From Mytilus californianus (lineage: Eukaryota): 64,000 bases of DNA. Where the stretch lies: positions 558,001-622,000 of the forward strand of contig NW_026262678.1 of NCBI RefSeq assembly GCF_021869535.1, read 5' to 3'. Positions 1 to 64,000 of the stretch are shown here, in pieces. The number at the start of each line of letters is the position of its first letter. Position 1 is the stretch's first letter. Below the pieces are notes generated by a model that was not told the DNA's origin, made no database searches, and worked only from the letters and a program-made list of their open reading frames with translations. The position numbers and the translations under genes are program-made.

Positions 1-534
1 GTTTTGTCCATATAGGTTGCACTCTGTAAATACAGCTGATTCACAAACCAAGCCTCTTTTGGTGGAATATTTAATATTCATAGATATTTTGTTTTGTTTT
101 CCTGGGTCCCAGATATGATCTCCATGTTACATATCATGTTCATAGAGACAAAACTTGAATTCTTAGGAAGACTAAGGGAAGGGTAGTACATAATTTTAGT
201 ATGAGTTCAGGTCACATAAATATTAAAAATATGCCGCACAACCCTATGTTTTGCAAAAAAAGTCGTACATGTGAACTTTTACAAAACTTCAAAGTAAAAG
301 TAGCACTTTTGTTATCAGTAAAAGGAGTTCCTTGGGAAATTGTATTGACTATATTTCCAAAAGTGCAACATTTAAGCTTCTGCAAATGTTCTGTCTCCCG
401 ATATTAATGTCTGTCACTAAATTGTCCCAGTATAAGGAAATTTTTTTTATGTGTCAATCCGTTAAGGAAGTCCCTTAAGTGTAAATATTTGAGACCATAG
501 CATATTAATTGATAAATGATTAGACAGAAGGCAA

Positions 535-800
535 AGTATTGCTGAGAAATGGAAGGTTTAATATTGGACAGTTGAAATCATCAGATTTGTCATATATTCT
601 AGTCGTCTATCTGATACATTATCACGGAACATATCTTTGTATGATGTACCCCTTCGGTAGTATCTTTGATTTCAACTCTACTGGGATATTTGAGATTAGA
701 GGACTGATAGAAAATGAAGGATACAGGATATCATCAAAATATCTGAAATGGAACACAAACTTTTTAAGATGTTTTGTCTTTTTATCTTTGGAAAACTTCA
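535..800 (-). mobile_element. Decayed Penelope-like reverse transcriptase fragment
   Basis: Minus-strand translation with frameshifts gives FRYFDDIL (RT catalytic motif), PVELK/EIKDTTE-like and RIYDKSDDFNCPILNLPFLS, matching the C-terminal half of the RT family that recurs at 16.5, 39.8 and 51.2 kb. Family assignment is from memory. Confidence 0.6.
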
Positions 801-1599
801 GATTGAATGCTCAATGTTAACACATACACTGCCAATCAAAAAGTCCAGCATGTGTAAGCATTTCTTGCTTGAAAATAGGTGCACGTCAAACAAAGCTAAG
901 TAATGTTGTAAAGACTAAGATAACATCTTCTTAACAATTTTAGAAAGTAGTTCAACGGTGTTCTAATCTAACAAAAACGATGTTGGGTATGTTTCCAGGG
1001 TACACGTCTCTTGCTATGCACGTATTATGTTAAGGTCAAGGATCAGTAAATGGGCTATGTCACAGATTTTTGTAAAAATTTGCATACAGCTTTGGCTTGT
1101 TGAACTATAAAAAAAAATCTATTTTCTGAAATAATACTGATTGAATTCTTTGGAAATAGGTGAACGATTGTAAAGAAAGCACATAAAATCGGCAAAACCC
1201 ATTCTTAAATGTATCTTTAAATCATCAAATCTCTTATTTCTATATCTGACATAGTGCTTCATTTGCATATTTGTACTAATAAAATTCCAGGTTTCATGTT
1301 TTTGTTTTCGTTAAACATCACGGAAATACATACGATTTACCTTAATAACAGGTAAAACCTGCCTAACATGTATGTAATATTCCACCATACTTCCATGACG
1401 TAGGAATAATGCTAAGCTCAACTCATTTTATTTTAATCTCCCCACGGACTACCAACGGTTTATATTATTTATAGAAAAGGTACTATTAGATATTTGAAAT
1501 CTATTTTTACTTCACACAACTCAAAACGAATCAAGTTCAATTCGTAGTAATTTTATAAATGTTTAAATCAAGTTATCTTCATGTATTTATATTTCTAAG

Positions 1600-1780
1600 T
1601 GATATCGACCCAGTGTTAGTAAATGAAAATAACACAGAAAGAAAAATACGTAGGAGAAAACATTTACCAAACCTGTCATATTGACCCTTGTATGAAGTAG
1701 GTACACTTCAGATATTCGTTCTTGGTATTTACCAGGCTTTCATGTCGACCAAGATCATACTTATAGGAAAAACGAATCAA
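1600..1780 (+). repeat. Dispersed single copy of the degenerate satellite unit seen at 3880-4740
   Basis: Shares gtaggagaaaacattt...acctgtcatattgacccttgtatgaa...catgtcga(c/t)caagatc with the array. Confidence 0.7.
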
Positions 1781-2899
1781 TTTCAATGTAATACTACAGT
1801 AGAGTAGTTCTACAAATGTTTAAATCCAGTTGTCTTCATGTATTTATATTTCGTAAGTGTTTCTACTTCATATAAGGACCAATTATACAGGACGTCTATA
1901 TATGTTGATTTCTACTTACGTCCTTGTCTATGTTCTATTTTAATGACAACAAGTCAAATCCCCTTCGTATTACATTGGTAAATATTGAAGGATTTAGTGG
2001 TGAAATTATATTGAAAAGAACGATAAACGTTTTATACTTTCAAGTGTATAACTTTATTTCTAAATGATTGATAATTGAATCCTTAGTTTCTGAAGGATTT
2101 GTCAGTGTATGAACGGAATTTATGACGTGTATGTCATAATCGGTTTCGATCTGATGCAAATAAATACAAAAATAATACAGATTTGCAATTATTTATTTTA
2201 AGCATTACAGCACAATGTATTTTGTATTGGTACAACCTTTATTTTCTAGACACTGACATAATATCATCAAGTACAAAGTATATGGGTTTTTCTCATTGTT
2301 GAAGGCCGTACGGTTGTCTATAATTGCTAACAAGCATATCATTTGAACTTTGGTGGATACATGTCTCATTGGAATTGAACCACATCATCTTCTTTTTATA
2401 TTAATTATAAGGACCAATTATAGAAAAAACAAATGGGTTGAAAATTAAATCATATATATTTGTATCTCCTACTGTCAATCGCGCATTTTTTTGTCAATGA
2501 ACTTTTACGTTGATCTGCTGAGCATATGTATTTTTTTTTTATTTTAAAAGAACAATTTTGATAATTATGATAATCTGCATGATCTACATGCTATTGTATT
2601 ATATTCAAATCATATATATATATTTTAATTGTTCGAAATTGAAAATTGAAACATGAAAAAGGGAGGGGGTATGTGCTTAAAAATCTCTACTACAGTGTAT
2701 CTTTAATTATAAATGGTAAAAACCAGGAAAAAAGATTAATGTTTAAGGTAAATAAGTAAAAGTAAAACAAAGTTTACAGCCATTATGATAATGTTGATAA
2801 TGTTTTGAAACCAATTTTACGTTAATCTTTTTGATATTCAGCAACATTAAAACAAAATCAAATATTAACATCATTAGTTTTCTCGTTTGAATTGTTTTA

Positions 2900-3058
2900 T
2901 ATTTGTCATTTCGTTTTTTTTTATAGCTGACTATGCAGTATGGGCTTTGCTCATTGTTGAAGGCCGAACGGTGACCTAAAGTTGTTAATTTCTGTGTCAT
3001 TTGGTTTCTTGTGAAGAGTTGTCACATTGGCAATCATACCATGTCTTCTTTTTTTATA
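2900..3058 (-). repeat. High-copy dispersed repeat fragment (agaagatgtggtatga..gccaatgagacaactc family); a second fragment lies at 2278-2400
   Basis: Reverse complement matches copies at 33565-33740, 42298-42450, 54441-54850 and 56960-57215. Confidence 0.75.
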
Positions 3059-3314
3059 TGAAACTTTTTAAAATTTTATGAATACTTTACTTGCAAATGA
3101 AATGAGAAATAAACATTATTTAATTTTGTGTAACAATGCAACTCATCTACAAATGACAATAAATTATTGTGTATGTCTAGGTCGTTCGCCAGATTCACTT
3201 TCATCAGGAACGACAAGGATAAGACTAAACACTCGAAAAGCAACATGTACATGTATTTGACAAAAGAGACTTACAAAAACAGCCAATTGATATAGGGTCA
3301 ACTTTGCCTGAAGA

Positions 3315-3742
3315 TTGATTGATTGATTGTTGGTTGCTTAACGTCCAGTGGCAAATATTTCATGTATATTCAGGACGAGAACAAATTAACAATAAATACA
3401 ATAGGTAGGTTCTGTAATAGGTGCGCCCGGGATTAAAGTCGGAGAAATTTAGACTGCCACGGAAAATGAGGGTATATTGGATAGGGACAGAAATTTAGCC
3501 TTGCAACAGGTCACCTACGGACCCCTCAAAGAGTTGTTGCGAGGGTTCTTAACGTGCAAAGAGCGTAGCACTCTCTATACACGAGGCATCGGATTTAACG
3601 TCCCCATGCTGACCGGACGTGGCTGCAAATTTGTACATCCCGCACAGCCAAACGGACGCCCCACTTTAGCAAGGGTCTTACTGCCGGTCGGAGGAAGACC
3701 AATTGTGACCATACTTCTATTCCCCAGTCACCCTTGGGGGGT
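3315..3742 (-). mobile_element. 5'-truncated SINE-like retroposon with (AATC)n tail and 13-bp target-site duplication
   Basis: CTTTGCCTGAAGA flanks both sides (3302-3314 and 3743-3755). The GC-richer body ends on the minus strand in ccactggacgttaagcaaccaacaatcaatcaatc. No tRNA-like head is visible. Confidence 0.8.
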
Positions 3743-3879
3743 CTTTGCCTGAAGAAGGTTGAACCTTAGTTTCTAAATATTTTTTGAATTTATCAACAGA
3801 AAATTCAAGACGAGTTTGTAAAATATCATGTCAGTAGCAACGCATGAACTACTAAGTTGATGATATCATAAGCAGTAAT

Positions 3880-4740
3880 ATCGACCCATTGTAAGTAAAT
3901 GAAAATAAGATGGAAAGGAAAGTATGTAGGAGAAAACATTTCCGAAACTTGTAATATTGAGCCTTGTATAAAGAAGATTCACTTCAGATTTTTAATTCCT
4001 GGTATACACCGGGTTGTCATGTCGATAAAGATCGCACTTAATATAAAGGAAAGTAAGTAGGAGAATATATTTCCCAAATCTGTCATTTTAACCCTTGAAT
4101 GAATTACGTACACATCCGAAATTCAATTCCTGGTATTTGCCGGGGTTTCATGTCGATCAAGATCGCACGTCATAGAAAAGAAATTCAGTAGGAGAAGACA
4201 TTTACAAAACCTGTCGTACTGACCCGTGTATGAAATCATTTTTTGTATAAACTAGGCGTTCATGTCAATCAAGATGGCAAATCAAAAAAGAATAAAGTAA
4301 TCCATTTTAAGATTAAACCGGAACAACTATGCAGTACGTGGCAAAGAAAGTCAGTAGGAGAAAACATCTCTAAAACCTGTCATATTGATCCGTATATGCA
4401 GCTATTCCTGGTAAAACTAGGCTGTCGTGTCGATCAAGATGATTAAACCAGAACACTAAAATACTCCATTTTCAAGATTGAACTGGAACAAATATGTAGT
4501 ACTCAGAAAAGAAAGTCAGTACGAAAAAACATTTCCGAAACTTGGGATGTTGCCCCTATTTTGAAGTAGGAACACTTCAAAAATATAGTTCCTTGTATAA
4601 ATCGGGATTTATTACATGAATGACCAAACTTTTAATACAAGAACGGAACAAATATGTAGTACGTAGAAAATAAAATAAACAGAAGAATCCAGTCGTATTG
4701 ACCCTTGTATAAAGTGGGTACTCTTCAAAAGTCGAGTGTA
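3880..4740 (+). repeat. Degenerate satellite-like tandem array, about 6-7 units of roughly 130-170 bp
   Basis: The anchor gtaggagaa(a)acattt and its variants recur near 3926, 4058, 4188, 4354 and 4518. It is usually followed by acctgtcatattgaccc and, in the first four units, catgtcgatcaagat. Confidence 0.75.
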
Positions 4741-6676
4741 AACTTTAAAGAATAATTAATTCAAACTATATAATATACACAACTTTACATAAATAAAATT
4801 GAGAATGGGAATGGGGAATGTGCCAAAGAGACAACAACCCGACCAAAAATTATAAATACATGTATAATTGAATAATTATAAGTATCAGGAAAACAATAAC
4901 ATTAACGGTTCCAAATTTGCTACAGCGGATGTGCATTTCGCCAAAATATTTAAAAATACAAACTTATACAAAATATGAAGAGCTTGTAAACCAAAAGGGA
5001 CTTGTTGAATTGTTAATTGATAAAATGTATCTTATCTAATGTTTAAAAAATTTACAGTTATTTTATAGTCATATATCATTATTAACGTTTATCAAGGGAT
5101 GTTTATCACTGTTGTAATAAACGCTTGAAACAATTTAAGTCTGAAGTGTAAAAAAGGGCAGAGCTTGTTTATATGTGCACTATATATCTTCATGTCGAAC
5201 AAGATCGAAGACCGATAGACTAAAATTTATCATTTTACAACATAAGACAGGAACAAAAAGTGCACACCACAACAACGAGTACATCGCAGTAAAATCAAGT
5301 TCGTATGAAGAATTATAAACTTATCTTCAATATTATCGACGAAAAAGTAAGTCTCTTGATTAGAGGTTTGAAATTTACCCTTACCCAGATGCGGATATTG
5401 AAGAACTGTCTGTAAATTTCAAAACTTTTGAAGTTCAAAACTTGAATACCATTTGTTTTAGATAAGGCGGTATGTACAGAGGATTCTTTTATTGCATGAC
5501 ATTACTCAGACTGTAAACCTCAAACATACAAAAAAATTTTATTAAGACCGTTACGTAGAACATTTAAAAAGCTAGCAATTAACAATAATAAGGTGAAACA
5601 AACATTCCGAAATCACAAGAAATCTTTAAACCACACCAGCGTATTTCGATGATAAAAGAAAAGGGGTTTGTCATAATAATGGTAGACATACACAAAAATA
5701 AAAAGAATAAACTCAATTTAAAAATAAACATTGATTTAAGAAGAAAAAATTACCCTACAAGTAAACTTATAGCAATATCTCCTGAATATTTTACGGATAA
5801 AGAGACGGATTGTTTGTTAAGTTTGAGGTAAAGACTAGTATTTTTGTCAGCCTTGCTTTTAATTTATGAATGAATGGCAATTCAATTTCACTTTTCGATG
5901 ACTGAAATTTCTATTGCGTCGAATCTCTGTTCGTAATTCTCAAAATCAGACGACTTTTCTCTGTAAGTGATATGGTGTACTCAATATGGGGGTCATTTGT
6001 TGATTGATATGTTTACTCTATAATAGTGACTTCAATAGAAACATTGGAAAGGTTAAACATGTTAAAGTGTGTATATTCATCCCATGATCAGGGAATATTC
6101 AAACTGGATTTTGCAAATGAGGGATAGTTTGAAACACATTAGGATTAATCTGGTTTCAAATCTTTTTCCTTTTTGGTTGAATGTACGAACTATTTCTATT
6201 GCAAAACCAAATATTATTATCAGAAAGTCCTTTGAACAAATATGGTGTTTGAAAGTTAATTGTAATGTGACAATTTTTTTCATTTTCTACTGTTTTAAAC
6301 AAAAGAAACTGGCCTATCGGATGAGTTATATCATTTTTGCAAACCATAGTTGTAATAAGACAAGGATTATTACAGCGGTAATAGTTGAATGTTAATTGTG
6401 GATACAAAAGACAGGTGTTACAATTTAAGACTCGTGTTAAGCTTTATACTTTATTTTTAGCTTTTTATTTCAAGACTCGTGTTTAGCTTTATATTTCCAC
6501 ACTATTGTTTTTTCATTAAAGGTGAAAAATGTACAGCTTTATGATGCAGTTTGGTCGTATTTAAAAAAAAAAAAAGATATTGTATGTATCAATATGTCCT
6601 TGAGGCATCATCCAGTTGAGTACTTGTAACGTTTAAATTGGTTTATTCATATTTGTCACCCACACTTACACCTAAG

Positions 6677-6735
6677 TATAAATAAAGATTTCCAACGAGA
6701 GTTTGTATTGTAAAGAGGTCATCACATTTCCTAAG
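6677..6735 (+). promoter_or_regulatory. Candidate TATA box and short non-coding first exon of the BRICHOS-like gene
   Basis: TATAAATA at 6677-6684 and a strong donor AAG|GTAAGT at 6736. An acceptor (ttatag) at 7565-7566 sits 20 nt before the ATG, so an upstream UTR exon is expected. Confidence 0.45.
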
Positions 6736-7586
6736 GTAAGTGATTTGACATAAAAAAATGTTCAGTTTATTTATAATTATTTACAAGCAATAGTAGTTTA
6801 TCGCTGTATACATATTGTAAATCCATATTTTTATGATACTTCTGAAAGATTCAGAAGGCAAGTAATACATGGTTGACTGATATATTTCAATATTAAGATT
6901 GCTTTAGAAACAAAAAGGCATGTGCCAGTTATGATAGTTAAGACATGTTTAATCATAATACAGCGAAGTCTTTAACAAATTTTTGTCAAGCCTGATAAAT
7001 TTATTTGGCGAAAGCAAGACATACCAATCCTAGATTCCGTCGTCGGCGTTCAATTTGGACAGAACCTTTTTTATGACCACAAGACAGTATCTATAGCGAA
7101 ATTTTGGAAATATTTATTCAAATTTTTCCGTATTTTACTGATAAATGGACTTAGTGTTTTTACAGTTAATGAAAAACTTGTTCATGACCAACATACAGTA
7201 TCCAGAGCAAACGTTTGAAAATGAAAGTATATATTCTTATTTTTCCGTATTTTACCAAGAAATAGCATCCAAGGAAAGGAAGTTTGATTTTTTCCTTTAA
7301 AATTATATATTTTACAGATAAATGGACTCCCTTTTTAAGTCAACATTACACTTTTACACTGACAACAGCAATCGCAGGAGAGACACAGGGTTCCACCGAA
7401 TTCCTTACGACTTTTTTTTGTATGATGAGTAAGATATCAAGGACCAAATTTGACATACTGACATGAAATATTTTTATGCATTCAAACACCTATATTTATA
7501 TTATTTTTGCGATCGATCTCATTCATCAAAATTAAAATTAAAGCATTGCTATTATATATGTTATAGATATCAACTCCAACGTTAAA

Positions 7587-7652
7587 ATGAGATGGATAAT
7601 TATGATTCTTACCAATATTCTCTGCTTGTTAGTTGTCACAGCTTATGAAATG
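7587..7652 (+). CDS. Gene 1 coding exon 1: signal peptide
   Basis: aaaATG, then MRWIIMILTNILCLLVVTAYEM, then donor GTATGT (phase 0). Confidence 0.85.
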
Positions 7653-10600
7653 GTATGTACATTCTTTGTCGAAGAAATGGTCACTAGCCAATTTGTTTAA
7701 AGCGTTGCGTAAAGTGCGTCCAATAAAGTTAGAAAATCACATGAAAGAAAAAAGATATATGACTATCTTAAATTTATATACAATATATTATTTTGACTTA
7801 TGTAATCGAATGTATTGGTCATTCTATCTGGTTTTCTTTATAACACACGTGCGTTAATGTAAATTGTCATGTATAATATACCTTTTTTTTCTGACACCAA
7901 ATACATTGATGGTGACTAATTTTCTCACTTTAAATATTTTCTAAGTTATTTGTTATTTGAATAGCTGTCTTGTCTTATTGAGTAAACATTTACCCCAATT
8001 TCCTTAAAGTTATATGCATGGGAAGTCGGGTATACATGTTTCTGCTGTACAAACAATCAGTGAAGCGGAAGTCCGCGATTAGAATTATAAAATGGCAGCC
8101 TTATACTTTTATTTGATTGTGTTCATAAACAAGCTAAATGGATACAATGTAATTAATTCTTATTTTGGAAAACTGATATTCGTTTCAGAAATTGGGTTAT
8201 CAAATAAAAGACGGAAATGTCATTTATGAGAAAGAGTTGGAAACGAATCGAGAAATGAATGTGTTAAAGATTCATATTCTTGCACACAATGAAGTTATGG
8301 AATCGTATTCGATGCAAGATTTTCAAAAGGTTTGTAACATCAAAGTTTTTGACAGAGATATTTTTACTCAAAACTTTAATAACACACCAAACCAATTGAT
8401 ACAAAAGTTGTTTACAAATATTCTAGACGGGGAATACCCTGACATTCATCTTGAAATTATGTCGTTTTACAAAAGACTAAATAGAAAACTGTTTATTGTG
8501 TCACTATATTACTTTTTTTTAAAGAATTGTCTTGTATGATAAAAAAACAACAGAGATACCAGGCTAATAATTGGGTACTTCAAGATTGTTTTCCATCTAC
8601 AAAAGACTCACCAATAACGTTTGAACAAAAAATTGTATAAAGCCAAAAAAAGTAAGACGTTGAAGAGCTTTAAGGGCTAACATTCCAAAAGGATTTACCA
8701 AATACATGTATGGTTATATATTCATCGAGTAAAAATGTTTGGTATTTCAAATAATTTCAAGTTTTACACACAGTTACAACTCTGGTGTTTAGCTTTTATA
8801 CAACGAGATGAATCAAGGTGAAAATCCATAGGCAATCACTATCGAGATGAATTAAGGTGAAAATCTATGGGCAATCACTATCGAGATGAATCAAGTGAAA
8901 ATCCATGGGCAATCACTATCGAGATGTATCAAGGTGAAAATCCATAAGCAATCACTATCGAGATGTATCAAGGTGAAAATCCATGGACAATCACTATAGA
9001 GATGAATCAAGGTGAAAATCCATGGGCAATCACTATCGAGATGAATCAAGGTGAAAATCCAAGGCAATCACAATCGATATGAAAATAATTACTAAATCTA
9101 AACAATTGTGTGTTGTTGTGTCATTGACTGATACCCCAAATTTCATTTTATTCAACAAACAAGAAGACGGTTACATATTATAATACTTTCTGTAACACAT
9201 TTTCTTTGATAATTTTTATTTCACAATTTGAATTCTATATGTTGGCAGAGTTAGAATAAGCTTTTTTCGGGAATATCATTCGGTTGAATTGTACTCCCTA
9301 CAGCTTAGTTAAAAGTAAATGATATGCTCATGTAGGAAGAGTAGCTATCAAAATTGTTGCCTGTATCACCAAAGTCCTTTATAAAAGGATGTATGTACTT
9401 GCAGACGAGTACAATCCACTGTATACATTTAACCGTTATCGTCTGTGTTTAAATAAATCTGTCGCCTGACGCCTCTAAGAACATTATTTGGTTTCAGTCC
9501 ATCGCACAACTAGTGCATATATTTGGATTCTTTTCATATTAGTTTTGTTAAAAGAAAATGACAGAACACGGAAAAATGAAGAAAATATATTATTTCTACA
9601 TGAATTTCACGTTTGTGTTACAGGGACAGCAGATCACATGCATTCCATCATTACATCAATGTAGGTTTCGGGAGATCAAAACAGAAAATAATGCAGGTGC
9701 TAGCCTGATTATGGAAACATTTATTCAAAGCTTGGTAAGAAATATGAAAATGTGAGCATGTAATCATGTTTATTCTATTCTTATCAATTTGAATATACTT
9801 TTGCAATAATCCGCTATTGTACGAAAAGTTCAGATCGACCAAGTATTTTTATCGAAAGGCTGAATATAAATATACCTGACCAATTGAAGTTATTCAATGA
9901 ATAGATCCGATAGATGGTAGTAGTCAAGAAAACAGTGAGAAGCAGAGGGGTAATTAATATTTTTCAGTGCAGACACTTCCATAGCAAAAGATTTATTTTG
10001 TAATAACTCGTAACCAACTGTTTACTTTCCATCAGGTAGTTATAATGACAGATTCAATCAAAATTATTGATATTCGTCAATAGGAGCAATGATCACATAT
10101 GCATAGGACATATTGGCAAGTTCATTGAAAGGGAAAGGTTTTGTTTAATTCTTGCATCTGTTTTCTTTCCTATGAATCCTATCAGGAATATGTAAACAGT
10201 TCCAGCGTATTCTAGTCAGCTAACTTCATATCAAACATGCTATAAACAATGTTATGGCTCAATGCATGAGTTGCGCTTAATATACTTGTTGTCTAATAGT
10301 TAACGTATTATGTATAACACAGTGCGGTGATTTTGTGGTAAATGCAACGAAAACCAGTAAGGAATTTAGATATATTGAACATTCGCACGGATTTTTCTGT
10401 CAAAAAAATCATATTGTATTCTTCTATATATATATCAATAAAACGTTGAATGATTTTACAAATTATCGATAAATATGTTGAATAATTTTGAACATGTTAG
10501 AAACGTAAATTATTTCTTGGTGAAAACTGATTAGTTTAATGTCCTGAACATCAATTTAGTTCATTTGACCCTACACTCTAAAAATGGTACTAATTGATAT

Positions 10601-13600
10601 ATTCGTTATTACTGAAAGTTTAATAAAAGTATTTATAGATTGAAGGCGAAACATTGAAAAAAAAATTAACTCAGGGTACACATTTAAGTATATCTGACGT
10701 TCCTGTAGATAGCATGAGATTTATTAAGTAGCTTATACTTCGAACTTCATATTGTAAAACGAGCATGTTTGGTAAATAAACATTAAGAACATGTGACAAG
10801 TATATTCAAATATCAATTTTTAGTTCAATAAAGGTTACAGTAAACCGGAAGCGCACACTACAATTGGGAGAGAGTTGTTTCATATGGATAAAAATGAAAT
10901 GGTTGACCAATATATACTTGAAGAAGATTTGAGAGAGTTTTACCACGGCTTTGGATTCCCTCTGTATAAGGAAAAGAAAATACTCAATGACGCTAAGATA
11001 TTTAATATCACCCGGTTTAAAGCAGGTACGTCTTTTTGACTTTAAAATGACATTCAGGCAGTGCATTTTGATCATACATAATCTATGAATCATAATGGAA
11101 AATTTGATTTTTTTTTTTTTTTCAATAAAATATATGTTAATCATTGAATTAACCGATGAGGCACTAGCAGGTACATATTTTTCAGGGATTTTACGTTTCC
11201 TCTTGTGTTTTCAGAGGTAAATAGCAAATATTTCGCACCATCTTTCTACAATAATGCTAATCATTCTGCCAAACAAATTTGGAAAATATTCATTTATTTT
11301 GTATGTTCGGTTTATTTGACTAAATAATCATTTACTTATTGTTCATCAACTTCAAGTTTTCCTATATAATTTTTTTTTCACATATTAACCTCTTGTTAAA
11401 CTTTCGTCACATTTTCTCAATAGCAACTAAACAAAACAAATAACTAAAACTTGAATTCTTCAAGTATTCAAATATTTATGCATCCTTTGCTTTCACATTA
11501 TTTGGGTTTGAACGTTCATGACGCAGATTAATCCAAATAACGCTTTGAAAACATCACTATTTAACAAATGGTTTGTTCATCATGAGTCGTCATTTGTAAA
11601 CGGTTTAGTAATTTGAATTCATCAACGCAAAACATAATCAAAAATAAAACAATAGGGCATCGTGCGACCTTCTACAGTAAGCAAAAACAATACCACATAG
11701 TATTGCATAAATGGAACCGACATGACAAAATAGTAATACTTGAACAAATGTAAAGCAATGCAGAAGAGAAAATAGTAGCCAATGACAAATACTCCTTGCT
11801 TTGAAAGACATAAAGGGAATGTGTGAGCGCTTAACATTACCCTAAACCTGGAACATATCAACAAACAGTGAAATTGAGTTGAAAAGTATTTGATCACACT
11901 GGCAAGCAGCAACATAAGAAATATCAAGCACAAAGAGAAGGTTTGGGGGAATCAAAATCCTCTACAACTCAAAGTTCTGACTAATTAACAAACCGTTTTT
12001 TCCAGATTGAAATACCAATAGGTACAACACAAATGGGTTTACTTTCAAGACGTCATAACAGTTTTGAAGCAGCATGGTCTTGTGCAAACTTAAACTATAA
12101 TATTCATTCTTAAAATGGGTGGTAAACAAGGTAATATTAAATGTCATGGTCAAACTTTTGAACATGCAAACTTAAAGTAAAACACATTTACCCATATATA
12201 AAAAGCTATACGGTAACCAAGGATTACTAATGATCCCACAACAAACATCCAGTTTTAAAACTAGACAATAAAGAGGAGCAACAACGTTACGCGACTACTA
12301 AGAATTGTAATATTTAGACGTTGACATGCTTTCACATACTTCAGTTGGTTAAATGCAAATTTCATTGAAAAAAATATGCAGTTAAAAGGTACAGGCTTTC
12401 TCATCTTTGCAAATGTTTTGAGACTGACTTCAATTGCTATCAACTTATAACAAAACGGTTGTGTTTTTCTCTGTTGAGCAATATGATGCAACTTATCCAT
12501 TTTTAACAGCAGATTAAGTCAAACATTTTTTTCCAGGAAGGCGTGTAAAACGAAGTTTTACAAGACTTGAAGTTGATTGCTATGGACAGTACCCAACAGT
12601 GAAGTATGGTGTAATTTCAGGAACATCTTCCAATCGAATTAAAATATGCAACGGGTAAGATACATTTTACACAAACATAAAAAGAACATTGCTGTTTGCT
12701 GTTTTTTTTTCCAATTTTGCGATTTTTGTAGTTATATATATGCTGTTTGATACTATTCATTGAGAAAAAAGGGCAAACAGAGGAAAAAAGTCCATCGCAA
12801 TTTGAAAATTTGCCCTTGTCCTTTTTCTACGACCGACTGTGATCACGTAATTGTATAAGAGGTGTCAAATAACATAGAGTCATAGTTATGCTTTTATTGG
12901 TATTTTTATATGAAACTAAATGATATCTTGAATATTTTAATAATCTTCTTGTCTACAATTTATTAAATTTACCTTATGTTTCTTTCGCTTTGAGTATGCC
13001 AAATAATGATATTTTTCTTTTTAGTTTAAAATAATGTTAAACATGTCATATATAAGATATGCTTTTTTTTTCAATTTCACGTCCCATTCTCAAGTCTGTT
13101 ATCTTTCATATCTTAGAAAATATATATGTTTAAGGTGTTTGGTTAAAACACGATTTAAAACCGTGTCATTTAAACGATATTTGAAATGCCTGAATTTGTT
13201 TGGTTTTTTTTTTCTCTTTTTTGTTGAAGTGGTCTGTTGATCAAATAAAGGAGTATGATCTTTCATATTCAAGTTTTAAGCGGATAGCTGATAAAAGATA
13301 CTAATGTTAATGCAATACAATGATGCATCCATCATCTGAATTTATATGTAAGTAATGTTTTTTTCCGTAATTTCTTCTGTAAGTTTTTTTCAGACAAGTG
13401 CTTAAGTCTCCACGTTTATTGGAGAAGCAAGGGTATGACGGAGTGAGGTAAAATGATATGTTTGTGTTCACAGTTTTGATCGTGTTGATGTCTAAAAAAG
13501 CACATTGAGATGCTTTTAATGCATTTTTGTTTAATTTTACATTCAAAAGTTATTTGTTTATTTTATAGAGCTGCACGAATTAATGGACAAATGGTGTTCC

Positions 13601-13719
13601 CAGATTGCGATAATGTTTCCATAACTTCATCTCTTGTTCGCATGTGTGTTTGCTGCCCTTATGTCACATACATCGATCTGACAAGAGATGATTGTGCATG
13701 CACAGAAATGGGGTTTTGA
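7587..13719 (+). CDS. Secreted BRICHOS-like precursor with furin site and 8-Cys C-terminal domain (262 aa, 6 coding exons)
   Basis: Exons 7587-7652, 8189-8329, 9624-9734, 10824-11025, 12537-12654 and 13569-13719. All introns are GT-AG with phases 0,0,0,1,2. They total 789 nt with no internal stop. Protein: MRWIIMILTNILCLLVVTA-YEM...SMQDFQKGQQITCIPSLHQCRF...VDQYILEEDLREFYHGFGFPLYK...GRRVKR-SFTRLEVDC...CVCCP...CACTEMGF*. Confidence 0.85.
8189..8329 (+). CDS. Gene 1 coding exon 2
   Basis: tttcag|KLGYQIKDGN...SMQDFQK|gtttgt, 141 nt, phase 0-0. Confidence 0.8.
8804..9083 (+). repeat. 39-bp minisatellite, about 7.2 copies, intronic
   Basis: Consensus cgagatgaatcaaggtgaaaatccatgggcaatcactat. Units start at 8804, 8843, 8882, 8920, 8959, 8998 and 9037. 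Confidence 0.95.
9624..9734 (+). CDS. Gene 1 coding exon 3
   Basis: ttacag|GQQITCIPSLHQCRF...FIQSL|gtaaga, 111 nt, phase 0-0. Confidence 0.85.
10824..11025 (+). CDS. Gene 1 coding exon 4 (absent from the ORF track)
   Basis: tttttag|FNKGYSKPEAH...NITRFKA-G|gtacgt, 202 nt, phase 0-1. Confidence 0.85.
12537..12654 (+). CDS. Gene 1 coding exon 5: furin site and start of the mature domain
   Basis: ttttccag|GRRVKRSFTRLEVDC...IKICN-G|gtaaga, 118 nt, phase 1-2. Confidence 0.85.
13569..13719 (+). CDS. Gene 1 last exon: Cys-rich C-terminus
   Basis: ttttatag|a then AARINGQMVFPDC...CVCCP...CACTEMGF-TGA. Confidence 0.85.
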
Positions 13720-13770
13720 CTTGGAAGGTACCATGAGATGGAACGAGCGAAAATTATATCATAATCAACA

Positions 13771-13776
13771 AATAAA
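13771..13776 (+). terminator. Candidate polyadenylation signal of gene 1
   Basis: AATAAA about 50 nt after the stop codon. The motif is common in AT-rich DNA. Confidence 0.4.
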
Positions 13777-15944
13777 AAATATTACTTGTTATTCATGTAT
13801 TATTTGCATGTTGTTTTGTTGAACAAATGAGGTATTCAATTGGTATATCTGTAGAAAAAGTTAAACATAGATACTAGAACTTTGAATAATAAATTATCTG
13901 ATGCTGTTAACGGATATTTTACCATTTGAAGATGAATCTAAATATATATAAAATTGTGATCTTTTTATAACTTGATAACAATCCGAGATCATACCCTTCA
14001 ATGTAGCAAAAAGCTGCGTTTAATCTTTAAAATTGTTTCATATTTTCATATTTTGACTTCGTGTATGCCTTCTTTTATTTCAAGAAATCAGCCTCGATAC
14101 CGTATCATCTTGGATTCTACTACATTGCATTTGAAAATGACAATTATACTTTTTTACAAAGCTGCCTTACTTTCAAATCTTTCAAGTAATTTGCATAAAC
14201 AATGATACCATAAGATATACGGGACTAAGTTTGAACTACTAAGAGAAAACTATACAGCCAAATCAACCAGCGATCATATAAATACCAGTTATCTGTTATT
14301 TCCAGCGTAAAAAAATGTTCTCTCTTTGATAATTAACTGAAAAAACTATACAAAACAATAGCCGTATACATTGCATACAACACAATGGAAAGACATCAAA
14401 AAAGTTAGAATACCACTTGATTTGATCTTTACTTCAACAACCTCTGGCATGTCAAAGACTAAACCTTGTGCTGTCAAATTTTGGAGTGTTCTGCTCTCTC
14501 TACTTATTTAATATCCGACTTTGAGGAATGAATCAGTAAATCTTATCAAAGGAATAAATTACTTATAGAGAGGATCTAATCAATTTATCTAAACCAAAGA
14601 TAAAATGCTCTTATTCATCTGTATGTATTTTCTTTACGTTTTGAAAAAAGTAAAAAATAGGTTGGTCAACAGAGCAATGCCTTTGAAAACTACAAAGTAT
14701 CGTACTTTTTAACATTTTAAACAAACCAATCTAGTTGTATTCAAGAACGATGCTTGTCCTTGCTAAGGTTGTGTATAATTTGCCAACCGGGTTACATTTT
14801 CTTCATATGATATTGAAATATTAAGTGCATATAAGTGAATTGATTGTATTTCTTAATACTATCTATCACTCAATTTGAAAAAAAAGTTGATTAAAATTTT
14901 GTAGATTCATCATTGAGTTAATGTGACATGTTGGATATAAGTCACGTTTGTTAAAGAAAACATAGAATTACTAGCAGTGCTGAATTCAATTGTTTACTCT
15001 TATTGTCTGTTTCACATATTGGAATTAAATAAACTGGTAATAAACTGATTTTATCAACTTTTATTACAAAACATACTAGTCGAAACAAGATAATGGTCCT
15101 TTTACATCTAACTTTCTGAAGTTGTGAACCAGCTTAGTTGAGTATCTGCTAAATTAAATCAATTGTAGTAAATAAATCAAAATAAACAAACTGCAGGAAA
15201 CTTAAAAAGTATTGACACCGTTTGCGTTTCTTGTAATACATGCATTACTTTTCATGCAAATCCAAATTCCGTTGTTGTTTTGTACAGGTAAATTGCATTA
15301 AATGAAAAAGGCGAATAAAGCATAACAAACAAACAAAAAAGAAGCTAAAGGTACCAAATAGAATATTGAAACTCATCATTCCTACCGAAATAGACTACAA
15401 GCAGTTTGTATGAACAGAACCAAATTTACAGCAGCGAAAAGGTCTTAAAATGAACTGAAAGACTGAACATGACTTAAAAATGTATTACTAAGGTTTTAAA
15501 TTCATAAAATAATGAATTGTCTTTTTAATTATGTATCAACAACATTACATCATTATAACTTCAAAACCTAACGCTGACCTTTTGCAAATAACCTATTACA
15601 TGAAGCGAGTTGTTGTAAAAAAGTTAAATTGAGGTTGAATTACTGCTGAAATAGCGCATGCATCATGTTTATTGCCAAATCGTACCAAATAAACAATTTC
15701 ATGAACTGTTGTAACAGTACAATTACAACAAAGTACTGTGATAACATATAACAAACGGTCGCAGATACATTTGTATTTATCTATTTCCCATTTGTGTTGA
15801 CATCCCGCAGAATAGGGATCTAAGTCGATAGATTATTTTTTAATCATTTGCCAAATGTGTCAAAATGTAGTTCATGTAATGTTTTTAACATAAAATATCA
15901 CAAGTATTCAACACATAGCTTTTGTAAAAAAGTAGAATAAAAGA

Positions 15945-16480
15945 AATCCGAACTGCAAGGGAAATTCAAAACGGAAAGTCCTTTATAAAATGGCAAGATC
16001 AAAAGCTTAAAAACATCTACCGAATGGAAAACAACTGTCATATTCCTGACTTGGTACAGGCATTTCCTTATGTAGAAAATGGTGAATTAGACCTGGTTTT
16101 ATAGCTAGCTAAACCTCTCACTTGTATGACAGTCGCATTGAACTCAATTATATTGACAACAATGTGTGAGCAAAACAAACAGATATAATAGGAAAAACGT
16201 CAAAAATTGGGGTACAACAGTCAAAATTGTAATATAATCCTAATCACTATAAAAACAAATAACAGTTCAAACAAAGAAACACAAAATGGCTTAAAGTACA
16301 TATTAAGCAAAAATGAAAGACAAGAATTCAAAATAGGACAATTACACAATGACGGGATGTATAAGTACCGAGCCACGTCATATGTATATAATCAAAAATG
16401 GACTAAAAAGTGTAGGTTAAAAATATACAAGGGCAAACCAAGGAAACTTATACACGTAATTAAGATGATAAACAATGTCA
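15945..16480 (+). repeat. High-copy dispersed repeat (acaactgtcatattcctgacttggtacaggcat family)
   Basis: The same core occurs at 50285-50545 (minus), 55560-55700 and 59210-59330. Confidence 0.75.
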
Positions 16481-17250
16481 GTACCAACAATCTATACTTC
16501 AAGACCATCATGTATACGGAATATTCATCAACAAGGTCTTGGTATCTTCCAATGAACTTTTTTAGAAAAAGGATGAGAGGTTCTTTGACATAACGCAGAC
16601 TCTGGTGACATTTTATAAAGTCTTAGTAGCAGCTGCAAGCTCTTGCATACCGAATGAGTTGGGAAATGTATATCCCATATGCAGGTGAAGTTTGTATATT
16701 GCTGCTAAGGTTGGGAAAATTTATAATTTCAAAATTAAAATCGTCTTGCTTGTCATATATTCTGGTATTGAGATGACTGCTTATTTCAAATTCGAGGTAT
16801 AAGTTTAAAAATGAGGAATGCCGACAACTTGTTGAAAAAGTCTACCTCCAAATTCAACAAATATGTTGTCAATGTGAAACTCCAGCATACTGATCACTTG
16901 TTCCTCTGTGTAGCATGTTTTACCTTTTTGTTCACTCTTAACAAAATATGCCGTATGGTATCCCAAAGCAATAAATTTATACCGTATGCTGCAATTTTTT
17001 TTATTGAAAAGCAGTGTGGATTATTTTTTTTAGACGATTTATCAATTTCACATGGGGAATGGTGGTATACAGGTTGAAAAATCAAACGTTTTGATAAAAT
17101 TAATTTCAGAGAACGATCCAGATTTAAAATTATCAAGAGTTTTTTAGAGTTTTTTAGAATCTACATATGGTTAATACCACTACGCGAGTAAACAGTTTCA
17201 GTATTTCGGAAGACCCTCTTTCACAGCGAATAGAATTTCTGTCAATCTGA
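16480..17250 (-). mobile_element. Internally deleted Penelope-like RT retroelement fragment
   Basis: Minus strand gives FGGRLFQQVVGIP, then after a deletion YDKQDDFNFEIINFPNLSSNIQTSPAYGIYISQLIRYARAC-like sequence. The RT core between them is missing. Confidence 0.7.
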
Positions 17251-19167
17251 TGAACAATGCCTTTGTAGAACATGCAGATGAGCCGGCAATGTACAAGTTA
17301 CAGGCTTTGCAAAATTATCAGATTTTTTTTATCGATTATACATGGAAAAACCAATTAAGTTTGATAGAAAGACAACTTAACAATATGACTTTAAGATTAA
17401 ATAATAAGAAAAAAATAATTCTTATTATATGCTTTCAGACAATAAAAATACGTTTCCATACAGCAGACAAAATAGGTTAATACCCTACATATTTCTTTAT
17501 AACAGTAAGGTTATTTGAGTTAGATCCCTTTATATGGCAAGATTGACAAATATAAAATCATACAAGACATTATCTGTATTAAAAAAAAAATAGTATTAAT
17601 AATAAGATAAACCACATAAAGTTCGTCATTTAGATGAAAAATCTTACAAATAAATTACACTCTTAAAATCTGTATTTTTTATCAAAGATCTAGATCGATC
17701 GAGTTCTGTTATTTAAATGTATTTTTCCAATTTTTGAAAGAATATTGTCTGTAATCTATCACTGTATGGTGTATTTCCATGCATACATTTGAGTCCAATT
17801 ATAACTGGATAAATTGACCACAGAGTCAGGTTATTTAGAAAAAAAAATCTTAATATTACTACTTCTAGTAGTGCCCACATACATGTAATAACCTAATTTC
17901 AAACGCCAGTCAACGATGGAATTTCTATTGCACGCTTTTTCTGTGTGATAATGAGTCTGATTGAAAATATGGCGATATTTCAAACGTATTTTAAATTATA
18001 TATTGATGTAATTAAAGTCAGCGCAACATCCAGAATCAATCTAATATTAAATCGAATATGAGTTTCATTGTTTAACTTCCTGCTATGTATTTGATTTAAA
18101 AAAAATCTACATTGAAGTTTTCGAGTTTTCAATTGTTGTTCATCTGTATTTCAATTACCTTTTTAAATAGTTGACTTCGAATAATTAAACACGGATTAGT
18201 AGTGGAGCAGATGTCCCTGTAACTTTATTGAATGACGATAATACAAAGTTATAGGTATTTATAAAATCAAAGCAAACATACATTGCTCCGTAAACACATT
18301 TTTCTTATGTTTTTTCAAAGACATAATTTAACTGTGTAAAATGGGAGATAACTGCAAATATATTTTCAGATATGACTTCAGAGACGACTTCTAATTAATA
18401 CTGTTATTGAAATCAACAGATTGGTATAAAATCAGACAATATATTTGTAAACATTCCCCATTTCCATTCTCAATTTTATTGTAAATGTGTTATCTCTTTG
18501 TCGAATCATCCAGTTTTGATTATCTGCCATCTTGTTATGTGTTTGCCGATTTTGTTGTTCAGTGATAGTGTTGTACCTCCGTCGCACAATGTTTAAGACT
18601 TTGTACAACTGGGTCACCTATTCTTTACAAAAAAAATGAAAATTCTTGTGTTTGTTTATTGCCTTTATTTGTTGAATAAGACCGGCGTTATTATACATTG
18701 TATGATGTGTAGTGGCATGTTGATAAAATAATGTGTATTTGTCTGTCGTAAACACGGTGTAAAGGATGAAAATACTTATGTCTTTAATTATTTCCTTGAT
18801 AGAGGGTTGGTGTTCGCCTACAAGAAATTTATTGAACATATGGTTTGTATTTGTAGCATTCGAAATGAAAAAGACTTCATCATGGTAGGCCTTTAATAAA
18901 CATCTGGGTCATAATCAAACATGGATATGTTCAAATTGCTGGTACCACAATCCGGTCTTCTCTTCATTGATTATGACGTCACTGAATACGGCTATTATTA
19001 TACACCGAGGTTTCAATTGTTATAACCAACAAGACTGGTGTCATAAGTGAGGAAAGATCTGTTTACCCTCCGGGAAAACAATTGCCGAAGAAATGAAAAT
19101 TAAATAAACACGCAACGTCAACAAATGAGGAAGTAAGCGATATACTTTTATAATCACAAACAAACTT

Positions 19168-19690
19168 GAGGTGGATCATTGGTATATTTTACTTAAGATT
19201 GAATTTTCTTATACTTTGCCAATATGTAGATTTTTTCTTGCTTTTTTCAAAAATATAATAAAAAGTATGGGTCACTGTGCTATTTTTCAAGCTACAAGTC
19301 GTCGAAAATTGTCCAAATTTGCAGAGATTGTTCATGAAAAAAACACTTTTTTTTAATAAAAAGAAATCTATGAGATAACATTTTGAAATAAAATATGAGA
19401 AGATAGGTTTTAGAATATGCTTTAAGAAAGGAAAAAGTAAAAAATGGTGTCACCGACCTCGTTCTTGCTAAAAGTAAACATTGAAAATTTCTCTATTATT
19501 CCTTTATAAAGTATTTCACTTTTGATTTATCTCCCCTAAAATGTCTAAGCTGACAATTTGATTCGAACAAACACAAATATTTGGTATTTGATATATCAGT
19601 CTAAATAATGCAATAAATCAACTATGTTTTATACCAATAAACAGTATAACCCATTAATTGCCAATCTATCTCAAAATACAGTCAGTAGTT
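19168..19690 (+). mobile_element. Diverged non-autonomous DNA-element copy; an inverted partner lies at about 25920-26443
   Basis: aggtggatc...aaaagtatgggtcac...gctacaagtcgtc...aagaaatctatgagata...gataggtttta is the reverse complement of the 26-kb copy. Confidence 0.65.
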
Positions 19691-22401
19691 GTATATTTCA
19701 GGACAGTTTGTATATTATAACAAAACCTATTTGACTGCATCATCCAACACCGACCATATTTGTACTTTATATTGAAAAGAATGAGACGGTATGATCGGGG
19801 AATAGAACACTGACTGAATGTCAGTATATCATGTCGGTTGATTTATCGATTGTTGGTTACTAAACGTCCTGGGGCAAATATTTCACTCATTTTCAGGACG
19901 ATGTTATTATGTCGGACGACCCACATATCCTTTATAATCGGTAAAAATGAATCTGCCGAAATTGACGAGACTATAACTATATTAAATACTAAACTATACG
20001 ACACCTTATATATCCGGATACTATACAACTTTCGTTTGAACATTTTGTCTGAAATAAAATTTTAAATCAAAGGCAAACAAAGAGAATTACGATTAAAAAT
20101 CCTTGTAATGCGTAGAATTATATTGAGGAGACTGAAAAAACTTGGAAACAAAGCAACATAAAAAATAATGTTTATAAACCATCATATAAAAAAAAACTTC
20201 CAATGTGTTGGGTAACTTTTTTATCCGCCTTCACATTAGAAAAAAACTTTCCCTTCTTTCATGATATCTGCATAGTTATAATTATTTCTATCAACAATTT
20301 TGAAAATACAAACCATTATTTTATGTATACGAGAATAAAGAATGAAAGGTTGTTAATGTGTATAGGAAATCTTTTCAAAAACGGACTGGTTTGAAAAGTC
20401 TGTGACTTGCAATATCCGAGATGATAACTGTTAGTATGTATTAGTTATGAAAAGGGATTTCTAAAGGTGATCTCCAAACATAAGTTGAACAGAGAATGAA
20501 GTTTGAAAGGGTGATGAATAAACCTTCGTACAAATGTGATGAATTTCTAACGGTTTTTGTTTCAATAGCAGGAGGTCATTAATAGAGACAACTTGTAGGT
20601 AGGGGATGTATAATGACCATGACTGCGTCTACGTCGAAAATTAGAGTGGAACATGTTCATCACATTCACCGAGATACAGGAAGAACTAGATAGAGTACCT
20701 ATACCATCAATGTTGTCATTGTAACAATATGGTGTCGCAGTTCCCAATTTTGGAATCCAGATAGTCTTCATTTGTATATAGAGAGGTCATTTAAGATGAT
20801 GGATTTTGTTTTCGATGATGCGAACTTTCATAGAAAGGTTTTAACGATCAGACTGATTAAAATGCTGGTAAACAATATCGCTTGCATTGTTGCTGATGTC
20901 TAATCTATGACCGAATAAACGTTTATTAAGCATACCCTTCATTCACTGACATATACCAATCCGCAAAGGTTACACTGTAAGATTTGTTGATTTACAATCA
21001 TCGCTTCTGGAAAAGTATTTTTTTTTATTCAAGTTAATTGAAAATTAAGTATCTGTTATTAAAATTTTACTGGTTTCGCAGTTTTTTTGGTTTCACAATT
21101 AGAAATGAGAAAGTGCTCTGTAGAGTCATTTAAGTCCAAAATATCTTATAGAAGAGCTGAACACGGCTGTGTACGAATATTTTTACATAATTGTCATTAA
21201 TGTGATGATCTTAATGTGTCATATTTGAGGTTTTTGTCATGTCTGTTGATAAGGGCACACCTGCTATTTCAGACGACACCGTGTGTAAATCTAAGAATGT
21301 AGTTTGTTATCCATATCAAATGCAATTTTCGTAACAATGCAAAAAATGTAGACGGTAACATTTATCTCACATATTTTTCAATTGGGTCAAGAATTAAAAT
21401 AGTGTAAAAGTAGATAGTAATATAGATAAGAGCAATCGGTCAGTAATGTAATTGTGCTTTACCTGTATTTTATTATCGTCTCGTTTATCTTTCCCCGTGA
21501 ATAAGTATTGAATTGTTGGTTCTGAATTTCAAGTTAGACATGAATAAATTATTCAGTGTTAATTGAGAAGTAACGAAATTACCTTATAGACAGCTAGTAT
21601 TGGTCTATCATTAAAAAAATGCTCAACTTAAACATGATTTATGAATGTGCTTGAACATAAATAATTGAACTAATTTGTTTTATAATCTGTTCCATCATAG
21701 GGTAGAATATGGAAAAAAATATCAACCGTTAAAATTATAAAAGTCATTATATTTTAGATAATCAAAACTTTATACACAGTATTTCTGAATAGATGACAGT
21801 CACATTTTCATTGTTATCATATACTTTTGAAGAACGGATTCAAAATATTGCTTTGTTAGTTTAATATGACGAAAAATGTTGGAACTGATCAAAGCTCCCA
21901 TTTCTTCCAACCGTATAGTTCAATCGTCACATTCTATTTGTCAAAACATATTGAAATTGTATTAACCTGATAACAATTACATATTCGAACATTAAACACA
22001 CAATGACATGAGAAGAGTACTTAAATTCATTTGATAAACAAGCACATGCTTAGCTCTTCGTATGAGTCGTGGTTAATTACTAGGTAAATCATTCACACAA
22101 TAATATATATACCGTAACTTCCAACATTGGCATGGCGAACGATTAGAATACACAAACACCGTAGGATAGGCACAATGTAACATTACCTACTATCCAAAAC
22201 AGGAAAATTAACCATTAGGAACGAAAAATCGTATAAAGGCACTAGTGTACAAAATAAGTATCTGAAAACGACCGAAATTGTTTTTTTGTTTTTGTTTTTG
22301 GACAGGGTCAATTGGCTAGACCATCATAAAATTCATTTTACATGTATTATGTATGCGTTTCTCTAAACATTTCAACCTCATAGAAACACAATTCTTATAA
22401 C

Positions 22402-22558
22402 TTGAACCAAACCGAAGTGTGGTACAAATAAGTATGACAAACGGAATAGCGATTTTTAAACACACTAATTTTGAAAGATGTAAAGATGTTTCTGTGGTTT
22501 TTTTCAATTACCATCTTGTATGTCCAACATTTTTGTACCACACTTTGGTTTGGTTCAA
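22402..22558. repeat. 157-bp unit bounded by 27-bp inverted repeats (mini-MITE-like)
   Basis: ttgaaccaaaccgaagtgtggtacaaa (22402-22428) pairs with tttgtaccacactttggtttggttcaa (22532-22558) at 26/27 positions. Confidence 0.8.
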
Positions 22559-25500
22559 AATAGAAGATGTATCGGACTTTAAGCCTTTCAAGCTATATTA
22601 CAGGACATTGAGAGCGAACAATGTGAGGTTTATATGAAACAGGTATTGTATTACGGGCATTGACCTTGAATATTTGTGGATATCAATGTGAATTCTTGTT
22701 GAAAACAAGTGTTGCTGAAAAAAAACTGCATTGCGCCTTATAGCACAATTGGGAAAAATACTGAATCAAGAAGACAAATGTCAATTAATGGCAGTTGAAA
22801 TCTAGTTGGGAATGCGGCTTCTAAAGTGCTTATTATTCATGAACTTGTGGTACATTTCCACAAAAGAAAAGCATTAGATTAGAATCGCAATATCGGCATA
22901 TTAAACCAATAGGTAGTGCAATCGATAAAATCTTAAATAAACTGCCCAACAGTGATAATGCACGTGATATACATACGAAGGTGATATCATGTATCGATTC
23001 AACCATTTTTAAACATTTGATTAAGTGGTTTTGCGCAATGAAAAAAAAATATATAAAAAGGTGTTTCATACAATTTCATTTACGAAATGAGTGGGGCGTT
23101 AGAAGATTTTATGAACGGGAAAATTCACAACCCGCAAAAAAAAAACCAAATGATAATTGATCCATAATGTATTACTAGTATAACTAAACAAAATAAAAAC
23201 CTTAGGCTGTGTCAGATTTTTTCAGTTTGTGAAACTGTCAAAAAGCTGAGGTAAACTATGTACAGTAAAAGTGCTTATATATTTCGCAGTTCGTCTACCA
23301 TTCATTGCAATTTGAGAATTCTTTTTAATTAGTGGGATACCAATATTCATAGATTTCTTGGGTAAAATGTTTATAATCGAAATACACATTTATTTAAGGC
23401 GTGTGTGCAAACATTTGTAAGACCAGATTGCATATACACTTTAACGCCAGGAATGTGAACTGCTGAATTTGAAAAAGAAATAATCCAGTCTAACCATTGA
23501 ATAACAAATCCTTGTTTTGGATCCTTTTTTTATTGGAAATGTCGTCACTTGTTAATTGAAATCTGTTGGTCAACTAATTTGCTTTCCACTAGGTTTGCTA
23601 ATGAAATGAATTTGTCCCGCGGATAGCTTGTTCAAAAACCGTCCTGTCAAAAATCTTGTTTTAAATTTCGATCAATGCACATTTCTCGAAAAGAAAACTG
23701 TCGGAATGGGTAACATGTAATGAACTTGTATCGCTAAACTGTGCAAATGCTGTAAAAATATTTCACAAATTAACTAATTAGAATATTTTGAATATTGAAC
23801 ATGCCTTGAAAAAGATGTGAATTTCAAAACCGTTGTCAGTTCGACCCATTGCGAATAAAAAACAAAGAATAAAAAAAATTCAGCATGTAAAATACAATTC
23901 AATATAAGAAATACTAATTCAATAAAAAAATTCAAAGTTTATCTACATTGGACATTGTTCAAATGCTACTGGGTAACCTTCATATCGATTTTTTAATATT
24001 AAGAAAATTAACGTGTCGTATTGATCTGTGTATTGCTTATACTCATTTCAAATATAATTAGATGTTACGATAAAACTTCGACGGATACATTTACATTAAT
24101 ATAGATGTAAGCTTGTTGATTCATGATATAAAACGATATACATTTAAATATAGATCATTCAAATGATGTTTAAGCTTTTCTACCGAACAAACATCAATTG
24201 TATTAGAAAAATCATCAAAATAATTTAGCAACCTGTCAATGGAAACACAATTTGGAAAAATGTAAACAAAGCTGTTTGTTACTGAAGGTAAGAATTTTGT
24301 TTTATTTTATCGAAAGCATGTTTTCAAATGTACGAAAGCAATTCGACTTGACACGGTTTAATGTAGTGCTCTTAATTCTGATTAATCAATGTTTTACATT
24401 GAAAAAATTATCAAAATAATAATATTTAGTGTATACTATTTCAGCGAAATTACACAATGTCTATTTCTTTAGATAAATGTTTATATTCTTTTAGCCTTTT
24501 TCATTTAAAGTTTTCATTATATTTTGTATACGGTCTTACTCCCCTCCCTTTTCCCCACTTTTCTGGATTTACTTTCACCAGGAACGCTCAAGGCCGAATA
24601 TTTGAAAGCCAAGGATGTATATGAGCCAAAACATTTGAACAAATTATAATGTGGGAGTCGTGTATCCTAAATTTATCCTAATCGGCGTTCTTTTTTTTTG
24701 GTGGGGGATATTAGATGAAATGAAATAGTCTAGTTTGAATAGATAATTTACTTTGTTCATCAATTCCTGTTCGTAATCAAAACTGTCAGACAACTTTCTT
24801 AAAATGTTAAATTCTCTAAATAAGAATGACTAATAAATATCAACTTATAAGCCATAAGACGGATGTAACTAGTAGAGCAGAATCTATTTCCGAAGCACCT
24901 AAAATCTATCCATGTTTTTCTTAAGTTCGTGTTCCTTAGTCCTTAGTGTTGTATGTATTTTTTTTTGGAGGCGGGGGGAGGGGGAGGTTATCTCGTCTGT
25001 CTTTTAGTCATTTTATTAGTGTTTTTTGTCATTTGTTTCTAAATGGACTTATCCTATGAAATAATGCTTCAAATTTTGTTTCCAATTATAATTTAACACT
25101 ATGATCATACCAAACAACAAATTAAAAAACCCAGCCTACAATATACACTTCAAAAGAATGAATATATAATCAATCAAGGGACTCACAAGTTTATTTATTT
25201 TTGCTATTGTTCATTGTCATACCAAATTGACATTTGAAATATTATCGTCCCGTTTTGATGTACTGTTTGCATACATTTAAACATGGCTTTTATAATTCTA
25301 ACACACCATATCATTTTAAGGTAATGAATAAATGTTAATAAATAAATCTATATTGAGATTACCGACCGTGCAAGACCCTCATGGGTAGTCAAGGTCGATT
25401 AAAAACCACCCTCGTTGTAGATTGAGATAGATTTATGATCGTTAATTAATAATATAAAACGATATACAATCAAATACAAATTATCGAAATGAATATTACC

Positions 25501-25919
25501 TTAAATCAACTATCACAAAATCAAGAATTTGATGATCAAATTAAAGATACTTTGCAAACTTGTTAAAGGGGCATTAGCTACGAGATATGAACAATACATT
25601 CACAAAACGAATTTAGAGAAAATCTTGCATTTTGCATGTATTATAATCAACAAGTCTTACTTTTCGAGCAGATTTCTACCCCCATCCCCCCTCAACCCCC
25701 CAAAAAAAAATTGCACAAAATAGCACTAAATGGTAAAACATGGTCAAATGTATACATGATCTCAATGTTTAAGGTATATTCACTGTATATCCTCATTTGG
25801 AATTGTACAATAGCAGTACAAAATCGGCTGTTGTCTGTTGTCTGCTCTTTGGTCGGGTCGTTGTCTCTTTGACACATTCCCCATTTCCAATCTCAATTTT
25901 ACTAGTTCTTTGCCTAATT

Positions 25920-26443
25920 TTGAAAATTTTGAAACAGATTTGCAATTTATGTGTAAGACCATTTATTTGTATAAAGAAACATAAGTGATTCATTGCATTA
26001 TCCAACATGTTTAAACACATACTAAATATTTGTCTTTTTCAAATCTATTTTTCAACTTAGCCATTTAAGGGGAGATAACTCTAATAGTAAAAGATTTATA
26101 CTGTAATGATAGTGAAATTTTTTTTTTTTACTTGTAGCAAGAAAACAAGTTCGGTGACATCCTTTATTCTTTTTATTTTCTGAAAGCATTTTATAAAACC
26201 TATCTTCTAATATTTTTTTTCAAAATTATATCTCATAGATTTCTTTTTATTCACAAACCTGTGTTTTTTAATGAAGACTCAATGCAAAATTGTACAATTT
26301 TAGACGACTTGTAGCTGGAAAAATAGCTTGGTGACCCATACTTTTTATCATATTTTTGGAAAAAGCATACTAGTAAAATCTTATTTTTAGAAAAGTACAA
26401 GAAAATTCTATGTGAGGAAATATATACCGAAGATCCACCTTAA
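25920..26443 (-). mobile_element. Inverted copy of the 19168-19690 element
   Basis: Ends in gatccaccttaa, and the internal blocks are reverse-complementary to the 19-kb copy. Confidence 0.65.
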
Positions 26444-28906
26444 ATATAGTTTGATTTTAATAGATATATAATAAAGTTCATATTCTTTAAAAGAATTATG
26501 CGATAAATATCTTCAAATGTGTAATCAGAAGGTATAAGAAAGTAAAAACCTGGTCATGAATTTTCAAATATACAGTTACATGTACATTTAGAAAGCTTTA
26601 TTCCGACTAGGCACAGCCTTTTGCACGTCTATTTGCAGTATTGTTTAACTTCATATTTGATTTTTCTCTGTTTGCTGTTCTGGATCATGTGTGAATGGTT
26701 TGTCTTAGGTAGACAAACGGCATATTTGTGCAATTCTAACCAATTATTGTTTGTGAGTTTAAGCAGAGATTGATCAATTTAAATGTTAATGAACGCGTCA
26801 TACCCGAACAAAACCAACACCTTAACAGTCGCAAAAAGTTCGTGATAAAAAAAAACAATTTTGTCTTACATATCCACTATTCTTATATAAACAGTTATAA
26901 AGAAATAGTATTAATTAATGGCAATGATACATGTATCCCCATGAGACCGAATAGTATGACAGGATGCATCCTGTGTATCTGCTTCTTCTTTCAGAGCACC
27001 AAAGAATTGTTTTCACTATGACCAACACGACGGGTGTCACTAGTTCAGCAGGATCTGCGTACACTACCAGGTCACATGCAATAACTTTCGCTTTAGTTCA
27101 TGTTGCTTAGTCCTTGGTTTTCTGTGTAGTGTTTTGGAAACTCTTATATCTTTTCTTACTCTTTTGTTGGTTTTTGCAATGCTATGTCATGTCCTATCGA
27201 CCTACATGTATGTGTTTGAATGTCCCCTTATATTACTATCTCTTTTTCTGCCTTCTACCTCGGTAAGAAAATTTCATAGGCGGACGCGGGTCTCGTTCAA
27301 TTTAAACTCCATATTACTGACATACATAATCTAAAAGTAGTTATTCAATACCTAATGATTGTTGGGACCCAGTGTCAAGGAGTCCATAACTTACCTCAGG
27401 ATCCTTTTTTGAAAATCACGATGCAGATTTAATTTTTTTCGAAAGAAGTGCATATATCAAATGTAAGCATGGTAATTACGCTGTATTCTAATTTGACTAA
27501 ATTTATGAAAACATAGATCAAGTTAAAAGTAGATAAAATTTATAAGAAGCAATCGTTTTCTAAATGCGCTAATTAACATCCACAGGACTATCACATATCA
27601 ATTGAACATGTTGAATGTGGGGCAAATGCTTTTTGTTCGTTTTGATTCAAAAATGCCATTAACAAGATGATTAGTTTTGAAGAGACGAGGTTCTAACGTA
27701 TAGAATTATTTGTACGGTATCTTTGATGATGTTTTTTGATGCCAAACCAGTTAATTTTAATAATCCTGTAGTTTTTTTTTTTTGATACGCATTTGCTTAA
27801 TTTTGTCGACAGCATTTATCATGACATTTTATATTATGAGTTTTGATATTTCTTGCGTATTATTTTATAAAGAAATAATGTTGACAACCCTTCCGGTAGG
27901 AATTGCATCAGTATTCACACATTAATTTAAAATTACTCAGTTAATTTAAACCTTTTCATAACTAGTTATCTGAGACCTGTTAACTAAATAATATTGTAAC
28001 ATTTTTTTGCTTTTGAATTTTCTTAGCTGACAACTATGCCTGAGGCATGCATAAATGAAGATGTTTACAATTTTGACACACACGATATAAGAATAAGGAG
28101 ATAAGTGGCTTGATTGCCTATTAGACAACTCATCATCGGAGTTTCATTGGCGTGGATATAAGCAATGATAGGTCGCCATACGTCCTTTAACAATTTGAAA
28201 GACCCACACGGTATAGTCAGATATAAAAAGTCCCGACATGAAAATTGTAAAAGAATTCAAACGAGAAAAATATACTCGGGACATGCACTTTAAGAATATG
28301 ACGTGGTTAAACATGTTTGTGGGCGCTCAACCCTCCACGTAATCCGTGACTGTGGTGTAACAGGACAACACAAGAACGAACTCTAAGTATCATTTAAAAA
28401 GTATGATAAAGATAATCAGAATTAAGACAGTTCTGAATCTTTCTGAAAACTATACAAGTTTTGTGCAAAAGCCGTTTCTTGAATATTTATAGACATATAT
28501 ATTGGATTTGTAATGTTATTCCTAGATAAACGGCTTCTTCATTATCATGAATTGAATACTTGGTATGTCTCCTGTTTCTAACTTACTTAACAAAGGATAA
28601 AATCAACTTATATCCTCTTTTTCAGTTAATACATGAAAATCTTCAAAAGATTCAAATATAATCGAATATATTAGTCTTGTTGAACTTGGCAGCATACCAT
28701 ATCAGGGTATTTGAAGGTCATTGTTATGTCCATTTCCGAAGAATATCAGAATTTAAACATGCAACGTAACAAAGATACTCTAATACATTCGAATTATTTT
28801 ACAAAAAATTATATATCAATATTTTAGAATTGCATTATATAATTATGTTATTAGGTAAAACTAGTTTTAATAGATGCATAATGTTGTTGTTAATTTTTTT
28901 CAACAG

Positions 28907-28997
28907 AGATCCATACAACTTCATTGCGCAGTTGAAAATGAACAAGAGCAAGGTAAATTTGTTATCTAGCGGAAGTTCAGCACGTCTACACATGAAT
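28907..28997 (+). other. Decayed 91-nt ankyrin-like exon and possible start-codon exon of gene 2 (ATG at 28938)
   Basis: Strong acceptor (tttttttcaacag) and donor GTGAGA. The first half reads RSIQLHCAVENEQ in one frame and the second half VNLLSSGSSARLHMN in another, 8 nt short of the 99-nt module. Confidence 0.5.
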
Positions 28998-29502
28998 GTG
29001 AGACTTTTAATTATATTAAAATAGTTGCCGAACAGATTATTCGTGTTATTGTTCGTACAATCAAATGAAATACAAACCAATGCCTATTAATGTATAAGTA
29101 CTACGGACATTAAAAAGTTAGTATTTTTTTAATCATGAAAATAGAAATAGATTCACTACTGTTTGTTTGTTTTTTTGTTTGTTTTTTTTTTTTTGTTTTT
29201 TTTTTTTGGAGGATTGGGGTGTTAACAAAATGATACAAAAACGCATTTTTATAAGCCATATCCCAAATGAATGAAATCAAATTTGTCATACTTCTATATA
29301 GAGATCATGACAACAACCGTGTTTCGAATTGACTACAGAACCAACATAATATTAATTTCATTATCATTTAAGAGCAATGAATTAAAATACCATTTCAGAA
29401 GAAAAGGACATTACCTATACAAAATATTGATTTGCAATCGGATTATTTTACATAAATGCCACTGACTATATATCTGTAATGGTAACATACAAATCTTTAC
29501 AG

Positions 29503-29601
29503 TCAGAACTTCAACTTCACCATGCAGTCAAGTTCGAATCGTTAGAAGCAGTTTCTGCATTTATTAACAGCGGATCAGAACTAAATAAAGCAGATATATA
29601 T
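29503..29601 (+). CDS. Gene 2 ankyrin exon 1 (99 nt)
   Basis: ttacag|SELQLHHAVKFESLEAVSAFINSGSELNKADIY|gtaagt. Confidence 0.75.
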
Positions 29602-32600
29602 GTAAGTATTGCAGACGGATAAAAACATCAATATTATAGTCTTAACATTACTAAATAGAAGTGGTTTATCGAATGATTACTTCTTTCAATTTTTTAACGA
29701 AAATTTAACACAACAAAGAAACCTAAAGACTATGGAACACGAACCCACTCAAAAAGTTGGATGAATCTCTGGTGGGACACCCGTTTGTGAATATATGAGA
29801 TGTATCTTCGTTAAAGTTCGACGGAATAGCTTATTTAGTTCATCATAGTCACAACATTTGAGTTATATAGTATGAGGACAACATCTATATTGCGGAACGT
29901 AAATTCAAATAACAATGGTAGTTTCTTTTAATTCGTCCTGTATAAAAGAGAGGCGAGAGATACCAAAGGGACATTCAAACTCATAAGTCGAAAATAAACT
30001 GACAACGTCATGGCTAAAAAAGAAAAAGACAAACAGACAAACAATAATACATAACACACAACAAGAACCCCACCAAAAACTGGGGTGATCTCAGGTGCTC
30101 CGGAAGGGTAAGTAGATCCTGCTCTGCATGTGGCACCATGCTAAAGTGTGCCAATACGAGTTTATACGTATCAAGTACATCCTTGGTCAAAGTTATATTA
30201 CATGTATATGTGTATTTTTATGTTTTAAACACTTCATTTAGTACTCAGAAAAAAAGAACACATGTTAAAGCTAAATACAATTTTTATATGATGACTACAC
30301 GACATTTAGTTCAATTGATGACCGACCTAATGGTTTTGAGATGATACACATTTTTTGTGAAGTTTGTGTTGCTAAGCATCTCGAGTAAAACTGTTAAACG
30401 TATGTAGTGTCGATTTTAGTCGTTCTTCCTTATAACTCTGTTCGAACAGTTTTTGTGGAGGATATATGAGATACAAACACAAATATTGAGTGGCAGGACA
30501 TCAGTAATATATCTGAACGTGATATGAAAGAGCTTTTACGACGTATTTTTGTTTTGTCTATTATGATATTTTGTTTGAATTCTGAGTTATATCAAGTGTT
30601 CACAATTAGTTCCTATTGGAATAAATAACAATAAAAAAAACTCAAAGAATATGTTCTTGATAAAAAAAATGCCCGTCATTGACGCATGAAATTTATAAAT
30701 AAAGGCAATAGTAGTACATGCATACCGCTGTTCAATAGTAGTATACCGCTGTTCAATAGTCATCAATCGATTTAACAGAAACAAATTCGAGTCACGAACC
30801 AAAACTGAGGGAAACACATCAACTATAGGAGGAAACAAAACAGAACAACAGAATCACCGAACTGCTACAAAAACAAACGCCAACATACATAGAAACGAAC
30901 TATGTGATATAACGAGTTGTTTTCATTTTTTTAATATATTTTTATGTATACTATCAAATGAAGAACAGTTTAAATATTTACTATGTCAACATCCGAGAAA
31001 AACTGCTAAATACCTATTGCAAGCTTTCTGTAAGAGAAAAAACTTTTTATATGAAAATTTTCGATAAAATTTATGTATTTTGTTCGTCATACCATTGACA
31101 TTAATGTTTAAAGTGACTTATAGACCCAAAGGGTCGGGTGTTCTAATTATTGTTTTTTTTTTTATTTCACTATATTATAGTTTGTGAAAAACACGTGTCA
31201 CTATAATAAATAATTTACTTACTTACTTACTTATAGCATTATCTTCTTCTCAAAGTTAGATTGTTCTCATCCCTCAAAATGTTTACGAATCCACATCTAT
31301 CACAAATATTTCTATCTATATTGTACTGTAAAAGTAAACCTTTAAAATAAAATCGGACACAAATGTTAACATGTCCCGTTTTCCTTCAGTTTCTATATAT
31401 TCTACACATCAGAATCATCGCAGGTTCGCATTACAATAAATCCTATTTTAGTATTAAATGGAGCAGATCCATTGGCCTAATTTGAAATAAATTCATACAA
31501 TGTCATATGATTTTTTTTCAAATAGGGATTAACACCGCTCCATTATGCAGTTATACATAAAAGAGGAAACATCACTTCTGAATTACTTATTAAAGGAGCA
31601 GATCCAAGTGTGGTTGATAAAAACGTGAGTAAAATGTTTTGCAAATATGTTAAAAAACTGTAAATACCAATAACGAAAATGATTAATGTAGTAGTACATG
31701 AAGGTACAATATTCTATTTAACATTGTCGTTTTTAACACAAAGAATGATATAATCGATATGTCTATTGATAGTCGATAAAATTCAGAATTTTAGTGTGTC
31801 TCAGTTATGTATTTAATGGTCCTTCCTTTCTTGGTGTCGTTTTGTTAATTTATAGTGTATTCCCCATTCATAACTTTGAGCATAATAGTTCCACTGAAAT
31901 GCACAAAACAAGTATGACAATATCTTGTATGAGGGAAAACGGCAATCAATTATAATAACTAATTCATAGAAAAAAAATAAAAAAAGACAATTCCGTTAAA
32001 ACTGATAAAACCAAACGCTCGACTATATCAACCAACTGAACAAAACGAAAATAACAGGCATATTTCTGACTCGAGACAGGTGCAAAATGGTAGGTTAAAC
32101 CCGGTTAATAGCTAACTAAACCTCCAATTTTCATGACAGTTTATTATAGTTCCTTTTCATTGACAAAAAAATATGAACAACTTTTTATTGCGCCCCTATG
32201 ATAGCAGACTTGTTCTTGTATTGTTAGATTCCATGTAAAATCCTTGATTCCTTGAATAAACTTACTTTTATTAACTAAAAGTACTCTCATAGCGATGTTT
32301 TCATGTTAGTTGGTTTTTTGTTTTGTGTCGTACCGATAGATGAAGTTTAGCCATTTGCAATTGATTTGGACCGTTTGTTGTTAAGCTGTGTTGTTACACC
32401 AGTGACCCGGATAAGGGGGAGAGGGTATGTTGAGCGCCCATGAACATGTTTAAACCCGCCACATTCTTTATGTGACTGTCCTAAGTCTGAAACATGTAAT
32501 TCAGTGTAGTCCTTAGTTTATGTATGTCGTATTTGTTTTCAGTATATTGAATGTTACAAATAAAGTCGTTAGTTTTCTCTTTTGAATTGTTTCACATTTT

Positions 32601-35600
32601 TCATATCGAGGCCTTTTAATGGTAACTATATGGAATTGTTTATAACTTCTTATTGCTTACATTCACGTTGCTAGATGGATGATTGTCTCTTTTGCAATCA
32701 AATTACATTTCCTTATTTTTATATTAAACGACATAATTGTTTGACGTGCTAATAATTGAGAACAATCAGCCAAAATAGTGAAAGCATCCATTATAGTTGT
32801 TTTACATAACTGAATGAAATAATAAATAAAACAATCAAAAATCAATAGTCAATGACTGCATATCAACCAAGGTCAACGTTTTACGTATACAACAGTTACA
32901 CTTTATTTTGTTTCTACTATTCCGGTTAAGCCTACCTTGCGTTAGTTTACCACTCGTTGCCTTTTCCTAATCGTGACATTTTGAAAAAAATTTGACTTTG
33001 ATTGGATAATGGATAGCAGAGTGTAAGAGCTCACATTATCTACTTCATAGTTTTTCTGTGTTTGTATTCGGATTTTAACAACTTTGGATTTCATTTATAC
33101 GTAGCCTTTGTAAACAGAAATGTGCGTACAGTACTACGTTATGTTTATAACTTGTCTTGTATTATGTATAGTCCTCAACATGATATCATGCTTGTACTGT
33201 TGTCTGATATCTCTCATGTTGTCAAATACAGAAAAGTGTCCATACGAACGAAATTTTCAGTGTGTTTTTTGTTCATTTCATCTACCCGTATCAAAATAAC
33301 TCTAAATTAATTTTTGAATAAATTTTAAATTTTTTACTATTTTGGCCTGGAGCATCACTGAAGAAACAGTAAGTGTTCGAATGCGCATCTGGTGCATTAC
33401 AATTGGTACTATTAATATTATTATACGTTTCACGAAATTAACTCTTATCTTTTGCAAAATCTATGTTTAACTTATTAAATCGACTTTTTAAAAAAAAAAG
33501 GTCTTTATATTGTATATAGTTAAAGTAAACGATCTTTTCTTGTTTGTTACTAGACATAGATATAAGAAGATGTGGTATGAAAGCCAATGAGACAACTCTC
33601 CATCCAAGTCACAATTTGTAAAAGTAAACCATTATGGATCAAAGTACGGCCTTCAACACGGAGCCTTAGTTCAAACCGAACAGCAAGCTATAAAGGGCCC
33701 CAAAAATGACTAGTGTACAACCATTCAAACAGGAAAACCAACATATATATATATGTACATGAGTAAATTTACTGTATCAGCATGATCAGGGGCAACACGA
33801 TATTAAGTGATATTTTCACAATACCATCTTTGTTAATGTCGAAAATGAAACTAAAACATTTTGATATAATAAATGATATAATTAGACTGAACAAACATCA
33901 GTAACCACAAGAGCTACACACCTGATATTTAATAAATAAGTTCAATCCTTTTCCTGGTCATCTAACCGATTTAAACACGTACTATCATCTTGCAAATACG
34001 GCATAATAAATTAACTATATCATACGAGGGGCCTTCTCAAAATAATTGAAATTGCATGGACAATTTATGAAACAAGTTAACACAGTGACTGACCAACATC
34101 TTAAGTAAAAATGGAGTCGTATAGGCCTAGTATATACCCACAGTGTCACTATCCACCAGTTTATAATATTGATATCATATTCTTTACAGGGACTAACGCC
34201 ACTCCACTATGCAGCTGAATATGGATCTCAACATATAGTGTCTGAATTAATTACCAAAGGATCAGGTTCAAACATAGCAGATAGCAAAGTTTGTATTTTT
34301 ACAAGATATTAATGATAGTTTTATATTTATCTTTGTTATACAGGCTAACAATATATGCTAAATGTATAACTATTAGATGGAATTTTATTATTTTACCATA
34401 CATTAGTGTCTTTGTAATAATATTCTTAGCAAACTTATTAATGGATGTATAATTATAACATGTATAACTTGACATGTTGTCAATTCTTTAGTTTATCTAT
34501 AGTCATGACAGTGACATCAAACATACAAGCGCACCTTTTCATTTAGATTAACAAAATTTAGGTTGGTATAAAGAAATAAAATTTAGAAAACTTTTATGAA
34601 AATTTATATAATAATAAAATATCAAATTTACAAAAAATAGAAAACTCCAACTTAATAAAAAGTTCAAAAGTAGCTTTGAAACATACCTACCTTCAAAACA
34701 CTTTGAATATGGACAAAAAATTTGTACATTTCGAAAAAGTGACCACAGTTTATTAATAGAAATCTAGTAGGTACAGGAAAATTCGTAGAGATTTAAGACT
34801 ATGTACACATTGAGATGTATTAGATGAATATTAGATGTAAGATGTATACGTATGTTTATTTTCATTGTTTGATAAAGAATTATATCATGTATGCAAATTG
34901 TGCGATACATATTACATATGGAGCTCGTAAAGCAATAGCGATTTTAGATATAAAAGAAAAAACAGCTGGCTTTGACAGATATTTATTAAATATGTAAGAT
35001 AGTGCCACTTAATACAAATGTTAAAATGCTGATTATGGTTCGTGTTGGTATGTTTCCCCGGGCAGTGTTATGAGAACAATAGGAAAGAACGAAGGGGTAA
35101 TTATGCTGTTGTTTTCTAAGATTCATAATTTGAATTGCCAAATTCGGTATGCCTTTACACATGCATTTATAATTGTTATAGATAAGTTTTTACAAAAATC
35201 AATATATTTTTACTTGAATTATTTGAAATTGATGTACAGAAATATGAATAAATTCTAAAAATAAAACATATCAATATTCGACACGAAACAAACACATAGT
35301 CTTTTCGAAATAGGGCCAGACACCACTTCACCTCGCAGCTATAAACACGAATGAAGACGTTTTGTTGGAATTATTAAACAGAGGATCAGATCCAGATGTG
35401 GTAGATAAAAAAGTGAGTTTATTAGTTTGACAAATACCTTTGCATCGTTATATCAAATGTTATTCTAATCGTTTGCACTACAAGCATGAGTGCTCAATAG
35501 TACATAGTTCGATGGTATTAGATTATATGTAAGATAACTTAGTTCGATGTGCAATTTAAAAGTATCCCATAGGCCATAGCCCTTTCAGAATCTCACCGCT

Positions 35601-38600
35601 GATCATGTATTTTGCCGGATAAATGACAGTCACGAATCTTTTAACCAATCGATTAATAAACGTATGAATAAATACCTCAAAATTATTCATAAGGACAAGC
35701 ACAATAATCCTCAACGATCTAAGTAAACGTACTTCTATAACAATATTGATCAACGAGAACTGTTGCCAAAAAAACCCCCAAAACAATGGACATTCTGACT
35801 AAGAGATTATATTCTAGGAATAAATGCGATATATCACATATGATATAATACAAGTACAAACGTATTACCTGAAAATATGTTACTTTTAAAGTGTGTTTAA
35901 TAAATACTCATCAAGGATACCGGTTAAGAATTTTGTACACCAGACGGTCGTTTCGTAAACGACACATTAGAAAATGAAATCATTACACTGTAACTGACTA
36001 TCAGTAATACAGAAAAAGGATGCCTAGAATTACCAAATGTAAACGGTAATAGAAACCATACCAACCAATCACATCCGAATAGTCCGAGAAAAATAGACAT
36101 GAAAACAGACATAACCACTGAAAGATACATAGCCAGACTTTGTAAATTACAATATTTGGTAATATTTAGCTAGTTTTACGTGTGCAAAAATCTCCCCGCT
36201 AGCTTATCGAACGCATTGTTATCAATAAATAACCTGTACTATGCAGCTATTACCACGATGACCACCAATTTACAAATGAACATGACAGTAAATAATGTAG
36301 AAAGTATGATCAAATGATTGTGCTGCCTACAAAAACAAGCCTTGGTAGCAAATGCTTGTTGTTGAATACTGTCGCACACAGGACCACTTGAACAAAACTC
36401 ATACACACATGTAATAAGTTTAATGAAGTATCATCATACAATTTTAAATATAACAAACAACATTTGTTATTAAATATCAATATTGATTATATCATTGGGG
36501 ACTAAACGCTACTTAAAGTTAATATGTCACAACTGGGTCAATATCCATAATGCGCCTCTTATTGAGGAAAACAAAAGTTGTGAGAAAACAAAAAAATCTC
36601 TGTGTAGTGATATTGGACATGTTTCAAATGTTAACAAGTTACTCAGCTTAATTATTTATGCTGATTTGAAGAGTCGAGGACCAAAGAAAAAATGTGTACA
36701 AACTATGGAGTCATTAAATGTATGAAAAGAACTAAATTTTCAAAGAACTTATTGTGTGAATAAGGGGATTTTTTACCTCTAGGAGGCGTGTCACGAAAGG
36801 GTTATCGGGGTGTGCTAAATTATTGAAAAATTAATCTCATTTCGTACCCCGAAAATTTAACCACATATTTGAAAATGTCTCAACTTCGAAACGAGCCATC
36901 ATACATATCCAAGTTTACGATATGAGCAGACGAATTGAGGAAAAGGCTACCATTACCGCCTACCTGAAATGTATTGCGCATCTGTGCCCAACTATTGCCA
37001 TTGATATCATATAATTAAGATCATATCTGAGTTTTAAAATATAATAGTGTAATGTTCAGGTTCCGTTGAGTTAAATAGGTGGCCTGATTTAAATGAAAAC
37101 GATGTAATTTTTAAATACTCTAATACTTTAAAAAAAAAAAAACAATTATATTATTTTGTGTCTATAAGCATCTTTATAACCTAAATGTTGTGCAAAATTA
37201 TACGTTGAAAAAAAGGTTTTCCTGAATAGAGAATGATGATAACGCTTTTTTAAATGTGCAACGATATAATTTTCAAATAAAACATGAAAAGATGGCTCTT
37301 ATATACATTCAAATCAAAGATAGAACATATTGGAAAATCGTGCTCGTTGTCTAATACATAACAAAATATGTATATTTACTATTCAAATCTATTTTGAAAT
37401 ACAATTATCTAAGAAATATACCTCTATATGATTAAGGTGCAAAAAGGACCAAAAAATATGCACTTATATAAAACAGTCAATATAATTTGATACTAAACAT
37501 CGTCTCATCATTCAAATGAGAAGTCTTTCCGGAGCACCTGATATCAACCCTGATTTGTGGTGGGGTTCTTTTTTCGTTTTTTTTCCATGTATTATTGTTT
37601 TGACCTGCTTGTTTTTTTCTTTTTTTTTTTTGCATTATCAGTTTCTCTTCGACTAAGGATTTTGAATTTTCTTTTTGTATCTTCCGCCTTTTTGTAAAAC
37701 TGAATTGCATTCCTGACTTTCAAATTTCATATTGCAATCTAGATATAGGTTGAGTGTGTTTTGTTCTTTGAGATTTCAAGATAGCAGATTACCCCAATAA
37801 ACCAATACGACATACAAATAAAGTATAGAATGCGAATTACCGATTAGTATATATTGTATCTACATCAGTTGTTTATATTGACTTATATGTTCAGTGTAAA
37901 TTTCTGTTTCTTTTTTATATTATGATTTTATTGTTACAGGGGAAAACACCATTGCATTACGCAGCTGAGTATGGACATACGCACATAGTTTCTGAATTAC
38001 TCAACCGAGGATCTGACCCAAATACTGCAGATAATAATGTGAGTATTTTAGTCTAGTAAAGTCAGATATGATGTGTAAAGCTTAAGTTTATCGTAAAAGC
38101 AACCAATATACATTTTATTGAACTTTCTCATATATTCTTTATATTTTTCTAGACCGCCTATTTCAAGTTTTATTCACCAATTTCGTATGACCTGGCAAGT
38201 GTTTTCCATAGATGAACTATACACATTTAACTTAAAGGCTTACACGTAGATAAACAATTGTAAATTGGAATGATCACAATGGTGAGATAAACAGTTTGAA
38301 AATTTGACTTTTAAGATTCATAAATGTTGGTATAACCAAAAACATAATATATGTCTAAACGCAGTATTCTTTTTCTATCATTCATTAGGTTCGCTATTCA
38401 AGTTAATTGACAGCATATCATGAGGAAGAGCATAAAAATCGGAATAACCGAACAATAAGACAAGCATACTACTAATATGCGTGAATGTAAAAAAGTTATA
38501 ATTTTTATCGAAAGATAAAGATGTGAATTGTTACTTATCAAAACCTAGCAGTTCGTTGTTTAAACATTTCTGCCACTTTGTCAAGGAATTCTATCTCAAT

Positions 38601-41600
38601 AAATTATATATATTTTTAGGGATCGACACCACTGCATGATGCTCTTAGTACAAAATCTGAGACGACAATTGCTGAATTGATTAATAGAGGATCAGATCCA
38701 AATAAGGCGGATAAAAGTGTGGGTATTATAATCAAATCTTTATATAAAACAGTGACTGGTACCTGTATACATTATTCTCATAAACGTAAATATTATACGG
38801 TTAAGTTCTTAACTTTTTTTTTATTTTTATATTTTGACAATCAAAGTCTTATCATCACGAGTTTTATTTCGTCAAATACTCCCCCAATTCCATTTCAAAA
38901 GTAAATAGTTCACACAATTGTTTACACAGCTATATGTTTACACGATCTTCAATATTATCACGTTATGAGATACATTACGAAATACGTTAAAATTCATAAA
39001 ACAAAGCCCTGGACACTTGATAAAATCAATCGTATCTTGACAAAAAGGGCCACCACAACATCTTATGCTTTATATATATTGATATGTTAAATTTCAGACT
39101 TCAAAGCAAAATAAAGCAGTAAATATAAGCTAAATAATCCAAACAAACCTTCTTCAAAAAATTTTAACACAAAACTCACGGCTTTGGAACAACTGAAGGG
39201 AAACCAAATTAAGATCGGATAAGTAAAACAGATAGTCCGACAATATATGTGACTGGGAAAATAGCAGCTATGTATGGCCTTCCAAAATTAGCACAACCAA
39301 ACTGCATAGCAAGTCATAAAAGGCCCGACATGATAAATGTAATAACGATTCAAACGAGAAAACTTACGACCTGATTCTTGTACGAAACAATACACGAAAA
39401 AAAGTTTAATATACAGCAACAAACGACAATCACTGGATCCTAATTTGGAAAAGGCACATACATAACGTTACGACATTAAAACATGTGAAGTGGCGAAACA
39501 GCACAATATAAGAACAAATTATATAAATCAGTTGAAAAGGGTTTAATATGCTATATACACTTATTGATTAGATGTTCAGAGCTTTAAATTTTCTCATCGA
39601 CAACATCTTTGTACGTAGCGGCGATACGGCTTTAATCGGTAGGTTAATTAAATAATCAATAATTTTCTAAATATACCGTCCACATTTACTCAAAGGAACT
39701 TACATTTTATTTTAAACAAATTGAATTAATCAAATATAAACAACTATAACAGTCATCCTTCATCAATTAAAATATTTCAGTTTTACACGAAAAACTATAA
39801 ACAAGAATGTACGACAGAGGGAAAGTAGTTTTTTCTTTGGACGATAATGTTCCTCTGGTCCTAGCTTACGATGTACCAAATCGTTCGTGTATGAATTGAC
39901 GTGTTGGATATCGTTTATCGTAATACATGTGTTACTGGTAAATTATCAAGTCAAGGACTTCGTTACGACAAATTACCTAAAACCTTTATCAAATTACTTC
40001 AAAGATACAAATATTTTGTTTGGAAATTTGACTGTAAAAACTTATTAAAAAAAAGATAGCACATCCTAATTGTTACGGTCACCGTGATGTTGTTTATTCA
40101 TCCCGTAAATTCACATACCATCTTGGTTAAACTTATCGACCCTTTAAATAAACTAATATTGAAAGGCAAGAAATTAAATACTGTAATTAGTTCTTTGATA
40201 AATGTTGTTTTTTTTTTATCGCTTATCGATTTTAATATCAAAAAATAACAGTGATATACCTATGAACCTTCACGGTCCTACATTTGGTCGATACTTATAT
40301 TTTGGCATTGTACAAGATCATGTTTTGGACGTCTTTTTACAAAATCCATTGTATGTTGGATGTTTACTGATGGATATTTTAGTCTTAGAAACATAACTTT
40401 TTATCAGTTGTTATTAGTTTTAAAAAAGATACGAAAGATACCAAAGGGATATTATAACTCATAAGTGGAAAACAAATTGCCAATGCTAAGGCAAAACACG
40501 AAAAACGACGAAAAGACAAACAACTATACACAAAACACAACAAAGCAAACTAAATACTGAGCACCTTCAACCCCACCAAAAAACCAAGGGTAATTACAGG
40601 GGCTTCAGATTGGTAGACAGATCTAGCACCACATGTTGCACCCGTCGTGTTGCTCATGAAGGTATTAACCCGATAAAAAGTCTTATTTATTGATTAACTT
40701 TCGAGGAAAGGAGGACTGGATTGTAATTACAACAATTTAAACTTTTTTTTTCAGTAATTGCGTGTACTATCATACATGTGCGTCTACTTTGTGTTTTAAG
40801 TGTTGTTGTTAGTTATTTCCGTGTCATAATAACATGGCCATAGGGATTATATCTTCCATTCGATGATTCTCAGTCTTACATTGAAAGAGAATTATTTTAT
40901 ACTGACGTCTGATGTTACTGTGGTATACTTAAAATAAGTTGTTACTGGATGTTTTGTTTGTAATCGAAATGATAGGAAGTTTAATGTTATCAGAATAAAG
41001 ATAAACATAATCAATACTCTTGTTAATATATTTAAAATGCCGTTTATGATGTTCAAGTAGATCTATACATTGGAACAGACGATGGTGAAAAAAGCAGTAA
41101 TTATACGCAAACATTCATTGCGTTGGCTGAAAACCGAAAATGTCGTGTATTTAACTAAGTGGTCATAAATCAAGTGCGCATAATAAATGATGCCTTCTAC
41201 TGTTTTATCTTTAAATATAGATAAGCAATCGTCAAGTCCATAACTGAGTCGATTTTTAATTTGTAGATTTTTATTGATAAGTTTGCCATAAGACCTGTGC
41301 TTACGTTTTTTATCAACACTATTCATGATATCAAATGATAAAGTCCGATTATATAGTCGTTAAGACCGTAGTGATATGCTTTTTTCATTTCTTGATCGTT
41401 TCCATTGTTGGGAATTTTATATCTTTAATATTTTGTTTTTCCAATACGTTGGTAAATCAAACTTTTATATTTATTTTTAAGAAAGTTCCGTTCATATTAC
41501 AAATTATAACCACAATTTCGCTTGATTCCAGTAATCATATCAATAAGGCTTTTAGTTTTTTTCAAGTAATGTCACAAGAAAAAGAGAGCGAAAAAGCTCT

Positions 41601-44600
41601 CCTGTTCATCATTGACCTAACAGTTCTATAAGAAGATAATTTAGAGCAGGTTTTTCATTTGCTGGCATTCTATGGGAATATTTGGGGATATCAATGCGCA
41701 TTGTTGTTGTAACAGTCTTGAAGCACAGGCATTGCCACTTTTGAGACAATCGTAGAAGGTGTTGAATTAGGAACGGAAATTCGATGGATGACTGTTACAT
41801 TTATGTTAGGAATGCTGGTTTATGAGCGCATGGAAATTTGGGAATTGTCAAATATTTAGTGTTCTTTCAATTCCTTACACTTATTGTCGTTAAATGGGTA
41901 TAGAGAAAATTAAATTAGACCGAAAGTCAATACAGTGAATAAAAATAACCATTACGGTATATTAACAAAAGATAGAACAGTCGAAGAACTCTTATACAAA
42001 CTTAAACAAGTCGACAGAAAGACATTAGTAAAACATAATGAATATATAACAATTATTGGGCAAATTCAGAATGATATAAGAAGTAAGTTAAGCCAAAGCA
42101 GGGGCAAGAATAATACACGATAATAAATATAAAGAAAACATGGACAATGAACATGCATATGATAGAAGATAAGAACAGCTCTCTCACAAGCATACACACC
42201 TTAACTGTAAAAAAAGAGCATACATCGCAGCCACTGGAACATTTCCTACTGCATTCATGCAGCACGAAAAGTAAATCCGGCAGTCAATTTTAAAAATAAG
42301 AAGATGTGGTATTATTACTAATGCACAACTCTCAACCAGCAACCACGTAGACGTTAGTTACTAAAGAGCACCATACGGCCTGCAACATTGAGAAAAACTT
42401 ATACCACAGAGCAAGCTTTGAAAGTCCCCGAAATGAAAACTGTAAAACTAACAGCTTAAAACATGTTCGAAACAATAACGAGAACACATGTTATATAAAG
42501 CAAATTACATGTTTCCGACTTTACTTGTCATTACTGGATTTGGCCATTTCTTATTATTCATAACAAAACAGGAACAAGTCTGCTATTGAAGAAGCGCGTT
42601 TAGTGTCCAATAGGACTGCCTACAACTTGTCTCTACATGTTATTGCCGAAACGTACATAGATGCTGTCAAGGAGAATATTTTAATTGTAATAATATCATC
42701 AAACTTCCAGTAAGCAAATCCAAAAGAAAGCTGTATACAAGTTACAGCAAGTAAATTGGAATCAGCTTTTGTAAACGACTATTTTAGCAAAAAGGACAGC
42801 TTTGGTGTTGGAAGTGTAGTGTACAGAGTCGTAAAGACAAAATTGCCATCCGAATTAAGGATCATTAAATGTACTTGAACATTTAAAAGAAATAATTGCA
42901 ATTCATGAATGAACGCAAGCACCACAAATCATTAAACAAAATATTACTAATAAAATGTATGCATGACAAACGATTGTAAAGACACTAAAGTTCTCATCAA
43001 TACTCTTATCTATGGAAACTGACGACAAGGTTTGTTTCACAGGGACCTACCAAAATTCTAATAGAAAAACAAAGGATATGGTACGAAATCAGTACATGCA
43101 CAGCAAAAAACACACACAAATCAAAGGAACAACGCTTTTTATTATTGTTCTTCGTCTCATTGTCTTAACGAGATCTTCAATTCCTTTTGTAGTCACGTTA
43201 TAAAATAGAGTAAACGTTTATTTTTTAAATATCACCATACTCGTTAATGCAATTTTTCCAGGGAATGTGATTAAACTATTACCTTTGTTTACAACAGGGA
43301 CAGACACCTCTTCATTATGCAGCTCGTAATGGATTAAAATACATGATATCAGTTTTGATGAACAAAGGATCAGACCCTAATAAGTCAGATATTAGTGTAA
43401 GTACTGTGATCGGCTAATAACATAATTATTATCCGTAAAGTGTTGTATAGACCATGTAGAATTTCTGCGATTTCCGTATCGACCAATGGTAGTAGATTGG
43501 AATTGATTCTTTTATCTGTTTTGCCATCTGCTTATATAGACGACATTCCATAAAGTGCATAAATCATTAATATAGTTGAGGTGTCTTGAAATTAATTGGG
43601 CGAAGGAGAAGAAAAAAAAAGAATTCCAAAACTCATAATATATAACCGTTTAATTATACATCCATTTTAAGTAAAAACCTCAAAAAGGTTGAATATTACA
43701 TATTTAGTTTAACTTATTTCTCTTTAATTATATGTTCGATGATTTCATAGATAGACAAAACCATTATAAAGACACGTGTCATGTTCATATATAGGCTGTA
43801 CAAAATTGTAATCCCTTAATGATGAATATAATATCAAAAGGATAGAATTAAAATAGTACGCAAAATTTAGGGGTAAATGACGGATTTTTTCTCATGTGAA
43901 TCTTATATATGAATTTGCCCTTTTCGTATTCTAATTTTGATTGAAACAGGTTTGAAGAATTAAATAAATGTTGAACGAAATCACCCTGGATTAGTAGCCA
44001 GTATCATCCATGATCATCAGTCACCGAGGTCCCCATCTCTTATAGCGTACTGTATCTTGCAAATGTAAAGATATTTCCATGCACTCTTTGTTCTTTTTTA
44101 CAATACTAAAACTGGTTTTAACTTGAAAGATAATATTTATTTTTAAGTTTTTCCTGTCGTACAATAATGTATAACATACAGAGGAGGGTCATATTTATAT
44201 ATTTATCAAAGGTATTGGTCACATGACGTAGTTACGGTCAAGTGATTGTTTACTATAAACACGTGTGTGTGTGTTTACATCAAGCACATGGTGTGTGTTT
44301 ATGTTCTATTTGATTGGATGGCATATACCCGCAATGCGGTTTTTACGGGTATATGCGCTCATGAGATTCGTGAAAAGCATGATTAAGTATTACTTAAGGG
44401 GTTCGTTTGAGAAAATAAAGTTATTCGAAGTTTGCCTATAGTTAACGTAGCAGCAGTTCGTTATTGTGGTATGTCTGACTCCGAGAAACTTCTAGATTCT
44501 GACCATGAATCTTTGCCTGGTCCTAGTGTACATTCGTTGCCTGATGGTAGTTCTGCACATCATACTGGTAATAACGACTTGGTGGATACATTCTCGCTGT

Positions 44601-47600
44601 TTAAAACCTATCTTGACGGGAAGATCGCTACTCTTCACAAAGACTTGGCCGTTGGCAATGAGAACTTCGCTACCAAACTCAAGCAAGAAGTGTCAGTTAA
44701 ACTTAAAGGTGAGGATAACCAGATACAGTTCAATTTCAATTGTGAAATTATGGCCGACCTTGTTAAGCTTCAGAAGCGTATTCCTGATGAAGATGCAGCA
44801 TGTCTTAAATTGGTATCTGGTGCTATCCTCAAAGTTAAGAAGCGTAATAAACTCATCCGCATTGCAGACAAATCTCCCGCAGGCTGGAAAACCGTCCGCG
44901 AATATGAGAGTGACGACCTTGCCTCCGACTCAGAAGATAAGAAACGCATTCGTTCTGCAGAAAGCCGTGCCATTAGGAGTATCAAGGAAAAGAAAATACC
45001 TCATCCTTATAGAACCGTTACAGCTACTGTTTCTGCTCCTCCTGCTCCAATGCCCAATCAACACAATGTTCGACAAAACAATTATCAACAGCCGCCCTTT
45101 CGGACCAGCAGACGGAGGGAACCCTCATCTCATGACATCTGTTACAACTGCAACCAGCTTGGTCACTGGCGAACTCAGTGCCCCCTTTTCAGTACAAAAC
45201 CAGCTGTCCCAGGGACATCAAGGCAACAGAGTTAATGATAAGTATTTTGATACTACTTTTTTAGATGAAAGCAATCTTTACGGACAGTTTGAACTGTTTC
45301 TGTCACATGCTAAATATTTTGATAATATTGATATTTCATCTGTTGCAAAAGGGGTAAAATATAGTTTACGCAAGCATATACAATTCTGGAAACATATAGG
45401 TGCAAATGAATTTGTTATCAATACTATCCAACATGGTTACGTTATTCCATTTTTGCAGACTCCTACATCTATGTCATTTAAGAATAACAAATCTGCAAAT
45501 GTCCATTCTAAATTTGTAAATGAAGCAATTTCAGAATTACTGAATATCGGATGTGTTATTGAAACTCCATTTCAACCGTTTGTTGTAAATCCGCTAAGTG
45601 TTGCAGTTCAAAGTTCGGGCAAAAAACGTCTGATTTTAGATTTAAGTGAACTGAATGTTTTTATTAAAAAAGAAAGAATAAAATTTGAGGACTGGAAAGT
45701 GGCTTTAAATTATTTCACAAAAGATTGCTATCAATTTAAATTTGATCTTAAGTCTGGATATTTTCATTATGACGTATGTACTAAACAACAAACATATTTA
45801 GGATTTTGCTGGAACGAAAAATTATACTGTTTTACAGTGTTAGCCTTTTGGTCTATCATCTGCTCCATATCTATTCACAAAATGTCTACGACCAATCGTA
45901 AAATATTGGCGAGAAAATGGCGTAGATATTGTACTTTACTTAGATGATGGACTTGGAATGGGTAAAAATAAACAAGAAGCTTCCGAATGTTCATCTTTCG
46001 TGAAAACCTCCTTGTTAGAAGCAGGGTTTTTAATTAACATGGATAAATCTATTTTTGAGCCAGTACAATGTTTAGAGTGGTTAGGTTTAGTTTGGGATTC
46101 GTCTGATTTTTCAATTAGTATATCAGATAGACGGATTGATAATACACTTACATCATTGGTTGATATTTTGAATAACTTTCCTAATTTCACAGCACGTAAA
46201 TTGGCTCAGGTAACGGGAAAGGTAATTTCTATGTGTCCAGTCATGGGTAACATAACAAGTTTAATGACCCGTTATTTACACTGGGCAATTGAATACAGAG
46301 TAAAGTGGGATTTAAAGTTAATATTGGAATGTCCTGATTGTGTATTTAATGAGCTCACATTTTGGCTGAATAACATTAAAAGATTGAACAGAAAACATTT
46401 AGCAGGTTATTCTTTTCCTCACGTGCTTGTATATTCTGATGCCAGTAACGTAGCTGCTGGTGCTTACTCGATAGATATTGACTCTAATATTTTTCATCAG
46501 ATGTGGACTTTACAAGAGTCCCTAAAGAGTTCTACATGGAGAGAACTTCAAGCTATTTTGTTGGCTTTGATGTCGTTTAAGAACCGTTTAAGAAATAAAT
46601 GTGTTAAATGGCATACAGATAATAATAACTGTGTTTCCATTGTTCAGAAAGGAAGTGCAAAAGTACATTTACAAGAGATAGCTATTAATATTTTTAAGTT
46701 GTGTTCTGAATTGAATATTACTTTAGATGTTGTTTGGATCCCGAGATCTAAGAATACAAAAGCTGATTATATTTCTAAAATGATTGATATAGAAGACTGG
46801 GGAACAAATAAAGAATTTTTTAAATTAGTAGATAATATGTGGGGTCCGCATACTGTGGACAGGTTTGCGAGTAATTTTAATAAAAAATTACCAAGATTTA
46901 ATTCCAAATTCTGGAATCCAGGTGTTGAAGCAGTTGATGCGTTCACGCAAAATTGGAAAAATGAAGTAAATTGGATTGTTCCTCCTATTTCCGTTGTCTG
47001 TAGAGCAATCAAACATTTGATTTTATGTAAGGCTAGAGGCACTTTGATAGTTCCAAAGTGGCCTTCCTCGTCATATTGGACAATGATTTTTAAAAAAGGT
47101 TCGTATTTGCAACCCTATGTAACTGATGTTTTAGAATTTCAACCAAATCAGAACATTTTTATTCATGGTATGAATAATAAGTCCTTGTTGGGATCTTCTG
47201 AATTCGTTTCTAGTGTTTTAGCTATTAGATTGAACGCTCAGTTCATGTAAGAATTTACGACAAGGCTGTTGAGCAAGGTCGTATGGTAAAGACAAGGCCA
47301 ATCTAATGGCAAGGTCGTATGCTGATGACAAGGCCAAATTAAATAGGCAAGGTCTCACCTGACATGGCCAGTGTGAAAAATAAATCTGGCAAGGTCATTT
47401 AAATATATTGTAAGCTAGTAGTAGTATAGTAGATTATATTTCTATTTGATATGCACGTTTTTCAGATATTTTTTCATGTGGAGTCTGGAAATCCTTGCCT
47501 AAGCCAGTTGACCAAGATTTATCATCTTTATCTAACTGCCTACCTGAGTTCTGTCTCCATTCGAAAGCCGAGAATACCAAAAGAAAATACTCTTATGCAT

Positions 47601-50600
47601 TTAATAATTTCTGTAAGTGTTGTAATAACTATTCTTATGTTAAACCTTTACCAGCTTCAGATTTTTATGTTTCATTGTACTTAATACACATATCAAAGAC
47701 ATTTAACTCGTATGCTAAGGTTGAAGAAGCATACTATTCAATAAGCTGGGCTCACAAACTAGCTGGCTTTTCTAATCCGTGTAATTCACAGTTGTGTATA
47801 TCGGTTAAAGAAGGAGCTCATAGAAAGATTGGACCTATTATTGTAAATAAAAAAGAACCAATTACGCCAGATATTTTAAAGAAAATTGTTAATAAATATG
47901 GTAAAGAATGTAACAATCTTATAGAAATTAGAATTTGTTGTATGTGTCTTATTAGTTACGCAGGGTTTTTAAGATTTTCTGAAATGGTAAATTTAAAAAG
48001 ATCTGATTTAAAATTTGCTGATACACATGTCTCTTTGCTCATACAGAAAAGCAAAACTGATCGTTATAGAGAAGGCACACACGTTTTAATTGCTAGAACA
48101 GATACACAAACATGCCCTGTTAATATGTTGGAGAAATATTTGTTATTATCCAATATAGATGCATCATCTTCAGATTATATATTTAGATCCATGTATTTAT
48201 GTAAAAAATCTAGATCTTATAGACTGAGAGGTTTTAAACCTTTGTCATATACTAGAGTTAGAGAAATTATATTATCAGCTCTGGAATCTATCGGTTTAGA
48301 TAAGTCAAAATTTGGATTACATAGCTTGAGATCAGGTGGAGCTACTGCAGCTGCATCAGCTGGCATTCATGATAGATTATTTAAGAAGCATGGTAGATGG
48401 GCTTCAGATAAAGCAAAAGATGGCTATGTAAGAGAAAATGTTAAAGAAAAACTGACAGTGTCTAAAAGTTTGGGAATTTAATTTTTATAGATATACTATA
48501 TATGTGTATTATTCTTTGCTCAGATCTGCTTGGCTTTCTTTGTCTTTCGAAAGGCTGCTACACCTGTAGGCACACTTATCCTATTTATGTGTTGTTTTAT
48601 TTATTAAATAATTTATATTCGTTTGAGCTGGCGAATTAGAATATAAATATATTTATTAAAGGTATTGGTCACATGACGTAGTTACGGTCAAGTGATTGTT
48701 TACTATAAACACGTGTGTGTGTGTTTACATCAAGCACATGGTGTGTGTTTATGTTCTATTTGATTGGATGGCATATACCCGCAATGCGGTTTTTACGGGT
48801 ATATGCGCTCATGAGATTCGTGAAAAGCATGATTAAGTATTACTTAAGGGGTTCGTTTGAGAAAATAAAGTTATTCGAAGTTTGCCTATAGTTAACGTAG
48901 CAGCAGTTCGTTATATGTTTACCCACCCACCCACCCCTTTTATGAGTTGGTTATTGTTAACGTGGGCATATACATATATTACACTATATTAATATGAATT
49001 TTTCCTCTTTTGTAGATAGTTTTTGATTGTGTTACTGTATATTCTATTATATGATTGGATTGGAAGTGTGCTTGTCTGAATTATAGTGAATGACTTTTGT
49101 TTGAAGAATTGTGAATGTAAATAATATTAAAGGCTGCTACACCTGTAGGCACACTTATCCTATTTATGTGTTGTTTTATTTATTAAATAATTTATATTCG
49201 TTTGAGCTGGCGAATTAGAATATAAGTTCAAATAAATGTCCGACCCGAGGAAGATTTTTCTTTTGGCAATCTTGACAACCCAGGGTGTGTTATATGACAA
49301 GAAAAGCTTTCGAAAGTGTATTTTGTATTTAGGTCAACAAGAATTAATATTATTTTCTGCAAAGATTCGATCATATCAAAGTTGGATTTTCTTGTTTGAT
49401 GCTTATAGGAATAGAAACTCCCAACGGCTAAGTTTTAAGCTGAAATAAGTCTATGAATCTAGATATAAACGTTATTTATTTCTCACCAGTTAACTTAAGA
49501 AATTACTGCGATTACATAAAGCAATAAGCAAACCAATTGTATCGAAACATTTTTTTTTTTTTTTTTTGGGGGGGGGTATTTTTTATTTAGGGGGGGGGGG
49601 GTCAATACATTTTAACCGCGGAAAAGCAAATTATTTTTTTAACAATTTAAAAGGAATTTCTTCAGAATTATTGTTTTTTTTCTCTTTTGTCTGGAAATAC
49701 ATTTTTCCTGCAAAACTTGAAAATCAGATAATGCCCCTCTTTTAATGCAGATCTAAGAGAAGTTCACATTATTTGTGTTGATAATCAAACTGCGATTTAA
49801 AACGTTTTGTAAGCTTAAGTAAGTCAATCTAATAAATGAAATGAAATTGAGAATGGAAATGGGGAATGTGTCAAAGAGACAACAACCCGACCATAGAGCA
49901 GACAACTGTTTCTATCCAAAACGTTTAACGAATATTCAAGATGAAAAGGTGTACAGATAACCCCCAGTTAGTTTGCAATTTCACGATTTTCTCATCTTCA
50001 ACATTAAATGTACCTGTACTATTGTTTCCAAAGGACCAATTGTAAAGTCCTTAAGTGTAAGGTACCTACTTGTGGTGAGATATAAATCAATTATGTTAAT
50101 ACTTCTGGAGTCATACCTTCTAATGATAAATACAAAATATAGAGGTAAAGCCCTGCAGTGATGTACTGTTTATGGAAAAATATAAATCAATTCTCTAAAA
50201 TTATTGGGTGTCATACTTAGTTTTTTTTATAAGCACAATAAAACACAATTTGATTACAATACAGATAATGTGTCCAAACTTCGCTTACCATATTTTGACT
50301 ATTTTATTTATAATGTCTGTTTTGTTCACGCATCGATGTAAATATAACGGCATTTGATAAGACTGTCGTACAAGTGAGAGGTTTAGCGCTATAAAACCAG
50401 GTTCAATCCACCATTTTCTACATTTGAAAATGCCTGTACCAAGTCAGGAATATGACAGTTGTTGTCCATTCGTTTGATGTGTTTTGTCATTTGATTTTGC
50501 CATGTGATTACGGACTTTCCTATTGAATTTTCCTCGGAGTTCAGTATTTTTGTGATTTTACTTTTTACAAGGATTTGACATCACTCCATTCTCCTTTCTG

Positions 50601-53600
50601 TTCTCGTAATCATTACATCAGCCACTCACATTTCAGCATTCAAATTTTTAAAGGTTAGTATCATTAGGACAAAACCAGAGGATTCCAAAAGATTTCTAAA
50701 ACATAGAATAGGACGGAGCGTTGTCCGATCATTTTGAGCGAAGCTTGGACACATACTATGTATTGTAATTAGATTGGGTATAACATTTCATTAGAATGAG
50801 ATAAATCCTGAGGTTATCCTGATAACATATAGAATGAAGTTCTATAATCTTCATTATGTTTATATTGTTAAACACTGATTTGTTTTACGTGTTGCTGTTA
50901 TATGTCATAACAACGTATTTCCAAAAGTATTCATGTATCGTACATATATTAACGATATATAGTTATATGGCCAGTTAGTTAAATGTTCGACTACATGTTT
51001 ATCTAAAGATCTTACTGCCATTATTTCAAAAGTAAAAGATGATCCTTCGACACATTAAAATGAGGTATATTAAACCAATGGTGTCAATCAATTGCGGTTT
51101 TCAAAATCATTAAATGATCAACTCCGATTTCTTGAACTAAAATTTTACAATTGTGAAGTAATAATACGCTATTTCCGATGCTTATTTGAAAGATCGACTA
51201 CATCATCTCATAAAGCATAGTTTTTTTGTACTTATATGACGCAGGATTTATGCAGAGAATATGGAAGGACAAATACAAAGCATCCTGAAGTTATTTCATT
51301 TCAAGTCTAGATAGTTGTGACGATGATTTATAACTCAATAATTGTCAGTGACTGCATGTATCTCATATAACATAGTGGACTTTAGATTAAGTATACTACC
51401 GAAACTAAATGGTATATATCATCTCTTGATCTTTTCCTCGATATTGACACAGATGAACCACTTCAAAGAATCGAATTGTCAGCTTCCAATTTACCAGCAG
51501 TATAACACAAGTTGCTCTATTGTATGACGTTTATATATCTCAAATAATACGCTACACTCGTGTCATGTTCAAACTATACGCAGTACTTAAACAGGACTGA
51601 ACTCCTGATAACAGATCTGCCGGAACATAGTTATAAGCCTTGTCACCTTCGTCAATATCGAGGAAAAAATCAAGACATGACGCAAACCGTCAGATTTGGT
51701 ACAACAAAATATTCTAAGGTCATATTTAAGAGCATAGCAAGACACTTTTTCTTGTTTAATACGAAAATATTCTGCATAATCTCTTTAGAATCCTTAGATC
51801 ATCAGAAAGTCTTATAAGCTTATATATGCCGTGTTCAAAATATATATACAGAAATGTTTTAGGACTTTGTTCCTGTCAGTTTTAGGACCTTGTCCCTATG
51901 AGTTTTTCTGACTCATTTTAAAAACTATGTATTAATTAAGCTTTCTTTTAGAATAAAATACTTATTACATTTATTTGTTTACTTCTGATCCACATATGTG
52001 TACGTAATGCAGTTCATAATGCTATACAATAACCTGAATTTAAACAAGTTATGACCTATCTTACGAGCAAATAAACTGAAGTATAACAAAAAACATCCGC
52101 TGAAATCTTTATGCCTTATAACATGCGAGGTTAAATCATTTGATTTTGTTGTTATAATGTTTTATTTATAATTATTTTAGGGCAAAACCGTCTTTGATTT
52201 AGCAAGAACACCAAGCGTTAGAAGAATAATACAGGTAATACAAAACATTTCTACTCAAAATTAGAACCTTATCAAAAACAAAAAGAGAAGATCTTTAATT
52301 TCATTTTCATATATATTGGTGATTTTCTGTCACGCATAAACCCGCTTTCAATGAGTGCTTACATCTTTTATATCCCATTGAACTTGAAATTAAGATAACA
52401 ACCGAAAGTAGAAGGTCTGCTTTATACTAGTGTCTTGATTTATTTCCTCTGTAATGCCAGATTTGACTTCAAACTAGAATCTAAGACAAATGTGATGATT
52501 TCAAATTCTTCGGCGTCACTTTAAATCAGTTGTTTTCATATCTCAGGATCTCACAACTATTTGACCCCATCATCCAAAACTGCCCATATGTGTACTTTAT
52601 TATGAAAATTATATGAGGGAATAAATTAAAATAAAGGATAGATTGTATAATACAAAGAACAACTATATTGGTACGCTATGACTACAAAATGTGTACGTAT
52701 CAATTATACAGCAGACATGTGCACATATGTGGTCTGGAGCAGACCTGTCCTCGTGACTGCAGGTCTGCAGCAGTCTTAAAAAGCAGACCTAGGTCTGGTC
52801 TATCGCCAATGAAGTTTACTTGTTTTTCTGCTTCAAATTACGTAAGTTGACTTGGAAAGCAGTCAACAAGTCTGCTCCATGTTGACTGTACAAATTAGGA
52901 CTGCACCCATTTGTATATAACATATGTTTTTAGGATGTTGAAATTTCAAAATGCACGTGCACAAATTTATTCTAAAATGACACAAACATGGTAACAACAA
53001 CTTCTAGAGTGTTTAACGGCATCGTTGTAAGTTTCATGAAATGAATAGATAAGGCCAGTTTGCATGGACTGCTGTTATGCAATGAAAAAGTCGAATGAAA
53101 AACGGACGGATGATGCTCTACCAAAAAAAAAAAATAGATCCCATAGTAAAATTAAGTTTTGTTTAGCTTTCAAGTTCAGAGTGATTGCTAACATAGCCCC
53201 GTTGTAAGGATTAGCAAGTTTAGTAATTATGTAATCAAAACATGTTTTTAGTAATTCAGTTAATATGTTATAATTTTTCCTTTTGTGTGTGCATGGATTG
53301 TCTATCATATACCTTTATAAAAGGATAAATAAACTCATCATAAATACCAAGATTAAAATTGTGGACGCCCGACGCGCGTTTCGTCTATAAAAGAGTCATC
53401 AGTGACGCTCGAATAAAAAAAAGTAAAAAAGGCAAAAAAAGGACGAAGTTGAATGGCATTGGGGACCCAAAATTCCTAAAAGTTTGGCCAAATACAGCAA
53501 AGGTAATCTCAAAAGCGTGTTTTGAAACCGACTTTTATACTTTCTGCGATTCTTGTTATTCCCGCTGTTCTTAGATACGGGAATATGAAGTTTGAGATCT

Positions 53601-56600
53601 AAGAACAAATGTAGTCGACTTATAAGTAAATCTGTCAAATCGTCTATTTTGTAAATGTCATATATACAGTACTTGGATTCCAAGTTTTGTTTTATATTTC
53701 TTTAGGAACTGAACAACTCAGGTGAGCTTAGAATCGTTGATATATAACAAGTACATATGAAACTCTGTGATTGCTAATCATGCTAATGTTGTTCATGTAA
53801 TTTGACGTAGATGGAACAGCTTGTTGAATTTTTAAAAAATTCAGCTATTCTACTTTGTCTTTTAAATGTAGCGAATAAAAAGAGTTTCAAGCTTAACAAA
53901 GAAAGGTGCAAAAACGGAACAACCAAAACTCATTTATTTTGGAATCGTAAAGATTCCAATAGAAAACTGAAATAGCATTCGTTAAATGCAATTGACAGCA
54001 TCTTTGATACAAGAAACATAATAAGAAAAAATCCAACATCAATTATCAAAAAAATACCACACATAAAATGGGAACAGAACAATACGGTAAGCAGATCTTA
54101 GTCATCAAGTGACACCATAGTATTATGGCAAACAAAGATTATCTGGCATTATAATCGGGCAAAGATAGACGAAATTATTGCTGATACAAAAACAAAATTA
54201 AACTCATTTTGGAAATGATTATTTATTGACGGTCAAACGAATCATGCCATGAAAAACCGTATAAAGCATAAAAGAGTATAACAAAAATTTCGAACTCCAA
54301 GGCAAATTCAAAAAGGGGAACTCCATAAAAACGGACAAATTCAAACGCTATCGACCAACGGAATCTACGAAAAAGAACTGCCATATTTATGGCTTGGTAG
54401 AGACTTTTTTCGAAGAAAATGGTTGGTTAATATAGATAATAGGAAGATGTGGTATGAGTACCAATGAGACAACTCTCCATCCAAGTCACAATGTATAAAA
54501 AGTTAACAATTATAAATCAAAGTACGGCCTTCAACACGGAGCCTTGGCTCACACCGAACAGCAAGCTATAAAGGGTCCCAAAATTACTAGTGTAAAACAA
54601 TTCAAACAGAAAAACCAACGATATAATCTATACAAAAAACAAGAAACGAGAAACACATATGAACCACACCAACAAACGACAACCACTGAACAACAGGCTC
54701 CTGACTTAGGACAGGTGCATACAAATGCAGCGGATTTTAACGTTTAAACAGGCGCCAACCTTCACCCTAATCTGAGACAGTAGTGTAACATTACAACATA
54801 AAAAGACACACCATAAAATATCAATTGAAATGGCTTAACTCGATCAAAAAGACATTTAAACAAAAACAAATAAACATACACTTAACGAAACTTGTTTAAA
54901 TACCTAGCTTAACCTCCCTCTTGTATGACAGTTGTCAATAGTTCTGTTAAGTTGATACAATAAGGTAAGCAACTCAAACATACATAATAGGTTAGCATGA
55001 CAATAATTGGGATCCATCAGCCTAAACTGTGTAAACATGCATCACAGACATACAACACAACTGACTAAAACATTCAAACAAACACACAAAAAACAAAGAG
55101 GCCGACAAAAAAGTGTAGTAAATTTGACAATGACGTCAATAAAAAAAGTTTGTGACATTGATAGTACATACCGTATATAGTTTACACTTTCTCGATAAAG
55201 TAAAAATGAACTTGCTGTAAATACAAGGGTTAACAAAACAAAAACAACACTGTAAACACCCTTTGTGTCCGAATCGCACCTCATGACCCACCTCCACCAG
55301 GAAGCCCGTATGTTAAGGTTTAACACTAATATCTTTATTGTTGAAAACACATTGCCTTTATTTTATTTTGTGTCAAGTTGAGAATCAATTAGTCAGTAGA
55401 TGTATAAAGTTATTTGATCGTCTGCTGTGAATTTCTAATTAATTTAATTTCAGCAAGAAACGTGAAATGAAAAATCTTCCAACAAAGAATTAACATAAGT
55501 ACCGAACTCAGTGGTTAATTCTTAAAGAGGAAAGATTATGAATCTTACAAATTATAACGCTCGACTATATCAACCAACGGTCTGATTGGAAAACAACTGT
55601 CATATTCCTGTCTTGGTATAGGCATTTTCCGGAAATACTGATTGGTTAAATCTGGTTTTATAGCTATCTCACTTCCAATTTGCATGACAGTTGTTTATAG
55701 TGGCATTACCATTTCAATAGCATCGTTCAAAGCCTTAAAACTAGAAGCAAAATGATATCTATGTCATGTTTTAAAGAGCTGATTAAACTATGTACGAACA
55801 TCCAAGCCTAAATGGATATGCTTACCATATACACCCTAAATTCTTTTCATTCATGCATGTATTTAGTGTTATTATATCCCAGAGAACGTTAATTTGGCAA
55901 AAAATATAATTAATTGATACAGCAAGTACACAACTACTACATACCTTTTATGAATCATCAAACATTAAGAAGCAGGAAAACCATAAGTAGGAGGTATTAT
56001 ATACCTTTGTGTCGCTTGAATTGCACAATATTTAATAGTTGATGCTTTACAAAACATGTTAATCTTATTGATAAATGAACAAGCTGATAAACTATAACTT
56101 TTCTGTGAATTACGGTCACGCATGATGTCACAATGACGTCAGAAACGATTCGTTGTTGTAGTTTGTCATCTTAAAAGTCCATTTTCACATTTAGATATGC
56201 ATGTAAAGCTTTGTTTATGTCTTAGTATAAATAACAAGACTTTGTTGAGCAGCTTTCCTGCTTTCCATGTAAGAAGTTATACGCTAAGATGGAAATATGC
56301 AATAGTAGGGTCAAATTTAAAGTTCATACCCGCTCTTGTTGATGTTCTTACTCATTAGTTTAATAAAACAGATACTTCCATTATCCCCAAAAAATGATAA
56401 AAGACAATTCTAAAATGACATTTTACACACAATTCATTGAGCAAACCGAACAAAACCGACCTTTAAAAACTCATGGTCTTTGAAAGGTTCAACATTTCCT
56501 TGAATCTTATCTTTCTTTATATCAAGGTTGTGTTTTGGTGACCAGTTTTCTTTGTTGAATATTGTAGTAAGTTTTGAATGAAGAAATCAGTAGTGTCTTT

Positions 56601-59600
56601 TTCATGGTGTTAGGGATTGTTTGCAATTGACTTATTACAGTTCGACATAAATGCAGTCCATTATGTGTTGTAATGTTTCAACGAGTAATTCGAATCATCC
56701 ATAATTTTATATTTCTTGCGGCATTTACTTATTTGTAATGCATATTAACGTTTTATTTTTTGAAAAACAAATGATTGTAAATTTATTGCAGACTCTGTCA
56801 TGCTGAAATGAACTCAGTGTTATCATTCAAAGTGTATTCTGGGATTAATATATTGAAAAATGGATGGATAGATAAATAAATATAGACTTTTTTCGTTTAT
56901 AATTGTGTACACAAATCAGAACACTGGCTTCTCGTTTAAATTGTATTTCGTTATTTTTCATGTCGGGGCCTTTTATAACTTGTTTTGTCGTGTGGGTTTT
57001 GCTCAGTGTTGAAAGCCACTACGGTGACCAATTATCGCATACATTTTATAGACACTTGGCTTTCAAATATATGGCTTTGAGCGTTCCTGATGAAGGTAAA
57101 CCCAGCAAATGCGTCTGACGCACAAAATCTATATAGAGTTGTTTTTATTTTTTATCGTCGTCAGTTGGTCTCTTGTGGACAGTTGTCTCATTGGCAACCA
57201 TACCACATTTCATAATGTTGAAAATGAATATACCGTACCTTTTATATCATTTAATTCAACCATTACATAAATATGTATCGTCACTGGTTTTTCTCCAGTA
57301 TGCACACTTCTTTGTAGTGTTGCCTAAGGTACCCACTAAATACTACTATTAATATTTGTATCAAATTTTCTGCCAGAACTAAAAAAAGAACTTAGAGGAC
57401 TGGGTATTGAACATGTCAGTGAACTACAAGACCTATTGCACGAAAGTTTCCAGAAGTGTTTTTGGAACAGGGTATATTTGGTGGGTCCATATTCAGTCGG
57501 AAAAAGCTGCTTAGCGAAAATTCTTGTTGGAGAAAAGGTGCCAATAACAAGGCAATCTACTGATGGTATATGGATATACAAGGGAAGAGCTGGAATGGAC
57601 GTTGACAAGAAAGAATGGGTATATTTTCCAAAAGGTTTGTGCTTTTGTATATTTCAACGATTGGTAATTAGCTTGTTCTTTATGTGGGGCTTATCTTCTC
57701 ATTAACATGAATACAGTATGTGTTTGATGCAACGCTCTGGAACAGTTTAATTATGTGGTTGTTAGTGATAGTCTCTGTTAAATTGTGACCAAGTTTTGAT
57801 GAACTGATAGTGTACATGTTTGTTTATTTTTGACGAGCGGCTACTGATCATGATTAATAATTTGTCGTTTAATACTATCTATCTGACAATAACAAACAAA
57901 ATTTGTTCATGAAAAAATGTAAAACAAATGACAAAATGTTAGTTGGCGTAGGAAGAATTTTTAAACAGTGCGTCGTTACATTTTGAATTAAAATGATTTG
58001 TACAGACCACCGAATTAAGATAATTTTGGTGCGTTTCAAAAATAATTTAAATAATGTATGTTTGAAGGTAACGCAATCACAGAAGTACTGACAAACATGC
58101 TAATTTCGATTTCCACCGGTGAAGCAAAGAGTTCCGTAAGAGAGGAAATCGTGTACAATAGTCCTTTAGATGAAACTACTCTACGAGCCAGTCCCGTGTT
58201 AAGTACAGTACATGGGCATCGTCAAAGTTCGACATCTCCAGTCGAAAAATATGAGGGCAATCAAAATAAAAATGAAGGTGATACTTTTACTACCCGATTA
58301 CATGAAAGGGAAAACCTAGATAATTATCCAAGTGATTGTATATCTCTTGGCACATATGAAGAAGAATATAATACAATCGAAGACAAAATGAAGGAAAAAC
58401 AGCTTACAGGTGAACGACCATCAAACACCAACACAAACCTTGCAGAGAGTGAATGGGTAGAGAACATTACAAACAGTATGTCTCAAAGACAAATTCACCG
58501 GCTGATTGTTAAGGCAGTGGAGGAAGGTAAATATAAACAGAAGGTGGTACCTATAGACATCTGGGACTTTGGAGGTCAGAAGGACTACTACATGACTCAT
58601 CAGCTATTCATCACAAGCAGAGGCATATTTGTATTGATGTTTAATGGCTCTATTGATCTACACAAGCATATGCCCGACCTTAACTTTCTTCCAGGGCACT
58701 TTGGGAAGCCAACAATTTCAGGTACATTAATTACATAAAGTTTTTTGTCCAGTGATTGGTTATTATTAATGACTTTGGTTGTCAATTCGTAAATTGTATT
58801 GATGTATCAAATTAAATGTAATTATTTTCGAACGAATATTTTTGAAATATTTTAACAGTTTTCACAGGGACAAATCGTAGCAACATTAATATTATCACGA
58901 TTTTTATTCTATCTTTGATTAAAAAAAAATCAAATGATCACTCATGTGTTGGTTCGCATCCTCAAAACATAACATTTCAATTGCTTGTGGCATTTTGGCA
59001 AATTGAGCTTTAAGTGAACGTGTAACCAAGTAAATACAGGCAACAGTAATATACCGCTGTTCAATAGTCATAATTCGATTAAGCAAAAACAAATTCGGGT
59101 TTCAAACTAAAACCGAGGGAAACACATCAACTATAAGAGGAAAATAACGGAACAACAGAAACACTGAACAACAACAAAAGCAAACGCCAAAATATAGAAA
59201 CGGACTGTAGACAACAACTGCTATATTCCTGACTTGGTACAGGACATTTTAAGAACAAATGGTGGGTTGAACCTGGTTTTATGTCTAGCCAAACCTCCCG
59301 CTTATATTGCAATTTCAAAAATACTGCTAAAATGACAACAAGTAAAATTGATATAAAAATTGACAGCGAATATATATTTTTTAATCGATTTGTTAACCTT
59401 TCTTTATTAGAAACGTGTTGTGAAATAGGTATTTTCAATGTTAGTGTTCTTTAAAAAAAATTTTCAGAGGGAAAAAATGGATGCGTGTGTGTTACTGTTT
59501 TTTTTTTCATATAGGTAGTGTTGTTGTAAAAGAAATAGTATGATGTGTTGTATAATTTTAGTTTATCTGATACACTGGGTCAACTCAATTTTGACGTATT

Positions 59601-62600
59601 GCAAAAGGACAGATAAAGGTTTCCCAAGGATTATCTTTGTTGCTACGCATAAAGATGAAAAATGGTTCGAGGTAATTCAAAAACTTATTTAAAATGTCTA
59701 GGGTCGTTTTGAGTTTCTTTTTTCTTAGAGAACAGGGAGTTCCTATTTTTTTCAACGTTTATTAACTGTATCATTACTAATGTCTGTAAACTGAAATATT
59801 GTATTCAAAGACATGTTTTTGATGAATGTATTTATTGTCGATGATTCGAAATAGATAAATAATGTTCATCAATTTATTTTGTATTCCAGTGGACGCGAGA
59901 AGCTCGAAGACATGATCTCGAACTAAAGTTGCAAAAGTTGTTTGAATCTCATGCTGGTTTAAAACATTTGGAAATTAAACCGTTGATATTCGTTGACGCA
60001 ACAAATCCTGAAGACCCGGAAATTGCAGATCTAAGAGAAAGGCTGATGCAAAGAGCAACTGAACATCCCAGGTGGGGGGAAGCCATGCCAACAAGATGGA
60101 TTCCATTGGAATTACAGTTGTCACAGAAAGCAGAGGAAGGAACTAATATAATTTCCCGTAATCAACTCAGAGTCCTTAATTCAAGAAATAAGTCAATGGT
60201 GTTATCAGAGAAACAGATTGAAACGTTTCTGAAGGTACAACATTCCCTTGAAAAACTGCTGTACTTCGATGTAGAAAACCTCCGTGATTTCATCATTATA
60301 TCACCAGCATATTTAGTTGAAGTCCTACGATCCATAGTAACTGAAAAACAGTTCTGGCCAAAAGGGGAGAGATTTTCAACTATTTTGAAAAACCTCCAGG
60401 AATTTGGAATGATTGAACGAGAAGATATCTACTATCTTTGGGAACAAGAGTCTTTCAAGCATATACTTCCGTACAAAGAATATATTCTTCAGATGCTTGT
60501 TCATCTTGATGTTATACTTGCTCCAAGAGATACTTATAGAGACGTGAACAGTCCGTTTAAAGACGTTTCTCGCTTTCTGATCCCCTGTATGATCACCAAG
60601 GGAAACGACACAATGTTCCTAAAAACGCAATGGCTTTCTAAAAACTCTATCATACTGGCTTATACATTTATTGAGGAGGTTATACCACCAGCATTGTCAT
60701 ATCGCTTTCTTAGTTCTTTCATTACTTCGTGGGATATAAAGACTTATAAGGAAAGAAGAACAGAAAAAAAAATGTTGTTCAATGATCTGGCTGTCCTCGA
60801 AGTTGATAGTTGTCATGACATAGCAGTTCAGGTGAAAACCAATAGGGTAATTGTGTCACTTATCCATGCAAATACGAAGGAAGATATAATTTCAACTCTT
60901 GCGTCTTCAATCCAGGAGTGTCTGACTGCAGCTATAGTAAGAATATCCGAATTTTATTCAAGGTTGACCGACGACGTGGGAATTTCAGCGAGTGTCAATT
61001 CCGTTCTACCGTTCAATATCGAGTTTGGTGTATTCTGCAAATCAGGTATATGCTTTTTAAATCACAATGAGATGTCTTCATCAACTGGTGAACCAACTTG
61101 GATTTGCAAAAAACACAAACAGCGACATGAGACAAAAAGCCTCAATGCTTGGTTCTCAGAAAAGGAAAAACTTGAAATGAAGGTATAATAACTTTAAAGT
61201 TAGTGTTTTTACAGATTGATACACATATTTTAAAAAATATGTACTAGTACTACAAAATCCATTTTGTACTTCCAATGAAGGACAACTATTTGTCATTAAA
61301 AACTAAAATATATGTTTTTTTGTGAGCATGTTGTGTATATAAATACAAAAATTCGAGATTCTATGATTAATTTTTGAATTGATGTCTTCTTTTTACACAT
61401 TAGTGTATGTTTGACAGTTATCAATACATATATTCTTCTTTCTAGGAACCATGTGATGTTTGTACAAGTTCTTGCAAGGGTATGTATGAAAAATCATTGG
61501 CATGTATTATACTTTTGGAATATGAAAATTGTTCTTTATATGATTTATATTTGCTTCTTTCAGATGCTTTGACGATGCTGACATTCGTTTGGACTTGCTT
61601 ATTGATTTTTCTTTAGATTTAGCAGCAAAATTCATATATGTTCTTGTATTTCTAATACGAGAAAATATGTTTTATCAATGGGAAACCGATAATTGTCAGC
61701 TTAGATTAAAAGTATATTTCAAACATTAAATTAGGTGTATCATTTATAATTTCACTAAATCTTTAACGTTTTAAATGTTAATTCCGTTCTTAAACATACT
61801 TTGAATATAACAGCTGTTGAAATTTCAGTAATCAATTGTACTGTTTAATCCGAATCTCCAAGAAAGCTATATTGGTATCTATGATAAGTTTATTCATATG
61901 GTGACCATGAAAAGCATTCTGTCATTCTGAACTTAATCTAATAGTGGTCCGGACTTTTCTATCATGCCTGCAGATAATATTTCCATTTTCTATATTAGGG
62001 TGAAGTATAACACATTTGAAGTTCGCATTTTGTTCTAGATGACGGCCCTTGGATTTTAAAAAAATCAGGAACATTGATCTTATCCGAGGTCTTTTATACC
62101 GGCAGATATAAACCTGACATATATTTTTTTAAGTTTAATGCACATGATGACACGCAGAATGATATTTTAGTTCGTTCTATCTGACAAAATTTTCACGGAA
62201 TTATAGCTCTTGGACTTCATAAAAATGTGCATGTCTCAACCTTTTTGTCGTGCATAACAATTGTCTAAAGATAGAAAGAGAATATCAAAACTCAAAAGTC
62301 AAAGAGAGGCAAAAACCACAAAAAAAACGCAAAAAAAAACCCAACAGATAACAAAACTCTACATGAATGCAAAAGATGAGGAAAACAACACAAACCACAC
62401 CAGAAATAAAGATGAATACGGGTTCTCAGAAACGGTTCAAATATGCTGTCTTGATGTGATATCCATCGTGTTGTCACAATTAGGAAAAAAGATGGAAGTG
62501 AGGCTACGACAATTAAAAAAACATATCCATGATTATCTGTGACGTGGATAGTGCATAACGGTCAACCAACACATGATTGCATCCGTAAAACATTTCACGG

Positions 62601-63142
62601 GACGATTAAACTTTACTATTTATAGGCAAGCATTGGTTTAGAAACTTCTTTGTCAGCTGCACGTCTTTATCGTGGAAACCATGATAGAGATTGCAAGGTC
62701 TGGATATCGCATCAACGGAGACATATCGCGTATAATGATGGGACACAGATCCCGTTTGCGTTTCTGCATGCTTAAAATGTTTAGATCTTTTTTCTCTTTG
62801 ATCAATAGGTATGTTTTTTAAACATTTTGAAATGATTGGAACACACTATTTTTCAATCCTATAGGACTTGGCAAATTAGAAAGGGAACAGTGTCCTTTAC
62901 CTCAACATATAAGAAGGCTTGCAGCTTTACTCCCTCTCGTTGAGTGCCGTGAAATAGCAATTTTGCTAGGGTTCCAAGTTGAAGAATGGAATGATTTAGA
63001 GTACCGATTCCAACACCAGCCTCCAAATGATCTAAAATTCATGGCATTATGGTCGTGTACAATAAAGAACAAACATTTCAGTTTCGAAGGTTTGATTAAT
63101 CTTTTGGAAAAGAAAGGACGGGGTGCACATATACTTTGCCAG
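29503..63142 (+). CDS. ROCO-family protein: ankyrin repeats, Roc GTPase, COR and death-like domain (at least 1130 aa; both ends uncertain)
   Basis: Exons 29503-29601, 31526-31624, 34190-34288, 35314-35412, 37940-38038, 38620-38718, 43298-43396, 52181-52234, 53706-53721, 57377-57634, 58068-58721, 59562-59671, 59890-61182, 61446-61479 and 62865-63142. All are GT-AG and phase-compatible, totalling 3390 nt open. Motifs: GxTPLHxAA repeats, P-loop GPYSVGKS, STDG, WDFGGQ, ATHKD, and COR WGEAMPTRWIPLE. Confidence 0.85.
29946..30137 (+). repeat. High-copy dispersed repeat (gataccaaagggacattcaaactcata...gatctcaggtgctccggaagggta family)
   Basis: Related copies at 37497-37700 (minus), 40430-40670 and 62270-62450. 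Confidence 0.7.
30715..30900 (+). repeat. High-copy dispersed repeat (ataccgctgttcaatagtca...gagggaaacacatcaactata family)
   Basis: A second copy lies at 59045-59210. This copy has a local duplication of taccgctgttcaatagt. Confidence 0.7.
31526..31624 (+). CDS. Gene 2 ankyrin exon 2 (99 nt)
   Basis: aatag|GLTPLHYAVIHKRGNITSELLIKGADPSVVDKN|gtgagt. Confidence 0.9.
34190..34288 (+). CDS. Gene 2 ankyrin exon 3 (99 nt)
   Basis: ttacag|GLTPLHYAAEYGSQHIVSELITKGSGSNIADSK|gtttgt. Confidence 0.9.
35314..35412 (+). CDS. Gene 2 ankyrin exon 4 (99 nt)
   Basis: aatag|GQTPLHLAAINTNEDVLLELLNRGSDPDVVDKK|gtgagt. Confidence 0.9.
37940..38038 (+). CDS. Gene 2 ankyrin exon 5 (99 nt)
   Basis: ttacag|GKTPLHYAAEYGHTHIVSELLNRGSDPNTADNN|gtgagt. 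Confidence 0.92.
38620..38718 (+). CDS. Gene 2 ankyrin exon 6 (99 nt)
   Basis: tttttag|GSTPLHDALSTKSETTIAELINRGSDPNKADKS|gtgggt. Confidence 0.88.
39790..40260 (+). mobile_element. Decayed Penelope-like RT C-terminal fragment
   Basis: Frameshifted pieces such as DNVPLVLAYDV and VTGKLSSQGLRYDKLPKTFIKLLQRY match the family C-terminus. Confidence 0.55.
43298..43396 (+). CDS. Gene 2 ankyrin exon 7 (99 nt)
   Basis: caacag|GQTPLHYAARNGLKYMISVLMNKGSDPNKSDIS|gtaagt. Confidence 0.9.
44197..44464 (+). repeat. Split direct repeat A1 (268 bp)
   Basis: Identical to 48647-48914 except C44207 versus T48657. Confidence 0.95.
44471..45235 (+). CDS. gag: Retrotransposon Gag-like protein with CCHC zinc knuckle (254 aa)
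   Basis: ATG at 44471, DKSPAGWKTVREYESDDLASDSED motif, and CYNCNQLGHWRTQC knuckle. Confidence 0.85.
   Translation: MSDSEKLLDSDHESLPGPSVHSLPDGSSAHHTGNNDLVDTFSLFKTYLDGKIATLHKDLAVGNENFATKLKQEVSVKLKGEDNQIQFNFNCEIMADLVKLQKRIPDEDAACLKLVSGAILKVKKRNKLIRIADKSPAGWKTVREYESDDLASDSEDKKRIRSAESRAIRSIKEKKIPHPYRTVTATVSAPPAPMPNQHNVRQNNYQQPPFRTSRRREPSSHDICYNCNQLGHWRTQCPLFSTKPAVPGTSRQQS
44505..47250 (+). pseudogene. pol: RT - RNase H - DNA adenine methyltransferase-like polyprotein with one +1 frameshift at 45846-45849
   Basis: Frame 1 contains KKRLILDLS and FKFDLKSGY. Removing one T from ttagccttttggt gives VLAFGLSSAPYLFTK...YLDD (45937-45948), then RNase H (YSDAS, RELQA, HTDN, NTKAD) and an MT-like tail (TVDRFAS...DAFTQNW...WIVPP...LIVPKW). 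Confidence 0.88.
47260..47397 (+). promoter_or_regulatory. Array of eight alternating ACA(A/T)GGC(C/T) and GCAAGGTC motifs between pol and YR
   Basis: Motifs start at 47260, 47273, 47292, 47309, 47328, 47347, 47362 (ACATGGCC) and 47389. The function is inferred only. Confidence 0.5.
47450..48481 (+). CDS. Tyrosine recombinase of the retrotransposon (no in-frame AUG near the start)
   Basis: Catalytic set present: GFLRFSE (R), KTD (K), HSLRSGG (HxxR), HGRW, and GYV (Y). The frame is open from 47450. Confidence 0.9.
   Translation, partial: YARFSDIFSCGVWKSLPKPVDQDLSSLSNCLPEFCLHSKAENTKRKYSYAFNNFCKCCNNYSYVKPLPASDFYVSLYLIHISKTFNSYAKVEEAYYSISWAHKLAGFSNPCNSQLCISVKEGAHRKIGPIIVNKKEPITPDILKKIVNKYGKECNNLIEIRICCMCLISYAGFLRFSEMVNLKRSDLKFADTHVSLLIQKSKTDRYREGTHVLIARTDTQTCPVNMLEKYLLLSNIDASSSDYIFRSMYLCKKSRSYRLRGFKPLSYTRVREIILSALESIGLDKSKFGLHSLRSGGATAAASAGIHDRLFKKHGRWASDKAKDGYVRENVKEKLTVSKSLGI
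48550..48646 (+). repeat. Split direct repeat B1 (97 bp)
   Basis: Identical to 49129-49225. Confidence 0.95.
48647..48914 (+). repeat. Split direct repeat A2 (268 bp)
   Basis: Copy of A1 at an offset of 4450, abutting B1. Confidence 0.95.
49129..49225 (+). repeat. Split direct repeat B2 (97 bp), right end of the element
   Basis: Copy of B1 at an offset of 579. Confidence 0.95.
51200..51780 (+). mobile_element. Highly decayed Penelope-like RT fragment
   Basis: Pieces FLYLYDAGFMQ, LDLFLDID and YISQIIRYTRV, broken by stops and frameshifts. Confidence 0.5.
52181..52234 (+). CDS. Gene 2 ankyrin-capping exon (54 nt)
   Basis: attttag|GKTVFDLARTPSVRRIIQ|gtaata. Confidence 0.8.
53335..53520 (+). 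repeat. Dispersed repeat (gacgcgcgtttcgtcta..gactcatcagtgacgctcga family)
   Basis: Related decayed pieces at about 8550-8700, 33345-33420 (minus) and 57070-57130 (minus). Confidence 0.65.
53706..53721 (+). CDS. Gene 2 16-nt microexon (ELNNS plus 1 nt)
   Basis: Long pyrimidine tract and tttag acceptor, CAG|GTGAGC donor. It supplies the phase 0 to 1 change needed to join the flanking exons. Confidence 0.65.
54441..54850 (+). repeat. Longest copy in the window of the agaagatgtggtatga..ccaatgagacaactc repeat family
   Basis: Colinear with the shorter copies at 33565 and 2900-3058 (reverse complement). Confidence 0.8.
57377..57634 (+). CDS. Gene 2 Roc exon: P-loop and switch I
   Basis: ctgccag|(E)LKKELRGLG...RVYLVGPYSVGKSCLAKIL...QSTDGIWIY...FPK-G|gtttgt. 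Confidence 0.9.
58068..58721 (+). CDS. Gene 2 Roc exon: low-complexity insert and switch II
   Basis: ttgaag|GNAITEVL...PIDIWDFGGQKDYYMTHQLFITSRGIFVLMF...PTIS-G|gtacat. Confidence 0.9.
59562..59671 (+). CDS. Gene 2 Roc exon: G4 motif
   Basis: ttttag|(V)YLIHWVNSILTYC...PRIIFVATHKDEKWFE|gtaatt. Confidence 0.9.
59890..61182 (+). CDS. Gene 2 COR exon
   Basis: ttccag|WTREARR...FVDATNPEDPEIADLRERL...HPRWGEAMPTRWIPLE...CKKHKQRH...LEMK|gtataa. Confidence 0.9.
61446..61479 (+). CDS. Gene 2 34-nt Cys-rich linker exon
   Basis: ttctag|EPCDVCTSSCK-G|gtatgt, phase 0-1. Confidence 0.75.
62865..63142 (+). CDS. Gene 2 death-like domain exon
   Basis: cctatag|GLGKLERE...HIRRLAALLPLVECREIAILLGFQVEEWNDLEY...KFMALWSC...SFEGLINLLEKKGRGAHILCQ|gtaaac. 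The helical pattern is death-fold-like. The next exon was not found in the window. Confidence 0.75.
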
Positions 63143-64000
63143 GTAAACATAATCTTAGCTTTTCACAGTTATGGCGTTACATTGAAATGCATAGTGACAA
63201 TTGATTACTGCATAAGATATGGGACTACACACTAATTAAACATCACATTACTCGATTACAGGAAACAACACACGTGTATCTGCATAATTTAAGGAACGGT
63301 CCGGAAACTAAAATACGGACTTTCATTCGACATATTCTGTTATACGGTCTAGGTACTAAGATACTATGAGAAAATCCTCATTACGGTAATTGGTCCGGTT
63401 TCTGAAACACGTTTTCCTGATAGAAGTGTTGTGCATTGTGTTGATGACAGCACTTTGCAAATCATTATTGCATCTAACAGTGTTCATATCGTTATTTAGA
63501 CATATAGTCGATCGTGTCCTTGTGACGTTAAAAATTTGCATTTACGCCATTTATGCGCCACTCAGCCATTCCAAAATTACAAAATAATTTCAGGAACATC
63601 TTTAAAACAATATGGTAGGTAACAATTATTTACAAAGATTGCCTACAATCCATTCGAAAAGCATATGCAGGTAAACTTACGGTCTTGAACAACAGACACA
63701 TGTCTCTAAACTATATTCATGAAGGTATTGTTTCCATTTAAGCTATTATTGGTACATTAGTAAATTCTTGAAAATAAGTAATGTGTTATCACAAAAGAAA
63801 GAAAATAAATCTGTGACCGATGTTGCACAGAGGATCGGATTGCGAACAGTCATAATTTTAAAACCAAATAAAAACAGATCAAACCATTATTCAACGTTAA
63901 ATCAATTGAAATCAAACAACAACCTATTACAACGTTAATATTCCTTAATCTGTAATCTATAAAACACTTTTTCTGTCTGTGTTAGATAAGCTTCATAAGG

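What the first reader, a model, noticed from the sequence alone, without database searches (positions are those of the whole stretch)
7587..13719. Gene invisible to the ORF track: signal peptide, BRICHOS-like pro-domain, furin site and Cys-rich peptide
Seen: six exons splice in phase into 262 aa. Known: BRICHOS domains show D-F-x-x-G followed 16 residues later by Cys (here D66 and C82) and end with an I/L-x-x-F-C-x-G-x-P-x-Y segment (here LREFYHGFGFPLY). They chaperone aggregation-prone beta-rich C-terminal clients released by furin, as in proSP-C, Bri2/ITM2B, chondromodulin and the polychaete antimicrobial precursors arenicin and alvinellacin. Inference: this is a soluble bivalve BRICHOS precursor with a client I cannot place in a known family, so it is a candidate new defence, signalling or matrix peptide system.
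Basis: partly seen in the sequence, partly recalled or inferred. Interest (0 to 1): 0.8.

Follow-up and report, generated by a model that had tools for sequence, protein, structure and literature searches.

The report
Mussel BRICHOS-like secreted peptide precursor gene
This is a real, transcribed six-exon California mussel gene for a secreted precursor in which a chaperone-like BRICHOS-type domain comes before a furin-type cleavage site and an 83-residue, eight-cysteine peptide of unknown function; it belongs to an uncharacterised gene family found so far only in Mytilus mussels.

Summary
The six exons (7587-13719, +) have GT..AG borders and give 262 aa. All five junctions appear in spliced contigs of three public runs, and three of them also in raw stranded RNA-seq reads. 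The window is identical to Mytilus californianus assembly GCA_021869535.1. The model equals the database protein named 'uncharacterized protein LOC127732853', so the gene is annotated but unstudied.

About 55 relatives were found, every named one from Mytilus. They share a signal peptide, a two-Cys pro-domain, an R-x-K-R site and a 75-93 aa peptide with 8 or 9 Cys.

Pfam does not call BRICHOS: there is no hit for this protein, and the best family member scores 13 bits (E 0.11). The fold evidence does. An AlphaFold2 model (pLDDT 77) shows the BRICHOS core topology, with D66 at the end of strand 2 and C82 in strand 4. ESM Atlas matches for residues 20-165 are BRICHOS or OAF clusters (TM 0.63-0.76), against 0.51-0.54 for LolA-like and unnamed folds.

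The helix-2 cysteine, highly conserved in BRICHOS, is absent from the whole family; C75 in strand 3 probably replaces it. The peptide matches nothing known. The architecture is closest to Out-at-first (OAF).

Function is untested; defence is the leading guess. First readers noted similar BRICHOS/furin genes elsewhere in this genome.

The parts
7587..7652 (+). Exon 1: start codon and signal peptide. Residues 1-22, with predicted cleavage after V-T-A19.
   Evidence: junction 7652|8189 in contigs of X1-X3. Mean Kyte-Doolittle hydropathy of residues 4-19 is 2.68. AF2 helix 2-15. SignalP was not available.
8189..8329 (+). Exon 2: residues 23-69, forming strands b1', b2', b1 and b2 of the BRICHOS-like domain. 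D66 (8318-8320) ends b2.
9624..9734 (+). Exon 3: residues 70-106, forming strands b3 and b4 and helix 1. C75 is at 9639-9641 and C82 at 9660-9662, on facing positions of the b3-b4 hairpin.
10824..11025 (+). Exon 4: residues 107-174, comprising a low-confidence loop, strand b4', helix 2 (140-147, no cysteine), strand b5, and the conserved N169-I-T sequon in the linker.
12537..12654 (+). Exon 5: the proprotein-convertase site R175-R-V-K-R179 (12539-12553) and the first 34 residues of the mature peptide, starting at S180 (12554).
   Evidence: The linker 166-181 has pLDDT below 50.
12553..12561 (+). Nine bases missing in one transcript allele (run X1). This is an in-frame loss of S180-F181-T182 directly after the cleavage site, together with G174E.
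   Evidence: (tables 5 and 5c).
13569..13719 (+). Exon 6: residues 213-262 of the mature peptide (six of its eight Cys) and the TGA stop (13717-13719).
13888..13893 (+). Probable poly(A) signal AATAAA; a second copy lies at 13771-13776.
   Evidence: An X1 contig runs 294 nt past 13611, which would end near 13905 if it is collinear. This is an inference.

Best explanation
The locus is an intact, transcribed Mytilus californianus gene, on record as LOC127732853. It encodes a 262-aa secreted pre-pro-protein. Residues 1-19 are a cleavable signal peptide. Residues about 20-160 fold as a BRICHOS-superfamily domain, with six consecutive antiparallel strands, then helix 1, a strand, helix 2 and a last strand. 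This domain keeps the conserved Asp (D66, end of strand 2) and the strand-4 Cys (C82), but has lost the helix-2 Cys. C82 most likely pairs instead with C75, which sits directly opposite it on strand 3. A disordered linker carries R-R-V-K-R. I infer that a furin-type convertase cuts there in the secretory pathway and releases S180-F262. That product is an 83-residue, beta-rich peptide with four disulfides, whose most conserved and most hydrophobic part is the strand pair around C239-x-C241-C242 and C255-x-C257. By analogy with other BRICHOS proproteins, the pro-domain would keep this aggregation-prone cargo soluble until release. Shown here: gene structure, splicing, transcription, family conservation of every module, and the predicted fold. 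Inferred: signal cleavage, convertase cleavage, disulfide pairs, chaperoning. The biological role is untested. A fast-evolving secreted effector (host defence) is my leading guess, at about 35-40%.
For: Gene and RNA: (window identical to GCA_021869535.1 over 23,719 overlapping bases).

Family.

Fold: the AF2 model has pLDDT 77 and the element order E22-30, E33-42, E47-52, E61-66, E71-76, E81-86, H95-107, E125-132, H140-147, E153-158. This matches the BRICHOS core described in PMC9714404.
- ESM Atlas shape search of my own model: the top four rows are gastrokine-2, a mixed BRICHOS/OAF cluster, ITM2 and OAF.
- For residues 20-165, query-normalised TM is 0.76, 0.74, 0.72 and 0.63 to BRICHOS/OAF clusters, against 0.51-0.54 for the best other folds.
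- Language-model features score 0.95 for the whole protein (221 of 256 shared, BRICHOS/OAF cluster) and 0.89 for the domain alone (gastrokine-2).
- UniRef names family member P0030 a 'BRICHOS domain-containing protein'.

Cleavage site: R-x-K-R is found in 24 of 27 full-length members, and it lies in a linker with pLDDT below 50.

Cargo: the Cys framework is conserved. P0028 lost the equivalents of C241 and C255 together, which fits nested C241-C255 and C239-C257 pairs.
Against: Pfam PF04089 does not reach its threshold. P0045 has no hit at E<=10, and only one of about 33 members scanned hits at all (13.1 bits against a 25-bit cutoff).

The family HMM finds no BRICHOS chain among PDB sequences.

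The Cys pair that reviews call strictly conserved (PMC10182729) is incomplete: there is no Cys between residues 83 and 187.

The MSA behind the model comes from one genus only, and pTM is 0.51, so the arrangement of the two domains is not reliable.

No protein-level data exist for cleavage or secretion.
Confidence: 0.75

Rival explanations
1. The family is a mussel-specific offshoot of Out-at-first (OAF) and not an independent BRICHOS lineage. It would then act like OAF, as a secreted developmental, signalling or endocytosis-related factor, and not as a defence peptide. OAF is itself a BRICHOS protein, so this overlaps with the main explanation.
For: The architecture and size are the same as OAF as described in PMC9714404: signal peptide, BRICHOS domain with the b1'/b2' extension, convertase site, and a long mature polypeptide with four disulfides (70 aa in OAF, 83 aa here), for a total of about 270 aa. 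OAF clusters rank 2 and 3 by features (0.94 and 0.93). They also appear in every structure list.
Against: Pfam OAF_N and OAF_C give no hit at E<=10 for this protein or for the mature peptides. Structural alignments to OAF clusters cover only residues 3-179, not the cargo. For the domain alone, gastrokine and ITM2 score higher than OAF. OAF keeps the helix-2 disulfide, and this family does not. OAF's mature polypeptide is described as highly conserved between human and Drosophila, whereas this is a multi-copy, fast-evolving family.
Confidence: 0.2
2. The N-terminal domain is a LolA/ependymin-type lipid- or ligand-binding half-barrel, not a BRICHOS chaperone. The protein would work as an uncleaved two-domain secreted binder.
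Against: For residues 20-165, TM is 0.72-0.76 to BRICHOS clusters against 0.53-0.54 to LolA-like ones. Ependymin scores 0.31/0.37 against gastrokine-2 at 0.46/0.63. The sequence-feature search returns only BRICHOS/OAF families. The conserved Asp at the end of strand 2, the Cys 16 residues later, the conserved R-x-K-R site and the Cys-rich C-terminal cargo are BRICHOS proprotein hallmarks that LolA and ependymin lack.
Confidence: 0.08
3. The gene is a drifting, functionally dispensable copy in a birth-and-death family. It is still open and transcribed but is no longer under selection.
For: dN/dS against the M. coruscus orthologous locus is about 1.2 overall (211 codons). That orthologue has no detectable exon 6 within about 5 kb beyond the point where homology to the window ends. 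The only close paralogue in M. californianus (LOC127732837) has a frameshift in exon 2 and a TAA in exon 3. Transcript variants are 8 non-synonymous to 2 synonymous, plus an in-frame deletion. Expression in X6 is low: 10 reads in the roughly 6% of the run that was read.
Against: The frame is intact over six exons, with all splice sites canonical, all eight cargo Cys and both pro-domain Cys kept, the cleavage site kept, and correct splicing in at least three samples from two studies. Against the paralogue lineage the pro-domain shows purifying selection (dN/dS 0.44). The value near 1 may come from decay on the M. coruscus side. High dN/dS and indels in the mature region are also what a diversifying effector shows.
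Confidence: 0.1

Closest known systems
Out at first (OAF), shown to be a BRICHOS protein by Sanchez-Pulido & Ponting 2022 (PMC9714404)
   Same: Both are soluble secreted proteins of about 270 aa. Both have a signal peptide, a BRICHOS domain with the extra N-terminal strands, a furin-type site, and a long mature polypeptide with four disulfides and paired beta-strands. OAF clusters are among the nearest by features and by shape.
   Different: There is no Pfam OAF_N or OAF_C match. The cargo is not aligned to OAF in structure searches. The helix-2 disulfide is kept in OAF and lost here. OAF's mature polypeptide is highly conserved between human and Drosophila (PMC9714404), whereas this family is multi-copy, found so far only in Mytilus, and fast-evolving.
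Gastrokines (GKN1-3) and ITM2/Bri2 BRICHOS domains
   Same: These are the best structural matches to residues 18-168. Gastrokine-2 gives TM 0.63 normalised by target, with 140 residues at 3.0 A. ITM2 gives TM 0.76 normalised by query for residues 20-165. Gastrokines are also signal-peptide-bearing soluble proteins.
   Different: No sequence-profile match reaches threshold. According to PMC9714404, Bri2 is a type II membrane protein that releases a 23-residue peptide. From my own knowledge, not tested here, gastrokines carry no large Cys-rich cargo after a furin site. Here the cargo is 83 residues with 8 Cys.
Chondromodulin-1 / tenomodulin
   Same: All have a BRICHOS domain and are BRICHOS pre-pro-proteins, which are usually processed by proprotein convertases. 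AlphaFold places their mature part as a separate domain (PMC9714404). The D-F-Q-x-G ... C spacing resembles chondromodulin, and from my own knowledge its mature part is Cys-rich; neither point was tested here.
   Different: From my own knowledge, they are type II transmembrane proteins of vertebrates.
Polychaete BRICHOS-AMP precursors (arenicin, alvinellacin, nicomicin, capitellacin)
   Same: [quoted passage not shown] The alvinellacin precursors are a multigene family, studied for the contrasting evolution of the peptide and its chaperone (PMC5431198, abstract listed).
   Different: From my own knowledge, those peptides are short cationic beta-hairpins. The mussel peptide is 83 aa, with net charge -1 and pI 5.0. 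The family ranges from pI 4.7 to 9.1, so a membrane-lytic AMP mechanism is not implied. The review states that BRICHOS-AMPs are known only from polychaetes.

Membership tests
BRICHOS domain (Pfam PF04089; features listed in PMC9714404 and PMC10182729) | Sequence profile match above the Pfam gathering score (25 bits) | tested here: not met
   P0045 has no hit at E<=10. The best family member, P0006, scores 13.1 bits at E 0.11 over profile positions 8-81 of 91. UniRef calls one member (P0030) BRICHOS domain-containing, but Pfam does not hit it.
BRICHOS domain (Pfam PF04089; features listed in PMC9714404 and PMC10182729) | Fold: central sheet b1'-b2'-b1-b2-b3-b4, then helix 1, b4', helix 2 and b5 | tested here: met
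BRICHOS domain (Pfam PF04089; features listed in PMC9714404 and PMC10182729) | Conserved Asp at the end of strand 2 | tested here: met
   D66 is the last residue of E61-66. The Q-D-F motif is kept in most family members shown; a few close relatives (P0048, P0050) have Q-N-F.
BRICHOS domain (Pfam PF04089; features listed in PMC9714404 and PMC10182729) | Conserved disulfide between strand 4 and helix 2 | tested here: not met
   C82 lies in strand 4, 16 residues after D66. There is no Cys between residues 83 and 187, and the full-length family members checked have exactly two pro-domain Cys, both before helix 1. C75 faces C82 across the b3-b4 hairpin (register 75+82 = 76+81), so a replacement disulfide is inferred.
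BRICHOS domain (Pfam PF04089; features listed in PMC9714404 and PMC10182729) | N-terminal signal peptide or signal anchor | tested here: met
   The N-terminus is hydrophobic (mean hydropathy 2.68). V-T-A at positions -3 to -1 is conserved in the family. AF2 predicts a helix at 2-15. This is a heuristic only, because SignalP was not available.
BRICHOS domain (Pfam PF04089; features listed in PMC9714404 and PMC10182729) | Proprotein-convertase site between the domain and the mature polypeptide | tested here: met
   RRVKR lies at 175-179. R-x-K-R is found in 24 of 27 full-length members, and it sits in a segment with pLDDT below 50. Cleavage itself was not tested.
BRICHOS domain (Pfam PF04089; features listed in PMC9714404 and PMC10182729) | Mature polypeptide with antiparallel strands tied by nested disulfides | tested here: inconclusive
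   Strands E236-241 and E255-259 carry C239/C241 and C255/C257. P0028 lost the C241 and C255 equivalents together.
Out at first (Pfam PF14941 OAF_N + PF22873 OAF_C) | Profile matches to OAF_N and OAF_C | tested here: not met
   No hit at E<=10 for P0045 or nine other family members, none at E<=1 for the members scanned earlier, and none at E<=10 for 25 mature peptides.
Out at first (Pfam PF14941 OAF_N + PF22873 OAF_C) | Architecture: signal peptide, BRICHOS domain, furin site, and a ~70-aa mature peptide with four disulfides | tested here: met
   compared with the description in PMC9714404.
Polychaete BRICHOS-AMP precursors | Short cationic beta-hairpin antimicrobial peptide at the C-terminus | tested here: not met
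   The mature peptide is 83 aa, with 8 Cys, net charge -1 and pI 5.0.
Chondromodulin/tenomodulin | Type II transmembrane anchor upstream of BRICHOS | tested here: not met
   Only about 19-21 residues precede the domain, and they look like a cleavable signal peptide.

The most novel reading that the evidence does not exclude
Mytilus mussels carry an expanded, lineage-specific family of BRICHOS-chaperoned effector peptides. M. californianus alone has at least eight loci on three contigs. This would be the first such family outside annelids. Its ~80-residue, four-disulfide cargo would be a new host-defence or toxin-like peptide class. Its BRICHOS domain would have moved the otherwise strictly conserved strand-4/helix-2 disulfide to a strand-3/strand-4 bridge, which would be a natural experiment on how that disulfide controls chaperone assembly.
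Probability: 0.3. Interest if true: 0.65.

Novelty: new variant of a known kind. Interest (0 to 1): 0.5.

Why it matters
According to a 2023 review, BRICHOS domains are defined by one Asp and two Cys. A whole family that keeps the fold and the Asp but relocates the disulfide tests what that bridge is for.

For mussel biology, the family adds an unstudied set of secreted, furin-released, Cys-rich peptides. They show expansion, indels, high non-synonymous change and frequent pseudogenes, which is the pattern usual for immune effectors. This is in a genus already known for many peptide families.

The one literature trace found is an unnamed 'BRICHOS domain-containing protein' listed among the genes up-regulated in M. 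galloprovincialis digestive gland after feeding on toxic algae (PMC4203926). Whether it belongs to this family is unknown.

Tried and rejected
- **Pfam on single exons:** nothing at E<=10, because the pieces are too short.
- **Word search with exon 4:** no candidates, because the tool's length window excludes full-length kin. The exon-4 phmmer search against 1.84 billion representatives then opened up the family.
- **Family HMM against PDB sequences:** only chance-level hits. The mature-peptide HMM gave none.
- **Pfam on 25 mature peptides:** only noise, such as Cys_knot at E 0.11 in one member.
- **Foldseek against PDB, with both models:** nothing below E 1e-3.
- **Atlas feature search with the mature peptide alone:** no usable hit.
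- **Possible seventh exon at 13394-13447:** it is 54 nt, has AG/GT borders and an open frame, but appears in no read or contig, so I rejected it as part of the main transcript.
- **Paralogue in the window:** none.
- **Called genes nearby:** none within 10 kb either side.
- **dN/dS contrast between mature peptide and pro-domain:** it points towards faster cargo evolution (1.52 against 0.44) but is not significant (Fisher p = 0.08).
Full report
**Observation.** Read directly, the six proposed exons each have an AG acceptor and a GT donor and join in phase to 789 nt, which is 262 codons plus TGA. Their coordinates are 7587-7652, 8189-8329, 9624-9734, 10824-11025, 12537-12654 and 13569-13719 on the plus strand. 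The bacterial-style ORF list shows only fragments of the gene and no ORF of 120 aa or more there.

**Transcription and splicing.** One look-up of public runs gave one raw-read RNA-seq run from the same study as the probable source sample (X6) and three runs kept as contigs (X1-X3, two samples, another study). I laid these on window:7612-13611, which respects the 6,000-letter limit. All five junctions appear at exactly the predicted positions in spliced contigs: 7652|8189, 8329|9624, 9734|10824, 11025|12537 and 12654|13569. X6 adds two raw reads each for the last three junctions. Its first mates all lie on the minus strand, as expected for plus-strand RNA in a standard stranded library. Depth is confined to the exons. 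A candidate extra exon at 13394-13447 is open and in phase but has no read support.

The contigs also carry variants. Two are synonymous and eight are non-synonymous (I52T, N92K, Q135T, K157N, G174E, Y192N, G202E, A214T). In X1 there is also a 9-nt in-frame deletion that removes S180-F181-T182, immediately after the cleavage site.

**Identity.** A phmmer search with exon 4 against 1.84 billion representatives opened a family. Two word searches followed, one with a full-length hit and one with the family alignment. One hit, P0045, is named 'uncharacterized protein LOC127732853 [Mytilus californianus]' and is 100% identical to my model over all 262 residues. The gene lies at JAKFGE010000029.1:565587-571719 of GCA_021869535.1, and the window is identical to that record over all 23,719 overlapping bases. 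So the gene model is already public, but it is unnamed and unstudied. No other gene is called within 10 kb. Elsewhere in the window there are only a tyrosine-recombinase element at 44-48.5 kb and a Roc-COR gene at 58-61 kb.

**The family.** About 55 proteins were found. Every named one comes from M. edulis, M. galloprovincialis, M. coruscus, M. californianus or M. trossulus, and a few come from unnamed transcriptome assemblies. All are 'uncharacterized', except one that UniRef calls 'BRICHOS domain-containing protein'.

They share:
- a signal peptide ending V-T-A;
- a pro-domain with exactly two Cys;
- a conserved F-Y-x-x-F-x-Y-P-L-Y-K-E-K-K block;
- an N-I-T sequon;
- R-x-K-R, found in 24 of 27 full-length members;
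- a 75-93 aa C-terminal peptide with the framework C-22-C-14-C-12-C-1-C-0-C-12-C-1-C, or a 9-Cys variant of it.

The pro-domain core is the most conserved part (71% mean pairwise identity). The cargo is less conserved (45%, or 39% without the Cys columns). These searches depend on shared words or on a single short exon, so absence outside Mytilus is not shown.

**Is the pro-domain BRICHOS?** By sequence profile, no. Pfam gives nothing for P0045 at E<=10, and a single sub-threshold hit in the family (P0006, 13.1 bits, E 0.11, profile positions 8-81 of 91). The family HMM finds no BRICHOS chain among PDB sequences.

By fold and by language-model features, yes.
- AlphaFold2 with a 44-sequence family alignment gave pLDDT 77. 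The element order is E22-30, E33-42, E47-52, E61-66, E71-76, E81-86, H95-107, E125-132, H140-147, E153-158.
- That is the core b1'-b2'-b1-b2-b3-b4-helix 1-b4'-helix 2-b5 that Sanchez-Pulido and Ponting define for BRICHOS domains (PMC9714404).
- D66 closes strand 2 and C82 lies in strand 4, as in the canonical domain.
- A shape search of this model against ESM Atlas representatives returns gastrokine-2, a mixed BRICHOS/OAF cluster, ITM2 and OAF as its first four rows.
- For residues 20-165, the Atlas's own model gives TM 0.76, 0.74, 0.72 and 0.63 to those families, against 0.51-0.54 for DUF4412, LolA-like and unnamed folds.
- Feature similarity is 0.95 for the whole protein (BRICHOS/OAF cluster, 221 of 256 features) and 0.89 for the domain (gastrokine-2).

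**The departure from BRICHOS.** Reviews state that the domain's only highly conserved residues are one Asp and two Cys, and that the Cys pair links helix 2 to the sheet (PMC10182729). This protein has no Cys between residues 83 and 187, and the full-length family members checked have only the two Cys that lie before helix 1. In the model, C75 (strand 3) and C82 (strand 4) sit at facing positions of one hairpin (75+82 = 76+81). I therefore infer a relocated strand-3/strand-4 disulfide. I file the domain as a divergent BRICHOS-superfamily variant, not as a Pfam-defined member.

**The cargo.** S180-F262 is modelled with pLDDT 79-92 as a beta-rich unit. It has no match in Pfam (including OAF_C), in PDB sequences or in Atlas features. 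Its fold was not searched on its own, so I cannot say the fold is new. Its most conserved and most hydrophobic stretch spans I-T-S-x-L-V-x-x-C-x-C-C-P-x-V-T. One member, P0028, lost the equivalents of C241 and C255 together. This fits nested C241-C255 and C239-C257 bridges between strands 236-241 and 255-259, which is the arrangement described for BRICHOS cargos. Net charge is -1 and pI is 5.0. Across the family, pI runs from 4.7 to 9.1, so this is not a typical cationic antimicrobial peptide.

**Evolution.** In a maximum-likelihood tree, the window gene and its M. coruscus orthologue sit in a long-branched, fully supported clade. That clade also holds a second paralogue lineage (P0048, P0055, P0050).
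- The M. californianus member of the second lineage, LOC127732837, lies 1.57 Mb away and is broken by a frameshift in exon 2 and a TAA in exon 3.
- The M. coruscus orthologous locus contains exon 3, although its gene model skips it. Homology stops at window position 13194, and no exon 6 is found in the roughly 5 kb of that locus beyond that point.
- Nei-Gojobori dN/dS against that orthologue is about 1.2 overall.
- Against the M. coruscus paralogue it is 0.44 in the pro-domain and 1.52 in the cargo. The contrast is suggestive but not significant (p = 0.08).

This is birth-and-death evolution with a constrained pro-domain and a fast cargo.

**Mechanism and comparison.** The best-supported reading is a secreted pre-pro-protein. 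The signal peptide is removed. The BRICHOS-like domain shields a beta-prone, Cys-rich C-terminal polypeptide. A furin-type convertase cuts at RRVKR in the disordered linker and releases the 83-residue peptide. The cleavage, the chaperoning and the function are all inferences.

The nearest known architecture is OAF: signal peptide, BRICHOS domain, furin site and a 70-aa mature polypeptide with four disulfides. However, OAF profiles do not match, OAF keeps the canonical disulfide, and its cargo is not alignable to this one. Polychaete BRICHOS-AMP precursors share the logic but carry short cationic hairpins. A review states that such AMPs are known only from polychaetes (PMC9756803). No paper in the searchable library describes this mussel family.

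**Earlier notes of this scan.** First readers flagged the 83-aa peptide in this same window, and they flagged two other BRICHOS/furin precursor genes on other pieces of this genome. Those notes are unchecked, and I did not use them as evidence.

**Verdict.** This is a new variant of a known kind. The gene is already annotated as uncharacterised, and its function remains open.

Noticed in passing
window 8804-9083: A tandem array of a 39-nt unit (7.2 copies, 91% matches) lies inside intron 2.
   Followed up: no
window 12537 and 12553-12561: A transcript allele in run X1 carries G174E and an in-frame 9-nt deletion that removes S180-F181-T182. That would be the first three residues of the predicted mature peptide, which would then start with R-L-E-V-D.
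   Followed up: partly
window 13394-13447: A 54-nt stretch with AG/GT borders and an open, in-phase frame (17 full codons: QVLKSPRLLEKQGYDGV) could be a cassette exon between exons 5 and 6. No read or contig in four runs includes it.
   Followed up: yes
window 11212-11295: Contigs of X1 and X3 cover part of intron 4 and then run on for 255 letters unlike the window from position 11294. One X3 contig joins 11010 to 11295 without splice-site ends. This is probably a repeat or another locus.
   Followed up: no
L002 8979-9121 and 9911-10024 (M. californianus JAKFGE010000029.1, about 1.57 Mb from the gene): The paralogue LOC127732837 (P0055) has a frameshift in a GA-repeat of exon 2 and a TAA at the codon matching Q81 in exon 3. 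Its database model therefore starts at an internal Met and lacks a signal peptide. It is probably a pseudogene.
   Followed up: partly
L005 (M. coruscus CACVKT020007548.1): The orthologous locus contains exon 3 (7876-7989, 87% identical), which the deposited model P0001 skips. Homology to the window ends at window 13194 (L005 12231). No exon 6 is found in the remaining roughly 5.2 kb of the locus, which contains no N.
   Followed up: partly
window 44432-48481: A run of long plus-strand ORFs. The last one (47495-48478) matches the Phage_integrase tyrosine-recombinase family (E 1.9e-11).
   Followed up: partly
window 58058-61188: Two plus-strand ORFs match Roc (E 2e-7) and COR-A (E 8e-8, below the Pfam cutoff). 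They are probably exons of a ROCO-type GTPase gene, unrelated to the finding.
   Followed up: no
family alignments A1/A3: Most family members have a ninth cargo Cys (S-C-N where this gene has S-S-N). That gives an odd number of cysteines and so possibly a free thiol or a covalent dimer. The 8-Cys state recurs in several clades.
   Followed up: no

What the first reader, a model, noticed from the sequence alone, without database searches (positions are those of the whole stretch)
44197..49225. Young, structurally complete PAT-like tyrosine-recombinase retrotransposon with split direct repeats
The layout is A1-gag-pol-YR-B1A2-spacer-B2. The A copies match at 267/268 and the B copies at 97/97, with no TSD. 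B1 abuts A2 exactly, which reproduces the junction expected in a circular intermediate. Known: split direct repeats plus a methyltransferase domain fit PAT-like rather than ITR-type DIRS1 or MT-less Ngaro elements. Such elements are poorly catalogued in bivalves.
Basis: partly seen in the sequence, partly recalled or inferred. Interest (0 to 1): 0.7.

Follow-up and report, generated by a model that had tools for sequence, protein, structure and literature searches.

The report
Mussel Pat1-like tyrosine-recombinase retrotransposon insertion
This is a real, very recent insertion of a known but rarely described kind of jumping gene, a Pat1-like tyrosine-recombinase retrotransposon, in a Mytilus mussel genome; other mussels still carry the exact empty site, and this copy has a broken reverse-transcriptase reading frame.

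Summary
Window 44197-49225 is a 5029-bp element with the layout A1 / gag / RT-RNase H-MT-like / tyrosine recombinase / B1A2 / spacer / B2. A copies match 267/268 and B copies 97/97. DNA contigs of three public runs from two studies join 44196 directly to 49226. The boundaries are therefore exact, there is no target-site duplication, and the insertion is polymorphic. The genome holds at least 11 full-length copies plus about 15 solo A-spacer-B units. Relatives in a brittle star, M. trossulus and unnamed assemblies share the layout.

By every structural criterion it is an "echinoderm-form" Pat1-like element of the DIRS order. It is not DIRS1-like (no inverted repeats) and not Ngaro (an MT-like domain is present). 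A tree with named references could not be built.

Caveats:
- This copy's RT frame is broken in a T-run at 45846-45849.
- The recombinase frame starts at TTG, not ATG, in the whole family.

Additions:
- Half of the insertions sit right after TAA, which is also the element's last trinucleotide.
- A block of about 55 nt across the B|A junction is conserved between phyla.
- The MT-like domain has a PCIF1-type fold with a degenerate catalytic motif, as already published.

It is a new member of a known kind. The scan had not reported it before.

The parts
44197..49225 (+). Whole element, 5029 bp, inserted between 44196 and 49226
   Evidence: Repeats. Same termini in 7 other full-length copies. Empty-site joint 44196->49226 in runs X1, X2 and X4.
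44197..44464 (+). Repeat A1 (268 nt). It holds TATAAA at 44254 and the 5' leader; the gag ATG follows 7 nt after its end.
   Evidence: 267/268 to A2. Motif positions; a promoter role is inferred only.
44471..45235 (+). gag-like ORF with a CCHC zinc knuckle (about 45137-45184)
   Evidence: Pfam zf-CCHC, E 1.6e-6. Open in all 7 younger copies.
45132..45845 (+). pol, first piece (N-terminal part of RT), in the frame with codon starts divisible by 3
   Evidence: Three-frame reading. Continuous with the next piece in the 7 other copies.
45846..45849 (+). T-run where this copy is one base longer than all other copies; the RT frame shifts here
   Evidence: All contigs of X1, X2 and X4 lack the extra base (table 4).
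45844..47250 (+). pol, second piece: RT palm with YLDD at 45937, RNase H about 46423-46740, MT-like domain 46741-47247
   Evidence: RVT_1 9.5e-15 on the unbroken copy L002. Family profile best matches Ty3 RT/RNase H, 4ol8 and 7q5b. Dam PF05869 in 25 of 50 homologs. MT model nearest PCIF1/CAPAM, Z 12.3.
47450..48481 (+). Tyrosine recombinase frame (343 codons). First listed start is TTG at 47495. Catalytic Arg at 47963, Lys at 48047, HxxR at 48320, HGRW at 48389, Tyr in KDGYV at 48416.
   Evidence: Phage_integrase 1.9e-11. Alignment with relatives. Motif positions. TTG in all copies.
48550..48646 (+). Repeat B1 (97 nt), abutting A2
   Evidence: 97/97 to B2.
48647..48914 (+). Repeat A2
   Evidence: It shares with A1 a private 2-nt length variant in the (TG)n run.
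48606..48658 (+). Conserved block across the B|A junction (-41 to +12): candidate recombinase site and 3'-end signals
   Evidence: The best local alignment between mussel and brittle-star repeats falls exactly here (score 53; shuffles 19.1 +/- 2.3). 30 invariant columns in 7 elements.
48915..49128 (+). Spacer between A2 and B2 (214 nt), non-coding
   Evidence: Present in all copies and in the solo units.
49129..49225 (+). Repeat B2. ATTAAA at 49182. The element ends in TAA.

Best explanation

Shown here:
- It is a discrete 5029-bp unit with split direct repeats.
- It encodes gag, RT/RNase H, a PCIF1-type MT-like domain and a tyrosine recombinase with all catalytic residues.
- It sits in a site that other read sets still carry empty, without any duplication or footprint.
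- It belongs to a family with at least 11 full-length copies. In 6 of the 8 full-length copies compared the repeats are still nearly identical.
- Within each copy, both A copies (or both B copies) carry that lineage's private length variants.

Inferred, following the published model for such elements:
- Transcription starts inside A1 and ends inside B2.
- Reverse transcription uses the internal B1A2 junction as the template that restores both ends. This is why the two copies of each repeat are identical at birth.
- The product is closed so that B meets A, and the element's recombinase exchanges that junction with chromosomal DNA, preferably just after a TAA.
- That route leaves no target-site duplication.

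This particular copy cannot make its own RT, because its frame is interrupted at 45846-45849. It would depend on other copies.
For: - Repeats and exact abutment.
- Domains.
- No terminal inverted repeats.
- Family: 8 full-length copies at 95-99.3% identity, one with a 60-bp deletion, 2 more seen, one A1-internal-B1 copy and about 15 solo A-spacer-B units.
- Repeat divergence within a copy is 0-2 of 365 positions in six copies and 9 and 15+ in two older ones.
- Private indels shared by both copies of a repeat: +2 nt in both A1 and A2 of the window copy; +TA in both B1 and B2 of L005 and L006.
- Empty allele 44196|49226 in X1 (1441-nt contig, no mismatch), X2 and X4.
- TAA ends the left flank in 15 of 30 independent insertions, against a background of 3.6%.
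- Same layout in Amphiura filiformis L046, M. trossulus L050, and ENA assemblies L047 and L048.
- Junction block conserved across these.
- Published criteria: PMC4157794, PMC3266345, PMC6681497, PMC7192593.
Against: - No named reference (Pat1, SpPat1, DIRS-1, Kangaroo, Ngaro, VIPER) could be brought into a tree. The placement rests on structure, and the literature warns that structural characters are homoplasious (PMC4157794).
- The filled junctions of this locus were not seen in independent reads, because contigs collapse the multi-copy element.
- RNA support is minimal: 5 partial reads in about 6% of one run.
- The recombinase frame has no ATG before its catalytic Arg in any Mytilus copy.
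- The window copy did not land after TAA; its left flank ends ATTT.
- Circular intermediates were not observed. For DIRS-1 itself the cDNA is mostly linear single-stranded (PMC7192593).
Confidence: 0.88

Rival explanations
1. The presence/absence difference comes from precise recombinase-mediated excision of an older insertion in the other haplotypes, not from a recent insertion in the assembled one.
For: Tyrosine recombination is reversible and would restore the site without a footprint, which is what the empty allele looks like.
Against: The repeats differ at only 1 of 365 positions. All three other read sets carry the empty allele. The left flank lacks the TAA that would make the ends resemble the junction. 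No outgroup site could be examined.
Confidence: 0.07
2. It is phylogenetically a DIRS1-like or Ngaro lineage that acquired split direct repeats or an MT-like domain independently, so 'Pat1-like' would be a structural look-alike only.
For: PAT and DIRS1-like groups are not cleanly monophyletic, and split direct repeats arose more than once (PMC4157794, PMC6681497). No named reference was available here.
Against: All six structural characters of the echinoderm-form Pat1-like type are met. Relatives down to 44% pol identity, including an echinoderm, keep the same layout. The MT-like domain is found at E<=0.001 in 25 of 50 homologs, and its motif region aligns in all 50.
Confidence: 0.05
3. The insertion, or its repeats, is an assembly artefact.
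For: X1, possibly the assembled individual, yields an empty-site contig without mismatches. The filled junctions were not independently seen.
Against: The inserted piece is exactly one element from its first to its last base, as defined by 7 other loci. It carries 16 private substitutions and private length variants found in no other copy, so it cannot have been stitched from other copies. The flanks are contiguous in the empty allele. The same layout recurs in other species.
Confidence: 0.02

Closest known systems
Echinoderm-form Pat1-like elements (SpPat1 of Strongylocentrotus purpuratus; also reported in Lottia gigantea, Nematostella and Romanomermis) as defined in PMC4157794
   Same: gag with a zinc finger, RT/RNase H/MT, a forward tyrosine recombinase, split direct repeats A1...B1A2...B2 with the internal repeats downstream of the recombinase, and no target-site duplication. 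Relatives of the mussel family occur in an echinoderm (Amphiura) with the same layout.
   Different: New host (a mytilid bivalve) and a new family. No sequence comparison with SpPat1 itself was possible. The Mytilus family has TTG where a relative has the recombinase ATG.
Pat1 of Panagrellus redivivus and nematode-form Pat1-like elements
   Same: DIRS order, MT-like domain, split direct repeats, zinc-finger gag.
   Different: In the nematode form the internal repeats lie between MT and the recombinase (PMC4157794). Here they lie after the recombinase.
DIRS1-like elements (DIRS-1 of Dictyostelium; LgDIRS and AcaDIRS of gastropods)
   Same: The same proteins, including the PCIF1-derived and probably inactive MT-like domain (PMC4738411). 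An internal copy of the joined ends serves as template. A trinucleotide is shared between the circular junction and the target (PMC3266345, PMC7192593), which matches the TAA preference found here.
   Different: DIRS1-like elements have inverted terminal repeats and an internal complementary region. This element has direct repeats and no terminal inverted repeat.
Ngaro and VIPER elements
   Same: [quoted passage not shown]
   Different: They lack the MT-like domain. Here it is present.

Membership tests
PAT / Pat1-like (echinoderm form), DIRS order | Split direct repeats A1 ... B1A2 ... B2 | tested here: met
   Same in 7 other copies and in relatives L046, L047, L048 and L050.
PAT / Pat1-like (echinoderm form), DIRS order | Methyltransferase-like domain after RT/RNase H | tested here: met
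   PF05869 E 1.9e-4 in the family (below Pfam's own cut-off), at E<=0.001 in 25 of 50 homologs with best 1.4e-8. Model pLDDT 89.9, nearest PCIF1/CAPAM with Z 12.3.
PAT / Pat1-like (echinoderm form), DIRS order | Tyrosine recombinase, same orientation as pol, no DDE integrase | tested here: met
   Phage_integrase 1.9e-11 on the + strand. R, K, HxxR, H/W and Y are all present. No integrase hit.
PAT / Pat1-like (echinoderm form), DIRS order | Internal repeats (B1A2) downstream of the recombinase | tested here: met
   The recombinase frame ends at 48481 and B1 starts at 48550.
PAT / Pat1-like (echinoderm form), DIRS order | Zinc finger in gag | tested here: met
   zf-CCHC E 1.6e-6.
PAT / Pat1-like (echinoderm form), DIRS order | RT/RNase H groups with named Pat1/SpPat1 references in a tree | not testable with these tools
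   No named reference sequence could be fetched. The family profile is nearest Ty3 RT/RNase H among solved structures, as expected for the DIRS order.
DIRS1-like | Inverted terminal repeats plus an internal complementary region | tested here: not met
   No inverted pair of 40 nt or more. None of the 25 longest weaker pairs listed (of 54 found) involves the termini.
Ngaro / VIPER | Absence of the MT domain | tested here: not met
   The MT-like domain is present.
LTR retrotransposon (Ty3/Gypsy type) | Identical terminal LTRs, DDE integrase, target-site duplication | tested here: not met
   The repeats are split, not terminal LTRs. There is no integrase. The empty site shows no duplication.

The most novel reading that the evidence does not exclude
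The block of about 55 nt that straddles the B|A junction is conserved from a mussel to a brittle star, although the pol proteins are only 44-59% identical. Together with the TAA preference at the left flank, it may be the recombinase's attachment-type site. If so, this currently polymorphic Mytilus family would offer a defined substrate pair (junction block and TAA target) for the first biochemical test of integration in the DIRS order.
Probability: 0.45. Interest if true: 0.5.

Novelty: new member of a known kind. Interest (0 to 1): 0.35.

Why it matters
Tyrosine-recombinase retrotransposons are the least understood order of retrotransposons. Only DIRS-1 of Dictyostelium has been studied experimentally, and the recombinase's specificity has not been tested. 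A family caught as an insertion polymorphism would be a practical natural system for studying how these elements integrate, because it offers exact empty and filled alleles, a measurable target preference and a junction motif conserved across phyla. For mussel genomics it is also a reminder that this superfamily is abundant (thousands of pol matches) and contributes to presence/absence variation. As a kind of element it is not new.

Tried and rejected
- **Named-reference phylogeny.** No tool could supply DIRS-1, Pat1, SpPat1, Kangaroo, Ngaro or VIPER sequences. Sequences printed in papers may not be typed in. The step was left out.
- **Paralogous empty site.** The left flank is unique and the right flank is an old dispersed repeat, so none was found. 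The reads gave the empty allele instead.
- **Other contigs.** Those of P0024, P0029 and P0070 were listed without DNA. Amphiura locus L049 showed no repeats.
- **Sequence searches of solved structures.** The recombinase and the MT-like profile found nothing. The fold search was needed.
- **Six extra bases.** The 6 nt by which the tool extended repeat A to the left are a 4-of-6 chance match, not part of the repeat.
- **Dyad at the junction.** A 5-nt dyad (AATAT / ATATT) was seen but is too short in AT-rich DNA to count.
- **Circular-looking contig.** The 37-nt terminal overlap of contig L052 is what a collapsed repeat gives in a short-read assembly. It was not taken as a circle.
- **RNA.** Five partial reads do not show a transcript start, end or splice.
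Full report
**1. The observation**

The repeat finder on 43000-50500 returns two direct-repeat families, and a base-by-base comparison refines them.
- A1 44197-44464 against A2 48647-48914 matches at 267 of 268, with the single mismatch at 44207.
- B1 48550-48646 against B2 49129-49225 matches at 97 of 97.
- B1 ends at 48646 and A2 begins at 48647.
- The tool's 274-nt version of A reaches 6 nt further left only because AT-rich flank matches 4 of 6 bases.
- No inverted repeat of 40 nt or more exists. None of the 25 longest weaker pairs listed, of 54 found, involves the termini.

**2. Coding content**

Four stop-free stretches follow each other on the + strand.

| Stretch | Coordinates | Evidence |
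|---|---|---|
| gag | ATG 44471 to stop at 45235 | CCHC zinc knuckle, E 1.6e-6 |
| pol, first piece | to 45944 | continuous with the second piece in other copies |
| pol, second piece | 45844-47247 | see below |
| recombinase frame | 47450-48478 | Phage_integrase, E 1.9e-11 |

The two pol pieces overlap in different frames. The first ends in FTVLA and the second begins PFGLSSAPY, the motif that should follow directly. The frame therefore shifts inside the RT fingers/palm region.

On copy L002, where the frame is continuous, Pfam gives RVT_1 9.5e-15, Dam PF05869 1.9e-4 and RVT_3 0.004. A 50-member family profile best matches Ty3 RT/RNase H among solved structures: 4ol8 at 9.8e-18 and 7q5b.

The recombinase keeps Arg (GFLRFSE), Lys (KSKTD), HxxR (HSLR), HGRW and the Tyr of KDGY. 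All are conserved in relatives.

**3. The family in this genome**

The window is C98:558001-622000 of a 1.65-Gb, 175-contig assembly. The closest named proteins are from Mytilus species: 96% to M. coruscus, 93% to M. edulis and 92% to M. trossulus.

A DNA search found the following, and these counts are lower bounds:
- 8 full-length copies at 95-99.3% identity
- one more with a 60-bp deletion
- one copy covering exactly A1-internal-B1 (element positions 1-4450)
- about 15 solo units covering exactly A-spacer-B (positions about 4447-5029)
- partial and rearranged copies
- two further copies with the 917-codon pol frame

All full-length copies have the same first and last bases. The window copy is one base longer than all seven others in the T-run 45846-45849. 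Every contig of three read sets also lacks that base (table 4), so the RT break is private to this copy.

Frame state of the 8 aligned copies:
- Three keep all three frames open.
- Two have an open pol frame but a shortened recombinase frame.
- The window copy has the RT break.
- The two oldest copies are broken in several places.

**4. Age and mode of copying**

Differences between the two copies of each repeat are 0-2 per 365 positions in six elements, 9 in L007 and 15 plus indels in L008. These rise with each element's distance from the others (0.4-0.8%, 1.4% and 3.2%).

Lineage-specific length variants sit in both copies of a repeat. The window copy has two extra bases in the (TG)n run of both A1 (44263) and A2 (48713). 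L005 and L006 have an extra TA in both B1 and B2. This is what is expected if both copies are regenerated from one template at each round. The published model for split-direct-repeat elements requires this (PMC6681497, citing Goodwin and Poulter).

**5. The empty site**

Laying contigs of three DNA runs and raw reads of one RNA run on 43750-49700 gave a joint from 44196 to 49226 in all three DNA runs.
- It skips exactly 5029 nt with zero ambiguous letters.
- X1: a 1441-nt contig, depth 41, no mismatch in 447 + 316 flank bases.
- X2: depth 4.6.
- X4: depth 5.5.
- These come from two studies.

There is no target-site duplication or footprint, and the insertion is polymorphic. If X1 is the assembled individual, it is heterozygous.

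Contigs cannot show the filled junction of one copy among about 17, so independent proof of the filled allele is missing. However, the inserted copy carries 16 private substitutions and is bounded exactly by the family's termini. That rules out a stitched artefact.

RNA was almost absent: 5 partial reads in about 6% of run X23. Two older RNA-seq runs hold about a fifth of the sampled words. That hints at transcription but does not prove it.

**6. Target preference**

I collected flank|A junctions from all fetched loci and removed four that were diverged internal B|A junctions. This leaves 30 independent left flanks, of which 15 end in TAA. Most of the rest end in TAT, TAG or similar. The background TAA frequency in the same flanks is 3.6%. 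Before that clean-up the binomial p was 5e-19 for 19 of 34. Right flanks show no preference.

TAA is also the last trinucleotide of B. This is the pattern described for DIRS1-like elements: a trinucleotide at the circular junction recurs at the target, so the integrated element is flanked by it on both sides (PMC3266345, PMC7192593). The window copy is an exception, with a left flank ending ATTT.

**7. Relatives**

943 proteins match pol at E<=1e-5. Loci could be fetched for six relatives.

| Locus | Source | pol identity | Element span |
|---|---|---|---|
| L046 | Amphiura filiformis | 48% | 3539-9214 |
| L047 | ENA assembly | 44% | 4056-9410 |
| L048 | ENA assembly | 45% | 3521-8994 |
| L050 | M. 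trossulus | same family | 3760-8827 |
| L051 | short metagenome contig | 59% | partial |
| L052 | short metagenome contig | 71% | partial |

The four complete ones show A1, gag, pol, recombinase, B1 abutting A2, a spacer of 128-370 nt, then B2.

Local alignment of the B+A blocks of the mussel and the brittle star finds its best match exactly across the junction, from -41 to +12. It scores 53 against 19.1 +/- 2.3 for shuffles. The ENA element L048 gives 40 against 18.7 +/- 2.3. Seven elements aligned over this block share 30 invariant columns.

The non-coding junction is thus better conserved than the proteins. That suggests a cis-acting role as a recombinase site, as 3'-end formation signals (ATTAAA lies inside it), or both. 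This role is inferred, not shown.

**8. The MT-like domain**

PF05869 is found at E<=0.001 in 25 of 50 homologs, always at the C-terminus of pol. An AlphaFold model built from a 48-sequence alignment has mean pLDDT 89.9.

It is nearest to the cap-specific adenosine methyltransferase PCIF1/CAPAM. Foldseek gives E 1.4e-5 and TM 0.64. VIA-align gives Z 12.3, rmsd 3.3 over 156 residues, 2.5 Z units above the next chain.

Nearly all of the 50 family members aligned carry V-P-P-I/V where N6-adenine methyltransferases carry (D/N)PP(Y/F/W). The register of that comparison rests on my own knowledge of the motif. Both points agree with Iyer et al. (PMC4738411), who derive the DIRS1 MTase domain from PCIF1 and consider it inactive. 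This is confirmation, not a discovery.

**9. Classification**

The literature separates PAT from DIRS1-like by repeats, and from Ngaro/VIPER by the MT domain (PMC3266345, PMC6681497, PMC7192593). Szitenberg et al. (PMC4157794) further define an "echinoderm-form" Pat1-like type with these characters:
- a zinc-finger gag
- a forward recombinase
- internal repeats downstream of the recombinase

They found that type in S. purpuratus, Lottia, Nematostella and a dorylaimid nematode. All of these characters were tested here and met, and the DIRS1 and Ngaro criteria were not met.

The same paper warns that structural characters are homoplasious. A tree with named references remains the missing test, and I could not run it.

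**10. What is unexplained**

The codon at 47495 reads TTG in all Mytilus copies examined. The 71% relative L052 has ATG at the homologous place. No in-frame ATG precedes the catalytic Arg. How the recombinase is translated, or whether it is supplied in trans by the many related families, is open.

**11. Verdict**

The element is an ordinary, though nicely preserved and demonstrably recent, member of a known superfamily in a host group where it has not been described individually. Searches of the held literature found only bulk DIRS/Ngaro counts for bivalves (PMC10294476) and no description in Mytilus.

Broken frames were searched as separate pieces or through naturally unbroken copies.

Noticed in passing
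genome-wide, e.g. G000:C24:46020417-46022324: The genome gives at least 3575 first-look candidates for this type of pol. One related family shows dozens of copies with the same 812-codon open frame and identical score on many chromosomes. It appears far more prolific and more recent than the family in the window.
   Followed up: no
window 47495-47497: The recombinase frame begins with TTG in every Mytilus copy, where a 71% relative has ATG. No in-frame ATG lies before the catalytic Arg, yet the frame stays open in half of the copies.
   Followed up: partly
window 49228-49727: Directly right of the insertion lies an old dispersed repeat of about 500 bp (65-85% identity, 50 or more places in the genome). 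Its own 5' end is 2 nt from the insertion point. The left flank is unique.
   Followed up: partly
G000:C122:457276-484962 and G000:C132:47488213-47492395: Three partial copies are spaced exactly 12,270 bp apart, so an element was caught in a larger tandem duplication. A second place holds a rearranged tandem cluster of element pieces.
   Followed up: no
window 46741-47247 (MT-like domain): The predicted fold is nearest PCIF1/CAPAM (Z 12.3), with V-P-P-I in place of the (D/N)PP(Y/F/W) catalytic motif. This agrees with the published view that the DIRS MTase domain derives from PCIF1 and is inactive.
   Followed up: yes
L052 (JGI metagenome 3300006078 contig, 4476 nt) and L051: Marine metagenome and other short-read assemblies hold close relatives (59-71% pol identity) as contigs about one A-internal-B unit long. 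One has a 37-nt terminal overlap. That is most simply a collapsed repeat, not evidence of a circle.
   Followed up: partly
window 50070-50216: Two 47-nt direct repeats lie 100 nt apart at 70% identity. This is probably a chance match or part of a small satellite.
   Followed up: no
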